The position numbers and the translations under genes were made by a program. Positions 1-64,000 of a stretch of DNA of 64,000 nucleotides are shown here, piece by piece. The DNA comes from a virus. Taxonomy: Duplodnaviria > Caudoviricetes. The stretch lies in IMG/VR virus record IMGVR_UViG_3300032224_000903, positions 25,744-89,743 of that record; one strand, 5' to 3'. A model generated the notes under the pieces. The model ran no database searches and had not been told where the DNA came from. It worked only from the letters and a program-made list of their open reading frames with translations. Each line of letters begins with the position of its first letter. Within the stretch, counting starts at the first letter, position 1.

Positions 1-663
1 TGGAAATTACATAGAATATTCTTATTGAATCAATTATATAGATTAGGGTTAGAAAATAATTTAGTTTCGTGGGAAAAAAGTTATTATAACGAAAACATGA
101 TAAATGAATTATTCAAATATGACAAAAATGAGGAATTTGCTCAACTTTTAAAAGAGACGTCAAAACATATTGACGTTGAGGACTTAGTGAATGTTAGTGG
201 ATATGGTTATGAAAATAAAGAAATGTATTTGAATACATATATCAGTATTGTCACCGAATCAATATTTTTTCAAACAGACGTAAATTATCCTACTGGATTT
301 ATATCTGAAAAGATTTGGAAACCTATTGGACATTGCCAACCGTTTATATTGGCGGGTCCTTCTAAATCATTAAGATACATTAGAGAAAGATATGGTTTTA
401 AAACATTCCATCCTTATATTGACGAGACATACGACGATATCGATGATGATATGGAAAGATTAAAATCTATACAAAAGGAAGTTGGTCGATTTAGTAAAAA
501 AACAAAAGAAGAAAAAGTTCAATTTTTAAATGATGTTAAAGAAATATGTTTTTTTAATCAAAATAAATTTTTAGAGTTTGATAAGAATTACAGAAATTCG
601 TTAGATAAAAATAATGAACTTAAATTAGTTCATTCGTTTTTAACAACGTCGTCTCTAATCTAG
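1..663 (+). CDS. Hypothetical protein, 5'-truncated (possibly glycosyltransferase-associated)
   Basis: Frame is open from base 1, so the true start lies outside the window. Contains EKIWKPIGHCQPFI and GFKTFHPYIDETYD. Confidence 0.6.
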   Translation, partial: WKLHRIFLLNQLYRLGLENNLVSWEKSYYNENMINELFKYDKNEEFAQLLKETSKHIDVEDLVNVSGYGYENKEMYLNTYISIVTESIFFQTDVNYPTGFISEKIWKPIGHCQPFILAGPSKSLRYIRERYGFKTFHPYIDETYDDIDDDMERLKSIQKEVGRFSKKTKEEKVQFLNDVKEICFFNQNKFLEFDKNYRNSLDKNNELKLVHSFLTTSSLI

Positions 664-1471
664 ATTTTATAAAATCAATTGCAATTTCAGAAAATTTCTT
701 ATATCCAAAATAACCAGGGTGAGTATCTTCAGTATAATCATGTGTTTCATCTTTAATTGTCAATTTGTGTTTATGACAAAAATGACTTGTGGTATATACG
801 TCATCTTCAATTATTAGTTGATGCTTTAAATCTAAATCCACATAAACTTCATCAAATGGATTTTTTAATTTAGTATTATCAAACATATAATAATATTGAA
901 TTCCTAATTTATCTAAAAAAGTAAATAACCCAACCAAGTCACCTTGAAATCTATTAGAATAAACAATCGGGTCATGAAAGTTATCAATATATTTTAAAAC
1001 ATCACTTTCTATTTTACCTTTAAAAAAATTATCGGAATATGGATTATCATTTGGTGAGTAAGAATAAACAACAGATAAATCACTTAATCTACCATCACTA
1101 TAATCATCATATCTAACATTCACAATTATATAGTCATTAATTTCCTTACAAAACATATCAACACGATGAATTGGGTCGGTTATCTCAAATAGGAATAATG
1201 TTTTTTTCGCATTTTCAATTCCGACTTTTTGTATATATTCATAAGTTCTTCTAATTAATCTTGGTGCGCCGGACCCGCATTGTGCATCGTGTACTAATTT
1301 ACATCCAAAATAGTCAGATATATATTTTGCATATGTTACGTCCTTTTCATTATCCCACTCAACTCCATGTGAATTTTTATATATTTCTTTAACACCAATA
1401 TTATATAAACCACCTCCCGCACTTAATGAGGAACCGTTACAGTAAATTGTGTGAATGTTTTTTAATTTCAT
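620..1471 (-). CDS. SGNH/GDSL-like hydrolase-fold protein
   Basis: N-terminal IYCNGSSLSAGGG and C-terminal DTHPGYFG. Paralog of the N-half of 1437-3197. Confidence 0.55.
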   Translation of the reverse strand: MKLKNIHTIYCNGSSLSAGGGLYNIGVKEIYKNSHGVEWDNEKDVTYAKYISDYFGCKLVHDAQCGSGAPRLIRRTYEYIQKVGIENAKKTLFLFEITDPIHRVDMFCKEINDYIIVNVRYDDYSDGRLSDLSVVYSYSPNDNPYSDNFFKGKIESDVLKYIDNFHDPIVYSNRFQGDLVGLFTFLDKLGIQYYYMFDNTKLKNPFDEVYVDLDLKHQLIIEDDVYTTSHFCHKHKLTIKDETHDYTEDTHPGYFGYKKFSEIAIDFIKSRLETTLLKTNELI

Positions 1472-3197
1472 TTAATAAATCTTTTGATAATTGTAGATGT
1501 CCTTTTTCGGATAAATGTAAATCATCTACTTTGTTATTTGTTTCTTCTAAAATTCTCATATAATTTCTATATGGTATAAAATTTTTAAAACATTCTTTTT
1601 TATGATTAATATGACTAAAGTGTTTGAATCTTAACCCAATTTTGTTTGATTCTTCTAATTTAGTTTTATTATTATCATCTGCATTTATGATTACCACTTT
1701 TAAACCTTTACTAACATCTTCTTTTATTTTTAAAACGTCAATATCGGTATTATAATCATATATAACATCACTATTTTTTCTAATTAAATCTTTCAAATCC
1801 TCATCGGCGGAACCCCATCTTGAGAAATAAATTGCCAATCTATCATCCTCTATCATTTCTTCTGACCAAATCCTATCAGGATATTTAATATCATTTTCAA
1901 CCCAAGTCCAAAAATAAACATTCTCGGTTAGTAAAAGATCTTTAATTATTTTAATGTAATTATTTATTTCTTTCCACCATACATTATATGTCATTTTATT
2001 TAATGCAATTTGATTAGTGGTATTTTTATCTACGTCGTCGTTTTGTTTTGGGTGAGGACTAAACGGCATAATGTCAACAAATTCATTCACTTCATTTGCA
2101 ATTCTAAATCTACTTTCAGTTGTCCACCCAAACACCACAATGTCGTTTTTTTGAATCTCATTATATTTTTCTAAAAATGTGTCCATTATTGTGTAGTTAG
2201 AACAACCACCTTTACCATAATTGATAACATCGACATCTAATTCAGAAGATAATACGTCCGCAAAGTTTTTAGGTGTATACCCTAATAGATTACTATATTC
2301 AACTGACCACTGACTTCCCGCAATATTATGAGATTCAAAAGACTGTGTATGTGAATCACCAAATACAAATAATTTTGGTTTTAATTTATCTGTGAGTATT
2401 TTTATAATTCTTTCAGCATATAATTTATGGCCATAATAACCAGGATGTAAATCATCGGTATACCCCTTTAAATCGTGCGATACAGTTAAACCATTAAATC
2501 CTGAAAATTGATTTATACAACTATACCCATCAAACTTTAAATCTCTATATTCTAATTTATCGTAATATTTTTGAAATGGAGTTTGGAGTGTATTGTTATC
2601 AAACATATAAAAATATTCAATATCATTAGCATCCAAAAATGAAAATAAACCGGCAAGTTCTCCTACAAATTTTTTAGTATATGTAACAGGGTTATGATAT
2701 TTTTCTAAATAGATTTTTACTTCGTTTTCAATCTCACCCTCAAAAAATTTATGATCATAATAAATTCCATCTTCGGTTGTTGTTTCTTGTATTTGAATTG
2801 ATGATATTTTACCTTCATTATCCCATTCATTATCATATCTAACATTGACAATAACGTAGTCATTTATTTTTTCACAATAAAAATCAATACGATGTACCGG
2901 ATCTGTTATTTCAAATAAGAATAATGTTTTTCTTGCATTCTCAATTCCAACTTTTTGAATATGGTTATATGTCATTCTTATTAAACGAGGAGCACCTCCA
3001 CCTGATTGTGCTTCATGTATCAATTTTGTACTAAAATGATCCGCAATATATTTTGGATATGTCACATTCTTTTCATCTCCAATATCAATATTAAGTAATC
3101 TTTTATATTCCGTTTTGTTCATTGGTACGTTCATACCCCCACCCGCAGTTAGGGAAGACCCATTTACATAAATTGTATTAAATTTCCACCATTTCAT
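1437..3197 (-). CDS. Two-domain SGNH/GDSL-like protein
   Basis: Domain 1 runs IYVNGSSL...DLHPGYYGH; domain 2 runs LFVFGDSHT...NYGKGGCSN...DDLHLSEKGH. Confidence 0.6.
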   Translation of the reverse strand: MKWWKFNTIYVNGSSLTAGGGMNVPMNKTEYKRLLNIDIGDEKNVTYPKYIADHFSTKLIHEAQSGGGAPRLIRMTYNHIQKVGIENARKTLFLFEITDPVHRIDFYCEKINDYVIVNVRYDNEWDNEGKISSIQIQETTTEDGIYYDHKFFEGEIENEVKIYLEKYHNPVTYTKKFVGELAGLFSFLDANDIEYFYMFDNNTLQTPFQKYYDKLEYRDLKFDGYSCINQFSGFNGLTVSHDLKGYTDDLHPGYYGHKLYAERIIKILTDKLKPKLFVFGDSHTQSFESHNIAGSQWSVEYSNLLGYTPKNFADVLSSELDVDVINYGKGGCSNYTIMDTFLEKYNEIQKNDIVVFGWTTESRFRIANEVNEFVDIMPFSPHPKQNDDVDKNTTNQIALNKMTYNVWWKEINNYIKIIKDLLLTENVYFWTWVENDIKYPDRIWSEEMIEDDRLAIYFSRWGSADEDLKDLIRKNSDVIYDYNTDIDVLKIKEDVSKGLKVVIINADDNNKTKLEESNKIGLRFKHFSHINHKKECFKNFIPYRNYMRILEETNNKVDDLHLSEKGHLQLSKDLLNEIKKHSHNLL

Positions 3198-3240
3198 AGT
3201 AGTTTAAATATAATTTAAATATTTATAAGAAACAAGTTTT

Positions 3241-3669
3241 GTGAGAATAATCATATCAGAAGGTCAATTAAAGAAATTAAAAAAATCCATTAAGAAGGTA
3301 AAATGTGATAAATGTGGATGGGAATGGGATTTATCCGATGGAGAAAACGACCCCTATACCTGTCACAAATGTGATCACGTTAATAAAGAACAAGAGGTTG
3401 ATGAGAGAAGTCGTAGTTTTGCATTTACAAGGAAAAAAAGAAAGTTCAGTAAACCCGAGAGAATGTCCAATCCTTTAAGATATAAAGAAAGTGATAGAAT
3501 TGAGGAAGAAAAACCTTTAACAAATAAACAAGTTAAAAGTATTGAAGATCTTAATAAGGACGCTAAATTCCTGACTTGTAAGAATTGTAGAAAGAAGTTC
3601 ACTCAAACAACACACAAAAACAAGAAGTCTTTACCAATTTGTCCTTATTGTGGGACACATAATAACTAA
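3241..3669 (+). CDS. Zn-ribbon-containing phage protein
   Basis: GTG start, CxxC pairs (CDKC/CHKC, CKNC/CPYC), N-terminal IISEGQLKKL motif. Confidence 0.7.
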   Translation: MRIIISEGQLKKLKKSIKKVKCDKCGWEWDLSDGENDPYTCHKCDHVNKEQEVDERSRSFAFTRKKRKFSKPERMSNPLRYKESDRIEEEKPLTNKQVKSIEDLNKDAKFLTCKNCRKKFTQTTHKNKKSLPICPYCGTHNN

Positions 3670-3709
3670 TATAATTAAAATAGAATTATACAAATATTTT
3701 TATAATTTT

Positions 3710-3740
3710 TTTGGATATTCCAATAATATCTATATCTTTG
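3710..3740 (+). promoter_or_regulatory. Bacteroidota housekeeping-sigma promoter
   Basis: TTTG (3710-3713), 19 nt spacer, TATCTTTG (3733-3740), upstream of ATG 3760. Confidence 0.65.
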
Positions 3741-3759
3741 TAGTCTAAATTAAAAAACT

Positions 3760-4224
3760 ATGAAAAAAGTATTATTGTTAGTATTAGTTACCCTATCGAC
3801 GTTATGTGGATATTCTCAAGACACAAAACAGTTAATTAAAAGCACTTTTAATGGTGAACTTAAAAATGATCAATTTTGTAAAAATGGTTATTATTTTATT
3901 ACTGTTGACACGGTATTAAAGAAGAATATAATTGAAAACGGTCAATTGGTGTCTACTTTTGACTATAACGAATACAATAAAAAAAGTGACGTAACTTATA
4001 ATGTTAATGAAATAATGAAATATTTTGGGTTTAATGAATATTATAACTTAAAAGAATTTAAAAATATCCAAACAACAATATTTGGTTTATCAAAAATACA
4101 TATAAGTGCATTATCAGATAAAAACGGATATACCTATTTAATTGATTGGTGGTTTTCTGAGGGAAATGATTATACTAAACTAAAAGGAGTTACAATTAGT
4201 AAGGTAAATAAAAAGGAGAGTTAA
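3760..4224 (+). CDS. Secreted hypothetical protein
   Basis: Signal peptide MKKVLLLVLVTLSTLCGYS|Q. Confidence 0.7.
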   Translation: MKKVLLLVLVTLSTLCGYSQDTKQLIKSTFNGELKNDQFCKNGYYFITVDTVLKKNIIENGQLVSTFDYNEYNKKSDVTYNVNEIMKYFGFNEYYNLKEFKNIQTTIFGLSKIHISALSDKNGYTYLIDWWFSEGNDYTKLKGVTISKVNKKES

Positions 4225-4237
4225 ACTCTCCTTTTTT
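4210..4237. terminator. Bidirectional intrinsic terminator
   Basis: AAAAAGGAGAG-TTAAA-CTCTCCTTTTT between convergent genes. Confidence 0.8.
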
Positions 4238-5022
4238 TATTTTTGTGGTTGTTGACCTTGTTGATTTGGTTGTTGTTTTCCTGTAATGGAATCTAATTCA
4301 CGAACATAATTATAAATTTCATTTTGTTGTTCTTTTACTTTTTGTTCTCTAGCATATGACATAAGAGATTCTCTTAAGTTATTTAAAATATTAGGTTGTG
4401 CACGAGAAATTAAATCATATGCGGCCTTAATATTTTGTCCCATACCATAATATAATCGTAAAAATAATCTGGATAGTTTATCAATGTCACTTGTGTTATC
4501 ATTAGAAATTTCAAATTTACTAATAACTCCTTGATTTTTATTTAATTTTTGTAAAGCCGTTTCTATTGAATCTTCGTACAATTCAACAAAAAACGATCTT
4601 TCTCCTCGTTGAAATGTTGAATCTTGAATATAATTTACAGTAAAACTTAATCCCGATTTTACATCATCCCATTTTCTTTGATAATGATCCGCATCATATT
4701 TGCTGGTAAATCTATCATCACCTGCCATATTACGATTATATTTATATGGTTTTAATCCATCCCCATTTACTGTAATTATTTGAGTTGGGTTTAACTTACT
4801 AACAAATATGAATATTTTTTTAGATATATTTTCCAAGATTTCCTTAACTATATAATCATTTTTAGTCATTTTCAATGGAGCAATTGAATAATGTTTTGTA
4901 TTATCTTTTGGTGCCGGTTGATTTGTTGTTTGACCGTTAGATGGAGCCGTTTGTTCTTGGATAACCTTATTAATCATCAATCTTAATTGGGATTCCGTTA
5001 ATCTTACTACTTTTTTAGACAT
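4237..5022 (-). CDS. Hypothetical phage protein
   Basis: N-terminal VRLTESQLRLMINKVIQEQ motif; Gln-rich C-terminus. Confidence 0.75.
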   Translation of the reverse strand: MSKKVVRLTESQLRLMINKVIQEQTAPSNGQTTNQPAPKDNTKHYSIAPLKMTKNDYIVKEILENISKKIFIFVSKLNPTQIITVNGDGLKPYKYNRNMAGDDRFTSKYDADHYQRKWDDVKSGLSFTVNYIQDSTFQRGERSFFVELYEDSIETALQKLNKNQGVISKFEISNDNTSDIDKLSRLFLRLYYGMGQNIKAAYDLISRAQPNILNNLRESLMSYAREQKVKEQQNEIYNYVRELDSITGKQQPNQQGQQPQK

Positions 5023-5083
5023 AAATCTTTTAATATATAAATACTATTGTTTTTATAAATGTATTTATAATAAAAGAAAAATT

Positions 5084-5926
5084 ATGCTATTAAAATTAGG
5101 ATCTGAAGGAGAAGACGTAAAAAAACTTCAAATTAAGTTAGGGGTTGACCCAATAGGTAAGTTTGGACCAAAAACCGAAGCGGCGGTTAAAACTTGGCAA
5201 TCGTCAAATGGTTTAACGGCTGACGGTATTGTTGGGGATGGGTCTTGGTCTAAATTATTTGCTGAAAGTACCGTATCAGTACCCACGGTTATTACCGAAC
5301 CTGCACCCGTTAAAAGTGTAGGTGGATTAAAATTAGAAGCATTAAGAGGACATGTTCCTGACGCTGTGATAGCTCAAATTCCCGATACTGCTGCTAAATT
5401 TGAAATTAATACTCCATTAAGACTTGCACATTTTTTAGCACAATGTGGTCATGAAAGTGGTGGATTTAGACTAACAAAAGAAAATTTAAACTATTCCGCT
5501 AAGGGATTAGTAGGAACATTTAATAAGTATTTTAAAACGGAGGCGGACGCTAAACCGTACGAAAGACAACCTCAAAAAATTGCAAATAGAGTTTATGGTG
5601 GAAGAATGGGTAACGGTCCTGAGTCTTCAGGTGACGGTGCTAAATTCTGTGGACGTGGTTATATTCAATTAACAGGTAAAGATAACTACACCGCGTTCGG
5701 TAAATCAATTAATGAAGATATGTCGGCCAATCCCGATAAAGTTGCTTCATCTTATGCTTTATTATCTGCGGCTTGGTTTTTTAATAAGAACGGATTACAT
5801 AAAATGGCAGATGGTGGATCATCTGATGCTGTTGTAACATCTATAACTAAAAGAGTAAATGGTGGAACAATAGGTCTTGCAGATCGTATTAAACACTTTA
5901 AAGAATATTATTCATTACTATCATAA
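5084..5926 (+). CDS. Endolysin: peptidoglycan-binding domain plus GH19 lysozyme/chitinase-like domain
   Basis: PG_binding_1-like G.FGPKTEAAVK.WQ..NGL.ADGIVG; GH19 motifs AHFLAQCGHESGG, GRGYIQLTGKDNY, ITKRVNGG. Confidence 0.9.
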   Translation: MLLKLGSEGEDVKKLQIKLGVDPIGKFGPKTEAAVKTWQSSNGLTADGIVGDGSWSKLFAESTVSVPTVITEPAPVKSVGGLKLEALRGHVPDAVIAQIPDTAAKFEINTPLRLAHFLAQCGHESGGFRLTKENLNYSAKGLVGTFNKYFKTEADAKPYERQPQKIANRVYGGRMGNGPESSGDGAKFCGRGYIQLTGKDNYTAFGKSINEDMSANPDKVASSYALLSAAWFFNKNGLHKMADGGSSDAVVTSITKRVNGGTIGLADRIKHFKEYYSLLS

Positions 5927-5953
5927 AAAAAGGGACATTAAGTCCCTTTTTTT
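5925..5953. terminator. Bidirectional intrinsic terminator
   Basis: AAAAAAAGGGAC-ATTAA-GTCCCTTTTTTT. Confidence 0.8.
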
Positions 5954-5955
5954 AT

Positions 5956-7590
5956 TTAATACATTTCTTTTATATCTACGTCTGTTTCTGGATTTAAATC
6001 CGTAAATCTACGTGAATCGTCGTCATCATTTTCTTCATCCTTAGGATGCATTTTAGTACCCTCTAATTCTGACCATTGTTTAGCACCTATAAAGTGACCA
6101 CCAGCTAATTCATTATCCTCGTCAATTGGATAAACACAATATAAAGAACGATTATCAATTGGACCATTTTCACCTACCACATATGTCTCAACTAAATATG
6201 ATTTATCTTGGTCATCAACATATAAAATAGTTGAGGATTCTGTGTAATCAGGTTCAAATTTAATACCATCATGAATAACCCAATCTACTTTAGCTAAATT
6301 GTAAAGACCAAATTTCTTCTTATTCTTTTTGCTTTTATATAATCTAATTTTAGGATTATCAATACTTGTTCTAGCCGTGATAAATTCATTTTCCATTAAA
6401 TGTTGATAAATGAATGCAACACCTAAATCCGATAAACTTTGATTAGAGATTCTTCCGTTTTGATCCTGTCTTGATCCGACAGATTTAAGAGTATTATCTA
6501 ATAATCTAAATTCATTACCTGTTTTTTTAATTGCGGACATTAATTCATAAGATGAAAATTTATCAACAGCATCTCTGGCAGTTACTGTTAAAATATATAA
6601 ATTCCTAAGATTGGTGTCCATACTCTTCCAAGATTTCTCAGTTGATACTACACCACCACCATCTAAATAAGCCTTTTTTAATTCTCTTCTCGCTGCGGCA
6701 AATTCATTTCTACCTGAGGATTCCGTAAGTCTATTTGCCATGTTTCTATCAAATAACTCAGCCTCATCGTATGCCACATATTCAAACTTATCTCTATGTT
6801 CAGCTAATTGTGGATATATTCTAATAACTTCTTCCCATGATTTAGGATTATCACCATCATTTAACATGCTAGTCATTTTAAATCCTGTATAACCATGATC
6901 ACGTTCACAATATTGTAATGCACAGACATAGTATCTATAAACATCCTTGTTAGGATTATCTTTAGGATTTTTAGATTCGTCAATAACAAACCAAAACGTT
7001 CTTTTTGGTCTATAGGTTCCCCATAAATTGGAACGAGAATCTGACGTATTTCTACCCGTTACACACCATTGAACACCTGAATATTTTTCCGCCATTGCTT
7101 GTTGGTAAAAACCATATTTAATGGATTCTCTGGCGTCGGATACAAAGTGAACTTTAAAACCTTCTTCATTAATAACAACATCTCTATCACTTAACCATAA
7201 TTTCTTAGATGCTGATACCTTCTTTTCGTCAGATGTTAATTTACCTTTAAATTCGTCCTCATCTCCCGCAGTTAATACTGCATCTCTAAATTCATGTAAT
7301 AAAGATTCAATTTCTTCTAATGAGTATTGACTAATATCCATTAATTTAGATTGGTCAAAAACGGGTAATCCATGATTACCGTCGTGTCTCATTAAAAAAG
7401 TATAAACCGCAGGATTATTAATGGTTAAACTTTTTTGTTTTTCCGTAAATAATATTAAATCAGCCTCGGCTTGTTGTATTTGTTCAGGAGTTGGATTATC
7501 ACCAAACCATTTCTTTAATAGAAAATTAAATAATTTCTTATTCTTTACCTCTTCTACTATAACGTCATAAACTAAATCTTGTATGTTCAT
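5956..7590 (-). CDS. Hypothetical phage protein (544 aa)
   Basis: Long ORF with an acidic C-terminus; no family recognised. Confidence 0.75.
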   Translation of the reverse strand: MNIQDLVYDVIVEEVKNKKLFNFLLKKWFGDNPTPEQIQQAEADLILFTEKQKSLTINNPAVYTFLMRHDGNHGLPVFDQSKLMDISQYSLEEIESLLHEFRDAVLTAGDEDEFKGKLTSDEKKVSASKKLWLSDRDVVINEEGFKVHFVSDARESIKYGFYQQAMAEKYSGVQWCVTGRNTSDSRSNLWGTYRPKRTFWFVIDESKNPKDNPNKDVYRYYVCALQYCERDHGYTGFKMTSMLNDGDNPKSWEEVIRIYPQLAEHRDKFEYVAYDEAELFDRNMANRLTESSGRNEFAAARRELKKAYLDGGGVVSTEKSWKSMDTNLRNLYILTVTARDAVDKFSSYELMSAIKKTGNEFRLLDNTLKSVGSRQDQNGRISNQSLSDLGVAFIYQHLMENEFITARTSIDNPKIRLYKSKKNKKKFGLYNLAKVDWVIHDGIKFEPDYTESSTILYVDDQDKSYLVETYVVGENGPIDNRSLYCVYPIDEDNELAGGHFIGAKQWSELEGTKMHPKDEENDDDDSRRFTDLNPETDVDIKEMY

Positions 7591-7641
7591 ACTACATAAA
7601 TATATAATAAATACCTTTTTATTAACTTAAAAACGGGTATA

Positions 7642-7995
7642 TTATTGAGATATGAACATATCTGAACTTGTTAGATTTTTTTTAAGGGTAGATAATTCGT
7701 CGGTAACCGATTTTAATAACCTTTCAATCATAAGAACTTTCATTAAACTATCGGCGTCAGTTGTACTAACGTCATTAGTTTGACCACCAAAAAGAGCTAA
7801 TTTTATTAAACTATCGGTTTCACTCTTGGATTGTTTCTCTTTTTTTCTTTGAAAATACTTTCTTGAATTCTCTCTTGTGCAGTCAATACAATAATTGCTA
7901 TGACCATCTAAAACCAATTTGTTCTTGTAAAAATTGTCAAGTGTTTTCGGTGTTTTACAACCCGAACATCTCTTCTCATTTTTCTCTTCTGACAT
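7642..7995 (-). CDS. Zn-finger protein resembling the N-terminal domain of phage HNH proteins
   Basis: RCSGCKTPK...YCIDC; no HNH catalytic motif follows. Confidence 0.65.
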   Translation of the reverse strand: MSEEKNEKRCSGCKTPKTLDNFYKNKLVLDGHSNYCIDCTRENSRKYFQRKKEKQSKSETDSLIKLALFGGQTNDVSTTDADSLMKVLMIERLLKSVTDELSTLKKNLTSSDMFISQ

Positions 7996-8018
7996 AAATC
8001 TATTTTTTGATTAAGACA

Positions 8019-8051
8019 CAAAGGTAATGTATATTAAAAGAAAAACCCAAA
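8019..8051 (-). promoter_or_regulatory. Bacteroidota housekeeping-sigma promoter
   Basis: Minus strand TTTG, 21 nt spacer, TACCTTTG, upstream of start 7995. Confidence 0.6.
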
Positions 8052-8100
8052 TATCATAAAAAATATTTGGGTATAACTTATATTATATTATATTTTAATA

Positions 8101-8403
8101 TTAATTATATTTTATATTTGCACTTTTTGGATTTTTTGGATTAGGACCCCAAATTTCTGGTTGACCATTTTTAATTGTTACAAATACACCAGTCCCAACA
8201 GGAACATTTACTTTTAATTTTACATTGTAATATTTTACATTATTCATTTCGGATGTCGCTTTGACTTTGGCAATTCCGTTGTTGATTGTAACAATTTTAC
8301 CTTCATAAGATTCCGTTGTTTGTTCTTGTAAATCCTTATTATCTGTGATTTGATTATCAATAATCTTCTTAATTTGACTTTCTGTGAATATATATTTTTT
8401 CAT
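8101..8403 (-). CDS. Hypothetical phage protein
   Basis: N-terminal KKYIFTESQIKKII motif. Confidence 0.7.
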   Translation of the reverse strand: MKKYIFTESQIKKIIDNQITDNKDLQEQTTESYEGKIVTINNGIAKVKATSEMNNVKYYNVKLKVNVPVGTGVFVTIKNGQPEIWGPNPKNPKSANIKYN

Positions 8404-8404
8404 A

Positions 8405-8734
8405 CTATTTTGTTTTTGGTGTTCTTGGTTTTTTTATGATCGTTGTTTCCAACTTGTCATTTTCAACCCTAAGAAAATCAACCGTAACTTTAAGTTCAGC
8501 CACTTGACGAGTTAAATCTAACACCATTCTTCTTAAATCATCCTTTTCTTTTGCGGCAGATTCTAATAAAGCTTCTAATTTAGAGATACGATCTTTACAG
8601 TCATGTCTAATAAAGTCTTCGTCTCTTTCCTTATGCATTGCTCTTTTCTCATAGAATCTCCAAGCACTTGCCGATCCTAAAACGGTAACTACTGTACCTA
8701 AAACCGCCCAAAGGGTATTAATATCTGCTGCCAT
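8405..8734 (-). CDS. Single-TM coiled-coil membrane protein (holin-like architecture)
   Basis: Hydrophobic LWAVLGTVVTVLGSASAW followed by a heptad-rich region. Confidence 0.6.
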   Translation of the reverse strand: MAADINTLWAVLGTVVTVLGSASAWRFYEKRAMHKERDEDFIRHDCKDRISKLEALLESAAKEKDDLRRMVLDLTRQVAELKVTVDFLRVENDKLETTIIKKPRTPKTK

Positions 8735-8955
8735 AGTTCTTATAAATATAAAAATAAAAATAAAAATTAACTTTTCAGGGTTTATTGGTCCAATAATGGG
8801 AAAAAATTTTTACCTGACAAATAGACACCCTATTTTTAGGTGTTTTTACAATATATAACTTATTTATTTTTGTTGTCGGGGGACAAAATAAACTAATATA
8901 AATTAATATACGGGAGATTTCACAAACTCCCCTTTTTTATGTATATTATACAATT

Positions 8956-9624
8956 ATGATTATCTATTCAAATGGTTGTTCACATACACACGTACATTGT
9001 GTTGAGAAAGATGAAATATGGTCAAGTTTAATAATGAAACATTTTACCAATGACTATTTTATGTTTATATCCAGTACAAATTCATTTAATTTGAGCGATA
9101 CTGATAAGAAAAACATATTAATAAACGAATCGAGATGTGGTGCAGGTAATGATCATATTTTTCATAGAACATTAGAAACGTTAACATATTTGATACAAAA
9201 TAATAAAAAGCCAGATTATGTTTTGATACAATGGTCAGGTCCGAATAGAAGACAACATTGTTTACCTAATGGAGAAATGAAAAATGTAAATTTACACGAT
9301 AATATAGAATATCATGTTAAATTTGAACCAATGGGTAGTTTACATACATTACATTATATTTTTTCATTACAAGAATTTTTAAAAAAAGAAAATATAAAAT
9401 ATTGTTTTTTTAATTATATGGAGTTAGATAAATCAATAAAATATAATTCAATTTATAATGAAATAGATATGGATAATTTTATTGATTTTGGATTAGGTAA
9501 AAACATTTTAACTACGGGGATATTGGAAATGATGAAAGAAAAGGGATTTAGTTGTGACGACCTCGGACATCCAAATAAAAAGGGTAATGAATTTATTGCA
9601 AATGAAATATTAAAAAAATTATGA
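8956..9624 (+). CDS. SGNH/GDSL-like protein
   Basis: IYSNGCSHT...GAGND...DLGHPNKKGN. Confidence 0.55.
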   Translation: MIIYSNGCSHTHVHCVEKDEIWSSLIMKHFTNDYFMFISSTNSFNLSDTDKKNILINESRCGAGNDHIFHRTLETLTYLIQNNKKPDYVLIQWSGPNRRQHCLPNGEMKNVNLHDNIEYHVKFEPMGSLHTLHYIFSLQEFLKKENIKYCFFNYMELDKSIKYNSIYNEIDMDNFIDFGLGKNILTTGILEMMKEKGFSCDDLGHPNKKGNEFIANEILKKL

Positions 9625-10172
9625 GTAAGATAATTAACTTTTTCGGTGGTCCTGGCATAGGTAAATCCACACAAGCATCAGGTTTATTTACCGAGATGAA
9701 AAAACACCATATGAGTGTTGAATATACATATGAGTTTCCAAAAGAAGTTGCGTGGGAAGGAAATGTATCTCAATTAAAAGACCAATTCTTCATCACCGCA
9801 AATCAACATAGAAACATTAGTCGTCTTTATGGTAAGGTAGATTATATTATTGTTGATTCACCTATAGTATTGGGTTGTTTCTACGAACAACGATATGGTG
9901 AAGGTTATCCAGCATCACACTACTCAATGTCAGGTTTAAGTAATTTCCTTTGGTCTTTATTTAAGAGATATGACAACATAAACATATTACTAAAAAGAAA
10001 TGATGAGACATATGATACAAATGGTAGACTTCAGGACCTACAGGAAGCTATTGAAATTGATGAGGACATTAAACAAACATTGGATGTTAATAACATACCT
10101 TATAGTGAATTTATTGTTCATAATAACACTGCTTTGGAGATTTACGAGTATTTAAAAGAAAGCAATTTATGA
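9621..10172 (+). CDS. P-loop kinase, NadR/AAA_28-like nucleoside-monophosphate kinase
   Basis: Walker A GGPGIGKST; IIVDSP; GRLQ lid motif. Confidence 0.75.
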   Translation: MSKIINFFGGPGIGKSTQASGLFTEMKKHHMSVEYTYEFPKEVAWEGNVSQLKDQFFITANQHRNISRLYGKVDYIIVDSPIVLGCFYEQRYGEGYPASHYSMSGLSNFLWSLFKRYDNINILLKRNDETYDTNGRLQDLQEAIEIDEDIKQTLDVNNIPYSEFIVHNNTALEIYEYLKESNL

Positions 10173-10828
10173 GGAAAAATTTAGGTTCTTATATTGGAAT
10201 TACATTAATGACTATTATGTTATTAACAATCACAGTGTTCACTTTCGCACAAGACGTAGTAGTTTTAAAACATACAAATTACACTTCACATTATTCAAAA
10301 TCAAAGAAATATCCAGTAATGGTTGAGTGGTGGATTACTAAAGCTAAAATAGGTTGTCCCACACCATTAGCAAGAAAAGACAATTTTAAACCTGACCCAA
10401 AATTACCAAATGAAACTGATTTACTTGAAGATTATAAGGGTTCAGGTACTGATAGGGGGCATATGATGCCAGCGGCCGAGAACTTATGTCAAACACCCGA
10501 AGTCCAAGATGAGTGTTTCTATTTCTCCAATATGGCGGCACAATATCACTCATTAAATGCTGGAGATTGGAAATCTGTTGAGATGTTAGAAAGACAAATA
10601 TCAATGGAAAGTGATAGTGTTCATATTTGGTGTGGTAATTTTGGTGAAGCTAAAAGAATAGGTAGAGTTGCGGTTCCAACTAATTGTTGGAAAGTTATAT
10701 ATGTGGTTAAAACCAAAGAATGGTTTTGTTATTTGTTTGATAATAACACATCAAAACCTGACGGTATTAATAACAATAGAGTCGATAAATCAGACATTGA
10801 AAAACTAACACATTTTAAATTTAAATAA
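10169..10828 (+). CDS. DNA/RNA non-specific endonuclease (NucA/Serratia type), exported
   Basis: DRGHMMPAA active-site motif, FYFSNMAAQ..SLN, VAVPT.CWKV; signal peptide ending TFA|Q. Confidence 0.9.
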   Translation: MRKNLGSYIGITLMTIMLLTITVFTFAQDVVVLKHTNYTSHYSKSKKYPVMVEWWITKAKIGCPTPLARKDNFKPDPKLPNETDLLEDYKGSGTDRGHMMPAAENLCQTPEVQDECFYFSNMAAQYHSLNAGDWKSVEMLERQISMESDSVHIWCGNFGEAKRIGRVAVPTNCWKVIYVVKTKEWFCYLFDNNTSKPDGINNNRVDKSDIEKLTHFKFK

Positions 10829-11037
10829 TGTTAAATAAGGAATTAGTAAATTATCAGGATAGACTTTTTTATATCTTTAAAAAATTAAAACAAGACCGTA
10901 TTGTAGAAGGTTCTGTTAATGATTTAAAGGAACATTGGGGTTGTGATGTTGTAGTTAAAAGTAGAATTAATAATGACGATACACTTCTTTTTTTAATAGA
11001 AATTCCCGAGGCTGAGATTGTGAAAGATATAATATAA
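10828..11037 (+). CDS. Hypothetical protein
   Basis: ATG overlaps the upstream stop (TAATG). Confidence 0.6.
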   Translation: MLNKELVNYQDRLFYIFKKLKQDRIVEGSVNDLKEHWGCDVVVKSRINNDDTLLFLIEIPEAEIVKDII

Positions 11038-11430
11038 TTACATATTTTTCTTAATATGTTTTAAACATATATTAGTATATTTTTCTTCATTACGTTTAGC
11101 CTCTTTCTCCAATGGATTTTGAGAATAATAATGAGTTTTTTCGTAATTTCTATATTTTGTACGAGATTGTAAATAATGAGTATATTCATGTATCATAGTT
11201 GCTACAATATCATGTATTGTGGTGTTATTAGGTAGGTATAAGGTTATTGTGTTCCTCCAAAAACAGTAGTTTCCGTAAATTTCAGAATTCCCCATTTTTC
11301 TTTTTCTTTCACTAACTTTAAAGATTAATTTTCTCCTTTTTCTATCGCACAGACCAAAATACTTCTCACACCACTTCAAAGTTTGCTTTGCGTAGTATGT
11401 TTTGGATCCTATGTCGATAGTTCTAGCCAT
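11038..11430 (-). CDS. HExxH zinc-metallopeptidase-like protein
   Basis: TMIHEYTHYLQ followed by PLEKEA. Confidence 0.65.
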   Translation of the reverse strand: MARTIDIGSKTYYAKQTLKWCEKYFGLCDRKRRKLIFKVSERKRKMGNSEIYGNYCFWRNTITLYLPNNTTIHDIVATMIHEYTHYLQSRTKYRNYEKTHYYSQNPLEKEAKRNEEKYTNICLKHIKKNM

Positions 11431-11782
11431 TGTTTTTATCTATTTTAATCGTCCTGGTTGTTCTTTTAGTTGGTTTTGAGGTTACGTCATTAACCGCGTC
11501 AAAGTTCTCAGCAATGTCGTTTAGAATTGCAGCAAACTCATAATTCTCCGATTCTTCGTTCTTCTTCCAAAGAACACTAACGAAACTCCTTAATTCTAAA
11601 TCTGTCAGTTTGGCTCTTACTTTAACTGCATTTTTCATCAGTTTTAAGACCATGTACTGAACACCTAATTTCTTATCTTGATTTAAGGAGAAGTAATTAC
11701 TGATCGTCACATTAGATAAAATCGACGCCGATACATTCTCCAAAAATGAAATGAACGACGGATGGTTAATGTTTACATTCAT
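11423..11782 (-). CDS. Hypothetical protein
   Basis: ORF in a minus-strand operon; overlaps the next start. Confidence 0.65.
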   Translation of the reverse strand: MNVNINHPSFISFLENVSASILSNVTISNYFSLNQDKKLGVQYMVLKLMKNAVKVRAKLTDLELRSFVSVLWKKNEESENYEFAAILNDIAENFDAVNDVTSKPTKRTTRTIKIDKNNG

Positions 11783-11888
11783 AAGTCTTTTCGTTTTTAA
11801 TAAATACTTTTATTTTTGTTCTAAAAATGGAAAAGGGGATAAGTTTTTATTAACTTAACCCCTTGACCTTCAATTTATGAAATATTCA

Positions 11889-12248
11889 CTATTTCCCCCA
11901 TTTACCATTCTTTACTAATTGAGCAATGATGGAATAAACTGATAAGTCTTGATAAGTGTCATCCACCGCCTCCCCTACGTTGTCCTGAGCCCCTAAAACA
12001 ACGAGTTGCTTAATTCTTTGGATCTTATCGTTCATACGGAACCAAAGTCCCATTTGGGATAGTTTACGGTCTTCCTCCTTACTTAAATCCTTACCTAAGG
12101 CGATGTTATCAGGACCATAATTGGACTGTTTCTTACAGAAAGTCTCATATTGGTCTCTCATTATTTTTTTGAATTCTTTGGTCATTTCGGGATACTTTTC
12201 CTCGATTTCTTTGATGACCGGATTTACTTGTGGTTTCTCTTCAGACAT
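11889..12248 (-). CDS. DUF1599 / nucleotide-modification-associated domain protein
   Basis: KKQSNYG..NI, RMNDKIQR, DTYQDLSVYSII. Confidence 0.75.
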   Translation of the reverse strand: MSEEKPQVNPVIKEIEEKYPEMTKEFKKIMRDQYETFCKKQSNYGPDNIALGKDLSKEEDRKLSQMGLWFRMNDKIQRIKQLVVLGAQDNVGEAVDDTYQDLSVYSIIAQLVKNGKWGK

Positions 12249-12320
12249 AAAATATCATTTATATTATATAATAACGATTTTCTTTTGTAATACAAAATAT
12301 TTATATAAAAACATATACAC

Positions 12321-12566
12321 ATGGCTTCTAAGAAATACCAAGAAATGCAGGCTTCAGGAGAAAAACCACATTCAGACCAACCTAAACACAAACAACTTAT
12401 TAAAATGTTGACTTTCAGGGTTGTACCGGCTTATTACAAGGAAATCGAGAAGGTTGCAAATCATAAAGACATCACAGTTTCTAAATTAATTAGAACATAC
12501 ATTAAAGAAGGTATGAAAAGAGATGGTGAATTAACAGATAGAGAAGAAAAAAGCTTCGGTTTATAG
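12321..12566 (+). CDS. Ribbon-helix-helix-like DNA-binding protein
   Basis: KMLTFRV (beta strand), EIEKVA, ITVSKLIRTYI. Confidence 0.6.
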   Translation: MASKKYQEMQASGEKPHSDQPKHKQLIKMLTFRVVPAYYKEIEKVANHKDITVSKLIRTYIKEGMKRDGELTDREEKSFGL

Positions 12567-12574
12567 TATTATTT

Positions 12575-12904
12575 ATGGAAAAACAAATTATTACCGAAAA
12601 TCAGGTAAAAGATATATTAGAAAAAGTTTTAATGGAACAAACCTCCAAGGTTTCACGTAATGAGTTCAGTAGAGTTCAGTTCAAGATTGAAGAATTACAA
12701 AATTCTCTTAATGAAACAGTTAAAGAATTAAGAAAATTGGAAGATTCTATTCCAAGTGGTTTACAAACCCTTACAAAATCAAGAGTTTCCATGATTTCTT
12801 CCAATTTGACCAATTCACAAAAATTGTTGGCAATTGTCAAAGACAAAATTAGAAATTATAAGAGAAGTTTATATTCTCAACCTATAGAAGAAAAGAAAAA
12901 ATGA
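12575..12904 (+). CDS. Hypothetical coiled-coil phage protein
   Basis: N-terminal QIITENQVKDILEKVLME motif. Confidence 0.7.
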   Translation: MEKQIITENQVKDILEKVLMEQTSKVSRNEFSRVQFKIEELQNSLNETVKELRKLEDSIPSGLQTLTKSRVSMISSNLTNSQKLLAIVKDKIRNYKRSLYSQPIEEKKK

Positions 12905-13236
12905 TAAAATTTAGTGATTTATTGGTAGAATCGGAAAAAATAGGTTTTGACGAGTTTTCGGCGAAGAGATTAAAGGGTGCAACCAAAATTAGTGAAGATG
13001 CTAAGAAAAAGGGTGGTCCTGCTATGTTAACATACCACCATTTTAAGGTAAAATTACCATATTATAAGAAAGCTTCTGAAGGTAAGTTCAAATTAGACGA
13101 GGCAAAAACAGAATTTAAAGAAAATCTTGATAAATTGTGTAAATTGACAGAAACTGTTGATATCCAACAAGTTGAGTTTCAAAAATTAGTGGGTTTAATT
13201 GAAGTTTTGGGTGAATTGATAATAAAACACTCTTAA
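12901..13236 (+). CDS. Hypothetical phage protein
   Basis: ATGA overlap with upstream gene; N-terminus MIKFSDLLVE. Confidence 0.7.
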   Translation: MIKFSDLLVESEKIGFDEFSAKRLKGATKISEDAKKKGGPAMLTYHHFKVKLPYYKKASEGKFKLDEAKTEFKENLDKLCKLTETVDIQQVEFQKLVGLIEVLGELIIKHS

Positions 13237-13604
13237 AGTAAACCATCTTTCTTCTTCATTACTCGTTTTCCCTTTTTTGTGAGAAAAAACATCTCCTCAG
13301 TTGTATCATCTTCATATGAGTCAACTAATCCTTTCTCTTTTAATTCATATAATACACTACCAGCCACAATTTCACGTAAAACCACCTCAAATTCATCATC
13401 ATTGAACACTCCAAGGAATTCATCGTCTTCATTTTCTAATTCACCTAATATAAACTTCTCAGTTAGTTTATCTAAAAGGTATTTCTCGGCAAATACGGTA
13501 GATTGGATCTCGTAATCAGCAAAAAACTCACTTTCTGTTAAATCGGTTATAATCTCGTTAGTCATTTCAACTACGATAGGTTGGTATATTTTATTCATTA
13601 TCAT
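13233..13604 (-). CDS. Acidic hypothetical protein with possible winged-helix C-terminus
   Basis: Start reassigned to MIMNKIY; C-terminal LYELKEKGLV...FFLTKKGK. Confidence 0.6.
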   Translation of the reverse strand: MIMNKIYQPIVVEMTNEIITDLTESEFFADYEIQSTVFAEKYLLDKLTEKFILGELENEDDEFLGVFNDDEFEVVLREIVAGSVLYELKEKGLVDSYEDDTTEEMFFLTKKGKRVMKKKDGLL

Positions 13605-13711
13605 TAAAATTGATCTATTACAAATAATAACCAAAAACAAATAAAAAAAGAAATTTGGATGACTTTTGTTTTCCACATTTATTTGTTATATTATATAAAA
13701 ATTAATTATAC

Positions 13712-14965
13712 ATGAAGAAAGGAAAAATTTTCGTACAGATTGCATCTTACAGAGATCCTGAGTTAATCCCTACAATTGAGGATATGATTAACAAAGCAAA
13801 AAACCCACAAAATTTAACATTCGGTATCTGTTGGCAATATGATAGTAGTGAACCTATTACGATGTTTGACGATATTGAACAATTTAGAATTAGTAAACAT
13901 CATTATGGTGAAAGTGAAGGGTTAGGTTGGGCAAGACACATCACCAATACATTATATGATGATGAAGAGTACACATTACAAATTGACTCACATCACAGAT
14001 TTGTACAAGATTGGGATGTTATCGTTTTAGAAGATTTTAAACAAGCAAAGAAATTATCTAAGAAACCCATAATTTCAACATATTGTACACCATTTAATCC
14101 AAAAGACAATGAAGATAAATGGATCCCAACTCCATGTTTAATGTCACAATATGAATTTAGCGGTGACAGATTATTGATGAGTATGCCTTGGTATATCCAA
14201 GATCATAAAACAAGAACTGAGGTTATTAAAGCAAGAACTATAAGTGGTCATTTCTATTTTACTTATGGTAAATTTATTAAAGAAGTGCCATATGATCCAG
14301 ATATCTATTTCGGTGGTTACACTGAAGAGACAACATTAAGTGTTCGTGCATTTACAAATGGTTATGATTTTTATAGTCCATATCGTATGGTTATGTGGCA
14401 TGAATATACGAGAAACTATCGTGTTAAACATTGGGACGATCACGGAACAAATAGTGAGACAAAGAAAACAAGCGGTCAACGTGATGTTTATGCTCGTAAT
14501 AAAACCCGTCAATTATTTGGTACTGAGGAATACGGTATTGACATGGGCGTTTATGGTTTAGGTACTGATAGAACTTTACATGACTATGAAGTGTACGGCG
14601 GGTTTGATTTTAAAAAATGTATTATTCAAGATTATACATTAAAAGTTAAAGAACCACCAAATCCGTCAGATTGGGAAAATCAATTTATTAAAAACAAATA
14701 TGATTTAACTTTGGATTGGGATTTAGATTTCTTTAAGAAATTTGAATTTACTAAACCTAAATTTATGACTTTTGCTATTCATACAAGTGCGGGTATTGAA
14801 TTATATAGAAAAGATTTTACAGTTGAGGAAAACCCTCAATATGTAAATTTAGAAAATAATAAAACTACGGTTAATTTAGAGTGTATTGAGAAACCCGGTA
14901 AGATTGTAATGTATTTATTTGATGAAGATAAACAATGGAGTGATCGATACGAAAAAACAATTTAA
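13712..14965 (+). CDS. GlcNAc-transferase of the Gnt1/GT60 (Skp1-hydroxyproline GlcNAc-T) type
   Basis: IFVQIASYRDPEL, LQIDSHHRF..DWD, ISGHFYF, VPYDP..YFGG..EE..LSVRAFTNGYD. Confidence 0.8.
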   Translation: MKKGKIFVQIASYRDPELIPTIEDMINKAKNPQNLTFGICWQYDSSEPITMFDDIEQFRISKHHYGESEGLGWARHITNTLYDDEEYTLQIDSHHRFVQDWDVIVLEDFKQAKKLSKKPIISTYCTPFNPKDNEDKWIPTPCLMSQYEFSGDRLLMSMPWYIQDHKTRTEVIKARTISGHFYFTYGKFIKEVPYDPDIYFGGYTEETTLSVRAFTNGYDFYSPYRMVMWHEYTRNYRVKHWDDHGTNSETKKTSGQRDVYARNKTRQLFGTEEYGIDMGVYGLGTDRTLHDYEVYGGFDFKKCIIQDYTLKVKEPPNPSDWENQFIKNKYDLTLDWDLDFFKKFEFTKPKFMTFAIHTSAGIELYRKDFTVEENPQYVNLENNKTTVNLECIEKPGKIVMYLFDEDKQWSDRYEKTI

Positions 14966-16143
14966 TGAGGATTGCATTTATAGTGATTGGTAATAGTAGA
15001 AGAAGTAACTATCTTAATAGTTACAATTTAAGATATGGTAATGGAGGAGGTTCAGGAACCGACACTAGTTCTGTGTTGGTTGCTGAATATTTGGCTAAAC
15101 AGGGACACGAGGTTGTTTTTGTTGCGGATAAATTAGATGAACCATTAGTTAATTTATATAAATCAAAAGGTATAGATTATGTTCCAGGACAAGAATACTA
15201 CGGTGTAAAATATACAAACATTGAATTTGAAGGAATTGAAAATAAAACATTTGATGTTTTAGTTGGTATGTTATGGTTTCAAGATTATGATAAATTACCA
15301 ATCACAGTTACCAAAACATTAATTTATTGGTCACATATGCAGTGGATATATGGAACTAAAGAATTTGTTACATATGCGGAAAAAAATAATTTATCTGTTG
15401 GGTTAGTTCATATTTCTAAATGGGAAGAAGAAATGAATAAAGATGTTTTTCCTTACATTCAAAGCATTTATCAAAATTCCAAAAAAACAATAATACCAAA
15501 TCCAATTTTTGATGAAATGATTAATGAAGTTTTAAATCAAAATATTCAAAAAAAGAAAAATAAATTTATATTTCACGCTCTTTGGACAAGAGGAGGTAAT
15601 GTTGCGGTAGAGACTGTTAGAAATTTAAATTTAGAAGATAAAGAATTTCATGCGTTTGATTATTTAATGGTAATTCATGGACATGAAGATAATTTTTTTC
15701 GTAATCATCAAGGGGTTGATAAAAAAACATTATTTACTCATTTATCTGAAAGTGAATATTTTATTTATCCATTATATACACCATACAAAGATGTTCATAA
15801 AGATACATTTGCATGTACAGTTGCGGAAGCTTTAGCTTTAGGTGTAATTGTTGTAACATATCCATTAGGTGCTTTACCTGAAAATTATAAAGATTATTGT
15901 GTATGGTTAGATGCACCACCAAATACAAATTTAGATTTAATGCAAACGGAAAAGTTATCTAAAGATGAAGAAGGTTTTTTTAATTATACGGAAAATATTG
16001 TAAATAAAATAAATTACTTAGAAAATAATCCAGAAATAAAAGAACACTATAGAAACGCAGGTAAACAGTATATTTTAGATAATTTTAATATTGATAAAAT
16101 AGGTAAAATGTGGGAAAATTATATTAACGAATTAACAAATTAA
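14965..16143 (+). CDS. GT-B glycosyltransferase (GT4-like)
   Basis: GGSGTD N-terminal motif; DTFACTVAEALALG (E-x7-E-like motif). Confidence 0.75.
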   Translation: MRIAFIVIGNSRRSNYLNSYNLRYGNGGGSGTDTSSVLVAEYLAKQGHEVVFVADKLDEPLVNLYKSKGIDYVPGQEYYGVKYTNIEFEGIENKTFDVLVGMLWFQDYDKLPITVTKTLIYWSHMQWIYGTKEFVTYAEKNNLSVGLVHISKWEEEMNKDVFPYIQSIYQNSKKTIIPNPIFDEMINEVLNQNIQKKKNKFIFHALWTRGGNVAVETVRNLNLEDKEFHAFDYLMVIHGHEDNFFRNHQGVDKKTLFTHLSESEYFIYPLYTPYKDVHKDTFACTVAEALALGVIVVTYPLGALPENYKDYCVWLDAPPNTNLDLMQTEKLSKDEEGFFNYTENIVNKINYLENNPEIKEHYRNAGKQYILDNFNIDKIGKMWENYINELTN

Positions 16144-17256
16144 ACATATGAGAATAGCGATAATTATAATCGGCAATACGAGAAGAAATAATTACTTAAA
16201 TGGTCACAATTTAAGATATGGAGGAGGAGGAGCATCTGGTACAGATACAAGTTCTATATTAGTGGCAGAATATCTATCAAACCAAGGACATGATGTTGTT
16301 GTTTGTACGGATAGATTAGATCAACCCCTTGAGGATGAATTAATAAAAGAAGGGAAAATATATACCCCTGGGTTAAAAAGTTATGGAGTAACATATACAA
16401 ATCAAGATTTTGATGGGGTAGAAAATAAAGAATTTGATATATTGGTCAATATGTTATGGTTTCAAGATTATGATAAATTACCGATTACGGTCACCAAAAG
16501 TGTCATATATTGGTGCCATATGCAATGGATGTTTGGGTTAGATGAAATTTTAAAATTCGCATTAAAAAATAATTTATCAATTGGAATTGTTAACGTATCT
16601 GATTGGCAAAGAGGTTGGTCTCAAGGTGTTATAGATACAATTAAAAATAGACACAGTAGGACAAAACAAATATTAATACCTAACCCAATATTTGATGAAA
16701 TTATAAACGAAGTTAAAGAAGAAAATTTAACTAAAAAGGATGGTAAGTTTATTTTTCACGCAACATGGCCAACAGGAGGTAATGTGGCATTAGATGTTGT
16801 ACGACAATTAGACATAGAGAATAAAGAATTTCACGCATTAGATTATTTTATTAGTGTTGATAACCACGTAGATGAATTTTTTCATAATCATAAATCTTGT
16901 GATAGGAAAACATTATTTAGACACTTAGCCGAAAGTGATTACTTTATCTATCCATTATATACAATACATAAAACAATTAGAAAAGATACATTTGCATGTA
17001 CAGTTGCGGAAGCTTTAGCTTTAGGTGTAATTGTTGTAACATATCCATTAGGTGCTTTACCTGAAAATTATAAAGATTATTGTGTATGGTTAGATGCTCC
17101 TGAAGGTGTTGATATGAATAAAATACAAGAAGAAAATTTAGCGAGAGATGAGGATGGTTTATTTACTCAAACAAAACATATTGTTGATAAAATAAATTAC
17201 TTAGAAAATAATCCAGAAATAAAAGAACACTATAGAAACGCAGGTAAACAGTATAT
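15799..17256 (+). repeat. Identical direct-repeat tracts shared by the tandem GT genes
   Basis: 116 bp at 15799-15914 = 16982-17097; 70 bp at 16004-16073 = 17187-17256. Confidence 0.9.
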
Positions 17257-17329
17257 AATGGATACCTTTAATTTAGATAAGATAGGTAAAATTTGGGATG
17301 GATTTATTTATGAATTAATTAAATTATAA
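16148..17329 (+). CDS. GT-B glycosyltransferase (GT4-like), tandem paralog
   Basis: Same motifs as 14965-16143. Confidence 0.75.
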   Translation: MRIAIIIIGNTRRNNYLNGHNLRYGGGGASGTDTSSILVAEYLSNQGHDVVVCTDRLDQPLEDELIKEGKIYTPGLKSYGVTYTNQDFDGVENKEFDILVNMLWFQDYDKLPITVTKSVIYWCHMQWMFGLDEILKFALKNNLSIGIVNVSDWQRGWSQGVIDTIKNRHSRTKQILIPNPIFDEIINEVKEENLTKKDGKFIFHATWPTGGNVALDVVRQLDIENKEFHALDYFISVDNHVDEFFHNHKSCDRKTLFRHLAESDYFIYPLYTIHKTIRKDTFACTVAEALALGVIVVTYPLGALPENYKDYCVWLDAPEGVDMNKIQEENLARDEDGLFTQTKHIVDKINYLENNPEIKEHYRNAGKQYIMDTFNLDKIGKIWDGFIYELIKL

Positions 17330-17333
17330 TATT

Positions 17334-18080
17334 ATGGAAGAACAAAAGTATGAATTATTACCTTCGGTAATTGAGGTTAAAAATTATCATAATGACGAAT
17401 CTGGATTTTTTAATGTTTTTATGCATTGTTGTATTGCGTGGGAATTAAGAAATAATAGAATATGGGAACCTCATTTACATGAAGTTTTTGAAAAGTATAT
17501 CACTAAAGATAGTGTAGTATTGGAAGCGGGATGTCACATAGGTAGCCATAGTATTAAGTTATCTAAATTATCAAAAAAATTATACTGTTTTGAACCATTA
17601 AAGCAATCAAATGAAGTTTTAATGTTAAATTTAAATAATAATAATTGTAATAATACTATTTTATCTAATAAAGGATTATCTGATGAAATTGGTACATCTT
17701 ATTTTGATTGGATTCCAATCGGTAATTTAGGTGGATCAGGTTTAGTAAATAACCCAATGGGAAATCCAGGTCATCCATCTTGGCTTAGTAAGGAAGATGA
17801 AAAATACAATATTGATTTAACAACAATAGATTCTTTAAATTTAGACCAATTAGATTTTATGAAATTAGACGTAGAGGGTTACGAACCTAAAGTTTTATTG
17901 GGTGGTATTAATACAATAAAAAAATATAGACCAATAATTACTTTAGAATCATGGTCCAATCATTTCGGGGGATTAGATTTTGAATATACAAAAAACCAAT
18001 TTAAAATGTTATTAGATTTAAATTACACAATAACACAAATAAACCCTAATGGACCAGATTGGTTATTTTTACCACAATAA
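17334..18080 (+). CDS. FkbM-family SAM-dependent methyltransferase
   Basis: VLEAGCHIGSHS, YCFEP, LDFMKLDVEGYE. Confidence 0.88.
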   Translation: MEEQKYELLPSVIEVKNYHNDESGFFNVFMHCCIAWELRNNRIWEPHLHEVFEKYITKDSVVLEAGCHIGSHSIKLSKLSKKLYCFEPLKQSNEVLMLNLNNNNCNNTILSNKGLSDEIGTSYFDWIPIGNLGGSGLVNNPMGNPGHPSWLSKEDEKYNIDLTTIDSLNLDQLDFMKLDVEGYEPKVLLGGINTIKKYRPIITLESWSNHFGGLDFEYTKNQFKMLLDLNYTITQINPNGPDWLFLPQ

Positions 18081-18083
18081 TTT

Positions 18084-18743
18084 ATGAAGATACAAGATTT
18101 TTTTCAAAAGGGTTATTATATTAATTTAGATAGACGACCTGATAGAAATGAAGTTTTTAAGAGTGAAATGGGTAGGGTTGGATTAGGTGATTTTTTTGAA
18201 AGGGTTTCAGCTGAAGACGGGATTTTGGAACCTGACCATTTAAAAAAACATCATTATTGCGCTTATACCCATTATAAATTGTTTCAAAAAATTTATGATG
18301 AAGGTCATGAATATGTTTTAGTGTTTGAGGATGATGCCTTTTTTTATGACGGATGGGATAAATTTGGAATTGAATTGGTTGAAAATGCTTTAGATGAAAT
18401 ACAAAATTTTCCTGATTGGGATATGATTTATTTAGGGGGATGCCCAATAAGTAAAATTAAAAAAGTATCTAATACATTATGTTCCGCTAATTTAATATTA
18501 AACGCTCACGCAATTGGATTTAAAAGATCAACAATTAAATTTGTATTGGATCATTACACCCCATTCCAAGATTCTTTTATTGATAGTTGGTATGGGGCGT
18601 ATAAAGATATTAAAAAATATATAATTAACCCAATTGCAGTCCCTCAAGGACCAATGTCAAGTGATTTAGATACATTTGGACATAGTGCAACAATGAACAC
18701 ATATTTTAATTGTTATAAAACTGCTTTTGATAAAATAGACTAA
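18084..18743 (+). CDS. GT25 (LPS-biosynthesis-type) glycosyltransferase
   Basis: YYINLDRRPDR, VLVFEDDA, DWDMIYLG. Confidence 0.8.
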   Translation: MKIQDFFQKGYYINLDRRPDRNEVFKSEMGRVGLGDFFERVSAEDGILEPDHLKKHHYCAYTHYKLFQKIYDEGHEYVLVFEDDAFFYDGWDKFGIELVENALDEIQNFPDWDMIYLGGCPISKIKKVSNTLCSANLILNAHAIGFKRSTIKFVLDHYTPFQDSFIDSWYGAYKDIKKYIINPIAVPQGPMSSDLDTFGHSATMNTYFNCYKTAFDKID

Positions 18744-18745
18744 TA

Positions 18746-19576
18746 ATGAGAAAAATTTCAACACCATTTACTAATGATTATATAACCTGTCAATTAAGAG
18801 GTAGAACTGGTAACATGATGTTTGAACTTGCTCATGGTTATGTAAAGGCATTAAAATATAATAGACAATTTATTGCACCAAATGAAAATGGAGCTAACAT
18901 TTTTAAAAATAATTTATTTAGAAAATTTGATTTTTTTAACATAAATCTTAATAATGATATAGTTCATGGACCATTTGAATATACAATATTAGAACCTAAT
19001 AATGGAAGACCAACCGTTTTCGAGGGATATTATCAATCTGAAAAATATTACAATGGATATGATGAAGTAATTAAAGATTTATATTCCCCAACATTTGAAT
19101 TCATAGATAGGGCAATCAAAGATTATCCATTTTTATTAAATTCCACCGTTGCAGCAATAAATGTAAGAAGAGGCGATTATTTAACACAACCAAGACACCA
19201 TCCGGTTATAACAAATGATTACATAAATGAATCTTATAAACATTTACCACCACACGATGTTTTATTAGTTGTTTCGGATGACGTTGAGTGGTGTAAAGAA
19301 AATATAAAATTACCTAATGTAATTTTTAATGATAACGGTAAATATTTTAATCACGAGGCATTATGGTTATTATCCCTTTGTGATCATTTTATTATTTCAA
19401 ATTCCACATTTAGTTGGTGGGGGGCTTGGTTATCTAGAACAGAAAATAAAGTTATAATATCTCCAGATATTTGGTTTGGTCCAGATATCCCAATTAACCC
19501 TAAAGATATATGGTGTGAGAGTTGGATTAAAATAGCCACTAAATGGGTTGACGGTTTTATTGAATTAAAAAATTAA
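18746..19576 (+). CDS. GT11 alpha-1,2-fucosyltransferase-like protein
   Basis: GRTGNMMF, EGYYQSEKY, INVRRGDY, VSDDVEWC, IISNSTFSWWGAWL. Confidence 0.88.
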   Translation: MRKISTPFTNDYITCQLRGRTGNMMFELAHGYVKALKYNRQFIAPNENGANIFKNNLFRKFDFFNINLNNDIVHGPFEYTILEPNNGRPTVFEGYYQSEKYYNGYDEVIKDLYSPTFEFIDRAIKDYPFLLNSTVAAINVRRGDYLTQPRHHPVITNDYINESYKHLPPHDVLLVVSDDVEWCKENIKLPNVIFNDNGKYFNHEALWLLSLCDHFIISNSTFSWWGAWLSRTENKVIISPDIWFGPDIPINPKDIWCESWIKIATKWVDGFIELKN

Positions 19577-19577
19577 T

Positions 19578-20659
<1,082 letters not shown>

Positions 20660-20663
<4 letters not shown>

Positions 20664-20803
20664 TTGGAGGTTTTCTTTTTTTCTTCAGGTTTCTTCAAAC
20701 CTATTTTTAATTCTTCTCTTTTTTCACGAGCAATTTTTTCAAGTTGTTTATGTTGCTCTGAAATTTTCTTTCTCTCCTCATCGGACATTGCTAAAATTGC
20801 CAT
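20660..20803 (-). CDS. Small charged protein (47 aa)
   Basis: Read manually as MAILAMSDEERKKISEQHKQLEKIAREKREELKIGLKKPEEKKTSN; follows 20806-21126 in the same orientation. Confidence 0.55.
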
Positions 20804-20805
20804 AA

Positions 20806-21126
20806 CTATATTGTTTTATTTTCCATTATTTCTATTGAGTCGTCTCTCTTATGTTTTAACATCTCACATTTTTCGTATTCCTCTCTATCTTCAAAAATAA
20901 TAATCAAGGCATCCAATATCTCAATGTAAAGTTGTAAATCATTATCATAAGATAAGATAGTACAGGTATTATTATACTCATTTAATATCTCATTGTCAAC
21001 GGCAACCATAAAATTGGATATCATCTCCAATTCATCCTCATCATAATTGTCATTATGTAAGACCCTTGTTGATTGTAAAAGAAAGTTGGATGACATACTC
21101 ATACTATTATCATAAATATCACTCAT
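20806..21126 (-). CDS. Hypothetical protein with UVR-like C-terminal motif
   Basis: EDREEYEKCEMLK. Confidence 0.6.
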   Translation of the reverse strand: MSDIYDNSMSMSSNFLLQSTRVLHNDNYDEDELEMISNFMVAVDNEILNEYNNTCTILSYDNDLQLYIEILDALIIIFEDREEYEKCEMLKHKRDDSIEIMENKTI

Positions 21127-21446
21127 ATAATGTCTTTTAATTTTTTATCTAGTATCTTAAAGCACTCCAAGAATCCCTCCACCTCAGTTTCATCTCTCGT
21201 AGATAAAGAATCTTGCGTTGGACCAAATATCACCCCATTTTTAAGTGATACTGAAAATACCCATTGGTTTGGGTTATACATTTCAATTGTTAGGTACACA
21301 CCTTCCTTATCAAAAAACTGATAAAGTTTTTTTGAGTCATACAACCCTAAAGTTGATAGACTTATAACCCCAACATTTGGAAACATAACACTCTTAAACC
21401 GTTCAAAAGCAACGGGATACAAATATTCAATAACATACCAATCCAT
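21123..21446 (-). CDS. Hypothetical protein
   Basis: ATG ORF overlapping the next gene. Confidence 0.65.
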   Translation of the reverse strand: MDWYVIEYLYPVAFERFKSVMFPNVGVISLSTLGLYDSKKLYQFFDKEGVYLTIEMYNPNQWVFSVSLKNGVIFGPTQDSLSTRDETEVEGFLECFKILDKKLKDII

Positions 21447-21541
21447 ATTACTAATAATAAGAAAAATATCTCTATTTTGTATCTATAAAGGGTATATTTT
21501 TTGATTTTGATTGAAATCAATATAATTATGATTGTTTAGCC

Positions 21542-21781
21542 ATGTATATAAGAGAATTTTATTATAATGACGATAACAGAATGTTATACGTTGAATTTTC
21601 CACCGATAATGATGGAGACGATACCTATAGGGTATTGGAATTAACTGTTGAGGACGTCATGTATTACTCTCCTGGTATCATCCATGAAAATGATATGTAT
21701 GACATAGAGGAAAATGATGTAATTGACATGATCAATCAATATTCAACCGAAAATGACTTACCCGAAGAATCAATTTTGTAA
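21542..21781 (+). CDS. Acidic hypothetical protein
   Basis: ATG ORF of 79 aa. Confidence 0.65.
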   Translation: MYIREFYYNDDNRMLYVEFSTDNDGDDTYRVLELTVEDVMYYSPGIIHENDMYDIEENDVIDMINQYSTENDLPEESIL

Positions 21782-21793
21782 TATTTATATAAT

Positions 21794-22165
21794 ATGAGTT
21801 TTTTAACTGACGAGAAAAAGGAGATATTAGACAAGTTTGTCCTATTTGTAAAGGAACAATTGGAACTTAAAACTGTTCCTACTGTTAAGATACAAAACAA
21901 TAGAGACGGTCTAAAAACGACCGCAAACTACGACTACACCAAAGAAAACAAGATTATTAAGGTATGTGCTAAGAACCGAGCATTAGTGGATGTATGTAGA
22001 AGTATTGCTCATGAGATGGTTCACCACAAACAATTTGAACAAGGACGTCTTAAAGTTCAACCACCCGATATTGGAGGTGAAATAGAGGATGAGGCTAACG
22101 CTAAGGCGGGTCAGTTTATCAAAATGTACTCCAAAGAAGATCCAAATATTTACAACGAAGATTAA
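21794..22165 (+). CDS. HExxH metallopeptidase-like protein (IrrE/ImmA-like)
   Basis: RSIAHEMVHHKQ...IEDEANAKAG. Confidence 0.7.
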   Translation: MSFLTDEKKEILDKFVLFVKEQLELKTVPTVKIQNNRDGLKTTANYDYTKENKIIKVCAKNRALVDVCRSIAHEMVHHKQFEQGRLKVQPPDIGGEIEDEANAKAGQFIKMYSKEDPNIYNED

Positions 22166-22247
22166 AATCTTTCTTTTTAACCCAAAAAAGGGTATTTTTC
22201 CCTATACCAATATCGTATTCAAAAGTTTTATTGGATATTTATAGACT

Positions 22248-24272
22248 ATGAAGTTGGGCTTAACCGAAAAACAATATAATCATTTACTTACTTTAATATC
22301 TGAAACGGAATTAGAGGAACAATCCGAACCTCCTGCTGCTGAACCTGAAAAGGGTACATCGGATAAACAGGCGGGTGGTCAAGGTTATCCTGAGGTTGGT
22401 AAATGGGAAAGTGGCGTAACAAGGGGTCCAGGCAATCAAGTAGGTATAACTAAATGGTCTGATGTTGTTGGTTCTAAATTGACAAGAAGTAAAGGTAATC
22501 AATTGAAAGAACAGTCTACACCGAATTTAATTCCGATTGGTGATAATTACAATAAGTTATTTAAAGGTAAAGAAAAACCAACACCTCCAATTCCGGCAAT
22601 TGAAAAATATCCAAATAATCAACAAATGGATAAAAATGGTAATATAACCTACCCATATGAGAAAAAAAATATGGAGGGTAATTATCTTTATTGGTATTAT
22701 AAAAGTCCCATAAAATCAATCGCAGATGTTGGCTTCCAAGATAAACTTAATATAAAATATAGACAAGATTTAAATAGTTGGATGATATCCAATATGAACA
22801 TGACATTGGAAGATTGGGAAAGATATCACGGTAGAAAAAGTAAAAGTGGTAAAAATGTACCTAAAGGGTTTAATCCAGATTTATATGATGAATATCTTTC
22901 TAAAGAACAAGATTTAAGAAAAAGAGCTACAGATATGTTAAAAAAAACCATATCTGGAGACCCTAAAGATAAACAAAAATATGATAATATAATTAAACAA
23001 TTAGATAATTTAAAAAAAGAATATAGTAATTCTGAATTTAGTTATGGTATAACTAAAGACGAACTAAATCAATATAACGAAAAGAAAAAGTTAATTGACG
23101 ATTATTATGGTAATATGTTAAAATCTATTGGTGGTGGAAATAATTCACAATCTATATTAGAACCAATAAAAAAAGATAATACATACATTCCTAAAAATAT
23201 TAATATACCAAATCAAATCGACACATCAAATCAATATAATTTAATTAAAAAAGAATGGTCTGAACAACTAAAAACTTTAGACCTTTTATTTGGTAAAGAT
23301 AATTGGACAAAAGATGTCAGTATTTTGGGTCAAGAATTTGATAGAATTTGGGATAAGTGGGGATCAGTAATACAAATCATTGGTAATATTGCAATAATAG
23401 CAGTTTCAGGTGGTATTGCTGGAGTGGTTGAGGGTGCCGCTGGTGCGATTGGATTTACGGTGTCGTCAGGAGCACTTAGAGCTGCGGCACCTTATGTTGC
23501 TGATTCTGTATTTAATACGTTAATTGGTACTTATGAATCATCAAGAGGTAAAAATGAAGAGGCTTTAATTTCTTTCCTATGTGCAATGGTTCCATATGTA
23601 ACTTATGGTAAAAATATTGGTAAGGTATCTATTGAAACTGCGGAAGGGTTATCTAAAAAAATTATATTAAATAAATTTGATACAAAAGAAAGTATGGATC
23701 GATTTATTAAGTCATTAACTCCAGAGGAAAGATATATTTTCAGAGAAACAATGTCATTACCTAAAGAAACAATAAAAACAAACTTTGATTTAGCGGTTAA
23801 ACAGATAGGTAAAACCATAAAAGGTGCGGGTTTAAAAATACCTAAAGCTGGAATATCAATTTGGGGTCCGTTATTATCAAAACAACTTAGTGTTGAAGGT
23901 GGAATACCGGTTTCTGCTGCCATTATAAATGCTCTTTTTAAATTTATACAAAATAATGAAATGATAAATTTAAGTTCAGATGATTTAATTAAAACTAGAC
24001 AATATCTTGATGGTAAATTAAAAAATTCATCTCCACCTACCACCATGATGATATCAGATAAAATTGTTGAAGGTATGGGAAATGGGTCGATTAAAACTTT
24101 CTTTGATGTAAAAAACGTAGTAAATGAAATGATATATAATGAACCAACAGATGAAGATATTGATTATCTTAATAAGAAATATGGAAAATATGGTTTAAAT
24201 TTATCAAAATATAAAAAAACTAAAAAAGTAAACCCTATTAGCTCTTTTAGTGGGTTAAAATTAAACAACTAA
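22248..24272 (+). CDS. Large hypothetical phage protein with a Gly/Ala-rich hydrophobic segment
   Basis: 674 aa; IIGNIAIIAVSGGIAGVVEGAAGAIG segment; N-terminal LTEKQ motif. Confidence 0.75.
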   Translation: MKLGLTEKQYNHLLTLISETELEEQSEPPAAEPEKGTSDKQAGGQGYPEVGKWESGVTRGPGNQVGITKWSDVVGSKLTRSKGNQLKEQSTPNLIPIGDNYNKLFKGKEKPTPPIPAIEKYPNNQQMDKNGNITYPYEKKNMEGNYLYWYYKSPIKSIADVGFQDKLNIKYRQDLNSWMISNMNMTLEDWERYHGRKSKSGKNVPKGFNPDLYDEYLSKEQDLRKRATDMLKKTISGDPKDKQKYDNIIKQLDNLKKEYSNSEFSYGITKDELNQYNEKKKLIDDYYGNMLKSIGGGNNSQSILEPIKKDNTYIPKNINIPNQIDTSNQYNLIKKEWSEQLKTLDLLFGKDNWTKDVSILGQEFDRIWDKWGSVIQIIGNIAIIAVSGGIAGVVEGAAGAIGFTVSSGALRAAAPYVADSVFNTLIGTYESSRGKNEEALISFLCAMVPYVTYGKNIGKVSIETAEGLSKKIILNKFDTKESMDRFIKSLTPEERYIFRETMSLPKETIKTNFDLAVKQIGKTIKGAGLKIPKAGISIWGPLLSKQLSVEGGIPVSAAIINALFKFIQNNEMINLSSDDLIKTRQYLDGKLKNSSPPTTMMISDKIVEGMGNGSIKTFFDVKNVVNEMIYNEPTDEDIDYLNKKYGKYGLNLSKYKKTKKVNPISSFSGLKLNN

Positions 24273-24304
24273 AATAACTATTTATATAAAATATACAATT
24301 GTAG

Positions 24305-26014
24305 ATGATGAAAAAAATATTAATTAATGAGATAAATAGACAGTTAAAGTTGATGGGAGTTAATAAAATCTTGTCTGAAGGCGTTATAACCAATTGGGCT
24401 AGAGATTTTTTTCAAGCATCTAAGGTTGGTGTTGGGGTTAATAAAAGAAACGATCTTATAAAATTATTTGATGAATCTATTAAAGAGGTTCCAATTGGTG
24501 GTTTTAAAACTTTTGAGGATTTAGAAAAGAATTTAGATATTTTTTTTAGAACTGGTAGATCGAACATTGCGGAAAGTGATTATACTAAATTAGCATTAAA
24601 AATGCTTGAGAAACTTTCTAAAGAGACCACAAATTATAAACAAATATCTGAAATAATGTTAAATGCTTATAGAGGTGTTAATGGAATTGTTGCTGGAACA
24701 CCAAGTGGTGATTTAGTTGAAAAGATGATTAGTTTATCAAAAACCGCCGGTAAATCTCCAGATGATTTAAAAGTGTTTAATCAACTATCACAAGACCTAA
24801 TATCAAGAAGAATTGTTGATCCGTCAATCCCTAATTTAATAAAAAATATATATTATAACGCAATAATTCCAAATGATGTTATAAAAACAATAGATGGATT
24901 TGTTACATATCTAAAAGGTTTACCTGGTATAAAACAAATATATGAAATAAACGCAAAAAAAGAAATGGACCGACTTGGTATGCAATCAACGTTTGACCAA
25001 ATTGAATCAATTTTAAGACAATTTGATGATTCTCTTATTGAGGGTAATAATATTAATTTTGATGAAGTATCAGCAAGAAATACGTTGTCTAAACTATCTG
25101 AAAAAGTTTCTTACGGTAAAAAAGATATCTTAAGATTTCTTTGGTTAGATGTTAAAAAAAGATTACCTCAAACCACAATATTACAACTTGAAGATGCAAA
25201 CGGTGTATTAAATTATAATAATCTTAATGAATGGTTTACATATTTTGAAAAGGCATCTGGAAGTGAAGGAATAAAAAAACCTAATGAATATATTGGTAGA
25301 TTAAAGGCATTAATTAGAATATTTAACGATCCGGTACATTACAAAGATGTAAAAACATTTGGTAAAATAAAATTAGGATCTGAAAGAATTATTAAAGAAT
25401 ATTTTACAGGGTCCGCTAGATTAAAAGACGAAATTGCACAAATTGAGAAGGTAATGGGTAAGAAGGGAAAATTAGGTTATAATATTGGTGAGAGATTAGT
25501 TGCGTATGTTTTTTATTATCCACTTGTTGGGGCTTTTTTACAAACAATAGGCGATTACCTTGAAAACACAGGATCGGTAACAAATGATGGTAAAGGATAT
25601 AATATATTGGGGATTGGTGAGGTGGGAAAAGATTGGAGTATTTTACATGGAGAGACATGGATTACTCCAGGAAAAAGAACAGGGTCTAATCTTGAAGGAT
25701 TATGGAACTCATTTGCAATAAACTCAAAAGAATTTTTATATCCATTTAATGCAAGTTTTCAACAAATAAGTGTGATATCACCAGCACTTGCTGACCTTAT
25801 TAATAAATTTGCAACAAACTTAGCCGGAGATAAAATAAATCCTGAAGAATTGGATAAAACTAAAAAGGCTATTATTGTAGAACAAACAGATACTTTACAA
25901 AAAATACAAATTGAAGGTGGAAATAGTTTGGAGATTAAAAATTTTATAGATAGTGTAGGTATGGAGCCATTGAATAAAACAAAAGAAATTTTTAAAATAG
26001 ATACAACACAATAA
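24305..26014 (+). CDS. Large hypothetical phage protein
   Basis: 569 aa; N-terminal KKILINEINRQLKLMG; hydrophobic LVAYVFYYPLVGAFL. Confidence 0.75.
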   Translation: MMKKILINEINRQLKLMGVNKILSEGVITNWARDFFQASKVGVGVNKRNDLIKLFDESIKEVPIGGFKTFEDLEKNLDIFFRTGRSNIAESDYTKLALKMLEKLSKETTNYKQISEIMLNAYRGVNGIVAGTPSGDLVEKMISLSKTAGKSPDDLKVFNQLSQDLISRRIVDPSIPNLIKNIYYNAIIPNDVIKTIDGFVTYLKGLPGIKQIYEINAKKEMDRLGMQSTFDQIESILRQFDDSLIEGNNINFDEVSARNTLSKLSEKVSYGKKDILRFLWLDVKKRLPQTTILQLEDANGVLNYNNLNEWFTYFEKASGSEGIKKPNEYIGRLKALIRIFNDPVHYKDVKTFGKIKLGSERIIKEYFTGSARLKDEIAQIEKVMGKKGKLGYNIGERLVAYVFYYPLVGAFLQTIGDYLENTGSVTNDGKGYNILGIGEVGKDWSILHGETWITPGKRTGSNLEGLWNSFAINSKEFLYPFNASFQQISVISPALADLINKFATNLAGDKINPEELDKTKKAIIVEQTDTLQKIQIEGGNSLEIKNFIDSVGMEPLNKTKEIFKIDTTQ

Positions 26015-26023
26015 ATTTAACTA

Positions 26024-27142
26024 ATGGCAAAGAATACAGGAGAAGAAAGAAGAATATTTTTATTTAAAAATTTTGGTAAATACATCAAAGTTAATTATAA
26101 AAATAAACCAACTAGTTTGGTTGATTTAAATTTAGGAGAAGAAGCCCCGAAAGGAGCTGGTTGGAATAAATTTATTGAAATGTATTTTAGTGATGAAAAT
26201 GGAGTATTAGATTTTTTTAAAGATATAAAAAAACTTTACGGTCTATTCAGTGGTCAAAACCAAACAACTTTACAAAGTTTAGTACCAAAAGTTAATTTAC
26301 AACAGAACGACCCAACCAATTTGTTTATTTTCTATGCTTGTGATATGCCGTGGGCACAAAATATCGGGTATTGTACTGGAAAACCAAATATAGACGACAA
26401 AGTTGGTGATTATACCACAGATAATACTTTAATTAAAAAGATAAAAATATCAAAAGGACCCGATAATATAGACTCAACTAAAGAAAGTCTATACATTAAT
26501 TCACCTTATTTTGAAAAATTACCCAAATTAGGTAATTATAATTTATCCGATTATGCGGTTTCTAAATTAACACAGTCAGCAACTGATTCTCCAATTTTTA
26601 CGTTATCGAACCAATCAGGAGAGTCTCTTCCAAACGCCACTATTACATTTGACAATACGGGATTTACATTTCAATTTTTAACATTTAAAATAATAGCAAC
26701 TAAGATTAAATCTGAACCAGTTGATACAACTAAAAAAGACAATACTGTAGTAAAAAAAGACGATACTGTTGTAAAAAAAGACGATACTGTTGTAAAAAAA
26801 GATAAAGACGATGAAATACCAGTTGTAAGAACAAAACCGTTGTATTTTGATACAGATAAAGAAGATGATACACCAACTAAAGATTGTGGAGACTTTCCTT
26901 TTACGTTAGGTTGTGTAAACACTAAAATAGGTGATTTAAGTGCTAAATTATTTAGAGGAGATAGAAAAAAAGATGTTTATACTCAAAAATTACAAGACTT
27001 TCTTTACCATACAGGAAATTTTGGATCAGAAAATCCTAATAAAGAATTATCTAAAGATTTATGGAATGATTTAATGAACAGACAAGTAATTAAAGAATCA
27101 GTAAAAAAAGTTTTAAAAGAATATATTAATAAGAAAAAATAA
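26024..27142 (+). CDS. Hypothetical phage protein with internal heptapeptide repeat
   Basis: KKD(N/D)TVV x3; C-terminal VIKESVKKVLKEY. Confidence 0.75.
   Translation: MAKNTGEERRIFLFKNFGKYIKVNYKNKPTSLVDLNLGEEAPKGAGWNKFIEMYFSDENGVLDFFKDIKKLYGLFSGQNQTTLQSLVPKVNLQQNDPTNLFIFYACDMPWAQNIGYCTGKPNIDDKVGDYTTDNTLIKKIKISKGPDNIDSTKESLYINSPYFEKLPKLGNYNLSDYAVSKLTQSATDSPIFTLSNQSGESLPNATITFDNTGFTFQFLTFKIIATKIKSEPVDTTKKDNTVVKKDDTVVKKDDTVVKKDKDDEIPVVRTKPLYFDTDKEDDTPTKDCGDFPFTLGCVNTKIGDLSAKLFRGDRKKDVYTQKLQDFLYHTGNFGSENPNKELSKDLWNDLMNRQVIKESVKKVLKEYINKKK
26732..26803 (+). repeat. 21-bp in-frame tandem repeat (about 3.4 copies)
   Basis: AAAAAAGAC(A/G)ATACTGT(A/T)GTA units. Confidence 0.85.
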
Positions 27143-27154
27143 CATATTTATATT

Positions 27155-27246
27155 CAGAGTTTGGCGGTTTGGTCGCCGTTAAATGATAACTCTGTAAACG
27201 AAAAGGAGGTATTTTAAATCTCGGCAAAGGGTCTTCGGACCTTTTG
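27155..27246 (+). ncRNA. Candidate small structured RNA (sRNA-A)
   Basis: TATTTATA at 27145-27152, then CAGAGTT...AACTCTG enclosing GGCG/CGCC, a GAGGT/ATCTC hairpin, and a cUUCGg terminator; no ORF. Confidence 0.45.
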
Positions 27247-27257
27247 TTGTTTTATAG

Positions 27258-27286
27258 AAAAACCCCTCATTTCTGAAGGGTTTTTT
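27258..27286 (-). terminator. Intrinsic terminator downstream of tmRNA
   Basis: AAAAACCCCT...AGGGTTTTTT hairpin with flanking A/T tracts. Confidence 0.7.
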
Positions 27287-27291
27287 AAGTT

Positions 27292-27689
27292 TGGTGGAGA
27301 CGAAGGGAGTCGAACCCTTGTCCGATCCGCAGCACCATAGATGGACTACACGTTTATTCTATTATTCACAACAGACAAATAGTAAGTTAATATCGGGAAA
27401 CTTACAAGACCGTTCCTGACCGGATTTTCAAGAGCCGCCAAGTTTGCTCCAACACTCTAGGGTTATGTTCCACCGAAAGGACTTCTGTTCCTAGGTTATA
27501 CGTCCATCAACCCGATTTGTAAGTGTGCTATTAGGCTACAGCTACAGTAGAAGTTGCGATTAAACCACAAGCTTCCATAACGTTATAAACGTTGTCTTTT
27601 GTTTTTTACCACCGTGTATTAAAGTCATAGATGATGTCTGACTACGTGCCCATTTACCATACCAACGTCCGTCAAATCCAGGCGTCCCC
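27292..27689 (-). ncRNA. ssrA: tmRNA (transfer-messenger RNA)
   Basis: 5' GGGGACGCCUGGAUUUGAC; 3' T-arm AAGGGUUCGACUCCCUU plus CGUCUCCACCA; 7-bp acceptor stem with G3-U70; internal tag frame ending GUA GCC UAA UAG. Confidence 0.93.
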
Positions 27690-27698
27690 ATAGTAATA

Positions 27699-27706
27699 CA
27701 AATATA
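27699..27706 (-). promoter_or_regulatory. Bacteroidota -7 promoter element for tmRNA
   Basis: TATATTTG on the minus strand, 10 nt upstream of the tmRNA 5' end. Confidence 0.6.
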
Positions 27707-27765
27707 GATAAAAAAGGGTTAAAAAACTAATTTTAACCCTTAATACCAATATGTTAGAAAAAAAA

Positions 27766-27963
27766 TTACTTAGTAGTAGTTTTCTTAGCTTTTGGAGCCT
27801 TGTCAGTTACTTTTTTAACTTTAGCTTTAACTTCTGCAACTTTCTCTTTTACAACTTTAACTTCAGCAACAACCTCAGTTTCTAATTGTTGTAATTCTAC
27901 AGCTTTTTCAGCCATTGTTCCAGCACCTAAAAGTTTCTTAATTAAATCAATAATTTTTTTCAT
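27766..27963 (-). CDS. Small Lys/Val/Glu-rich protein
   Basis: 65 aa, ATG start, upstream TATTTATA motif. Confidence 0.65.
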   Translation of the reverse strand: MKKIIDLIKKLLGAGTMAEKAVELQQLETEVVAEVKVVKEKVAEVKAKVKKVTDKAPKAKKTTTK

Positions 27964-27997
27964 AATTTTTCTTTTTATATAAATATATCAAAAATGA

Positions 27998-28678
27998 CTA
28001 AATTGTCAAGGGTAACCGTTTTTCAAATAACGCCTCAAATAGTAGTTTATTCTTTTCCCATTGTTTATTGGTTATACCTACTGATTTATGAGTGACCCCA
28101 AATTTGGTTGTTAAACCGATCTTAACCCCTTCAAATTGGTTCTCAACACAGAACGAAATATCGTAGAAATGAAACCCTTCAAACTGTTCGTTAAATTCCT
28201 TCTTTATAAGACTTTTACGGACCATAAAGAATAAACCATCCACAATTACAACATCTTTAAGAACGTCGTTAAATACCCCCTTAGAATAGTGATTTACGTG
28301 TCTTTTACCCTCATGGATATGACCAACCACACCAAACATATTTTCACGATTATCCCACCATCTTCCACTCGTTAATTTATCGGTTCCCGCAATTCCAATA
28401 ATTCCATAATCAGCATGTTTTTCAAACAACTTAACAATCTTTGGGGTGATATTTGGTGTCTCCAAAATAAGGTCGTCATGCATGAAAACAACGATGTCAT
28501 TAACACTTTCTTTTAACCCTTTGTTATAGACTTGTGTTAATGACATTTCGCCGTCATTTTCATACATCAATATTTCCGTATTTGGATGGGAAAATATTCT
28601 TTTTACATGATCGTAATATGTTGGATCAATCTTTCTTGTGGATATAACCACACTTACCATTTCATTATTCTTCGACAT
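27998..28678 (-). CDS. GT2-like glycosyltransferase (Glyco_tranf_2_5 type)
   Basis: YNKGL..S..DIVVFMHDD, VDGLFF, FHFYDISFC. Confidence 0.78.
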   Translation of the reverse strand: MSKNNEMVSVVISTRKIDPTYYDHVKRIFSHPNTEILMYENDGEMSLTQVYNKGLKESVNDIVVFMHDDLILETPNITPKIVKLFEKHADYGIIGIAGTDKLTSGRWWDNRENMFGVVGHIHEGKRHVNHYSKGVFNDVLKDVVIVDGLFFMVRKSLIKKEFNEQFEGFHFYDISFCVENQFEGVKIGLTTKFGVTHKSVGITNKQWEKNKLLFEALFEKRLPLTI

Positions 28679-29414
28679 ATAGTACTTGTATTTTATGATT
28701 GATTTCGACTAAATCAATAACAATCGGTTTATTAATTGGTTCATAGGCGGCGGTACAGATTGATGCATTTACAAATGCGGTTTTTTTACCATACTCAATT
28801 CCATAACCTTCATGAATGTGACCAAACACATTTACCAATGGGTTTATTTCACCAATTCTGTTTATTAAACATTCACACCCAACATGTGTATTAGGTTGTC
28901 TCCAATTATTAACTAAATCTCCATATCCATTTGGTGGACTATGTGTTATTAAAACATCTGTGTCCTCAGGTATACGGTTCCACTTCTCTTGTAATTCAAT
29001 ACCTAATCTTGGTAAGTTAAATGCCCAATCATAGAACCAAGGTTGCCAAGGACTACCATAAAATTTGATAGGTCTTGAGAACTCGGGAGTTTCAATCGTA
29101 ATAAAATCGTCCTCCAAATAAGTTACATTAGATTGAGATAAATTATTGGGAGACATTAAATGACTTAACCATTCGTAATCTTTTCTGTGATGAGGTAAAT
29201 TTATTCTTTCAAAACAATGGTCGTGATTACCAGATATGAATATTTTTTGATCCCATCCACCTAAGTTTTTAAACCATTGAATAAAATCGGTAACGTCTCT
29301 TTCTCCACCTCTATTTGAAATATCACCCGCGTGAATTAACACATCACCCTTTGGTAAAGGATGCTCCATCTCATGATGAAGGCTGTGGGTATCTGAAATA
29401 CATACTAATCTCAT
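28665..29414 (-). CDS. Calcineurin-like metallophosphoesterase (MPPED/239FB type)
   Basis: ISDTH, HAGD, GNHD, ITHSPP, FGHIHE. Confidence 0.92.
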   Translation of the reverse strand: MRLVCISDTHSLHHEMEHPLPKGDVLIHAGDISNRGGERDVTDFIQWFKNLGGWDQKIFISGNHDHCFERINLPHHRKDYEWLSHLMSPNNLSQSNVTYLEDDFITIETPEFSRPIKFYGSPWQPWFYDWAFNLPRLGIELQEKWNRIPEDTDVLITHSPPNGYGDLVNNWRQPNTHVGCECLINRIGEINPLVNVFGHIHEGYGIEYGKKTAFVNASICTAAYEPINKPIVIDLVEINHKIQVLYVEE

Positions 29415-29418
29415 ACCA

Positions 29419-29450
29419 CAAATATAGGTATTTTTTTGGAATATACCAAA
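29419..29450 (-). promoter_or_regulatory. Bacteroidota housekeeping-sigma promoter
   Basis: TTTG-N20-TATATTTG upstream of start 29414. Confidence 0.65.
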
Positions 29451-30056
29451 TTATACTTCAAAAACTAAATTAACTCGTAATTTATCTGAATCGTTGATAA
29501 AAGAATGTATCGTGTTTCCAAATGTATATATGGAATTAGAATCTAAATTACAAATACGACAAGATTCGTCATATTGTAAAAAGTAATTATTAAACTCATC
29601 TATATTATCTTTTAATTCAATATGTTTTTGATTAATAATATCTTCAGTATTGTCAAACATTATAAAATCAGAATATGCCTCATAACTAAAAAATCTGTCA
29701 TGATTATTAAATGAAACTAAATGTCTATTTTTACCATGATCTCTATGAAAGTGAACATACGTTTTCGGTGGATACGTCATCAACCACATCATTTTAATAT
29801 TATAAATTGATTTTAGATATTCAATAGATTCTTTTATCGAATTGGTAATTAATTGGTTATTTAAAGATCCAATTGGAGTCCTTTCAATGTCTATAACAAC
29901 TTCTTTATCTTTTGGAGATATTCCATCGTAGTAAACAAAATCATTATTAATTCCTTTAGGTAATTCGTGAGAATAAAAATTAAAAGATTCAAAAAAGTCT
30001 TTTAATAAATTAAAACTTGGGTGATTGATTGTTAGTTCTTTTTTAATAATATCCAT
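29451..30056 (-). CDS. Cupin/2OG-Fe(II) oxygenase-like protein (Asp/Asn beta-hydroxylase-like)
   Basis: YPPKTYVHFHRD (HxD), IHSFIN, RVNLVFE. Confidence 0.6.
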   Translation of the reverse strand: MDIIKKELTINHPSFNLLKDFFESFNFYSHELPKGINNDFVYYDGISPKDKEVVIDIERTPIGSLNNQLITNSIKESIEYLKSIYNIKMMWLMTYPPKTYVHFHRDHGKNRHLVSFNNHDRFFSYEAYSDFIMFDNTEDIINQKHIELKDNIDEFNNYFLQYDESCRICNLDSNSIYTFGNTIHSFINDSDKLRVNLVFEV

Positions 30057-30072
30057 ATTAATAAATAGTCAT

Positions 30073-30098
30073 AAAAAAAGTCAGAATTTCTTCTGACT
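30073..30098 (-). terminator. Intrinsic terminator ending the giant ncRNA candidate
   Basis: Minus strand AGTCAGAA-GAAA-TTCTGACT followed by T7. Confidence 0.8.
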
Positions 30099-30109
30099 AA
30101 TCTTGTATA

Positions 30110-30979
30110 GGCCGTATGGTTTTACATACATTCACCACCACTTTGTTTTTCTAAACAAAGAAAATAAAACTCTGAGAATACAAGTTTTAACAATCGACTT
30201 AGGAACATTATTTGTTTCTTTCCCTTTCCACGAACTTTTGATTCGTACCGATCAATGACGGTCAATTAGATTAACCAATCCTAAAGTCATCAGATACTCT
30301 TTTATTACTTATTACTCAACAAATCTGCCGACCTGTTTCAACCTTGCGGGTTTAGAGAACTTTCTTAAAAATCATATTGGGATTGAGTCCCTTTATGGCC
30401 GTGAACCTCTCACGACTAAGTAGTCACCTGTCTCCAATGACTGACGAACACTTTTTCTTTTTATGTATGATTTTTATACCAAAATAAAAATTTAGTTTTC
30501 CGAATTGGGAAAGTAGTGGTTCGTCACCTAGCCAAGTCATCTTTTGAACGACTCGATACTAAACTACTCTCTGAAGTGTCCCCACCTCCATATTTTTGGT
30601 TTCCTTCGAGATTAAACCCTTGGTAGGATTTAGTCAAGGACACTAACAGCACCACCTGTTTTTTGTCATACCTTCCATCTTACGACGCTACGGTTTTAAG
30701 ACCACCATTGTATTGAATCACGCAATTGTATAATCGGATAACTATACTTCTCACAAACTAATTCTATGGATTATTCTTATTGGTGTTCCCACCTCAACCA
30801 AACAACTCGGATTGCTTGGTCATCTAACCATTTCGCTACGGAGTTACCCTCACTACTTCAGGTCAAACGATATTCCACTTGTCTACTCGAGATCCATTAC
30901 TGAATCCGCAATTTGTCCCAACCAAGGACTCCTCACTTTATCCCACTTTCATGGTTTATTTTATTGACTATAGACGGCC
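30110..30979 (-). ncRNA. Candidate giant structured ncRNA (GOLLD size class)
   Basis: About 870 nt with no credible ORF, between a promoter and a terminator. The ends pair (GGCCGU/ACGGCC) and there are many hairpins including GNRA loops. Confidence 0.7.
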
Positions 30980-31030
30980 AATATTTTTATTCAAAGAACA
31001 TTATCTTTTGGATTATTCACCCTTCTTTTA

Positions 31031-31062
31031 CAAAGATAAGAAATGTTTTCTAATATTCCAAA
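31031..31062 (-). promoter_or_regulatory. Bacteroidota promoter driving the giant ncRNA candidate
   Basis: TTTG-N20-TATCTTTG on the minus strand; no ORF downstream for about 1 kb. Confidence 0.7.
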
Positions 31063-31278
31063 TTATTTTGAAACTTTTTTAGATTTTTTTTCTTTTTTAA
31101 TTTCATATGATCCACCTTGATCGTGACCAACTTCAACATTCTCTTTTGGTGATTCAGTTATAATACCTTTCCATTCTGTTTTAGTTGTGTATTTCCATGT
31201 TGTACCGGCCATTTGGTAAGCTTGTTTTTCATCAACTCTAATAATATTTCCTGTTTTAGTATTTTTTAAACACTTCAT
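31063..31278 (-). CDS. Small hypothetical protein
   Basis: ATG ORF of 71 aa, MKCLKNTKTGNIIRV. Confidence 0.65.
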   Translation of the reverse strand: MKCLKNTKTGNIIRVDEKQAYQMAGTTWKYTTKTEWKGIITESPKENVEVGHDQGGSYEIKKEKKSKKVSK

Positions 31279-31444
31279 ATTTTCTATTTTTAATAATATA
31301 AGAAATTTTATTTAAAAAACAAAATAATCAATAGGGACAGTTCCTTCACTTCTGTCTTGTCTCTCCGTAGCAGTCAGCACTATTGATATTTGATGGATGA
31401 AAAACATCTATTCTTCTTGCGGACTTCCATCGGAGTCCCATATC

Positions 31445-31675
31445 TTATAAAAATCTACTACCTTGTCTTCTTCTTGCCTCTTCGGCTTCCCTATACCAAC
31501 GAATCCAAGTTAATGAAACATCAACGGGGGCAAGTATCCAAGCCATTACTAAAACCATGATGGTATCTAATTCTGGCGAACCACCTGTGGGGTCGTTAGA
31601 ATATCTTTTGTCTAAATTTTTAAACAACTGATACAAACAATAAATAACGCAAATAACATAATAACCTATAAACAT
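31445..31675 (-). CDS. Small membrane protein
   Basis: Two hydrophobic segments. Confidence 0.65.
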   Translation of the reverse strand: MFIGYYVICVIYCLYQLFKNLDKRYSNDPTGGSPELDTIMVLVMAWILAPVDVSLTWIRWYREAEEARRRQGSRFL

Positions 31676-31688
31676 AACTTTTAATTTT

Positions 31689-32039
31689 TTATTTCCAAAA
31701 TAATGATATAATAATAATTGTGAAAGCCAACAGTAATTGAACTGCGGTTTTCATTGTGAACGGTTGACCAAAATGATATGGATAAAGAACCGCAGCAATC
31801 ATAATACCTGTTACAAAAAATATGAACCTATTACTCCACATCTCACCGTTAAATGCCATTACACCATAATGAGATGCTTTAATCCATAAGAATGTACAAC
31901 CGACCGCAATTAAATAAGGCCATGGAGTTTTAATCCAATTTTCCATTTTAAATTGCCAATACATAATATACCAATGACCTATCGATCCCAAAAGGAAAAG
32001 TGATATTGATGTAAGTAAATTAACTATTTGTGGTTTCAT
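31689..32039 (-). CDS. Four-TM small membrane protein (SMR/DMT-like architecture)
   Basis: Start reassigned to ATG (MKPQIVN); four hydrophobic helices. Confidence 0.6.
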   Translation of the reverse strand: MKPQIVNLLTSISLFLLGSIGHWYIMYWQFKMENWIKTPWPYLIAVGCTFLWIKASHYGVMAFNGEMWSNRFIFFVTGIMIAAVLYPYHFGQPFTMKTAVQLLLAFTIIIISLFWK

Positions 32040-32077
32040 GATAATAGTATACAAAAAATATTTAACAAAACAAAATA

Positions 32078-32199
32078 GATGACAGCACCCATAACAGGGG
32101 TTTGGCCTCGGGTTACATCACGTATAGAATAAACCAAAGTATATTCTGCCCCGATATTGTGCGACGGCCTCATCAGTTTCTACTGAATCCTTCGTCATC
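32078..32199 (-). ncRNA. Candidate 122-nt structured RNA downstream of tRNA-Ser
   Basis: 7-bp closing stem GAUGACG/UGUCAUC with internal stems UCAGU/ACUGA, UCGGG/CCCGA, AGAAUA/UAUUCU. Confidence 0.4.
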
Positions 32200-32206
32200 T
32201 ACTTTT

Positions 32207-32295
32207 TGGCGGAGAGAGTAGGATTCGAACCCACGGACCTGTTACAGTCTACAGTTTTCAAGACTGTCGCGATAGACCAACTCTGCCATCTCTCC
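32207..32295 (-). tRNA. trnS: tRNA-Ser(TGA)
   Basis: Cloverleaf, anticodon loop CUUGAAA, long variable arm, GUUCGAAUC, encoded CCA. Confidence 0.95.
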
Positions 32296-32495
32296 GTTGA
32301 CACCTTTATTTATCCAACTCATAGGTGTCTTAGCTGTCCCCTTTCGGGTTAGGAATAGACCATTGGGTTACTATATTTACCCCTTATAGTAGACGGTCAA
32401 TCTAAATAGAACCTTGTCCTATCATCAGTTCCATATGGTCGTCAAACCACTTCTCTTCATATTGGACATACTATTCGGTGACTAACCGAACCGTG

Positions 32496-32570
32496 TGGGA
32501 AAGTTTGGATTTGAACCAAAGACCTTTGCTTTATGAGAGCACTGCTACTAACCAACTGAGCTACATTCCC
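32496..32570 (-). tRNA. tRNA with CAT anticodon (elongator Met or lysidine-modified Ile2)
   Basis: Loop CUCAUAA, GGUUCAAAUCC T-arm, A73, no initiator features, CCA not encoded. Confidence 0.85.
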
Positions 32571-32579
32571 TATTTGTCG

Positions 32580-32664
32580 CTGACACGGTAGGAGTCGAAC
32601 CTACGGTGGATTTTACTCACCAGATTAACAGTCTGGACCATTCGGCCTCTATGGCAACGTGTCA
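32580..32664 (-). tRNA. trnN: tRNA-Asn(GTT) with an atypical long variable region
   Basis: Acceptor UGACACG/CGUGUCA, G73, loop CUGUUAA, T-arm GUAGGUUCGACUCCUAC, 15-nt variable region; CCA not encoded. Confidence 0.85.
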
Positions 32665-32944
32665 TTCTATCTTCCAAAAAATTTGATTCTAATCCAACTT
32701 AAATTGCACCATCCGATTCATTGATCTGGTTGACAAAGTCCTCGATTGGATTAGTCTCAAAAAGTTACAGGTTTTTCGTACCATCTATGTACATCATAAC
32801 AGATATAATCTGCGGTTACATTTTCGTATTGGGCTAATTACTCCCGACTTATAGTAACTCTACCCTCACCGTTCTACATCTAGATTCAAACGGATCTTTT
32901 GGGATTCATAGACAGTGGGGTCACACCACCGTCGTCACCTGTTG

Positions 32945-33017
32945 AGCCTCGTTACGGACTTGAACCGCAGACCTAATCATTACAAATGACTTGCTCTACC
33001 AACTGAGCTAACGAGGC
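32945..33017 (-). tRNA. trnT: tRNA-Thr(TGT)
   Basis: GCCUCGU/ACGAGGC acceptor, loop UUUGUAA, GGUUCAAGUCC; CCA not encoded. Confidence 0.93.
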
Positions 33018-33055
33018 TTATTTTATTTCAATATGTCAAAGAACCACTTATTTTA

Positions 33056-33086
33056 CAAAGATAATAAATATATATGAATATACAAA
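33056..33086 (-). promoter_or_regulatory. Bacteroidota promoter of the tRNA cluster
   Basis: TTTG-N19-TATCTTTG. Confidence 0.65.
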
Positions 33087-33105
33087 ATTATTTTTAATCT
33101 TTTAC

Positions 33106-33134
33106 AAAAAACCCCCACCTTTAGGGTGAGGGTT
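33106..33134 (-). terminator. Intrinsic terminator after the PhyH-like gene
   Basis: Imperfect AACCC...GGGTT hairpin with a T tract on the minus strand. Confidence 0.6.
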
Positions 33135-33154
33135 ATCAATATATCAATATATTA

Positions 33155-33937
33155 CTATTCACTCCAATGTTTATCTCTAAGTTCATATACATCAATTGGT
33201 TCACGTTTCATATGACTTCCCTGATTGTAAAATGCACCTTTTTTCAAGAATCCACCTAAAAAGTTTCTTCTCATTCTATTTGAGTTGTTAGCTTCCGACC
33301 CGTGTACACAATGTGAGTGTAATAAAACCACTTGTCCTTTTTTTAGAATTCCTTCTACCTTACGGAAATCGTGTCCCTCAGGCATAATACAAGGTTTACC
33401 TCTTTCATTTCTCCAAAATGATGGATTAGTTTTTGCTCTTTCCTCATCAACCTCAATTGGTAATGTTTGTAATCTATGTGAACCTTCGTAGTTCCACACG
33501 GAACCATTACCATTGTCGTGGTTATCCAATGCTAAGGCCGTATTAATAATTTCATTGTGTTTACAACCCGTGTAAAAGGCGTTTTGGTGCATATCTCTAC
33601 CTAATTGTCCTGGTGGTTTAAAATACGACCATGATTGCATTCCGTCGATTTCACCCTCCATAAGAAACTCACAAGCTTCAATAATTTTAGGATGAACATA
33701 TAGTTTTGCAAGTTTATCCGATAATTTATGTGGATATGCGAATGGATCCCATTCACCCCACTCCTTACCATCGTCTGTTAATGTTCCTTTTCTCTCCTGA
33801 CGTAAACGTTCAAGTTCATCATTGATTTCGTCACATTCTTCTTCTGTTAAGAGTTCTAATGTGGTAAATCCTCGGTATCTCCAATCAAATGTCATTTGTT
33901 GGATTTCCAATTCTGTAAGATGTTTAAAATTTCCCAT
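33155..33937 (-). CDS. Phytanoyl-CoA dioxygenase (PhyH)-family 2OG-Fe(II) oxygenase
   Basis: YFKPPG...MHQNAFY (Asn in place of the usual Asp), GSH, LLHSHCVHGSEANNSNRMRR. Confidence 0.82.
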   Translation of the reverse strand: MGNFKHLTELEIQQMTFDWRYRGFTTLELLTEEECDEINDELERLRQERKGTLTDDGKEWGEWDPFAYPHKLSDKLAKLYVHPKIIEACEFLMEGEIDGMQSWSYFKPPGQLGRDMHQNAFYTGCKHNEIINTALALDNHDNGNGSVWNYEGSHRLQTLPIEVDEERAKTNPSFWRNERGKPCIMPEGHDFRKVEGILKKGQVVLLHSHCVHGSEANNSNRMRRNFLGGFLKKGAFYNQGSHMKREPIDVYELRDKHWSE

Positions 33938-34049
33938 AATAATTTATTTAATACTATAATATAACATCATTTTATTATAAAACAAAATATTTGTCAAAAA
34001 ATAACTCATGAGTTTCATCAGTAGTCCAATTAGAAAGTATTTATAAACA

Positions 34050-34080
34050 GACAAAAAATAAACGTATCTCTCTCAAGATA
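34050..34080 (+). repeat. 31-bp imperfect direct repeat, left copy
   Basis: GACAAAAAATAAACGTATCTCTCTCAAGATA; 27/31 identical to 47485-47515. Confidence 0.75.
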
Positions 34081-34131
34081 TTATGTATTATAATAATATG
34101 TAGTTCTAAGAGAATTTAAACTTGGAACAAC

Positions 34132-34779
34132 ATGGAAAAATTAAGAACATTATCGGTTAACATTAAAGAAAAATTAGCACAGGTATTTTTATCCTTGTTT
34201 GCTTTATGGATCATATTCGCACTTTTGTTTGCGGTTTTTATGTCTTACTTGGAATTCTCTGGTAATACTGAAATGGCTCGTGACGTATCAAATTGGATTA
34301 TGTGGAGGATTGATGGTACGTTCAAGAACTCACCTGAAAATATATTGTACAAGGCTGAAGACCATATTTGGGTGGAGAGTGTTACCAATGAGGTTAAAAT
34401 GGGTAAATTGGCAGGCAACAGAAATTTAGCTTTTGGTGTAAAAAATACATTGGAAGAATTCTTACAGGAGAAGGGGTATGATTTGACACCGTCGGCTCCG
34501 TACAAATTAAAAGTTCAAATCGTTTATTTAGACGTTCTCACAACAAAAAAGAATATTTCGGTTTTTCACAAAAATGAAGAAGAAGTTGTCATTCGTATGA
34601 AAGGAATTTTATACAAGGATGGTAAGAAAGAAAAAGAACTTATGGTTGAAGAATCATCTTCAGAAATATCCATGTCAACATTAATTGTGGACGAAGGTGG
34701 TCAATTCAATCAAACATCATTAAGTAATGCTTTGAAAAAGTCTGCTGATAAATTAATAACCAAATTATTTGAAAAGTAA
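34132..34779 (+). CDS. Membrane-anchored periplasmic protein, possible CsgG/LptE-like alpha-beta fold
   Basis: N-terminal TM; GVKNTLEEFLQEKGY; C-terminal SLSNALKKSADKLITKLF helix. Confidence 0.5.
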   Translation: MEKLRTLSVNIKEKLAQVFLSLFALWIIFALLFAVFMSYLEFSGNTEMARDVSNWIMWRIDGTFKNSPENILYKAEDHIWVESVTNEVKMGKLAGNRNLAFGVKNTLEEFLQEKGYDLTPSAPYKLKVQIVYLDVLTTKKNISVFHKNEEEVVIRMKGILYKDGKKEKELMVEESSSEISMSTLIVDEGGQFNQTSLSNALKKSADKLITKLFEK

Positions 34780-34781
34780 CT

Positions 34782-36437
34782 ATGAAAAAATTATTAACTC
34801 TACTTGGAATACTAGTAATATCCATAGCCACAAATGCACAATTAACGGTCAATCAATTAGTAACTCCTACAACAGGGTTAAAGGTTGGTGATACAGTTTC
34901 GGTAAAATATACCGTTGCGAGAGGTACAACAACTCCTCGTTATTTTTGGTTAAGATACCAATATAACAATAAAGCACTTGCATATGTTTCAACAACGTTC
35001 TCACAAGGAACATCAGTTCAAACATTCTATACAAGTTGGTCATCTTATAAGTTTACCGCAAGTACCGCAAATAGTATTACTGCAACAAGTTTATATGATC
35101 AATATAAAGCAACACCTTGGGCGTATACCACTAACGCAGATTGGAATGTTGGGCAATTAACAGTTCAAAGAACAGATGCATCAATCAACGGAGATATTGC
35201 AACTCAAAAATATGTAATAAAAGATTTGGGTGATTATACAAACATACACAAATTAGATTTATCATATTCAATTGATGCAGCAGGAGCTAACATAGGACCA
35301 ATTACAACTGATCCAGGTACAATGTCTTTATCAAATGTAGTTGGTAATACATCTCAATTTAAAGTAAGAGTCTTATTCCCAACAGGTTATGATATTACAG
35401 CACATAGTGTGTCTTTAATACCATTAAAGACAACAGGTGAGATTGATTGGACGGCACAGGCAATTGCAACTAAAACATTAGACGCAAGTGGTGAGGCAAC
35501 ATTTACAACCGAAGCAAAAGTAGGTGACGAATTTGCTGTATTTGTAAATGCAGCGTTACAAAAAACATTTATGAATAATATCATTACAGTATCTGATGCG
35601 TACAAGGCTTTTTTAGGTATTACACAAGTAGACTTAACAGGAACACCAACATATTTTAACAGACCAACATTACAAAAGAATATTGGTTTGATTACAAAAG
35701 GTAAAACAACATTTAGTGAAAGTGACTCATATAATTTATTTGCAAATGTTATGGGAATTGATGTTTCATCAACTGCTATGATTCCATCAAATGCTGCACC
35801 TGTAAATGGTGTTGTGAATTTTAAATGGTATAACGGTTTATTAAATCAAAGTTGGTTAGATGGTGTACCTACTTACAAAACAAAAGTAACATCCTCAAAT
35901 CAAGCTGTAGATATGGTATTTGCTTGGGGTGGTGATTTGGATTGGTCACATTCATCCGATCCTGACGTGATTGCTGCAAGAGTTGCTGCTGGTACTTATG
36001 CTAATTCAGTAAAAGACGGTTCAACTATAAAATCATTTGCGGTAAGTTCAATGAGTTATACTCCAACAGTTGAAAAGGCAACATTAGGATTAAACTCTAC
36101 AATAGTTAATGGTAAAGTTGTATTAACAGGAACTTTAACAAAAGAAGGATTGGCGGGTTTAGAAGTAATATTACAATACGATAATACAAAATTAACATTT
36201 GATAACATTGCATTTGATGCGGGTCCAAGTGTAACTAACTTCTCAACAAACGGAGATGGTAGATTGACATTTGGTTCTATGGATCAAAATAAGACGGCAA
36301 GAATTAAAATAGGAACACCATATAAATTAACTTTCACACCAAAAGAAACCATTACAAATACCGCTGGTTTATTCTACACAGTTTTAGCCGATGCGGTTGA
36401 TGGAAGTGGAAACAAAATCAACTTAATAGTTGAATAA
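34782..36437 (+). CDS. Secreted protein with cohesin-like domains and dockerin-like motifs
   Basis: Signal peptide ATNA|Q; IITVSDAYKAF; AWGGDLDWSHS; C-terminal GLEVILQYDNTKLTF. Confidence 0.65.
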   Translation: MKKLLTLLGILVISIATNAQLTVNQLVTPTTGLKVGDTVSVKYTVARGTTTPRYFWLRYQYNNKALAYVSTTFSQGTSVQTFYTSWSSYKFTASTANSITATSLYDQYKATPWAYTTNADWNVGQLTVQRTDASINGDIATQKYVIKDLGDYTNIHKLDLSYSIDAAGANIGPITTDPGTMSLSNVVGNTSQFKVRVLFPTGYDITAHSVSLIPLKTTGEIDWTAQAIATKTLDASGEATFTTEAKVGDEFAVFVNAALQKTFMNNIITVSDAYKAFLGITQVDLTGTPTYFNRPTLQKNIGLITKGKTTFSESDSYNLFANVMGIDVSSTAMIPSNAAPVNGVVNFKWYNGLLNQSWLDGVPTYKTKVTSSNQAVDMVFAWGGDLDWSHSSDPDVIAARVAAGTYANSVKDGSTIKSFAVSSMSYTPTVEKATLGLNSTIVNGKVVLTGTLTKEGLAGLEVILQYDNTKLTFDNIAFDAGPSVTNFSTNGDGRLTFGSMDQNKTARIKIGTPYKLTFTPKETITNTAGLFYTVLADAVDGSGNKINLIVE

Positions 36438-38353
36438 TGAGGAAATTACTAACAATATTATTCTTATTCATATTTTCAATAACCTACTCCCAATCAGGTG
36501 TGGGTTATTTAAATTATACTGTTTATAACATTATAAGTAATGGGGCAGGAGCATATGCGTATAATTCAAATGATTTTGTTAATATGTTTGATGTTACAAA
36601 AGGAGCAAGTGTTCATACATCAGGTACGGCAGCAGTTAATTCTGCAATGTTAGATTTTAATGGTAGGTGGATAACAGGATTACCATATAACGGTTCATAT
36701 ACTGGTATTAAAATTACTGGATGGTTTGTTCCAAAAGAAACAGGAACATATCAATTTTTTATAAATGGTGATGATGCCGTTGATTTTTCATTAGATGGAA
36801 AAGTTGTAACATCTTTTTATGGTCCACATGGATTTGGTGCAAACGTAGTAGGTTCTGTTAGTTTAGTTGCTGGTAAATCATATACCTTTATGGCAAGATA
36901 CCAAAACTGGTCAGGTGGTTGGGGTATGGATTTAGAATGGAAAAGACCATCACAATATAATTGGGCTATTCAAGCGGATGAGTGTTATTCAACATCACCA
37001 TCAACACCAACTAAAAAAGCAATAACTAATTTTAACTTCAATACAAATATTACACCAACAACATTTTCAGTAGGTTCGGCATTGAGTTCGGCAGGTTCAA
37101 TTGATATAACAACATTATTAGATAGTAATAAAATAAATACAGGATATAAGGCAATAATTACACCAGGTCAAGTTGAATGGTCATATACAAATCCAAACGC
37201 AAATTGGTTAAATGGTAATAGTAGATTGTTGATTGATATGAGACAAGTTGGTGGTATAGACCCAACTAAAATTAATAGTGTAAAAATATTTGATGCATAT
37301 GAAGGTAATATGACATATACATCACATGATGCAAATGGTTGGGCAATATATACAGTACCATCACCACTAACAAAAATAACCGATGGAACATCTGCAAATA
37401 ATTCATCTATTAGAAATGTAAATGGTTGGAATACTGATTACGCATTTCAAAGTACCATATCACTTGCAGCAACTCAATCATATAAAACACAAACAATAAC
37501 CACATCAACCACAAATAACTTAACAACATTGTATAATAGTATTGTTACAGTATCTGATGTTTATTTGGCATTTAAAGAATTAGCAAATAATGGTTTATTT
37601 GGTAATCAAAATGGTAATGAGTTTGGATATGGTATTCAGTACAAAAACGCAGATGTAAATGATGATGGTACATTTAATGAGGCTGATTGTTTTGCATTAT
37701 TACAAAATTTAACAGGAGTAAAAACATTAGTGGATACATTCAACTTAAACAAAACAATGAGAATTATACCACAAACAAAATATGATAGTATTGGTAAATC
37801 TAATTGGACAACATTTACAACGCCATTAGGGAGTTCTTATTCATTTGATATTAACACAGGTAAATCAACCGACACATTAAATTTAGCGGTGGCTTGGAAA
37901 GGTGATGTTAACTTATCTCATTCAACAACACCGAAGTCAAACAATTTAACATCAATGTCGTTAAGATCAATGAGTATTAGTAATGAAATCAACGCATCTA
38001 TAATGACAGAAGTAATTGGAGATAGTGTTTATGCATATATTACATTAGACCCATTAGGACAAAATTTAATGGGTGCACAATTTCAATTAAAATACGATAA
38101 TTCAGTATTAAAATATAATAGAGTAAAATTTATAACAAAAGGTTCACCTACAAATTGGGGTGTAGATAATGATGGGTTTGTTGGTTTAGGTTCATTAATT
38201 ACGGGTAGTAGTTCATCATTGGATAATACAACTCAATATATTATATCGTTTACCGCAAATAAAAAATTGGATAACATATTTGGTTTAATTTCAATAGGGG
38301 CAACCGATGCGGTTAACCAAAGTGGAACATCATTAAAAGTAAGAGTAAACTAA
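36437..38353 (+). CDS. Secreted PA14-domain protein with dockerin-like EF-hand and C-terminal cohesin-like domain
   Basis: Signal peptide TYS|Q; PA14 ITGWFVPKETGTYQFFINGDDAV; ADVNDDGTFNEAD; GAQFQLKYDNSVLKY. Confidence 0.72.
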   Translation: MRKLLTILFLFIFSITYSQSGVGYLNYTVYNIISNGAGAYAYNSNDFVNMFDVTKGASVHTSGTAAVNSAMLDFNGRWITGLPYNGSYTGIKITGWFVPKETGTYQFFINGDDAVDFSLDGKVVTSFYGPHGFGANVVGSVSLVAGKSYTFMARYQNWSGGWGMDLEWKRPSQYNWAIQADECYSTSPSTPTKKAITNFNFNTNITPTTFSVGSALSSAGSIDITTLLDSNKINTGYKAIITPGQVEWSYTNPNANWLNGNSRLLIDMRQVGGIDPTKINSVKIFDAYEGNMTYTSHDANGWAIYTVPSPLTKITDGTSANNSSIRNVNGWNTDYAFQSTISLAATQSYKTQTITTSTTNNLTTLYNSIVTVSDVYLAFKELANNGLFGNQNGNEFGYGIQYKNADVNDDGTFNEADCFALLQNLTGVKTLVDTFNLNKTMRIIPQTKYDSIGKSNWTTFTTPLGSSYSFDINTGKSTDTLNLAVAWKGDVNLSHSTTPKSNNLTSMSLRSMSISNEINASIMTEVIGDSVYAYITLDPLGQNLMGAQFQLKYDNSVLKYNRVKFITKGSPTNWGVDNDGFVGLGSLITGSSSSLDNTTQYIISFTANKKLDNIFGLISIGATDAVNQSGTSLKVRVN

Positions 38354-38709
38354 TGAAACATATCAAAATTATATTATTGTGTTGTATCGTTTTTGTAATA
38401 TCATGTAAAAAGGTAGTTCCACCAGCACCCGTTGTGTCAATTAATAACAAAGAATTTTTTAGTGTGTCTGAAAACACAGTTAAAAACGGGGATATAATGA
38501 ACTTTACTTTAACCACAGTAGGAACATACACATTAACTATGATTGATACAGTTCAAAACCAAGTAGTATCAAGAGAACGATTTACGGGGAAAATTGGATT
38601 AAACTCACTCAAAATATATACAAATACTTTACCAACAAAATACCTAAATGTTGTATTAAAGGATCAAAATAATGTTCAAATAGGTAAAACCAAAATAATT
38701 ATAAATTAA
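38353..38709 (+). CDS. Lipoprotein with T9SS C-terminal-domain-like Ig fold
   Basis: Lipobox VIS|C; YTLTMID...GLNSLKIYTNTLPTKYLNVVL...TKIIIN. Confidence 0.55.
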   Translation: MKHIKIILLCCIVFVISCKKVVPPAPVVSINNKEFFSVSENTVKNGDIMNFTLTTVGTYTLTMIDTVQNQVVSRERFTGKIGLNSLKIYTNTLPTKYLNVVLKDQNNVQIGKTKIIIN

Positions 38710-38721
38710 ACAAGACAAAAA

Positions 38722-39087
38722 ATGAAAAAAGTATCTCTCGTACTCTTTGGATTAATCTTCTTGGTTGGATGTAGAAAAAATGACACTCCAATGCCACAGG
38801 TGATTAGTGACAACCTTAAAATCTCAAGTTCAGTGGGATTAAAATTAGAAACTCCATTTGTAACAAGTGAGGTTGCAATGAACATAAAAAGCGATGTAAA
38901 TCAAACTGTAACTGTTAAGATATTCGATATTTCTAATAGAGTAGTATCCAAATCTACAAGTGAAGTAAAGGTTGGTGATAACATTTTAAGAGTATATACA
39001 TCGGCTTTACCGTCTTCGGCATATAGAATTGCCTTATACGATAGTGCCGGCAATCTCTTAACCATCACGGACTTTAATAAAATTTAA
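38722..39087 (+). CDS. Lipoprotein with T9SS type-A sorting-domain-like region
   Basis: Lipobox LVG|C; VTVKIFDISNRVV...GDNILRVYTSALPSSAYRIAL. Confidence 0.6.
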   Translation: MKKVSLVLFGLIFLVGCRKNDTPMPQVISDNLKISSSVGLKLETPFVTSEVAMNIKSDVNQTVTVKIFDISNRVVSKSTSEVKVGDNILRVYTSALPSSAYRIALYDSAGNLLTITDFNKI

Positions 39088-39118
39088 GATAATTATATAA
39101 AGACAAAAACACAAAATT

Positions 39119-39436
39119 ATGGCAGAAGAACAAGAACAAGAATCAACAGGTAAATCCTTTAAAGGAATAATTATTACGTTAGTAAGTACAGTTACATTAG
39201 GTGTAGGTGGATTTATTACTAATAAATTAACAGGTGGTGGAGATGATAAGAAAGAAACTCCCGCGGCGACAACTCCTGTTATTAACATAAACAATACCCA
39301 ACAACAATCTCAGGCGGCGGGTGGTAAAACTGTAATCATCAAACAAGGAAGTGGAACGGCACAACCAGTACAACCAGTTGTTAAACCTAAGAAAAAAGAA
39401 GGTGACGAATTTAAAGAAGAGGCACCAAAATGGTAG
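39119..39436 (+). CDS. Single-TM protein
   Basis: IIITLVSTVTLGVGGFI followed by a Pro/Gln/Thr-rich tail. Confidence 0.7.
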   Translation: MAEEQEQESTGKSFKGIIITLVSTVTLGVGGFITNKLTGGGDDKKETPAATTPVININNTQQQSQAAGGKTVIIKQGSGTAQPVQPVVKPKKKEGDEFKEEAPKW

Positions 39437-39543
39437 TATCTGTGACAGGATATCAAATTGGAACTGTAATCTTTACAATCATAATAATTGGGATGGCAAT
39501 AAAGACGTCCTTTGATTTAACAAAAAAAAATAAAAATGGCTGA
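39430..39543 (+). CDS. Small TM peptide (37 aa)
   Basis: Read manually as MVVSVTGYQIGTVIFTIIIIGMAIKTSFDLTKKNKNG; overlaps both neighbours. Confidence 0.45.
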   Translation: MVVSVTGYQIGTVIFTIIIIGMAIKTSFDLTKKNKNG

Positions 39544-40111
39544 GGAACAAAAACCAAATACAGGATTTAGGGATTTATTAAATTCGGTAATGAAAAGAAG
39601 GTGGTATATTACCGCCATGGTATTGGGTGGTTTTATGGTAATAATCGCAGGTGTATTTGCTGCTATTATGGCAAAAACTCCCGCATCTGCGGAATGGAAA
39701 GAACTTTTATTATTGATGTTAGGTGCTTTTATCGGTAGTTATGGTAAAATCATAGATTATTGGTTCAGCGATCAAGATAAAGATAAGATGTTAGTCCAAA
39801 AGATGGATGAAGAAGATGGTGTAACTCTTTCTCACACAAATGACATGAAAGAAACTAATAAAGAACCCACACCAATTATTCCTGATGCATTTGTTCAAGG
39901 AGCCGCTGCCGCTAGTAAATTATCGGTAGTTGAGAATTTACAAAATTTTGAGTTGGAGAAAGACCAACAAGAACACGAACAAGAAATGGAAAAATTGGAA
40001 TTTGAACACCATGCTCACAGACAATGTGAACACGAATGGGGTGATTCTGACCATGACGGACACGAGGAGTGTCAAAAATGTGGACTATTACGTGAAGACG
40101 TAGAAGGATAA
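39536..40111 (+). CDS. Two-TM membrane protein with C-terminal His/Cys metal-binding motif
   Basis: Two TMs, IIDYWF motif, CEHEW...CQKC. Confidence 0.7.
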   Translation: MAEEQKPNTGFRDLLNSVMKRRWYITAMVLGGFMVIIAGVFAAIMAKTPASAEWKELLLLMLGAFIGSYGKIIDYWFSDQDKDKMLVQKMDEEDGVTLSHTNDMKETNKEPTPIIPDAFVQGAAAASKLSVVENLQNFELEKDQQEHEQEMEKLEFEHHAHRQCEHEWGDSDHDGHEECQKCGLLREDVEG

Positions 40112-40134
40112 ATAAAAGACAAAAATAAATTACT

Positions 40135-40383
40135 ATGAATTTTAAAGAATGGGTTATCGAACTTTTCAAAGATGAAAGAGGTTCAATCTCAATTAAACCA
40201 GTTGTGGCATTTGTAGGGGCTATGTTCCTATGTGTAACAATGATGTTAAATTCGTTCTCTCACGCGGATTTTGCCCCATCACCTGAATTGGTGAATGCGG
40301 TAATGTTAATCACGGGAATTGGAATGGGTGCTGATACTTTGGATAAATTCTCTCACAAAAAGAAAGACGAAACGGAAGGTTAA
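40135..40383 (+). CDS. Two-TM small membrane protein (holin-like)
   Basis: DERGSISIKPVVAF followed by two hydrophobic helices. Confidence 0.6.
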   Translation: MNFKEWVIELFKDERGSISIKPVVAFVGAMFLCVTMMLNSFSHADFAPSPELVNAVMLITGIGMGADTLDKFSHKKKDETEG

Positions 40384-40435
40384 ATGAAAGGGAGTTAAAA
40401 ACTTCCTTTTTTGTGTATTTATATTAAAGTAGTTT

Positions 40436-40702
40436 ATGGCGGGACAATCACAAAACGGGACAGACGTATTTTTTACTAAATTAAAAGAACAATCATTTAC
40501 CATCATTTTATTGGTGGGTATATTGTATTATCAAAACGTCAATTTTAACAATCAAATTAATGAATATAAAAAAATGGTTGATGAGAAGGAAACATTAGTT
40601 TTAAAATTAACCGACGATGAAAGAACGAGACTACTTGAAAGAACCAAATATCTTCAAGAACAAAGGGATAAGTATGTTGAAGAATTAATAAAAAATAAAT
40701 AA
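40436..40702 (+). CDS. Single-TM coiled-coil protein
   Basis: FTIILLVGILYY followed by a heptad region. Confidence 0.65.
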   Translation: MAGQSQNGTDVFFTKLKEQSFTIILLVGILYYQNVNFNNQINEYKKMVDEKETLVLKLTDDERTRLLERTKYLQEQRDKYVEELIKNK

Positions 40703-40708
40703 AATAAT

Positions 40709-41011
40709 ATGATAAAAGAACAAATTCCTACAGGGTGGCAAGGTGGCTTTCCATCTGAAAAACAAAAGAAAATGTTATATCCTACTACGGATTTAACTTC
40801 ATTACCTATGTTGGGTAATATGGATAATATCAATTTACTACAAAGACAATGGGGTGTTAAATGGCCAATGTTTAGTTGGAATACCCTAAATGGGGAAAAA
40901 GACCCAAAACGTTGTTATGTACAATTTGCTCCTTATATTTCAAGAATAGGATATACCAATGAAGGTAGAATTTATTCCATAATCTGTCCTCAACAAGGGA
41001 TGTGGATTTGA
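40709..41011 (+). CDS. N-terminal part of a probably single gene interrupted by an in-frame TGA
   Basis: Ends ICPQQGMWI-TGA; the frame continues DEICIN directly into 41030. Confidence 0.6.
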   Translation: MIKEQIPTGWQGGFPSEKQKKMLYPTTDLTSLPMLGNMDNINLLQRQWGVKWPMFSWNTLNGEKDPKRCYVQFAPYISRIGYTNEGRIYSIICPQQGMWI

Positions 41012-41029
41012 GATGAGATTTGTATCAAT

Positions 41030-41782
41030 GTGGAAGTAACAGTTACGGGACAAAGAGGATGGGTTAATGAAGACACAAAAGAAATTGCGGCAGATATGAT
41101 GGTAGAGGGAAAAATTTGGTTAACACCAGGTGAAAATCAAGGTGGTCTATTAAGAGCAATTTGGCCATTATTAAAGTACAGTTCTCGTAAATACCCTATT
41201 GACAAAGAGAATGCTATTCGTGTTGGAACATATCTACCAGGAAATCCTAAACAACCTATATTTCAACTTGGAAAGGGTTTATCTCCAAGATTTAAAAATC
41301 CACAATTTGCTGTACAGGAAGAAGCATTTACAACAGGACATATCAATGTAGAAATAGGAGGAATAATTCCTACAAACGATGACAAACTAGATAAGTTTAA
41401 TCAATACTTTTTAGACATCTTTAACTTAGGAACGGGTAATATGTTACAAAAGGGTAATGTATTATCTTGGAATTTATTTTTTGATTCACCTGAATTGGTT
41501 TCAATTCCTGAATGGCAAAATCACGCTGACTATTGGCGTACTTCTATAGGTGCTCATCACGGTTCACCAGGTGGTGAGGGAACAAGTCCAAGATATTTTG
41601 ATGGAACATATTTTGACACTAAAAATTTCGCCATTAAAGAGGTTATTAAGGAAATTTTAAATCACGTCGTAAAAAACTCCACATTGAGGAAGGGTTTAAT
41701 ATTACTTGTAGAATATTGTCCTAAAACAATATTTGATATATTTTTAAAGAAGGGTGACCAATCTAAAACAAAAACAATATGA
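41030..41782 (+). CDS. C-terminal part of the same interrupted gene (hypothetical protein)
   Basis: Same frame as 40709, separated only by TGA plus 6 sense codons. Confidence 0.6.
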   Translation: MEVTVTGQRGWVNEDTKEIAADMMVEGKIWLTPGENQGGLLRAIWPLLKYSSRKYPIDKENAIRVGTYLPGNPKQPIFQLGKGLSPRFKNPQFAVQEEAFTTGHINVEIGGIIPTNDDKLDKFNQYFLDIFNLGTGNMLQKGNVLSWNLFFDSPELVSIPEWQNHADYWRTSIGAHHGSPGGEGTSPRYFDGTYFDTKNFAIKEVIKEILNHVVKNSTLRKGLILLVEYCPKTIFDIFLKKGDQSKTKTI

Positions 41783-42522
41783 CAAAAAACGAAATACTAT
41801 ATAATGTTGGTTTAACTGACAAAGTATACTCAGAACAAAAAGACATTGATTTTAAAGCACAAAGGTTAAAATTAATTAAATGGATTGACGATAAAAAATC
41901 AGATACACAAGGATTTGTTGCAACAAAAGATAATACAATTTATATTGTATGGAGAGGAAGTTCTTCTAAAAAAGATTTCCAAAACGACGCATCGGTTGAT
42001 AAAGTTCCTTTTGTTGAAAAAGGTGAAAAAGTCCATATTGGATTTAAAACTTGTTGGGATGCTGTTAAGGATGAAACATATAAAGCATTAGATATTGCAC
42101 TTAAAAACTTGGGTCAAGAACATTCAATTGATAATATTGTTGTTTGTGGTCATAGTTTAGGTGCTGCCATTTCTACGTTATGTGCTTATGAGATTTATTC
42201 AATTTATAAATCAAATAAAATTATATGTTGTACCATTGGTAGTCCAAGAGTTGGTAATAAAGTATTCAAACAAAACTTTGATAAATCACCGATTGAATCA
42301 TTAAGGATTGTTCATAATTTAGATGTCGTTACTCGTGCCCCATCAATTGGGTATGCACATGTTAATACCGAATTACGTATTGATGATGAGGGTAAAATCA
42401 AAAAATGGATGATTGATTGGCAAAGAGTTGGTGAGTATATTAAAGCAGTATTTACAGGTAAGACGGCTAAAGACCATATGACAAATAACTATATAAGTGC
42501 TTTGAATAAATGGAACCCTTAA
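41779..42522 (+). CDS. Lipase class 3 (alpha/beta hydrolase)
   Basis: IVWRGS, VHIGF, VCGHSLGAA nucleophile elbow, GSPRVGN, DVVTRAP, DH. Confidence 0.92.
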   Translation: MTKNEILYNVGLTDKVYSEQKDIDFKAQRLKLIKWIDDKKSDTQGFVATKDNTIYIVWRGSSSKKDFQNDASVDKVPFVEKGEKVHIGFKTCWDAVKDETYKALDIALKNLGQEHSIDNIVVCGHSLGAAISTLCAYEIYSIYKSNKIICCTIGSPRVGNKVFKQNFDKSPIESLRIVHNLDVVTRAPSIGYAHVNTELRIDDEGKIKKWMIDWQRVGEYIKAVFTGKTAKDHMTNNYISALNKWNP

Positions 42523-42531
42523 AAAAAATAT

Positions 42532-43251
42532 ATGAAAAAATTATTTATATTATTAAGCGTTTGTTTAGTAGGTCTTGTTGCAAATAGTCAAACAATTGGT
42601 AAAACTAAGACAGAGTCTTATCAAGCGGACTTTGAAAAGAAAAGAGACATAAGTGCTTACATGGACTACGATGGTCCTCAAATACCTATTCAAATCCTTA
42701 AATGTGGTATATCTGATGAAATGTATGAGATGTATCCCGAACTTAAAGAAAAAAGAGTAGGTTTAGGGGTTGCGAATATTTCAATGGAATACCTTGAAAA
42801 CCTAAACAGATTTAAATTTACTGAGGATAAGACAGAAATTAAGAATAGAATGGTAAAACAATTCCAAGCATCTGCTGCAGGTATTTCTGAGAACAAATTA
42901 GACGGACGTGGTAAAATTAATTTAGCGAAGTATTTCGTCACTATTGAGTGTTATGACTACTCGGTGTCAGAAGATGAAACCATCAACCTAAAAGACGGTA
43001 TTAAAGACAATATGGTAACTCGTATCGGTCTTCAAGTTAGATTTACAGACGCTGAGACAGGTGTCTTGTTTGGTGGGTCAGGTTTAGGTGAGGCAACTAC
43101 AAAAAGAGAATTAACTTTTTTATCTGACGCAACAATTGACCCTATTAAGTTCAATCAATCAACAATTAGTATTGCGACGAAAAAAGCTTTAGATATTGCA
43201 TGTGCTAATATCCTTGATAGAATGATTAAGAAAGGAATATTCACCAAATAA
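42532..43251 (+). CDS. CsgG/HfaB-like secreted protein
   Basis: Signal peptide ANS|Q; NRFKFTEDK, AKYFVTIECYDYS, LQVRFTDAETG, IATKKALDIA. Confidence 0.65.
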   Translation: MKKLFILLSVCLVGLVANSQTIGKTKTESYQADFEKKRDISAYMDYDGPQIPIQILKCGISDEMYEMYPELKEKRVGLGVANISMEYLENLNRFKFTEDKTEIKNRMVKQFQASAAGISENKLDGRGKINLAKYFVTIECYDYSVSEDETINLKDGIKDNMVTRIGLQVRFTDAETGVLFGGSGLGEATTKRELTFLSDATIDPIKFNQSTISIATKKALDIACANILDRMIKKGIFTK

Positions 43252-43274
43252 TACAATAATAATAAGATTTATTT

Positions 43275-43302
43275 AAAAGGAGGTATTATAACCTCCTTTT
43301 TT
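43275..43302 (+). terminator. Intrinsic terminator
   Basis: AAAAGGAGGT-ATTATA-ACCTCCTTTTTT. Confidence 0.75.
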
Positions 43303-43316
43303 AATATTTATAAGGT

Positions 43317-44219
43317 ATGAAACTAATTGAAACAATAAATGACTTTATTGGAGACTTTTTACACGAATGTACCGTTGCGGCCGTTAGACTTGGGGATGGT
43401 ACAGTTTTAGCTAAAAATAGAGATAGAGGGTATAAAGCTAAAATGAATGTGATTCACGAAATTGTTGATGATGTTGAGATAGTTTATTGGCATGATACTG
43501 AAACCGATTGGTCTGAAGGTATGAATGAATATGGTATTGGTATAGTCAATTCAAGTTTAATGGTTAGACAAGACGAAAAAGAAAGTGATAAAGTGGCTAA
43601 GTCAAAAAAAGTTAAAACATCACATGACGGTGAAAAAATGAGACGTGCTTTAAAATTCAAAACATTAAAAGAAGTAATTAAATCGGTGATATCTTATGAA
43701 GGAAGTGATAAAAAAGAAGTTGGTATAAAAGGAGAAACAATTGTTGCAAGTAATAAAAATATCTATATTGTAGAATTAACAAGTAAGGATACACCGGTAG
43801 TGACTAAAGTAGAAAAAGATGAAAAGGTAACAGTTAGAACAAATCACGGAATAGCACATAAAGTTGCGGGTTATACTCATGGTATTAAAAAGAAATCTTC
43901 TCATATGAGAATGCATTATGCTAAAGAACATTTAAAAGATGTTACAACTGACCAAGAAGTTATTGATAGAATGAAAGAACAATATAATAAAAATAAGTTC
44001 TTTAACCCATACAGACGTAAAAACATGTATAACATGCAAACAGTCGGTCAAATAATGATGAACTTAGATAAAAAAGAAGTTACCGTTAGAATGGATAATA
44101 AAATGGGAAAATTTGAAGGAATAATAAATAAACTACCAAAAGATTATACACCAAAAATAAAAATAAAAATCGAGAGTGAAAGAACTCACGATGACAAAAA
44201 AAATAAATTACCTACATAA
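43317..44219 (+). CDS. N-terminal-nucleophile (Ntn) cysteine hydrolase (C45/C59-like)
   Basis: CT at residues 18-19, LAKNRD, EGMNEYGIGI, VRTNH. Confidence 0.72.
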   Translation: MKLIETINDFIGDFLHECTVAAVRLGDGTVLAKNRDRGYKAKMNVIHEIVDDVEIVYWHDTETDWSEGMNEYGIGIVNSSLMVRQDEKESDKVAKSKKVKTSHDGEKMRRALKFKTLKEVIKSVISYEGSDKKEVGIKGETIVASNKNIYIVELTSKDTPVVTKVEKDEKVTVRTNHGIAHKVAGYTHGIKKKSSHMRMHYAKEHLKDVTTDQEVIDRMKEQYNKNKFFNPYRRKNMYNMQTVGQIMMNLDKKEVTVRMDNKMGKFEGIINKLPKDYTPKIKIKIESERTHDDKKNKLPT

Positions 44220-45046
44220 TGAAAACTCTCTCATTTGTATTGTTACTAATCCCAACCTTAATGTTTGGTCAAGTCTCTTCTTGGAGACAAACTGGTGGAA
44301 GTGTTCCATCATCATCACAATCAACTCAACCAAGAATACAACCATCTGTACCACAACAACAAAACAATGTGAGTCAATGGAGAACACAAACTGCGCCGAT
44401 AAGACCTGGTGACAACTTTAACGGACAACCTTTAACAAGAACTTATAAATCTACAACTTATAATCCTTATGGTTTACAATACGGAGTATGGGGATGGTAT
44501 CAACCATATCCTTATATTTGGTATGACAATTACGGATGGAGACAAAGAAGTGTGATTCGTATCTATGAAAACGGAAGAAGAGATACGGTTGCGTCAACAC
44601 CTGTATTATTTTCGGCTGGTGTAGGACATACAAATAACAAACAAATGTCCTATTGGGGGTTGATTGGTGGGAATAAATCATATTTTATTATAGATTATGT
44701 AATGACTTACGCAATAGATCAAAATAGTTATTTTCCATATGGTCAAATTAACAATGTTGATTTCCCATTAAGTAAAAACGATTGGAAAAAAGAATCAACT
44801 TTTTATGTTGGTGGTGGTAAAAGAATTGGTAAAATAGGAATACACGGTATGATAGGATTCGGTAATGAAGTTATTAGATGGCAAGGTAAAGATGCTATTG
44901 GTGGTATATCGTTTCCAAAATCAAATTCATCATTTACAACATTTAAAGTTGGTATTATAAGAGATTTCAAATTTGTTACATTAAAATTAGACACCGACCC
45001 AATAAGAGGATACACACAAATAGCGATAGGATTAAATAATAAATAA
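44219..45046 (+). CDS. Secreted protein with a probable C-terminal outer-membrane beta-barrel
   Basis: Signal peptide MFG|Q; low-complexity Q/P/W/Y N-region; alternating beta strands ending QIAIGLNNK. Confidence 0.55.
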   Translation: MKTLSFVLLLIPTLMFGQVSSWRQTGGSVPSSSQSTQPRIQPSVPQQQNNVSQWRTQTAPIRPGDNFNGQPLTRTYKSTTYNPYGLQYGVWGWYQPYPYIWYDNYGWRQRSVIRIYENGRRDTVASTPVLFSAGVGHTNNKQMSYWGLIGGNKSYFIIDYVMTYAIDQNSYFPYGQINNVDFPLSKNDWKKESTFYVGGGKRIGKIGIHGMIGFGNEVIRWQGKDAIGGISFPKSNSSFTTFKVGIIRDFKFVTLKLDTDPIRGYTQIAIGLNNK

Positions 45047-45780
45047 TGAATATAGATTTTGATTATAAAATATTTGATTTAAAAAATTATTTATCTAAGG
45101 ATGATTTTATAGATTTAGAAAATAAAGTAAACAATTTTGATGTAGATTTAAGTAAAATTAAAAGTACATTGGGGTTTTTATCTTGGTCGGAAAAGGTGCA
45201 AAATAAATTAAAAGAAAAATATAACGATAGATTTAATAATATAATAAAAAATGATTATATAACCTACGAAGATTTTAAAATTCTAAATGATTTAAATAAT
45301 GAAGAAGGATATTACGATGAAGACTATTTTAATTTTTTTTTAACATATGGTAATAGTATATTTAAAGATGTCGGCATATATGAACATATAAGAAATGTTT
45401 ATAAGGGTATTTTAACAGAGTTGTTTAATAAAAAAGTTAAAAAAAATTTTGAAGATACACTTATTGGAAATATAAACATATATCCTAAGGGTTCATTCAT
45501 TAGAAAACATCAAGATAATGATCCTGATGGACAAAGACTATTCACTATTTTATTTTTTTTAAATTCAGATAGAACTTTAGAACAAGGATCATTATTAAAA
45601 TTATATACTAAAGATAGTTTGGTGAACTTTATACCAAATTTTAATAAATGTGTATTAATTGAACACCAAAATTTTAATTATACACATGAAGTTACCCATA
45701 ATTTAGTTGATGATGTTAGGTATTCAATTTATTCCCCATTTACAATAAAAGATTATAAAGAAAAATTAGAAGACGTATAA
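45046..45780 (+). CDS. 2OG-Fe(II) oxygenase, prolyl-4-hydroxylase/EGLN-like (2OG-FeII_Oxy_3)
   Basis: INIYPKGSFIRKHQD, FTILFFLN, PNFNKCVL, HEVT, RYSI. Confidence 0.8.
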   Translation: MNIDFDYKIFDLKNYLSKDDFIDLENKVNNFDVDLSKIKSTLGFLSWSEKVQNKLKEKYNDRFNNIIKNDYITYEDFKILNDLNNEEGYYDEDYFNFFLTYGNSIFKDVGIYEHIRNVYKGILTELFNKKVKKNFEDTLIGNINIYPKGSFIRKHQDNDPDGQRLFTILFFLNSDRTLEQGSLLKLYTKDSLVNFIPNFNKCVLIEHQNFNYTHEVTHNLVDDVRYSIYSPFTIKDYKEKLEDV

Positions 45781-45784
45781 ATTA

Positions 45785-47452
45785 ATGAAAAAATATATTA
45801 TCTCTCTCCTAATATTATTTTTTTGTAGTAAGTCATTTAGTCAAAGTACTATAACACAAACTTACATAGATCCATGTGACAATAAAGTTTACGTGGTTAC
45901 AATTCCATTTGGTCAAAATCAAACAGTTGCGGTTATTAGAGGTAAATCTAAAATAGTTACGTTAGCAGATATGAATAGTGGGGCATTTCAAGTATGGGTA
46001 AACTCGATATTTGCAACACCTTGTCCACAAAACGATGCCATTAGATTAGCACAAGAAGCCGCTGCGAAGGCTGCCGCAGATGCCGCCGCAAAGGCCGCTG
46101 CTGATGCTGCCGCAAAGGCTGCCGCAGATGCCGCTGCGAAGGCGGCTTCGGATGCCGCTGCGAAAGCCGCAGCAAACGCCGCAAGTGGTGCTGCAAGTGG
46201 AGCAGCTTCAAATGCAGCAAGTAGTGCCGCATCAAATGCGGCAAGTTCTGCCGCAAGTGGTGCAGCATCTAATGCTGCAAGTTCTGCTGCAAGTGGTGCC
46301 GCATCATCATCGGCAAGTTCTGCGGCAAGTGGTAGTGCAAGTTCAGCTGCGGCAAGTGCAGCTGCACCTCCTCCTCCTCCACCTCCACCAGCAAGTGCTC
46401 CACCACCTGCAAGTAGTGGATCATCATCTCCACCTCCGGCAAGTGGTGGTTCTTCACAAAGTGGGGGTAGTTCTTCGTCATCCTCAAGTAGTAGTTCATC
46501 GTCAGATAAACCCGCAGAAACAAAACCAGCCGATAAACCGGCAGAAAGTAAATCAGATAAACCTGCGGAACAAAAACAGGAAGAAAAAAAGACAGAATCT
46601 AAAACTGAAGAAAAGAAAGAAGAAAGTAAAACAGAAGAAAAAAAATCAGAAGAAAAGAAAACTGAAGAAAAGAAAGAAGAAAAAAAATCTGAAGAAAAAA
46701 AGGAAGAGAAAAAAGACGAAAAGAAAGATGAGGAGAAAAAGAAAGAGGAAGAAAAGAAAAAGAAAGAGGAAGATAAAAAGAAAAAAGCGGAAGTTACAAA
46801 TCCATTATTATTAGCGTCAGATATTACCGTGGCGGAAGCAACACCGGGATCATATTTGGCATCAATATCGTTAGGTGTTAGTAAATCATCATTAATGGGT
46901 GATGAAAGTTATAGTGGAGGATTGGTGGTTAATAGTAATTTAAGTTCTATAGTAACAACGGGAGGATATACTAAAATGGGTATGAATTCAGATGGTAGTT
47001 TAAATGCAATACATTCATATGGAACGGCATTTGCTTATCTTGCGGGAAATTACATGAATTTGTTAGGATACACTTGGATTAAACCGACACCAAAAAGAGG
47101 TACAATTGGTTATAATGTGGGTGTGATTAATTTATTCCTTAAAAATGATAATGGTGGATTTGATTATAATATGGCATCATCGGCAATTGCATTTTGGACC
47201 AAACCTTATGTCTATTCAAAGAAACTAACAATATCACCACAAGTATTTACGATGTTCTCACCATTGTCTTGGAATAGTGTTACAGGAGTATCTACTGTAA
47301 ACAGACATATGGGATTTTTAGTTGGTAGTTCGTTTGATTATAAATTAAGTAAAAGATTTGGACTTAGTTTTAATTATAAATTGAGTGGAAACACTAAACC
47401 TAATTCAGATTTTTTAAGTAACTTCTTGATTGGTAGTAGAATGGTATTATAA
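45785..47452 (+). CDS. Secreted protein with Ala-, poly-Pro-, Ser- and Glu/Lys-rich linker and a C-terminal barrel-like domain
   Basis: Signal peptide SFS|Q; (AAAKAAAD)n; PPPPPPP; EEKK repeats; amphipathic beta strands at the C-terminus. Confidence 0.7.
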   Translation: MKKYIISLLILFFCSKSFSQSTITQTYIDPCDNKVYVVTIPFGQNQTVAVIRGKSKIVTLADMNSGAFQVWVNSIFATPCPQNDAIRLAQEAAAKAAADAAAKAAADAAAKAAADAAAKAASDAAAKAAANAASGAASGAASNAASSAASNAASSAASGAASNAASSAASGAASSSASSAASGSASSAAASAAAPPPPPPPPASAPPPASSGSSSPPPASGGSSQSGGSSSSSSSSSSSSDKPAETKPADKPAESKSDKPAEQKQEEKKTESKTEEKKEESKTEEKKSEEKKTEEKKEEKKSEEKKEEKKDEKKDEEKKKEEEKKKKEEDKKKKAEVTNPLLLASDITVAEATPGSYLASISLGVSKSSLMGDESYSGGLVVNSNLSSIVTTGGYTKMGMNSDGSLNAIHSYGTAFAYLAGNYMNLLGYTWIKPTPKRGTIGYNVGVINLFLKNDNGGFDYNMASSAIAFWTKPYVYSKKLTISPQVFTMFSPLSWNSVTGVSTVNRHMGFLVGSSFDYKLSKRFGLSFNYKLSGNTKPNSDFLSNFLIGSRMVL

Positions 47453-47484
47453 AAAAATCCTCGAAGTAGAAACTCCGAGGATAT

Positions 47485-47515
47485 GACAAAAAATAAATGT
47501 ACCTCTCTCCTGATA
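47485..47515 (+). repeat. 31-bp imperfect direct repeat, right copy
   Basis: GACAAAAAATAAATGTACCTCTCTCCTGATA. Confidence 0.75.
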
Positions 47516-47539
47516 CAATATAAATTTATTAAAACTTTT

Positions 47540-47878
47540 TTATAAAGTCAATTCTTTATGAAGATTTAATACTTGACTACAAATTTCATAATCTTCATTT
47601 TCTTCAAAGTAAGGTAAAATATCTCTTTTTAAAACAATAGTCTCACTACGATGAAATTCAAATTCAGTATTCCAATCTGCATCTTTAAATTTGGCGGAAA
47701 GTTTTAACGATAAAGATTTTTTTCTTGTGTTTTTAAATTCCTCAAAAATTTCAATTATAGATTTATAAATGTCCTCTTTATTTGGTTCGTAAAAACTTTT
47801 CCAATCCTTATAAACACCATTGATTATCAATTCTTTATAAGGTTTTTTTCTTCTCTTTGGTTGGTTTAGTTCTTCCAT
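47540..47878 (-). CDS. Hypothetical protein
   Basis: ATG ORF; C-terminal EENEDYEICSQV (UVR-like). Confidence 0.65.
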   Translation of the reverse strand: MEELNQPKRRKKPYKELIINGVYKDWKSFYEPNKEDIYKSIIEIFEEFKNTRKKSLSLKLSAKFKDADWNTEFEFHRSETIVLKRDILPYFEENEDYEICSQVLNLHKELTL

Positions 47879-47944
47879 GTGGTATTGGGTTTAGTTAGTT
47901 TAGAAACGAAGATAAAATTAAGTATTTTTATTGATATAAAAAAA

Positions 47945-48439
47945 TTATTCATTATCCATACTTCGATCCCACTTTGCTTTACGAGCTTCAGGGGATAACA
48001 TGTGGATTTCATCAATGGTGTGGTTTATTTGGACTCTAACACAAGTTTGAGGTAATTTACAATTCATTAAGTAATTATTAATATAACCCATCATATTTGC
48101 TGCACCAATAGGGTTTGCCGAGTGGACATATATTTGAGGTAGAGGTATTTTTTCGTTCATACTCTCACTAACCAAATATCTACAACAATCCATTCCCGTT
48201 CTTTCTTCTATGTTGTTGTAATCCAACATATAATTATTTTTTACATTTGTATAGTATTCTACCATAGCACCTTCACCTAAATCATGATCTAAGGATATGA
48301 CTTCAAAATTACCTAAACCATTTAATTTTAATTGTGCAACAAATTCGTCATAATTTCTCACAACAATCCAATCATCATCCACAGGACTTCTTATATCGTC
48401 AAGGTATAATCTCAATCTATTATTAATTTTCACTTTCAA
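47945..48439 (-). CDS. Cyclic-phosphate-processing receiver-like domain protein
   Basis: LYLDDIRSP, ISLDHDLG, TGMDC, VHSANPIGA. Confidence 0.75.
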   Translation of the reverse strand: MKVKINNRLRLYLDDIRSPVDDDWIVVRNYDEFVAQLKLNGLGNFEVISLDHDLGEGAMVEYYTNVKNNYMLDYNNIEERTGMDCCRYLVSESMNEKIPLPQIYVHSANPIGAANMMGYINNYLMNCKLPQTCVRVQINHTIDEIHMLSPEARKAKWDRSMDNE

Positions 48440-49241
48440 TATGTTTTAATATATAATCCGAAATTTTTTTATGACCTTCCACACATGGATGTAAATCTTT
48501 ATATGTATATTCATAGTCTCCGTTGAAAACTTTAGCAACGTCCCCAACATTCAATTTGTTTGTGTTTATAAAATCCATCATACTGTTAAATTCTCCAAAT
48601 TTAACCATATTATCTTTTAATAATTCATCAATTTTTTTTGTTAATAAAATATTATCTCTATTAACTGACCAAGGTATTATTATAAATTTTATTTCAGGAT
48701 TCATTTCTTTTAAAATTTTAAATCTATTAAAACTCTCTTCCCAAAATACATTCTCATCTAATTTACTTAACCATTCTAATGCAACTGAAGATACTTCAAA
48801 GTCATTTTTAGGATCACTAACAAATTTAACAATTTCGTCTATGGTCGATGGAAATCTATTATCATTGTTTATACCGTGTATGTTTTTATCCCACCACCTA
48901 ATAAACCCAACTTCTAAAAAAATATATTTTACATTTTTCATTAGATCGGCAAATTTTTCCACATCTCTATTCAAATACCATAAAGTATCCATTGCATTAC
49001 CACCTATTTGATACTCATGTTTGTCGTGAATATTAAATTCAGTTAAACCTAATTTTTCCGATACTATTTTTGAATATCTATATTTTCTCCAATAACTTTT
49101 ATCTTCCTCATCTCTTGGTAAGGGTTGTTTAAGTCCATTTTCTTTTAACCATTCATGATCATTATATTTTGGTCTCATTTCCAATTCCAAACCTAATCCC
49201 ATGGTTATTGAACCTCCGGCAAATATTGCAATATTTCTCAT
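48423..49241 (-). CDS. SGNH/GDSL-like protein
   Basis: IFAGGSITMG...GGN...DLHPCVEGH. Confidence 0.5.
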   Translation of the reverse strand: MRNIAIFAGGSITMGLGLELEMRPKYNDHEWLKENGLKQPLPRDEEDKSYWRKYRYSKIVSEKLGLTEFNIHDKHEYQIGGNAMDTLWYLNRDVEKFADLMKNVKYIFLEVGFIRWWDKNIHGINNDNRFPSTIDEIVKFVSDPKNDFEVSSVALEWLSKLDENVFWEESFNRFKILKEMNPEIKFIIIPWSVNRDNILLTKKIDELLKDNMVKFGEFNSMMDFINTNKLNVGDVAKVFNGDYEYTYKDLHPCVEGHKKISDYILKHIESEN

Positions 49242-50305
49242 TCTTCTTTTTTAAATGGTTTTGAATATTTTGGTTTTATTAACTTCCAAATTATTTCGTC
49301 TACTTTTGAATTATTATTATCCCACATTGCAAACATTATTGGATGTAAAACTTTTTGTTGTTTCATCACAAATTCTGCAAATTCTTTTTTAGATGGTTCA
49401 GGGTCTCTATCGCCAAATTTTCCATATCTAAAACCATCGTGTAATTTTCCTGCGGTTTCTCTTAATTGAAAACACGCATATCTTAAATCACTGACTGTTT
49501 TTTTAACCCAATCATTAAACTCATCAGGAACTTTTTCAAGTAATTCATCAAAAGGTTTGTCATCTTTTAAATATTCCCATATATCACGATTGGATATATT
49601 GGTTAATATCTTATGTAATCGTTTATATTCTTCTCCTTTGATTTTCATACGAAAACCATTTTTAAATTTAATTACATATCCCTCCCTATCTTTTTGTATT
49701 TCTTCTTTAAGTAAATCATATGTTTCTCCCCATGTCTTATATGTCATTACAACTTCAAATCCTGAATCTTGTGTCCAAAACAAACTACTATCAGGTATCT
49801 CCATTCCACTTTCTGTATGGAAACCACCAATAACAACTAATTTTTCTTCACCTTTATAATCAACTACAATTCTATTTTCGGGATAAATAATCTCAAACAA
49901 ATATGTATTATCTTTTCTCCAAGAACTGATATCGTGTCTATCAAGAATTTCTTTTCCTTTAATTGCTTGTGGTGATGTGAACGAACCACGAGTTGCCATT
50001 ATCCATTCATTCTCATAATTAAAAAGAATACCTAATGATCCGTCCATCTTTTCATAAACAACATAATCTTCATTTGGTATATCTTCAGGTTTATGTTCTT
50101 CGTAATTAAAAAATTTCTTAAATGGTCTTGCCACAATGTCACCTTTAGAATTAGTTACTAACCCGCGGCACTGAATAGTTATTTCGTCCCACAATCTTTC
50201 ATATTGAACTTTTGGTGAATAGTTCCATATGGTCAAATCTTTTGTAGGATGTGTTTGTTTATGTAACAAACCATCAGAATGATATTTCTCTAAAATGTTT
50301 AACAT
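49238..50305 (-). CDS. RNA ligase, T4 Rnl1 family
   Basis: CRGLV, ARPFKKFFN, motif I EKMDGSLGI, FEII, EGYVI, MKIKGEEY. Confidence 0.92.
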   Translation of the reverse strand: MLNILEKYHSDGLLHKQTHPTKDLTIWNYSPKVQYERLWDEITIQCRGLVTNSKGDIVARPFKKFFNYEEHKPEDIPNEDYVVYEKMDGSLGILFNYENEWIMATRGSFTSPQAIKGKEILDRHDISSWRKDNTYLFEIIYPENRIVVDYKGEEKLVVIGGFHTESGMEIPDSSLFWTQDSGFEVVMTYKTWGETYDLLKEEIQKDREGYVIKFKNGFRMKIKGEEYKRLHKILTNISNRDIWEYLKDDKPFDELLEKVPDEFNDWVKKTVSDLRYACFQLRETAGKLHDGFRYGKFGDRDPEPSKKEFAEFVMKQQKVLHPIMFAMWDNNNSKVDEIIWKLIKPKYSKPFKKEE

Positions 50306-50547
50306 TAATTAATTGTTTTGTGGATCCCGATGTTGTAAGTATGTTTTAACCAGTTCATAGACAAATATACACCACATATTTTGTTTTTCCAAATTGATAT
50401 GTGAGAATCTGGTTGACATGTTTCAAAATAAAAATAAACAAAAGGTAATGGATATATTGACCATTGGTTTCTATGTAAGTTAGCGTGAAATTTCATCTTT
50501 GGTTTTGGATTTATGGATTCAATAAAAGAAGAAATAAATTGACTCAT
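50305..50547 (-). CDS. Small aromatic-rich hypothetical protein
   Basis: Overlaps both neighbours in the operon. Confidence 0.6.
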   Translation of the reverse strand: MSQFISSFIESINPKPKMKFHANLHRNQWSIYPLPFVYFYFETCQPDSHISIWKNKICGVYLSMNWLKHTYNIGIHKTIN

Positions 50548-50975
50548 TAAAGTTTAACGTTAAATCTATTCTTCATTTGTTGAAGTTTATCTTTGGGAAC
50601 TCCGTGAACATTTTCATTTCCATGTCTATTTTCAACAATTACAGTGTGAACACGATAATTGTATCTTTCAGCCATTTTAAAATATTCATCCATTTCCCAT
50701 TCTTGGGTAAAAGTATTTGCAACAACTATTTTTGCCTTTTGTTGTCTCATTCTTTCTGAGCATCTAAATTGGCAATAGTTGTGTGCTTCTTTTAATTTAG
50801 TAGGATCAAAATTGTAATCACCTTCTTTATCTTCAAAAAAATCATCGGCAGATAAAATTTCAGGTTCATCCGTACTTCTAAGTTGTAGTATAATTTTTGC
50901 AAGAGTTGTTTTACCTGAACCAGGTAAACCTCGTAATAATATTAATTCGCCTTGTGTCTCGTTTGTAATATCCAT
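50547..50975 (-). CDS. P-loop polynucleotide-kinase-like protein (AAA_33)
   Basis: LRGLPGSGKTT, SADDFF, VVANTFTQEWE, HGVP..KLQQM. Confidence 0.85.
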   Translation of the reverse strand: MDITNETQGELILLRGLPGSGKTTLAKIILQLRSTDEPEILSADDFFEDKEGDYNFDPTKLKEAHNYCQFRCSERMRQQKAKIVVANTFTQEWEMDEYFKMAERYNYRVHTVIVENRHGNENVHGVPKDKLQQMKNRFNVKL

Positions 50976-51028
50976 AGGAGAGATTTAGGATTAAAAAATA
51001 GGGGTCGGAATAAACCAACCCCAATTTC

Positions 51029-51241
51029 TTATTTTACAGCTTCGTTAGATACTGGTTTTTCAGCACCATCTTTTACCGCACCACCTGAAACAGGGGCAAC
51101 AGTTGAATCGGCAACTACTGCAGTTGTATCTGCAACAGGAGCTACTGTAGAGTCAGTTGTTTGAGTTGCGGTTGACCCAGAACCACATGCTGCTAGTGTT
51201 AATACAACACCAAGAGCCAAAATAAATGTTACTTTTTTCAT
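51029..51241 (-). CDS. Small Thr/Ala-rich lipoprotein
   Basis: Start reassigned to MKKVTFILALGVVLTLAA|C; DSTVAPV repeats. Confidence 0.75.
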   Translation of the reverse strand: MKKVTFILALGVVLTLAACGSGSTATQTTDSTVAPVADTTAVVADSTVAPVSGGAVKDGAEKPVSNEAVK

Positions 51242-51285
51242 ATATAGTAAATATACGAAAATTAAATTAGAAAACAAAATCCAAT

Positions 51286-51388
51286 AAAAAACCCCAACGA
51301 GATGTCGGGGTTTAAGGTCTTTGGGTGGGTTCAACCCCACTTACTTTTGAAAAAACGAAAAGGTAATCGACAAAGAGAACCTATAGTG
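51286..51388 (-). ncRNA. Candidate small structured RNA (sRNA-B)
   Basis: Minus-strand TATTTATA at 51390-51397, then nested stems (CUUUG/CAAAG, CUUUU/AAAAG, GUGGG/CCCAC) and an AACCCC/GGGGUU terminator; no ORF. Confidence 0.4.
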
Positions 51389-51425
51389 ATATAAATATAT
51401 ATAACTTTATAAAAAAGTAAAGTAT

Positions 51426-52085
51426 TTATAAAAATTTTACTAAATCTTCCGCCAAATTTTTATGTCCGACCTCGCCATAATGAAAATCGTTTACTTCACC
51501 ATTAGTTTCTTCTCTTACCGTTGGGTATTTTTTAAAGGGAACTAATAAGTTAAAATATTTTTTTTCGTATTGTTTTTCGTCAGTTAAAATCGTATTTGTC
51601 GGCTCAACCCAAGTCCAATGAATTACTTTATTATTCTTACATATATGGTTTATGACTTTTATAAAGTCGCACAATTCATCGTAATAAACGGAATGTGTCA
51701 TTCTGTTAATGTGTAATTGATCAAGTACGTTTTTTTCAATATCAATAAGGTGACCCATTTGGTCCGCAACTGCAATTAACACATCAAATAAATCATTTCT
51801 CTTTGATGCGATTCTAAACCTTATTATTTGAGTCCATCCAAATATAACAACGTCGTTAGGTTGTATCTTTTCAAAATTTTTAATAAAATGATGAAACATA
51901 TTTTGATTTGAACATCCTCCTATTGACATGTCCATAAAATTTAAATTTAAATTTTCGGATATAATATCGCCATAAACTTTAGGACAGTAACCCTTATATG
52001 GTATATATGGCATATAATCAATCACTCGTTTAAACGGTACTGAAAAGGAGTCACCGAACACCCATAAATTATTTTGATTAGACAT
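51426..52085 (-). CDS. SGNH/GDSL-like protein
   Basis: LWVFGDSFS, IGGCSN, NDFHYGEVGH; paralog of the C-half of 1437-3197. Confidence 0.6.
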   Translation of the reverse strand: MSNQNNLWVFGDSFSVPFKRVIDYMPYIPYKGYCPKVYGDIISENLNLNFMDMSIGGCSNQNMFHHFIKNFEKIQPNDVVIFGWTQIIRFRIASKRNDLFDVLIAVADQMGHLIDIEKNVLDQLHINRMTHSVYYDELCDFIKVINHICKNNKVIHWTWVEPTNTILTDEKQYEKKYFNLLVPFKKYPTVREETNGEVNDFHYGEVGHKNLAEDLVKFL

Positions 52086-52088
52086 GTA

Positions 52089-54101
52089 TTATTTCTTTAA
52101 TATAATTAAACTATTGTCTTTAAACTTTAATGTGTGTTGTACATTTTCTAAAATTGTACCTTTTAAAATTTCCTCACTTAAAAAGTCTTCACAAAGATTT
52201 TGTATGATACGTTTTAATGGACGTGCACCATATTCTTCTTGTGAATTTAATTCGTAAATTCTATTGATGACCGTTTTATCAAAAGTAATTTTATAATTTT
52301 TATCAATTAAACGTTTATTTAATTTATTCATTTCAATTCCAATAATCTTTTTTAATGTTTCATCATTAAGAGAATTGAATAAAATAATATCATCAATACG
52401 ATTTAAAAATTCAGGATTAAATTGTTGTTTCAACGCTTTTTGTATCATCGTTTTTCTAACTTCATATTGTTGTTCTTCACTTGATGAAGTTTTGAATCCA
52501 ACACCTGCACCTAAATCAGATACACGTTTAGCCCCTACGTTAGATGTCATGATAACAATTGTATTTGTGAAATTAATTTTTCTACCAAATGAATCTGTTA
52601 AATGTCCTTCATCTAAAATTTGAAGTAGGATATTAAATACGTCTTTATGAGCCTTTTCAATTTCATCAAATAAAACAACAGAGAATGGGTTATTTTTAAT
52701 CTTCTCAGTCAACTGACCTCCCTCATCATAACCAACATAACCTGGCGGAGAACCGATTAATTTAGATACGTTATGTTTCTCCATATACTCACTCATATCA
52801 ACACGAATTATTTTATCAGGATCACCAAATAAGGTTTCTGCAATTGATTTAGCGAGATATGTTTTACCAACACCCGTTGATCCAATAAAGATAAATGAAC
52901 CAATTGGTTTATTTGCTTCTTTGATACCAACACGATTTCTTCTAATTGCCTTAGAGATAGTTTTAACCGCCTCATCTTGACCAATTACTTTTGAAGATAA
53001 AATATTTTCAAGTTCTAATAACTTCTTAGTTTCTTTAGTGTCAAGTTTAGTAATTGGAACTCCCGTCATATCACTAACGATGTCGTAAACATCATCTAAT
53101 GAAACTGGTATTTTATTATCTTTTTGTTTGTCGGACCACTTTAATTTTTCCTCGTCTAATTTAGTTGTCACTTTTCTTTCTTCATCACGAAGCTTCGCAG
53201 CTTGTTCATAGTTTTGACTTTTAACAACTTGAACTTTCTTTTCTTTAATGTCATCAATTTCCTTTTTTAATTTTTCAATTACTTCAGGGATTTTTGATGA
53301 TACTCTTTTTTCAGAACCTAATTCATCTAACACATCAATTGCCTTATCGGGAAATTGTCTATCGGTAATATAACGACCTGAAAGTTTAACGATGGTTTCT
53401 AAAACACCTTCCTCATAACTTACTTTATGAAAGTCTTGATATGAAGTTGTTAAGTTTTTAAGAATTTCTAATGTTTCTTTTTCGGTAGGTTCTTGTAAAA
53501 CTATTTTTTGGAAACGACGAACTAATGCGGCATCTTTCTCAATGTGTTTTTTAAATTCATCAAATGTTGTAGCACCAATACATTGCAATTCACCACGTGC
53601 TAATGCGGGTTTCAAAATATTTGCAGCATCCATTGCACCACTCGCATTACCGGCACCAACCATTGTATGTAATTCATCAATAAAGATGATTACGTTTGGT
53701 GCCTCTTGTAATTCATTAATAATCGCTTTAATTCTCTCTTCAAATTGACCACGGTATTTTGTACCCGCAACTAAAGATGTTAAATCTAAAGACATTATAC
53801 GTTTATCTAAAAGATTTGAAGGACAATCTCCTTTGTGAATCATCAACGCCAATTTTTCTACTAATGCCGATTTACCAACACCAGCTTCACCAACAATAAC
53901 CGCATTGTTTTTCTTTTTACGAGAAAGGATTTGTGCAATTCTTTTTACCTCTTTATCTCTACCAACTACTGGATCAATTTTACCCTCTTCGGCCATCTTA
54001 ATAAGATCACGAGAGAAATTGTCTAAGATTGGTGTATTTGACCCTTTTCTAACCTTCTTAGGGTTTGTGGTTGGTCCGTCCTCAAAAAAATCTACTGACA
54101 T
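52089..54101 (-). CDS. clpC: ClpC-type AAA+ unfoldase lacking the N-terminal Clp_N domain
   Basis: Walker A1 GEAGVGKS, B1 IFIDELH, UVR/M-domain [14 protein letters not shown]2 GSTGVGKT, B2 [12 protein letters not shown] loop. Confidence 0.88.
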
Positions 54102-54125
54102 AAATAATAAGTTTAGTTTACATCA

Positions 54126-54157
54126 CAAACATAACATATTCCGTACTAAAAACCAAA
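54126..54157 (-). promoter_or_regulatory. Bacteroidota promoter of clpC
   Basis: TTTG-N20-TATGTTTG. Confidence 0.65.
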
Positions 54158-54180
54158 TACAAATAAAAAAAATATTCTAA

Positions 54181-54224
54181 TGACAAGTTGTCAAATAAAA
54201 TTAAAAAACTATGACAAGTTGTCT
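54181..54224. promoter_or_regulatory. Two palindromic operator-like boxes between clpC and hsp20
   Basis: TGACAAGTTGTCA (54181-54193) and TGACAAGTTGTCT (54212-54224). Confidence 0.6.
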
Positions 54225-54278
54225 AAATTAATGTGTTGGCAAAAATTTTGTTAATATAAAGGTATAAAACATTATACT

Positions 54279-54635
54279 ATGATAACATTATTTAAAGACC
54301 CATTTTTTAGAGGATTAGATACAAAGGGATTTTTATCTACTCCTGAAACTAACATCGAAAAAGATGAATTAGGATACAGAGTATCCATAAGTGTTCCTGG
54401 TTTAACAAAGGAAGATCTTAAAATTTCCACAAAAGAAGGAGTATTGAAAATTATTTACCAAAAAGAAGAGAGTGATAATACACGTCATTTTATTGGAAGT
54501 TTTGTGAAATCCTATAACATTCCAGAAGATGTTAAAGAAAAAGAAATTGAAGGAAAAGTAGAAAACGGGGTTCTAACTCTTTCATTACCAATTGATAAGA
54601 AGAAAAGTTTAGAAAGATTGATTTCTTTAAATTAA
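54279..54635 (+). CDS. Small heat-shock protein (Hsp20/alpha-crystallin)
   Basis: VSISVPGLTKEDLKI, SFVKSYNIPEDV, GKVENGVLTLSLP. Confidence 0.93.
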   Translation: MITLFKDPFFRGLDTKGFLSTPETNIEKDELGYRVSISVPGLTKEDLKISTKEGVLKIIYQKEESDNTRHFIGSFVKSYNIPEDVKEKEIEGKVENGVLTLSLPIDKKKSLERLISLN

Positions 54636-54703
54636 AATATTTCCTCTAAAATTTTTTTTTATGGATATATTTGTGTAGATTTATAATATAAAATTTATAC
54701 ACC

Positions 54704-54955
54704 ATGTCAGTTAAAAAAGAAAAAATCAATGGAAAGATGATCACCGTATCAATCGTTTCCACTAGTTTAAAGGCGGCGTCTTACGACACTTTAAAAGAAA
54801 ATTTAAGAGTTACCTTCACAACAGGTAAGTCTTATGAGTACCAAAACGTTCCATCTACAACTTTTACAAAGTTTAGATTGGCTAAGTCACAAGGTAAGTT
54901 CTTGAATGAGAACATTGTGAGTCAGTTCAAGACGAGAAAAGTTAAAAGTATCTAA
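54704..54955 (+). CDS. KTSC-domain protein
   Basis: VSTSLKAASYD...LRVTF..G..YEYQNVP...A.SQGKF.N. Confidence 0.85.
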   Translation: MSVKKEKINGKMITVSIVSTSLKAASYDTLKENLRVTFTTGKSYEYQNVPSTTFTKFRLAKSQGKFLNENIVSQFKTRKVKSI

Positions 54956-55027
54956 CTAACTTAAACCCCTCTAAATGAGGGGTTTATTTTTTGATATTTA
55001 TTATCTATAATATATAAACAATATAAT

Positions 55028-55273
55028 ATGGGTATAATATCAGAAAAAATTGATGGTAAACTTATTACTGTCATTGTCCAATCATCCAATCTTAAAGAAG
55101 CCACATACAATACTGAAACTGAAGATTTGACCGTTGTATTCAATAACGGAAGTATTTATGAGTATAATAAAGTTCCTTGGTCTAAGTTTACCAAATTTAG
55201 GTTAGCTGAATCTCAAGGAAAACACTTTAACGAAAACATCGCTAAAGTACATAACTATACTAAAAAAGGATGA
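55028..55273 (+). CDS. KTSC-domain protein (tandem paralog)
   Basis: SSNLKEATYN...VVFNNGSIYEYNKVP...AESQGKHFN. Confidence 0.88.
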   Translation: MGIISEKIDGKLITVIVQSSNLKEATYNTETEDLTVVFNNGSIYEYNKVPWSKFTKFRLAESQGKHFNENIAKVHNYTKKG

Positions 55274-56022
55274 GTTTATTTGAAGAACTTATTGAGGGAA
55301 AAAAGAAAGACAAACAAATTGTAAAATCTTTCGAAACAAAAGAAACTTTATCTGATCAAATTTTTGAAGAGAGAAAGGGTCATTTTGTTATGCGTGATGA
55401 AATTAAAAAAAGACTTCTTGAGGTATCTAATGACTTTATTGAAAGTTTGGGGGTTGAGTTTTTTATACATGATGTAGTTCTCACTGGATCTTTGGCGAAC
55501 TATAATTGGTCACAATACTCCGATGTTGATTTACATATCCTTATTGATTTTGAAGAATCCAAATATGAAATGGATATCTTAAAAGAGTTTTTTGATGCGA
55601 AGAAAAACGTGTGGAATGAAAAACATGACATTAAAATAAAGGGTTATGATGTTGAAGTTTACGTACAAGACGTAAATGAGGAACATATCTCATCAGGTGT
55701 TTATTCTATATTACATAATAAATGGATTATAAAACCTGAAAAAGACAAACCAAATATTGACGATAGGAAGATATTAGAGAAGGGTGAGGAGTTTGGAAAA
55801 AGAATAGATCACCTAACACAAAACCCAAAAGATATTACCATTGACCAACTTGAAGATCTTAGAAAGAAGATAAAAGAGTTTAGACAGAGCGGTTTAGAAT
55901 CTGGAGGGGAGTATTCTTACGAAAACCTTACATTCAAATTATTAAGAAGAAACGGATACATCCAAAAACTTTTAAGACTAAAAACACAACTAACAGACAA
56001 GAAATTGTCCATAACGCAATAA
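55270..56022 (+). CDS. Pol-beta-superfamily nucleotidyltransferase
   Basis: LTGSLANYNWS.YSDVDLH (GS-x-DxD) and third carboxylate in DVEVY. Confidence 0.8.
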   Translation: MSLFEELIEGKKKDKQIVKSFETKETLSDQIFEERKGHFVMRDEIKKRLLEVSNDFIESLGVEFFIHDVVLTGSLANYNWSQYSDVDLHILIDFEESKYEMDILKEFFDAKKNVWNEKHDIKIKGYDVEVYVQDVNEEHISSGVYSILHNKWIIKPEKDKPNIDDRKILEKGEEFGKRIDHLTQNPKDITIDQLEDLRKKIKEFRQSGLESGGEYSYENLTFKLLRRNGYIQKLLRLKTQLTDKKLSITQ

Positions 56023-56094
56023 TTATACCTAATTTTTTCTATATATCTATGTATTTATAGGATAAGAATAAGTATATCTTAACAATTTTATAAA

Positions 56095-57066
56095 ATGGCA
56101 GAATTAAAACCACTAGGAAGTGAAAAATTAAACGGGAATGACAAGTTAAAAAGAATTCTCGAATTAACATACTTCAACAACAATAAAAATAATAGTCGTT
56201 CTTCGAGTAAACCCGAATTAGTGAAAGAATCTAAAAACGGGGGTGTATATGGTGTCGTTAAAGAAAAAGACGGTTACTATGTAAAGAGAGGATTAAATGA
56301 ATCATCACTAGATTATATCGGTGGAATGTTCATGAAGAACAAGAATAAGTTCTCTTCGTATGCCGAAGCGTTCAAACGACTTGAGTTGTTGCAAGGACAA
56401 GAGGAATTACAGGAAGCGACAAAATATGTGTTAAAGCAAAACAAACCTCAACAAGAGGCTCCAATGCCAGAACCACAAATGGATTTACCTCCATCACCTG
56501 CGGCTGATGCATCAGGTGACGTTCCTCCTCCATCTCCTGAAGGTGAAGCTCCAATGGATGCACCTACAGACATGCCGCCCGCTGAAGGTGGTGAAGATGA
56601 AGATGCAGGTAAGAGATCATCTTACATGGCTGAAGCTCAAAAATACGCTGGTAAATTAGGTCAAGAATTAAGAGACTTACATGATAGAATGGAAAGTGAT
56701 GATATCAAATACATTTTAAACATGATTATTTCCGCAGTTGATTTAGATAAGTTATCGGATGAAGATATTGAAGATATTGCTAAGAAATTTGAAAGAGAGG
56801 AAGAAGAAGGTGGGATGGGTTCTGAAGAACCAACAGGTGAAGAACCCGCTCCATCTCCTGAACCTGAATTAGATATGAATGAATATGATTCAATGTCGGC
56901 TTTAGATGAGTTTGTAAATACACCAATGGATACTGATGAAGTAAATTTGAGTAAGTATTCAATTAAAGAAGAAGGTGAGATGGATGCGGAAGATGAAACT
57001 AAAGAATTAGATTTGGATGAAATAAAGGCAGCAATTGGTGATACATTAAGCAAATATTTTAAATAA
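56095..57066 (+). CDS. Acidic, Pro-rich hypothetical phage protein (putative head-assembly region)
   Basis: Upstream TATTTATA; first gene of the operon leading to terminase. Confidence 0.7.
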   Translation: MAELKPLGSEKLNGNDKLKRILELTYFNNNKNNSRSSSKPELVKESKNGGVYGVVKEKDGYYVKRGLNESSLDYIGGMFMKNKNKFSSYAEAFKRLELLQGQEELQEATKYVLKQNKPQQEAPMPEPQMDLPPSPAADASGDVPPPSPEGEAPMDAPTDMPPAEGGEDEDAGKRSSYMAEAQKYAGKLGQELRDLHDRMESDDIKYILNMIISAVDLDKLSDEDIEDIAKKFEREEEEGGMGSEEPTGEEPAPSPEPELDMNEYDSMSALDEFVNTPMDTDEVNLSKYSIKEEGEMDAEDETKELDLDEIKAAIGDTLSKYFK

Positions 57067-57069
57067 AAA

Positions 57070-57471
57070 ATGCATCTAATATATGTCAATGAAATCGGTT
57101 CAGATTACAAAGGTCAAAAACAATACGAATTCGTATTCAGTGAGACCACTGAAATTGATATGGGCGATTGGTTCGTTATACCTGCTTCGGCTTGTCAACG
57201 ATCTAAATCTCCTGACATCGAATATGTTGATGTAGTAGGTTTATTAAAAGATACAGATTTACAATTAGAATTAGTTCAAGACTCCGATCATTTCGGAGTT
57301 ATTGATGCTGTGGATGGTGTAGTTTCGATGGCTTGGGAAAAGTTTGACTTTGAGAATACAGAACAAAGATTAACATTTAAATTTGGTGAACCAATAGAGA
57401 ATGTAACAAAGAAATTAAAATCAAGAGGGTTTATCCTCTTAAAAGAAGAAATAAAATTCAAGGAATCATGA
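57070..57471 (+). CDS. Hypothetical phage protein
   Basis: ATG ORF in the operon. Confidence 0.7.
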   Translation: MHLIYVNEIGSDYKGQKQYEFVFSETTEIDMGDWFVIPASACQRSKSPDIEYVDVVGLLKDTDLQLELVQDSDHFGVIDAVDGVVSMAWEKFDFENTEQRLTFKFGEPIENVTKKLKSRGFILLKEEIKFKES

Positions 57472-58805
57472 AAAGAACAGAATTAATTGGAAGACTTCTA
57501 AAAGAAGGTTTTTCTGAAAAGACGTTAGTTAATTTTACCGATAAACAACTTAACGATTTATCGGAAAGAATTGTAACAACTACACAAGCGATGGCAACCA
57601 ATCCTGAAATTCAGAAATTGGCTAATGACCCAAATAAAACAGTTGAGGTTAAAGAAACTTTGAAAGGAAAACAAAAAAACATTGACAAAAACCATAATGG
57701 TAAAATTGACGCCGATGATTTTGCAATTTTAAATAAAGAAAAGAAAGGTGAGACTAAAGAAGATGTAAATGAAGCCGATATGGGATTGACTATTAAATCA
57801 ACACCAAAATCTACACCGTTATTTGGTGGTGCACCTAAAAAGTCTTCATCCCCTAAAAAGAAATCTACACCTAAGAAAAAAGAAGAAAATAGTGAAGAAG
57901 GTGAAGTAGACGAATCTTTACATGGTATTATGATAGGTGCCACTAAAGAAAAATTAAAGAAAGATTTAGGTAGAGATCCTAAAGATCATGAAGTTGAAAA
58001 AGAACTTAATAAATTTGTAGATAGTTGGAAAAAAGATAATGAACCTAAAGAAAAAAAGAAAAAAGGATATATAGTTCCAAAACCACCTGTTCCAAATTTT
58101 AACGGTCATAAAAAGAAAGAAGAAGAGAAAGAGGGTGATTATCACAATGAAAGAAGTGGAAAGGCATTAGATAAATCTAAAGAAGATTTCCCACAACTTA
58201 AAAACATTAAAAAATGTGATGATTGTGGTAAAGTAACGTCAAAATGTACTTGTAAAAAAGAAAAAGAAGTAAATGAATTATTACGATTCTATGATGATGA
58301 CGGAAACCCAATTAAAAATAAAAAAGGTAAACAAGATGCAGTTTCTACAAAAAGTAAAAACTTTGAAAAGAAAACTAAAAGTAAAAAATGTGCGGATTGT
58401 GGTGAATACACAAAAGATTGTAAATGTGATGATAGTCACTTAGAAGAAAATCGTAATATAAAAAATTGGGTTAAAGGTTTGGTAGAGAACAAAGAATTTC
58501 ATAGTTTTACGTCTAAAAACGAAATCATGGAACTTATTCAAACTAAACTAACTGAATCAAATACAATGGTTCAACATGGTCCTAAAGTTAAAAAAGGACA
58601 CAATGGTATTCCTGAGTTTATGTCATATGATGCTATTGTAAATGCGGAACCAAAAACTGCACCTTCAAAACCAGCACCATCAACTAAACCTGGTACAAGA
58701 CCTACACCAACAAGAAGAGAAGATCCAAGAAAAACTCCATTTCAACCTGGACCAGGACCAAACCCTAAACCAAAGGCTAAAATAGCTGAGGAGAAAAAAA
58801 AGTAA
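57468..58805 (+). CDS. Lys/Glu-rich hypothetical phage protein with CxxC repeats and an EF-hand-like motif
   Basis: IDKNHNGKIDADDF; CDDC..C.C and CADC..C.C; Pro-rich tail. Confidence 0.7.
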   Translation: MKRTELIGRLLKEGFSEKTLVNFTDKQLNDLSERIVTTTQAMATNPEIQKLANDPNKTVEVKETLKGKQKNIDKNHNGKIDADDFAILNKEKKGETKEDVNEADMGLTIKSTPKSTPLFGGAPKKSSSPKKKSTPKKKEENSEEGEVDESLHGIMIGATKEKLKKDLGRDPKDHEVEKELNKFVDSWKKDNEPKEKKKKGYIVPKPPVPNFNGHKKKEEEKEGDYHNERSGKALDKSKEDFPQLKNIKKCDDCGKVTSKCTCKKEKEVNELLRFYDDDGNPIKNKKGKQDAVSTKSKNFEKKTKSKKCADCGEYTKDCKCDDSHLEENRNIKNWVKGLVENKEFHSFTSKNEIMELIQTKLTESNTMVQHGPKVKKGHNGIPEFMSYDAIVNAEPKTAPSKPAPSTKPGTRPTPTRREDPRKTPFQPGPGPNPKPKAKIAEEKKK

Positions 58806-58811
58806 GTTAAA

Positions 58812-60206
58812 ATGCAATTTTCTAAGAAAAAACTGTTATATTTAATTCAAGAAAATTTGAATGAAATGCCAATGGATTTTGATAGTCAGGATAGACCTGA
58901 CCAAGGAGTACAAGATGATTTAGCTGCGGGTGAAACCCCATTGCAAAAAATACCTTTCCCTGAAACAGGTGATGAACCTAATAAGAACTTCCAAGAACTT
59001 TTAGCTTCCGAAAGATACAAACAAGTCGTTGCCAAAATGAGACAATATACCGGTACAAACGCTACTATTAGAGGTACACAAGGTATGAGTCCGTTGATGC
59101 AACAAATGATGAGTGCTCACAACCAAATCTTACAGTTTGAACAGAACCATAGAAGAGAATTGGAACAATTGGCGGTTGAATTAGTTATGAAAGAGTTAGG
59201 TATTCCTGAAGGGTCGGTTCAATATGATGCAAGAATTATCGGCATGGGTGAATTTAACCTTGAAGATTTTAATCATGATGAGGAAGAACAAGGTGGTGAA
59301 GAACAAGGTGGTGAAGAGGAAATGAATTTTGGAAATGAAATTGAAATCGTTAATGATTTAGAGAAACTTGATTTAGAAAAAGCAAAAAGAAGATTTATAA
59401 ACACAATTATACAAGGTGCTTCTAAAAGAGGTCATTACATGTATCACTACGCCGAAGAAAGAATTAGTCAAATTGTTGGTAACGATAGACTTGTTGGTCT
59501 TTACGGTATTATGATGTCGGTAAACGACGCGTTATATTGGCAGTTACCTAACGATACTATGAAATCAATGGGACAACAAGGTAATATTGCGGGTAGAGAA
59601 GACGTTGATAGACAAACAGATCCACCAACAGTTAAAGCAAGAGCGGTAAATTTTCCAGTTTTAATTCACGAATTAATTAAAGGAACATTAGAGTTAGTTG
59701 CATTACATGGTAGAAATAGAGATGAAGAAGGTAATGAAGAAGATTTTACTGATATTGAAGATAGTGAAGATACATTAGAAAAAGAAATGTGGGACTTACG
59801 TTTAGGACCTGCAATTTGGGATAGAATTAGATCTAAGTTTCCAGAAGATGTATTAACAGATGAAGATAAAGGAATTATCCAATTAATGGTGTTCCAACAT
59901 ATATTCAAAAAACCAGCTAAGGAATTCTTAGTGTTTATGAAAGAAATAGTATCTAATTCTGAAAACGGAAATCGTCTAATGGAGACGTTGGTTCGTGCAA
60001 TTGAAGAGGATATCAACAATTACGATTACGAACAAACAATGGCGGAATTTGATGAGGATTTAACAGGTATTAGTGATGAAACAGATAACGATGAATTAAA
60101 AGATTTTATATCAGGTATTCCAGGTATATCACTATCCAATGATGATGGAGAGGACGATGATGATAGTCTATTTGATGAGTTAGGGTTAGATAGACCTACG
60201 AAATAA
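58812..60206 (+). CDS. Acidic hypothetical phage protein
   Basis: 464 aa, immediately upstream of terminase. Confidence 0.75.
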   Translation: MQFSKKKLLYLIQENLNEMPMDFDSQDRPDQGVQDDLAAGETPLQKIPFPETGDEPNKNFQELLASERYKQVVAKMRQYTGTNATIRGTQGMSPLMQQMMSAHNQILQFEQNHRRELEQLAVELVMKELGIPEGSVQYDARIIGMGEFNLEDFNHDEEEQGGEEQGGEEEMNFGNEIEIVNDLEKLDLEKAKRRFINTIIQGASKRGHYMYHYAEERISQIVGNDRLVGLYGIMMSVNDALYWQLPNDTMKSMGQQGNIAGREDVDRQTDPPTVKARAVNFPVLIHELIKGTLELVALHGRNRDEEGNEEDFTDIEDSEDTLEKEMWDLRLGPAIWDRIRSKFPEDVLTDEDKGIIQLMVFQHIFKKPAKEFLVFMKEIVSNSENGNRLMETLVRAIEEDINNYDYEQTMAEFDEDLTGISDETDNDELKDFISGIPGISLSNDDGEDDDDSLFDELGLDRPTK

Positions 60207-60209
60207 TAC

Positions 60210-60239
60210 AAAGGTGGTTTACAATAACCACCTTTTTTT
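60210..60239 (+). terminator. Intrinsic terminator
   Basis: AAAGGTGGTT-TACAAT-AACCACCTTTTTTT. Confidence 0.75.
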
Positions 60240-60240
60240 G

Positions 60241-60248
60241 TATTTATA
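60241..60248 (+). promoter_or_regulatory. TATTTATA candidate phage late promoter (terminase)
   Basis: Lies between a terminator and the terminase ATG; the same motif precedes portal (62075) and endolysin (5062). Confidence 0.55.
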
Positions 60249-60253
60249 CATAT

Positions 60254-62032
60254 ATGAACTCAAGAATTGAACAGTTAAAGGAATTGGCGAAAATAATTAA
60301 GGACACTCCTTACGCTTTAAGAACTTATCTACAAACATTTGATAATACACAGAAAAAGTATGTACCAATGGATTTGTTTGAAGACCAAATTCAATTGATA
60401 AATGACTACGAAGAATACAACGAAAATATTACAAGAAAATATAGACAGGCAGGGGTTACAACTGTAACGGCAGCGTGGTTATCTAAAAGATTACAACTCG
60501 CCAAACCTGATAATCCTGAGAGAGTTTTACTTATAGCAAACAAACGTGATACTGCGGTGGAAATGGCGAATAAAGTTAGACACTTTTTAGAACAGTGGCC
60601 TGATTGGATTAACGTAGGTTTCTCACCCGATAAAAACTCAGAAAGTAGATTTAGATTAAATAATGGGTGTGAGGTTAAGGCGGTTGCAACATCTCCCGAT
60701 GCCTTACGTGGTTATACACCTACCATACTTGTATTTGATGAGGCCGCACATATTGAAGCAGGAGAAGATTTTTGGGCAGCATCTATGGCCTCGTTATCAA
60801 CGGGTGGAAAGATTATTCTTATCTCCACACCAAATGGTTATGATGCCATTTATTACGGTGTTTACGACCAAGCAGTTCGTGGGTTGAATGATTTTCACAT
60901 TACGGATTTAAGATGGTTTAAAGACCCTCGTTATACTAAAGATTTACGTTGGGTTAAATGTCAGGATATCTGTCATTACATGTTAAATCGTGAACAATAT
61001 AACGACGAAGAAGTTATATTATATGATTTTGATTTAAAAGATTATAAGAAACTTTTAGAAGATGGATATAAACCATTTTCATCTTGGTTTGAATCTATGT
61101 CTAAGAAATTTAAATATGATAGACGTAAGATTGCACAGGAATTGGAATGTGACTTCTTAGGTTCGGGTGATGGTGTAATTCCTGGTGATATACAAGAGAA
61201 TATTGCTAAGAATATGATTAGAGAACCTATTGAGAAATACATGCAAGCTACGTTTTGGCAATGGAAAGAACCAATTATTGGTCATCGTTATATTATGGGT
61301 GTGGATGTTAGTAGAGGTGACAGTGAGGATTTTTCCGCAATATCAATTATAGATTTTGATGATAGAGAACAAGTTGCTGAATATATTGGTAAAATACCTC
61401 CTGATGATTTAGCTGCAGTCGCATACAAATGGGCGATCCTTTATGGTAATGCGTTTATTGTGACGGATATTACCGGAGGTATGGGAGTTGCAACATCAAG
61501 AAAGTTAACTGAACTAAATTATAAAAACGTTTATATTGAAGGAGTTAACACTCAAAACATTTGGGACTACAATGCCAAGGCTATGGAGAAAATACCAGGT
61601 CTTAACTTCAATAATAAAAGAACTCAGATTGTTGCCGCGTTTGAAGAACAACTTAGAAAGGGATTTATTGTTAGATCTGCAAGATTATTAAATGAACTTA
61701 ATACGTTTGTTTATATGAATGGTAGACCTGACCATATGAAAGGTGCTCACGATGATGCTATTATGGGACTATCTATGGCGTTATATGCCGCTGACATTTC
61801 ATTTAATTTATTACAAAAGAATGAAAATGCAAACAAAGCGATGTTAGATTCTTGGACTATGACTGAAAGATCATATGAGACAAGTAAATCATTTTATTCG
61901 TATGGTACTGCATTTGATCAAATTGGGTCTATGGGAACAGATAATAATAATTTATATTATCAAGATAATTCAATGAATGTCAGTAAACAAGTATATCAAG
62001 AGAATTCTTGGTTATTTGGTAAACGTAGATAA
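60254..62032 (+). CDS. terL: Terminase large subunit (T4 gp17-like)
   Basis: KYRQAGVTT Walker-A region, LVFDEAA Walker B, ISTPNG, nuclease GVDVSRG..D and HDDAIM. Confidence 0.93.
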   Translation: MNSRIEQLKELAKIIKDTPYALRTYLQTFDNTQKKYVPMDLFEDQIQLINDYEEYNENITRKYRQAGVTTVTAAWLSKRLQLAKPDNPERVLLIANKRDTAVEMANKVRHFLEQWPDWINVGFSPDKNSESRFRLNNGCEVKAVATSPDALRGYTPTILVFDEAAHIEAGEDFWAASMASLSTGGKIILISTPNGYDAIYYGVYDQAVRGLNDFHITDLRWFKDPRYTKDLRWVKCQDICHYMLNREQYNDEEVILYDFDLKDYKKLLEDGYKPFSSWFESMSKKFKYDRRKIAQELECDFLGSGDGVIPGDIQENIAKNMIREPIEKYMQATFWQWKEPIIGHRYIMGVDVSRGDSEDFSAISIIDFDDREQVAEYIGKIPPDDLAAVAYKWAILYGNAFIVTDITGGMGVATSRKLTELNYKNVYIEGVNTQNIWDYNAKAMEKIPGLNFNNKRTQIVAAFEEQLRKGFIVRSARLLNELNTFVYMNGRPDHMKGAHDDAIMGLSMALYAADISFNLLQKNENANKAMLDSWTMTERSYETSKSFYSYGTAFDQIGSMGTDNNNLYYQDNSMNVSKQVYQENSWLFGKRR

Positions 62033-62086
62033 CGTTTAGTTTATCATTAATTTAGTTTATATTATAAAGAAAAGTATTTATATAGA

Positions 62087-63931
62087 ATGGCAAATCAAAA
62101 TTTAACCGTCTTTCAGAAATTAACAAAGATGTTTGGTTATCCGGGTAAACCTCAAGTAACACAAGCACCTTCATTTAATTTTAATAAAGATGAATTATTA
62201 AAAACGGATAGTAGAGAAGAATATGAAAAGGCAATGTTGCAGGCTCAACAGAGTCAATACATTGCGGATAAATGGACTAAATTAGACCAATCTCTTTATA
62301 ACCAATCGGTTTATTATGAACCAAATAGATTGGCGGCATATTACGATTATGAGGCAATGGAGTTTACTCCTGAAATATCAGCAGCATTAGATATATACGC
62401 GGAAGAGTCAACTACAATGTCGGAAAAGGGTCAAATTTTAACAATCTATTCTGAATCTGATAGAATTAAAGAAATATTAGAGGATCTGTTTAATAACAGA
62501 TTAGATGTAAATACTAACTTACAAATGTGGACAAGAGGTGTTTGTAAATACGGGGATAACTTTGTTTATTTAAAGTTAGATCCTGAAAAAGGTATTGTCG
62601 GATGTCAACAATTACCAAATATTGAAATTGAAAGATTAGAAGGTGCCGCAGGTAAAACTACAACACAGAATAGAGATTTAAAAATCCCATCAAGAGAATT
62701 ACGTTTTCAATGGAAAAATAAAGATTTAGAATTTCAAGCATGGGAAATTGCTCACTTTAGATTATTAGGTGATGATAGAAAATTACCATATGGTACTTCT
62801 ATGTTAGATAAAATTAGACGTATTTGGAAACAACTTTTACTTGCTGAAGATGCTATGTTAATTTATAGAACATCAAGAGCACCTGAAAGACGTGTATTCA
62901 AAGTATTTGTCGGTAACATGGATGATAAGGATATTGAATCATATGTACAACGTGTTGCAAACAAATTTAAAAGAGACCAAATTTCAGATCCACGTAATGG
63001 TCAAGTTGATATGAGATATAATCAAATGGCTGTAGATCAGGATTACTTTATTCCTGTACGTGATCCTGCACAATCCAATCCAATTGAAACATTACCAGGT
63101 GCACAAAACTTAGGCGAGATTGCGGATATCGAATATATTCAAAAGAAAATGTTAGCAGCACTTCGTATTCCAAAAGCTTTCTTAGGATTTGAAGAAGTTG
63201 TTGGTGAAGGTAAGAGTTTGGCTTTAATGGATATTCGTTTCGCAAGAACAATTAACAGAATTCAAAAATCTGTTATCCAAGAATTAAATAAAATTGCTTT
63301 AATTCAATTATACCTTTTAGGTATGGAAGATGAATTAAATAATTTTTCATTATCATTAACTAACCCATCTGCACAATCTGATTTGTTACGTATTGAACAA
63401 TGGAAAGAAAAAGTTACACTTTATAAAGATGCAACATCAGATCAATCTCAAGTGGGTATCTTACCTGTATCACATACATGGGCTAAAAAGAATATTCTTG
63501 GATTTAGTGATAGTGAAGTTATGTTGGATTTACAACAACAACGCTTAGAACGTGCATTAGGATTTGAATTAACAAATACTCAGAATGTGATTAAACGTTC
63601 AGGTGTATTTGATGAAGTAGATGCTAAGTATGGTATTCCTGAAGAAGATAGAGAAAAGGCCATGGAAGCCGCAGGAGGTGCTGAAGGTGGAGGTGATATG
63701 GGTGGAGGAATGGATATGGGAGGTGGAGCGCCACCACCACCAGCAGGTGGTGAAGGAGGAGGAGAAGCTCCATTGAGTGAGTCAACGTTAGGTAAAAAAT
63801 CTAAAAAATCTAAAATTTTAAGTATGTTGGGCGAAGAAAAAGAAGATTTTAATATTCTATTTGATATGGAAAGAGCTCAACAGAATATTTATGAAATAGA
63901 GACGAAAATAAATGATATGTTAAACGATTAA
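62087..63931 (+). CDS. Portal protein (T4 gp20-like)
   Basis: EDAMLIYRTSRAPERRVFKVFVGNM, QDYFIP, IETLPG.QNLGEIADIEY, LRIPKAFL; adjacent to terminase. Confidence 0.92.
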   Translation: MANQNLTVFQKLTKMFGYPGKPQVTQAPSFNFNKDELLKTDSREEYEKAMLQAQQSQYIADKWTKLDQSLYNQSVYYEPNRLAAYYDYEAMEFTPEISAALDIYAEESTTMSEKGQILTIYSESDRIKEILEDLFNNRLDVNTNLQMWTRGVCKYGDNFVYLKLDPEKGIVGCQQLPNIEIERLEGAAGKTTTQNRDLKIPSRELRFQWKNKDLEFQAWEIAHFRLLGDDRKLPYGTSMLDKIRRIWKQLLLAEDAMLIYRTSRAPERRVFKVFVGNMDDKDIESYVQRVANKFKRDQISDPRNGQVDMRYNQMAVDQDYFIPVRDPAQSNPIETLPGAQNLGEIADIEYIQKKMLAALRIPKAFLGFEEVVGEGKSLALMDIRFARTINRIQKSVIQELNKIALIQLYLLGMEDELNNFSLSLTNPSAQSDLLRIEQWKEKVTLYKDATSDQSQVGILPVSHTWAKKNILGFSDSEVMLDLQQQRLERALGFELTNTQNVIKRSGVFDEVDAKYGIPEEDREKAMEAAGGAEGGGDMGGGMDMGGGAPPPPAGGEGGGEAPLSESTLGKKSKKSKILSMLGEEKEDFNILFDMERAQQNIYEIETKINDMLND

Positions 63932-63933
63932 AA

Positions 63934-64000
63934 ATGAATAAATTCGGAGTTATTAAAACCAAATTATTAAATAAATTAACTGAATCTTACGCTAAAGAAA
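63934..64000 (+). CDS. Start of the next gene (3'-truncated)
   Basis: ATG 2 nt after the portal stop; open to the window end (MNKFGVIKTKLLNKLTESYAKE). Confidence 0.6.
   Translation, partial: MNKFGVIKTKLLNKLTESYAKE

Follow-up and report, generated by a model that had tools for sequence, protein, structure and literature searches.

A GOLLD RNA gene with predicted host-type expression signals in an uncultured phage

In this study, we describe a gene for GOLLD RNA on the minus strand of an uncultured phage, at positions 30980-30165 of a 64,000-nucleotide stretch of viral DNA (hereafter the window). The gene is a new member of an already known RNA family and no new class. GOLLD RNA reportedly goes back to Weinberg et al. 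2009. We regard it as highly probable that the explanation holds as a whole, i.e. a phage-borne GOLLD gene whose promoter, leader and terminator are predicted from the sequence and whose assembly into a cage is expected by homology. The leader of this RNA contains a word that most likely, by a short sequence match, is a host-type boxA, the element that accompanies ribosomal RNA transcription in bacteria.

Identity of the RNA

An Rfam scan of the whole window returned one strong match other than tRNAs within 30073-31062, namely the GOLLD model RF02032, which is matched over its entire length (model positions 1-416 of 416) by 30571-30169 on the minus strand with 297.6 bits and an E-value of 3.8e-84. 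The gathering score of this model is 150 bits. The window sequence thus scores about twice the family threshold, above the 165 bits of the published member in Caulobacter phage phiCbK and the 215 bits of that in Acinetobacter phage AM24, and the alignment printed by cmscan has all helices of the model formed. If at least 150 bits over the whole model is taken as the mark of GOLLD membership, then 30571-30169 (minus strand) belongs to the family. A permissive cmscan of 29900-31300 at E<=1 yielded, besides GOLLD, only a chance-level match to rliD (13.5 bits, E 0.62), with no match to the models of ROOL, OLE, HEARO, RNase P or group I/II introns.

The first-pass annotation of this DNA had proposed GOLLD and had named RF02032 and these other Rfam models as the comparison to make; the full-length match bears the proposal out. 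Its further suggestion of a "divergent GOLLD" or a "new giant RNA class" does not survive a score of this height over the full model. The same annotation had stated beforehand that a strong GOLLD match would confirm the RNA yet lower its novelty, and such a match is what was obtained.

Amid densely coded flanks, the interval 30073-31062 holds no open reading frame longer than 67 aa on either strand, in agreement with the earlier statement that about 1 kb is devoid of a credible reading frame. The core has a GC content of 38.1%, compared with 31.1% for the window and 23-30% for the flanks, and its transcribed strand consists of 57.8% purines; the region had rightly been called purine-rich and higher in GC than its surroundings. 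The MFE z-score of the region is -2.6.

Homologues and covariation

Among deposited phages, BLAST found matches in LR745206 (634 kb) and LR756502 (642 kb), both of them huge phages that lack annotation. Both matches fall in the 5' part of the interval, and in both phages a full GOLLD 3' domain follows just downstream (287 and 275 bits, respectively). We searched IMG/VR with the 16-mer GAGGGTAACTCCGTAG, which is invariant in the window and these two phages, and obtained 53 contigs; nhmmer located the RNA in 42 of the 53, with both GOLLD domains on 40 and the 5' part alone on 2. Several of the GOLLD-bearing contigs are 200-480 kb long.

The resulting alignment comprises 34 distinct sequences, whose identity to the window across the core is 55-99%. 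For these, RNAalifold predicted 191 pairs, 142 of them with compensatory changes. The refined structure contains 222 pairs in 38 helices, with 96.5% of cells paired and 156 of the 222 pairs changed on both sides, whereas in the controls none of 500 shuffles reached any of the measures and slid partners were only about 40% paired. Covariation is found in 20 of the 21 helices of the 5' domain. Helices 22-38, which make up the 3' domain, are 83-100% paired, and both-side changes occur in each of them except an invariant helix of 3 bp. The helix with which the Rfam model begins, replaced in the RNAalifold fold, is 99.3% paired with compensatory changes at four of its nine pairs. Hence, the "giant structured ncRNA" of the first-pass annotation is an 816-nt core with a covarying fold, and the set of covarying homologues by which that annotation had wanted it checked is at hand. 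Its seven individual stems fared less uniformly: CC-GCAA-GG, GUCGUGA/UCACGGC, GAGUCGU..AUGACUU and ACAG/CUGU match covariation-supported helices, while GUCAUUG..GUGAC, CCUUG/CAAGG and GGUUU/AAACC lie outside the conserved fold.

Domain architecture

According to the 34-sequence alignment, the conserved core (30980-30165) is 816 nt long and folds as two domains; like all elements of the RNA described below, they are read on the minus strand. The 5' domain (30573-30980; 408 nt, 21 helices) lies outside the Rfam model and is defined by full-length homology to the two huge phages and 40 IMG/VR contigs and by covariation. The 3' domain (30169-30571) is the conserved half covered by RF02032, identified by cmscan and by covariation in alignment A2; the last core helix extends to 30167, and conservation of the core stops at 30165. 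With a structured 5' region of 408 nt and a total of 816 nt, the RNA has the build of a GOLLD, that is, a structured 5' region of about 400 nt and a total of about 800 nt or more.

An A/U-rich linker of about 60 nt (30514-30453) sits inside the Rfam-modelled 3' region and joins the two domains. The long-range 10-bp helix of the Rfam model (AGUCAUUGGA / UCUGAUGACU), annotated there as a pseudoknot, forms with ten of ten pairs between AGUCAUUGGA at 30442-30433 and UCUG+AUGACU at 30294-30285. A further pairing spans the linker, GACGAAC at 30525-30519 with GUUCGUC at 30449-30443 (helix 23, 7 bp), and covaries: six of its seven pairs are changed on both sides and the seventh is invariant. In the cmscan output, the structure line of the Rfam model does not show this pairing. 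In the cryo-EM structure of GOLLD, a covariation-supported contact of L20 with J13/15 runs between chains (PMC12286853), and the linker-spanning pairing may perhaps be this inter-chain contact.

At the 5' end, the first core hairpin UGGC/GUCA (30980-30977 with 30968-30964) has the covarying pairs 131:147 and 132:145. Its loop pairs as GUCUAU (30975-30970) with GUAGAC (30886-30881), 90 nt apart and with two covarying pairs. Together, hairpin and loop pairing form a 5' pseudoknot with covariation on both helices.

Towards the 3' end, the hairpin loop at 30326-30329 reads GGCA and has a self-complementary GC core. Across the homologues the loop is GGCA in 26 sequences, GCGA in four and GCA in four. 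The symmetric kissing loop L21a of the published structure, one of the self-complementary loops that bridge chains, shows a GC/CG switch (PMC12286853), and the pattern seen here would fit such a switch, provided that this loop is the counterpart of L21a, as we infer from its sequence.

The alignment also points to sites that tolerate insertions. One homologue (L039, 2056-3085, minus strand) has a 36-nt insertion at A2 columns 149-184, which adds two small hairpins after the 5' hairpin, and others have loop expansions at A2 columns 249-264 and 576-617.

Promoter, trailer and terminator

Upstream of the core, a Bacteroidota-type promoter is found at 31031-31062 on the minus strand, made up of a -33 element TTTG (31062-31059), a 20-nt spacer and a -7 element TATCTTTG (31038-31031); transcription is predicted to start near 31025. 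In the window, the pattern TTTG-N20-TATCTTTG occurs eight times, with 6.1 occurrences expected, and is not enriched overall; most of the copies are placed immediately in front of genes, and the tRNA array is one such case. The TATCTTTG (TAnnTTTG) box is kept upstream of GOLLD in many homologues, both close ones and several distant ones. A scan for sigma-70-type promoters gave six sites, with 6.9 expected, and was uninformative.

Past the 3' end of the core, the sequence contains a trailer hairpin, CUUUGUUU-AGAA-AAACAAAG (30141-30160, minus strand). The closer relatives, at 82-99% identity, retain this hairpin; in L046 and L008 it shows the compensatory change CUUAGUUU/AAACUAAG, and it is absent from L003 and from all distant homologues. 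It is followed by an intrinsic terminator (30072-30098, minus strand), which consists of an 8-bp stem with a 4-nt loop (30098-30079) and the run UUUUUUU. Promoter and terminator had both been proposed in the first-pass annotation, at 31031-31062 and 30073-30098, and both stand. As judged from these signals, the GOLLD gene would be a transcription unit of its own, about 950 nt long, from about 31025 to about 30072.

Two homologues (L040 and L021), and only these, have a 10-bp complement to the GOLLD 5' segment, GTCGGCGGCA / TGCCGCTGGT. The core is followed there by a tRNA-Glu, and the complement is located on the far side of this tRNA, about 146 nt from the 3' end of GOLLD; 5-9 of 200 shuffles reach a complement of this length. 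This complement may be a helix that closes around GOLLD plus tRNA, or it may be due to chance.

A boxA-like word in the leader

The transcribed leader, downstream of the TATCTTTG box at 31038-31031, contains the boxA-like word AUGUUCUUUGAAU (30989-31001, minus strand). It is preceded by a weak hairpin of 4 bp that is read from the sequence, GGGU-GAAUA-AUCC (31010-31022, minus strand); in close relatives this hairpin reads GGGU..ACCC, and it is possibly boxB-like. The 9-mer pattern [GC][TCA]TCTTT[GA]A gave a boxA-like word in 33 of 34 homologues, located 19-111 nt before the core, the background being 0.027 per 130 nt. The words of the homologues are GTTCTTTGA or GTTCTTTAA and, in one clade, GCTCTTTGA or GATCTTTGA, and they are often extended to ...AAnnATTGAAA. 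Many homologues have the longer form GTTCTTTGAA-N2-5-ATTGAAA, whereas the GOLLD leader of the window has GTTCTTTGAA alone.

In bacteria, boxA is bound by NusB-S10, and long untranslated RNAs are shielded in this way from termination by Rho (PMC6614797, PMC13753749). Classically, boxA occupies two positions, one in the rRNA leader and one in the 16S-23S spacer (PMC6614797). The consensus reads UGCUCUUUA(ACA) for E. coli and AUGAUCUUUGAAA for B. subtilis (PMC6614797, PMC13753749), both of which the boxA-like word resembles, and the E. coli form with which we compared AUGUUCUUUGAAU is UGCUCUUUAACA (PMC13753749).

A scan of GTDB species genomes for GTTCTTTGAA-N2-5-ATTGAAA gave at least 120 loci, mostly from Bacteroidota or Ignavibacteria among the matches listed. 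Likewise among the matches listed, and given an assembled rRNA operon, the longer word lies about 90-150 nt upstream of 16S at five loci (L067 twice, L073, L077 and L056). Two of these belong to one Saccharicrinis chromosome, and the others to a second Saccharicrinis, to Marinifilum flexuosum and to a Bacteroidales MAG. A further listed match, from an Ignavibacteriales MAG (L066), is located in the spacer ahead of 23S. Ten more of the listed matches have the 5' end of a 16S gene within 260 nt. Furthermore, the sequence (contig or tile) ends within 200 nt downstream of the word in 36 of the 121 listed matches, compared with 4 upstream, and these downstream ends cluster at 75-93 nt from the word across the 121 matches listed; we take this excess as the signature of assemblies broken at 16S. 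An rrn-type boxA can be recognized by a boxA-like sequence between promoter and RNA gene, which is the position of AUGUUCUUUGAAU, and by occurrence of the word in rRNA leaders or spacers of the host lineage, which is seen for the longer form in the presumed host phylum.

The tRNA array of the same phage has a layout like that of GOLLD, with the terminator of the upstream gene, a promoter and a boxA-like word. Its leader (33026-33086, minus strand) contains the promoter TTTG..TATCTTTG at 33086-33056 and then GTTCTTTGACATATTGAAA at 33044-33026, which is the longer form with one base off and ends 9 nt before the tRNA-Thr that starts at 33017. This copy is closer to the word of Bacteroidota rRNA leaders than the copy in front of GOLLD.

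On the GOLLD strand upstream of the Rfam-modelled 3' domain, the boxA-like word was not found in phiCbK (about 1 kb) or in AM24 (about 1.4 kb). As such, it is not a universal feature of GOLLD, and we limit the claim to the present clade. Our literature search returned no paper that links GOLLD to boxA, and the DNA word itself led to no relevant paper on boxA.

Phage and genomic neighbourhood

Genes for a large terminase (TerL), a portal protein and a Lon-like protease, among others, are found in the window. With the TerL proteins of uncultured huge phages and of phages of Microcystis and Flavobacterium, this TerL shares only 27-30% identity. Two GOLLD copies among those with 94-97% identity to that of the window lie on contigs of 334-335 kb (L030 and L055), which makes a jumbo phage likely; the copy of L030 is identical to that of L012. 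The reading of the leader word as boxA also supports a Bacteroidota host. The source is probably a jumbo phage, about 335 kb in size, with a host from the Bacteroidota.

Genes for tRNA-Ser, -Met, -Asn and -Thr (32207-33017, minus strand) are located 1.1-2.0 kb upstream of GOLLD, and a phage tmRNA (27292-27689, minus strand) 2.4 kb downstream. The RNA had been annotated as lying in a phage next to tRNAs and a tmRNA, and indeed the four tRNAs and the tmRNA are on the GOLLD strand, with TerL and portal genes in the same window. Within 1.5 kb of GOLLD, 26 of 40 homologous loci have tRNAs and six have a tmRNA, all on the GOLLD strand. The GOLLD hallmark of being phage-encoded beside tRNA genes is thus found in the window and in the homologous loci.

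The six loci with a tmRNA within 1.5 kb on the same strand are L046, L006, L017, L019, L047 and L024, and phiCbK (L176) has a permuted tmRNA at 716-1034, about 500 nt from GOLLD on the opposite strand, so that the neighbourhood of GOLLD and tmRNA recurs in unrelated phages. The tmRNA region of the window (27292-27706, minus strand) encodes, according to ARAGORN, the tag ATSTVAVA followed by two stops (GCA ACT TCT ACT GTA GCT GTA GCC TAA TAG), which is short and ordinary-looking. A TATATTTG box ends 9 nt before the 5' end of the tmRNA, with no boxA-like word there. The tRNA-Asn(GTT) at 32579-32664 (minus strand) is 86 nt long in ARAGORN and hence would have a long variable arm, unusual for Asn. 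Proteins encoded nearby include a PA14/cohesin-like protein (36437-38353, plus strand), a PhyH-type dioxygenase (33155-33937, minus strand) and a calcineurin-like phosphoesterase (28665-29414, minus strand); for the ORF of 201 aa immediately downstream of GOLLD (29451-30056), Pfam gave no match.

Discussion

Could the RNA be something other than an ordinary GOLLD? A new giant RNA class, or a highly divergent GOLLD, might be suspected because the 5' 408 nt lie outside the Rfam model and BLAST against deposited phages gave just two partial matches. [quoted passage not shown] Moreover, the 5' domain is common to many phage contigs that also bear the GOLLD 3' domain. The covariance-model match and the homologues with both domains rule out a new or divergent class, which we rate as extremely improbable. 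A decayed or unusual coding stretch, or an A/T-poor spacer with incidental structure, would be in keeping with the small ORFs of 30-67 aa on both strands, but it is contradicted by the covariance-model match; over the 34 sequences the substitutions keep base pairs rather than frames, with both-side changes in 1488 cells compared with 422 after shuffling, and indels are frequent inside the loops of the alignment, which speaks against any reading frame. The chance that this explanation applies is negligible. A different matter is whether the two ends of the RNA are closed by a GGCCGU with ACGGCC helix, as the first-pass annotation had claimed. The letters are there, UAUUGGCCGU at 30983-30974 and ACGGCCUAUA at 30115-30106, with six contiguous Watson-Crick pairs in the window, and these pairs are kept in close relatives that share the 3' trailer. 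Their match is no better than chance, however: a complement of equal length in a 220-nt flank arises in most shuffles, and the comparison with shuffled flanks across all 34 sequences gives the helix no support. In addition, L012 has the same 5' end without the 3' partner, distant homologues have no equivalent and many of them have a tRNA directly 3' of the core, and the 5' partner is already taken by the two covarying pairings UGGC/GUCA and GUCUAU/GUAGAC. We thus reject the closing helix on the shuffled flanks, L012, the distant homologues and the occupied 5' letters, and consider it very unlikely.

As to the leader, the GTTCTTTGAA word could have a purpose other than antitermination, as a processing site, a site for a phage protein or a part of the mature RNA, with GOLLD as a corollary being transcribed without Nus factors. 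The distance from word to core varies between 19 and 111 nt, phiCbK and AM24 showed no such word in the stretches searched upstream of GOLLD, and boxA of Bacteroidota is itself predicted from sequence, all of which lends this explanation some weight. Against it, the longer form occurs at both classical boxA positions in Bacteroidota/Ignavibacteria, the rRNA leader as well as the 16S-23S spacer; at its CUUU core the word agrees with the consensus of both E. coli and B. subtilis; and it also precedes the tRNA array of the window phage. A function outside antitermination is, in our view, a possible but rather unlikely explanation, and we continue with the reading of the word as a host-type boxA.

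On this basis, we propose the following course of events for the GOLLD gene. Host RNA polymerase would start at the host-type promoter near 31025 and would first transcribe a leader in which a small hairpin is followed by a boxA-like word such as leaders of Bacteroidota rRNA operons contain. The candidate boxA word (GUUCUUUGAA) would most likely recruit host NusB/S10 and other rRNA antitermination factors, allowing the polymerase to pass the long untranslated structured RNA without Rho-dependent termination and perhaps helping it to fold, until transcription would stop at the terminator (30098-30072). The RNA would then self-assemble into a hollow 14-mer cage, as expected from homology to one marine sequence, env-38, and would by homology accumulate late in infection (PMC12286853).

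Taken further, Bacteroidota jumbo phages might treat GOLLD like rRNA, as a stable RNA: a host promoter and the rRNA boxA word of the host phylum would load the Nus complex for read-through and for co-transcriptional folding towards cage assembly, and GOLLD, made together with the tRNA array and beside the tmRNA, would belong to one translation-RNA island. We consider this generalization about equally likely to hold or to fail. For the function of GOLLD, a role in the phage's handling of translation RNAs appears to be the likeliest area, which we put forward with low confidence; it is suggested by the persistent same-strand tRNA arrays, the tmRNA and a published ribosome pull-down.

By itself, the locus changes little, since it adds one more gene to a family that is catalogued and structurally solved. 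Its value lies in a clean and diverse set of 34 full-length sequences, drawn from large phages of freshwater or metagenomic origin; in this set the support by covariation is as good for the 5' domain as for the 3' domain and extends to the 5' hairpin-loop pseudoknot and the pairing across the linker. The study also provides evidence that GOLLD is a separate transcription unit with defined signals in this phage clade. An rRNA-type boxA word in the leader would offer a testable handle on GOLLD production, and the expression logic together with the constant neighbours, tRNAs and tmRNA, narrows the search for the function of GOLLD.

Comparison with known systems

ROOL RNA (RF03087) resembles the present RNA in being a large phage RNA near tRNA genes and a homo-oligomeric cage former (PMC12286853), the cage being predicted by homology for the window RNA; it differs in that the window RNA has no ROOL match at E<=1. 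With the bacterial rRNA boxA system (NusB/S10, NusA, NusG, SuhB and S4) the putative leader element shares a CUUU-centred word between a promoter and a long structured untranslated RNA, a small adjoining hairpin and, in the presumed host phylum, the occurrence of the longer form before 16S and 23S. Here, in contrast, the cargo would be a phage RNA, there is a single promoter and no boxC was identified.

The closest relative is GOLLD itself. Its cryo-EM structure is that of env-38 (Kretsch et al. 2025, PDB 9MEE), an RNA of 833 nt that is split into 1-420 and 421-833 (PMC12286853) and assembles without protein into a hollow 14-mer cage of D7 symmetry (PMC12286853). GOLLD is further known for its association with phages and tRNAs and for its rise during lysis (PMC12286853). 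The window RNA shares the full-length match to the 3'-domain model including the long-range helix, the A/U-rich linker, a structured 5' domain of about 400 nt, a core of similar length (816 nt here, 833 nt published), the phage location and the adjoining tRNA genes; a self-complementary hairpin loop of the GC/CG type may be a further common trait, if our assignment to L21a holds. We find no family-defining difference. One difference in detail is that phiCbK GOLLD has a tRNA inside the linker, whereas the window GOLLD has none there. What sets the present clade apart from other GOLLD RNAs is a host-type promoter of its own with a boxA-like leader, a terminator of its own instead of a tRNA directly 3', and a tmRNA nearby.

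Follow-up and report, generated by a model that had tools for sequence, protein, structure and literature searches.

Lambda Lom and Bor and T5 Llp are phage outer-membrane barrels or lipoproteins that alter the host surface or block receptors, and each is the product of a single gene without lectin or cohesin parts. Pelagimyophages carry in a variable region a CsgG/CsgF cluster whose purpose is not known (Zaragoza-Solas et al., 2020; PMC7029224). Cryophage, with a genome of 76 kb, encodes T9SS-tagged cargo that includes a PA14 protein; its exported proteins differ among near-identical genomes, and a role in superinfection exclusion or strain competition has been proposed for them (Bellas et al., 2020; PMC7468147). 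In Flavobacterium phage vB_FspM_immuto_2-6A (immuto; NC_055915; host Flavobacterium sp. LMO8), gp013–gp019 represent the same module as the one described here and run, in order, as a lectin and dockerin-like protein with signal peptide, a cohesin and dockerin-like adaptor with signal peptide, a cohesin-CTD protein, a g06-like transmembrane protein, a CsgG-like protein, a g17-like barrel with low-complexity linker, and a g01-like protein. This row lies between ribonucleotide reductase/nucleases and QueC, amid replication genes, and its GenBank annotation is by domain only (cohesin-domain and C-type-lectin-domain proteins).

The locus presented here, a module of about 11 genes, shares parts with each of the multigene systems. 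Its relatives display an anchor, adaptor, and cargo hierarchy akin to cellulosomal assemblies, from which it differs in being phage-encoded, in its Gram-negative Bacteroidota host, and in carrying lectins rather than enzymes as cargo. Like Cryophage, it belongs to a Bacteroidota phage that exports a PA14 protein, whereas no cohesin, dockerin-like, CsgG-like, or barrel partners have been reported there. The initial annotation of this DNA held that no such phage system had been described: our literature search indeed found no paper on the module, nor do the titles and abstracts of papers naming immuto treat it, but phage CsgG/CsgF (PMC7029224) and phage T9SS cargo (PMC7468147), its nearest precedents, were already on record, as were the GenBank domain labels. 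We read the locus, with a probability of roughly 55%, as an accessory module, conserved among large Flavobacteriia phages, that is predicted to remodel the host envelope and is not a virion structure.

Genomic setting

The window, meaning the whole stretch of DNA analyzed, comprises 64,000 nt (IMG/VR record IMGVR_UViG_3300032224_000903, positions 25,744–89,743) of a lake-water jumbo phage with a T4-type terminase; terminase and portal genes were both found, in keeping with the claim that the block is phage-encoded. The nearest cultured relatives of this phage are Flavobacterium phages, and its host is likely a member of the Flavobacteriia, of Flavobacterium type. The block at window positions 34132–47452 holds 17 open reading frames of at least 80 aa, all on the plus strand, a count that replaces the approximately 19 co-oriented genes first proposed while leaving the co-orientation intact. 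It is organized as three transcription units (Table 1), the first of which ends at a terminator-like hairpin (40386–40410) directly after g08. The TATTTATA octamer that heads this unit recurs 5–45 nt upstream of g09, g14, terminase, and portal; the late-type motif of the initial annotation is found at these places, but its total in the whole window (20 observed against 16.8 expected) does not exceed chance. In the related locus L009 the module is likewise bracketed by a direct repeat.

Table 1. Features of the block, in window coordinates
Feature	Position	Strand	Description
Unit-1 motif TATTTATA	34038..34045	+	Candidate phage promoter element at head of transcription unit 1
24-nt direct repeat, left copy	34051..34074	+	Pair encloses module; 2 copies in window against 0.00 expected
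g01	34132..34779	+	N-terminal membrane anchor, then short CsgG/LpoB/YajG-like domain (residues ~85-214)
g02	34782..36437	+	Signal peptide TNA|Q, beta-rich N-terminal part, degenerate dockerin-like segment, AWGGD..SHS, C-terminal cohesin-like domain
g03	36437..38353	+	Signal peptide YS|Q, PA14 lectin head 17-191, beta-sandwich 225-355, dockerin-like 363-428, AWKGD..SHS, type-I cohesin fold 513-638
g04	38353..38709	+	Small lipoprotein, g05 paralogue, beta-sandwich
g05	38722..39087	+	Small lipoprotein, T9SS-CTD-like/DUF3244-like beta-sandwich
g06	39119..39436	+	Bitopic membrane protein, hydrophobic segment 14-32, Pro/Gln-rich tail
g07	39536..40111	+	Conserved membrane protein; C-terminus acidic, Cys/His-rich
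g08	40135..40383	+	Small membrane protein, last of transcription unit 1
g09, g10+g11, g12 insert	40436..42522	+	g09 small TM/coiled-coil; g12 class 3 lipase without signal peptide
g13	42532..43251	+	CsgG-family, SPI signal peptide NS|Q, without lipobox
g14	43317..44219	+	C45-type Ntn hydrolase, variable insert with own TATTTATA
g15	44219..45046	+	Signal peptide FG|Q, Gln/aromatic-rich segment, beta-rich C-terminal part; candidate outer-membrane protein
g16	45046..45780	+	2OG-Fe(II) oxygenase, variable insert
g17	45785..47452	+	Signal peptide FS|Q, small 2-Cys N-domain (YIDPC), ~260-aa low-complexity linker, C-terminal outer-membrane beta-barrel
Terminator hairpin, bidirectional (47457-47482), and direct repeat, right copy (47486-47509)	47457..47509	.	

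Envelope targeting and conservation of the core

Most block products carry envelope-targeting signals, as had been claimed: g02, g03, g13, g15, and g17 have an SPI-type signal peptide whose +1 residue is Q, g04 and g05 a lipobox with a nearly invariant Cys, and g01, g06, g07, and g08 hydrophobic anchor segments. Q at +1 is invariant across the g02 and g13 families, and the Q-rule for signal peptides is specific to Bacteroidota (PMC5837995). Judged by these sequence signals, the core products are built for Sec export in a Bacteroidota host.

The order of g01–g08, g13, g15, and g17 is kept across 21 IMG/VR viral contigs, while g09–g12, g14, and g16 come and go. Synteny inside one phage clade owes part to common descent; the gene-neighborhood comparison called for in the initial annotation found the core genes traveling together across distinct phage genera, the immuto terminase being only 28% identical to that of the source phage. 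The lipase, Ntn hydrolase, and oxygenase counted into the system are correctly identified (g12, Lipase_3, 4.5e-27; g14, NCBIfam C45_proenzyme, 7.1e-15, short of cut-off; g16, Pfam, 7.8e-9) but do not belong to it, being variable inserts without signal peptides. The g09–g12 insert is missing in 20 of the 21 related loci, and g14 and g16 each occur in a single one (L001 and L009, respectively). Within the g09–g12 insert, g10 and g11 are one gene broken by an in-frame TGA at 41009–41011, where L012 has GGA. These three enzymes and g09–g11 are independent inserts outside the module; the L011 block holds extra barrel and Cys-rich genes.

Lectin-cohesin proteins

The paralogues g02 and g03, 24–26% identical in their C-terminal halves, are modular adhesin-like proteins in which a type-I cohesin domain and a dockerin-like segment accompany a swappable glycan-binding head. 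The PA14 domain ascribed to one of the two large Sec substrates is that of g03 (Pfam 1.7e-9; fold match Z 15.7). In the AF2 model of g03, residues 513–638 adopt a cohesin fold (Foldseek, VIA; Z 14.4, rmsd 2.1 Å, 125 residues; Pfam Cohesin 0.002) that superposes on type-I cohesins with Z 13.4–14.4 and rmsd 2.1–2.4 Å over ~120–125 residues, the comparators being C. thermocellum CipA (1aoh), C. acetobutylicum CohA2 (6kgf), and C. perfringens GH84C (2jh2). Its paralogue g02, found in 21 of 21 loci, matches the immuto cohesin protein gp015 (phmmer 2.5e-4). The motifs TVSD.Y.AF, DVNDDG..F.E.D, and AW.GD...SHS are conserved in both families alike, the last as originally described. A g03 segment resembles a dockerin repeat (D-x-N-x-D-G-x-F-x-x-x-D loop plus helix) and has one canonical Ca-loop; g02 has none, its loops being degenerate with the Ca-loop ligands lost. 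The dockerin fold of g03 was not confirmed (Pfam E 0.034, PDB profile E 0.62, segment pLDDT <50). Of the two modules attributed to both substrates, the cohesin is thus upheld, by fold in g03 and by paralogy in g02, but the dockerin does not go beyond the level of motifs.

The heads are exchangeable. Close relatives of g03 have a C-type lectin plus LCCL in place of PA14, and L012, with a g13 98% identical, nonetheless bears a non-homologous lectin head. Chain architecture varies as well: the module parts that immuto places on separate chains are here fused, as lectin, dockerin-like segment, and cohesin, in one chain without CTD, and L027 combines cohesin, dockerin, cohesin, and CTD in a single chain. 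At the C-terminus of its cohesin protein, immuto has a genuine T9SS type A sorting domain (34.6 bits; cut-off 27), so at least the immuto version sits at the cell surface. Neither g02 nor g03 has a T9SS sorting domain; surface exposure in this phage is therefore only a candidate property, and the proteins may stay in the periplasm. CTD-like domains occur here only as stand-alone lipoproteins, whereas in immuto the domain is on the cohesin chain.

The outer-membrane set and its companions

The second part of the module is an outer-membrane set of g13, g17, and g01, accompanied by the CTD-like lipoproteins g04 and g05 and the inner-membrane proteins g06–g08. One CsgG-like protein and a possible second had been proposed, and both are borne out. 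The AF2 model of g13 (pLDDT 83) matches CsgG (Foldseek 1e-7; VIA Z 12.9, rmsd 3.0 Å, 171 residues), 19 of its 32 relatives match Pfam CsgG (best 1.9e-17), and the protein, 52% identical to immuto gp017, is represented by 6387 clusters in metagenomes. The g01 protein (21 of 21 loci; Pfam Lipoprotein_16, 3.6e-5) is homologous to immuto gp019 (4e-8), from which it differs by its transmembrane anchor, and its C-domain aligns with the g13 family (hhalign 98.3%, E 2.4e-14). E. coli CsgG requires a lipid anchor. Because g13 is without one and the tip of its hairpin is charged, pore formation is uncertain; g13 may form a pore and may be linked to export of the lectin proteins.

With curli and pelagimyophage CsgG, g13 shares the fold and, through its relatives, membership in PF03783; unlike in those systems, no CsgE, CsgF, or curlin (CsgA) was detected among the block proteins, g13 has no lipobox, and the hosts are Bacteroidota rather than SAR11. 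It is accompanied by a barrel and by the second, short CsgG-like protein, an arrangement also present in FCB-group bacteria: Fibrobacter, Chitinispirillaceae, and Chitinivibrionales genomes hold a CsgG-like, barrel, CsgG-like triad, found without cohesin or lectin genes. The set of g13, g17, and g01 derives from this bacterial three-gene unit.

Among the two barrel-like proteins originally listed, g17 is upheld by its Atlas structure, which matches DUF2490-type barrels (TM 0.70–0.73); its family alignment takes in immuto gp018 and proteins of L023 (phmmer 0.002), L011, and L027. The other, g15, conserved in 8 loci, stays a candidate, with no relation to the g17 barrel in hhalign and no match in a Pfam search. 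The two T9SS-CTD-like lipoproteins indeed have lipoboxes, but the CTD likeness of g05 is weak and below threshold (Por_Secre_tail 0.0091, TIGR04183 0.0029), with weak matches in 10 of the 22 members of its family. The g04 protein is 21–31% identical to the g05 family and also aligns with the CTD of immuto gp015. Conserved in 14 loci, g06 has a homologue in immuto gp016 (2.8e-4); homologues of g07 occur in L026 and L027.

Alternative readings

The alternative that survives best, though unlikely, is exclusion without surface display, whereby lectin-cohesin proteins confined to the periplasm or to the outer membrane's inner face attach to envelope glycans or to receptors and block rivals' DNA entry or receptor function (compare T4 Imm/Sp and T5 Llp). 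It would suit Sec substrates devoid of a T9SS sorting domain, the inner-membrane anchored and partly periplasmic g01 and g06–g08, and lectin heads that differ between near-identical phages in the manner of an arms race. PA14 and C-type lectin heads are, however, typical of extracellular adhesins, and the bona fide T9SS cargo tag on the relatives' cohesin argues for surface export.

Somewhat less probable is a role in lysis or egress, with g01, g06–g09, g13, g15, g17, g04, and g05 forming a spanin- or disruptin-like envelope-spanning complex that breaches the Bacteroidota outer membrane late, helped by the lipase and the Ntn hydrolase. Known lysis systems use no swappable lectins or cohesins, the outer-membrane triad is present in ordinary bacterial genomes, and no endolysin or holin families were detected within the block, although the immuto endolysin lies ~8 kb downstream of its module. 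The block products do target both membranes, and TATTTATA is common to late genes; the lipase, the amidase-type hydrolase, and g09, whose TM plus coiled-coil layout is i-spanin-like, are missing from nearly all relatives.

It is improbable, too, that the block is a hotspot gathering unrelated exported morons, its cohesin-lectin and CsgG-like/barrel genes functionally unlinked. The unrelated inserts here and in L011, the three transcription units, and the bacterial triad lacking cohesin or lectin genes are what such a hotspot would produce; against it, lectin, cohesin, g06-, CsgG-, g17-, and g01-like genes co-travel despite the terminase divergence and differing genomic contexts.

That g02 and g03 are lectin-tipped fibre or decoration proteins of the virion, with the remaining products serving as assembly factors, is very improbable: head swapping resembles that of receptor-binding proteins, PA14 proteins are common in uncultured phages, and TATTTATA before terminase and portal would also fit late structural genes and counts against the envelope-module reading, but cleavable Q+1 signal peptides, lipoboxes, and outer-membrane barrels are atypical of tailed-phage virion proteins, no block protein has a PHROG structural match, the immuto module sits among replication genes, and relatives carry T9SS tags.

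Implications for the infected cell

If the favored reading as an envelope-remodeling accessory module is right, cohesins and dockerin-like segments would link the lectin proteins among themselves or fasten them to an anchor, building at the envelope a hierarchy like that of a cellulosome; the head-to-tail polymerization put forward in the initial annotation stays hypothetical. The anchor in relatives would be the cohesin with its T9SS sorting domain. As the tag is absent here, passage or anchorage may depend on the CTD-like lipoproteins or on the CsgG-like/barrel set. The outcome would be an infected cell wearing a glycan-binding coat. Such a coat might make infected cells stick to neighbors or particles; most plausibly, it would mask or occupy surface glycans, leading to superinfection exclusion or sparing the progeny re-adsorption.

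Identity and genomic setting

The block at 34132–47452 is genuine, a module conserved and widespread among phages that combines exported lectin–cohesin proteins with CsgG-like and barrel proteins; the identities of most of its domains, its export signals, its co-conservation, the swapping of its lectin heads, and the T9SS tag of its relatives have been demonstrated. Phage envelope-modifying genes, cohesin-based assemblies, and CsgG-family proteins are all known kinds, and the module is a variant rather than something categorically new.

The window is AT-rich (~30% G+C) and encodes a T4-type large terminase and portal, an RNA ligase, and a Clp/Lon-like ATPase. The terminase is less than 30% identical to that of any cultured phage, its best matches being a Microcystis phage and the cultured Flavobacterium phage vB_FspM_immuto_2-6A (immuto; NC_055915). 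Related IMG/VR contigs span up to 209–237 kb, which marks the virus as a jumbo phage. Searches of cultured phages with the whole block (megablast) and with g03 (tblastn) returned no match, and a PHROGs search of the core genes gave nothing useful. Elsewhere in the window lies a glycan-synthesis cluster encoding a GlcNAc-transferase-like protein, two GT1/GT4-like proteins, GT25, GT11 (fucosyltransferase family), an FkbM methyltransferase, and UDP-galactopyranose mutase; its glycan could be the ligand of the module's lectins, or the cluster could modify host or virion glycans. The genes flanking the block have no PDB relatives, and thus no lysis enzyme was identified nearby; that the block is itself a lysis apparatus is a rival explanation with evidence against it.

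Coordinates of features in the window and in related loci
Feature	Sequence	Positions	Remarks
g01	window	34132–34779	CsgG-like C-terminal domain
g13	window	42532–43251	CsgG-like
g15	window	44219–45046	
g17	window	45785–47452	barrel-like C-terminal domain
Terminator-like hairpins	window	40386–40410; 43275–43300; 47457–47482	
TATTTATA octamer	window	21782, 22236, 24279, 40416, 43305, 56052, 60241, 62075	examples from 20 sites
ACAAAAAATAAAYGTAYCTCTCTC direct repeat, 24 nt	window	34051–34074; 47486–47509	leader before g01; just after final terminator
Same repeat, closest relative	L009	1205–1223; 14511–14529	brackets the module likewise
Same repeat	L012	6230–6248	
Split frame g10/g11	window	40709–41782	in-frame TGA at 41009–41011
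T4-type large terminase and portal	window	60254–63931	
Glycan-synthesis cluster	window	13712–20663	
Flanking genes	window	33155–33937; 48423–49241	
Extra genes between g03 and g04	L011	6122–7375	
NUC1-type nuclease, immuto gp012	L024	5205–5783	just upstream of module
FCB-group CsgG-like/barrel units	L030	3521–5911	homologous to g13, g17-type, g01
	L032	6881–9275	
	L035	6887–9457	
	L029	7001–8304	

Organization and transcription signals

Although the co-orientation described in the initial annotation holds, its count of about 19 genes does not: the block comprises 17 co-oriented open reading frames of at least 80 residues (g01–g17). Terminator-like hairpins together with the octamer TATTTATA, which precedes g01, g09, and g14, separate it into what are likely three transcription units. 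This octamer also precedes the terminase and portal genes, lying 5–15 nt before their starts, and is therefore a plausible phage promoter element. Its 20 occurrences in the window are not above chance (16.8 expected). The motif ahead of the block stands; its earlier designation as "late-type" is at most tentative. It is placement and not number that is distinctive, with copies in the same orientation a few to ~45 nt 5′ of many start codons. The direct repeat ACAAAAAATAAAYGTAYCTCTCTC brackets the module here and in its closest relative, and could represent an RNA or regulatory element common to both ends, or the footprint of cassette insertion.

The g10 and g11 frames correspond to a single 357-aa gene in the related locus L012, the window carrying an in-frame TGA in place of a glycine codon (GGA). 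Recoding of TGA was rejected, given that TGA terminates 8 of the 69 window ORFs; a nonsense change or polymorphism is the more likely explanation.

The lectin–cohesin proteins

The two large proteins of the block are g02 and g03. An AlphaFold2 model of g03 built from 24 sequences contains three confident domains (22–190, 225–355, and 515–638). The first is the predicted PA14 domain, recognized both by Pfam (PF07691; 38 bits against a cut-off of 24, E 1.7e-9) and by superposition on the PA14 lectin 6x7j (VIA; Z 15.7, rmsd 3.3 Å, 161 residues). It retains D112–D113, a candidate DcisD Ca/sugar-binding motif whose two aspartates are kept in all PA14-type homologues. BFVD contains numerous PA14 proteins from uncultured phages, the best-scoring being a phage protein of 636 aa whose annotation includes a T9SS sorting domain.

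At the other end of g03, residues 513–638 superpose on the cohesins 6kgf_C (Z 14.4, rmsd 2.1 Å, 125 residues) and 1aoh (Z 13.4, rmsd 2.2 Å, 121 residues; both VIA), and Foldseek aligns the domain with 2jh2 (E 2.7e-6). The modeled C-terminal domain thus has the nine-stranded β-sandwich (jelly-roll) fold of a type I cohesin. At the sequence level, Pfam Cohesin (PF00963; cut-off 24.1 bits) scores 18.7 bits in g03, 23.2 in the homologue from the related contig L011, and 36.7, above the cut-off, in immuto gp015. A PDB search with the g02 profile yielded only chance antibody matches; g02 is a paralogue of g03, with 24–26% identity over the C-terminal half and the common motifs TVSD.Y.AF, F.E.D..L, and AW.GD...SHS. 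Of the features proposed from the sequence alone, the cohesin module of g03, by its fold, and the shared AW.GD...SHS motif are borne out.

The dockerin assignment fares less well. The motifs are present, and g03 has one canonical loop-helix (D406-V-N-D-D-G-T-F-N-E-A-D417) and one degenerate repeat (TVSDVY), whereas two tandem Ca-binding F-hand repeats of ~22 residues, as in type I dockerins (PF00404), occur in neither g03 nor g02, the loop ligands being gone from both repeats of g02. Pfam Dockerin matches g03 below threshold (E 0.034; 14.8 bits against 22.9), a family profile of the region finds the dockerin 3ul4_B in the PDB only at E 0.62 amid chance matches, and residues 356–514 are modeled at pLDDT 30–48. 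In immuto gp013, however, the TVSD.Y motif forms the tail of a canonical loop (D-V-N-N-D-S-R-F-T-V-S-D), so that descent of the g02 and g03 segments from dockerin-type repeats is plausible.

CsgG-like proteins, candidate barrels, and lipoproteins

The protein g13 itself has no Pfam match, and PDB sequence searches with its family gave nothing with a narrow profile and chance matches only with a wider one. Exhaustive searching retrieved divergent full-length relatives, most with lipoboxes, of which 19 of 32 match Pfam CsgG (PF03783; best 1.9e-17) and 6 of 32 match LpoB. The best match of its AF2 model (pLDDT 83) is CsgG, by Foldseek (1e-7) and by superposition on 4uv2_P (Z 12.9, rmsd 3.0 Å, 171 residues) and 4uv3_C (Z 12.2, 194 residues), ahead of Cj1090c, PelC, and LptE at Z 8–10.5 (all VIA); the language-model Atlas likewise points to CsgG. 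The modeled protein therefore has the CsgG protomer fold, as first suspected, with a long hairpin (134–173) that carries a charged tip. Phage copies possess an SPI site and an invariant Q20 but no cysteine, and hence no N-terminal lipobox or lipid anchor, in contrast to bacterial relatives with G-C lipoboxes. Across all 17 proteins, Pfam identified no CsgE, CsgF, or curlin at E ≤0.1, and g13 is assigned to the CsgG family on the strength of its fold and of transitive homology, with no claim to a curli system. The second possible CsgG-like protein, g01, is likewise upheld: its C-terminal domain shares homology with g13 (hhalign 98.3%, E 2.4e-14) and gives a near-threshold YajG-type Pfam match.

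Two barrel-like proteins had been suggested, one of which, g17, is a probable barrel. Following a small two-cysteine N-domain (YIDPC) and a ~260-residue low-complexity linker, the C-terminal domain of g17 aligns, in the Atlas's own model, with DUF2490-type outer-membrane barrels at TM 0.70–0.73; by features, its nearest Atlas neighbors are Bacteroidota "transporter" clusters at 0.96. Proteins of three related loci (L023, L011, and L027) and immuto gp018 are built in the same way. By hhalign, g15 is unrelated to the g17 barrel family, and its word-index search returned only close, unannotated relatives.

The paralogues g04 and g05 are stand-alone lipoproteins of ~120 aa. Matches of g05 to the T9SS sorting domain are sub-threshold (PF18962, 16.7 bits against 27; TIGR04183, 17.6 against 23), as is its match to DUF3244, and such T9SS-CTD/DUF3244-type matches recur below threshold in 10 of 22 family members; g04 matches none of the sorting-domain profiles. 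Judged by their sequences, both remain CTD-like lipoproteins, as annotated, and not true CTDs.

Export signals

Classical signal peptides begin g02, g03, g13, g15, and g17, and in each the predicted cleavage (slash) exposes glutamine: TNA/Q, YS/Q, NS/Q, FG/Q, and FS/Q. This +1 glutamine is invariant across the g02 and g13 families while neighboring residues vary. A glutamine in this position is known in Bacteroidota as the "Q-rule" (PMC5837995) and was noted earlier in Porphyromonas phages (PMC10367356). The lipobox of g04 and g05 has a nearly invariant cysteine, and g01, g06, g07, and g08 each have a single hydrophobic anchor. No export signal is present in g12 (lipase), g14 (Ntn hydrolase), or g16 (oxygenase). 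The gp012 nuclease of immuto also bears a signal peptide with glutamine at +1, and may be exported along with the module.

Conservation, shuffling, and bacterial relatives

The gene order g01–g08, g13, g15, g17 is preserved in 21 IMG/VR loci, whereas g09–g12, g14, and g16 are found in one of these loci or none; the core of the originally proposed gene set is thus co-conserved, and the lipase, Ntn hydrolase, and oxygenase are not members of it. Inserts differ in other loci; L011, for example, has an extra barrel and a Cys-rich protein. The two extra genes there encode a Cys-rich 116-aa protein and a 297-aa signal-peptide protein that ends in ..NFQF and can be aligned over its C-terminal part with the family of the g17 barrel. 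That the block is a hotspot of unlinked morons is another explanation with evidence against it.

In L009 and L012, which are 92–98% identical to the window in g13, a C-type lectin and an LCCL domain replace PA14 while the signal peptide is retained; the g03 lectin head is, by this comparison, exchangeable. In immuto, the module (gp013–gp019) sits among ribonucleotide reductase, nucleases, and QueC. It encodes a signal-peptide protein with C-type lectin (Lectin_C 3e-15) and dockerin-like parts, another with cohesin-like and dockerin-like parts, a g13 homologue 52% identical to that of the window, a g17-like barrel, and g06-like and g01-like proteins. Its gp015 couples a cohesin (5.9e-9) to a true terminal T9SS sorting domain (2.4e-8), unlike g02 and g03, on which none was found: g03 ends in its cohesin fold and g02 in its paralogous cohesin-like part. 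Cohesin, dockerin, cohesin, and CTD are fused in one chain in L027, a 254-kb contig, where the CTD qualifies as a T9SS sorting domain, and L026 has the same series without the CTD. These comparisons indicate that the parts travel together across phage genera, shuffled like cellulosome modules. Three module-bearing contigs (L025, L028, and L027) are binned in MAGs labelled Thiobacillus, Micavibrio, and "uncultured Bacteroidetes" and probably represent phage sequence assigned to bacterial genomes in error.

In MAGs of Fibrobacter, Chitinispirillaceae, and Chitinivibrionales, a barrel (ending ..RFAF) comes after a g13-like lipoprotein and before a second lipoprotein of CsgG type; in one Ignavibacteriales MAG the pair of CsgG-like genes adjoin directly. 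The phage's outer-membrane set probably derives from this FCB-group triad. To our knowledge, the triad has no assigned function.

A possible display system and its implications

In the mechanism that we propose, the cohesin and dockerin-like parts would bind one another, the CsgG-like/barrel set would transport or anchor the lectin–cohesin proteins, and the infected cell would end up coated with lectins, to the benefit of exclusion, progeny protection, or adhesion. Taken to its fullest extent, the module would be a self-contained secretion and display machine in which a CsgG-family ring, the barrel, and the second CsgG-like protein, derived from the FCB three-gene unit, form an outer-membrane translocon or anchor that, independently of the host T9SS, places a cellulosome-like lectin–cohesin lattice on the infected cell. 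We consider this unlikely, at roughly one chance in five. Surface exposure in the window's phage is the weakest link of the proposed mechanism as a whole, since g02 and g03 lack the T9SS tag. A purely periplasmic exclusion system and virion proteins are further rival explanations, each with evidence against it.

The initial annotation held that no such phage system had been described. Literature searches on phage-encoded cohesin and dockerin and on CsgG in jumbo phages, and the titles and abstracts of papers naming immuto, yielded no account of the module itself, but its parts have precedents: a CsgG/CsgF cluster, its role unknown, is found in pelagimyophages (PMC7029224), and the T9SS cargo of "Cryophage", which is variable and includes a PA14 protein, was proposed to act in exclusion or competition (PMC7468147).

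With more than 6000 sequence clusters of the CsgG-like gene in public metagenomes, the module ranks among the more frequent gene sets without an explanation in Flavobacteriia phages of freshwater and the sea, and immuto and its host, Flavobacterium sp. LMO8, form a cultured pair in which it is testable. Were swappable lectins indeed displayed, they would represent a new route by which lytic phages manage superinfection, re-adsorption, or cell–cell contact, the first cohesin-based assembly known in viral use, and a functional handle on the uncharacterized bacterial CsgG-like/barrel/CsgG-like triad. If the display machine is real, the virus would control the adhesion of its host, or the access of other phages to it.
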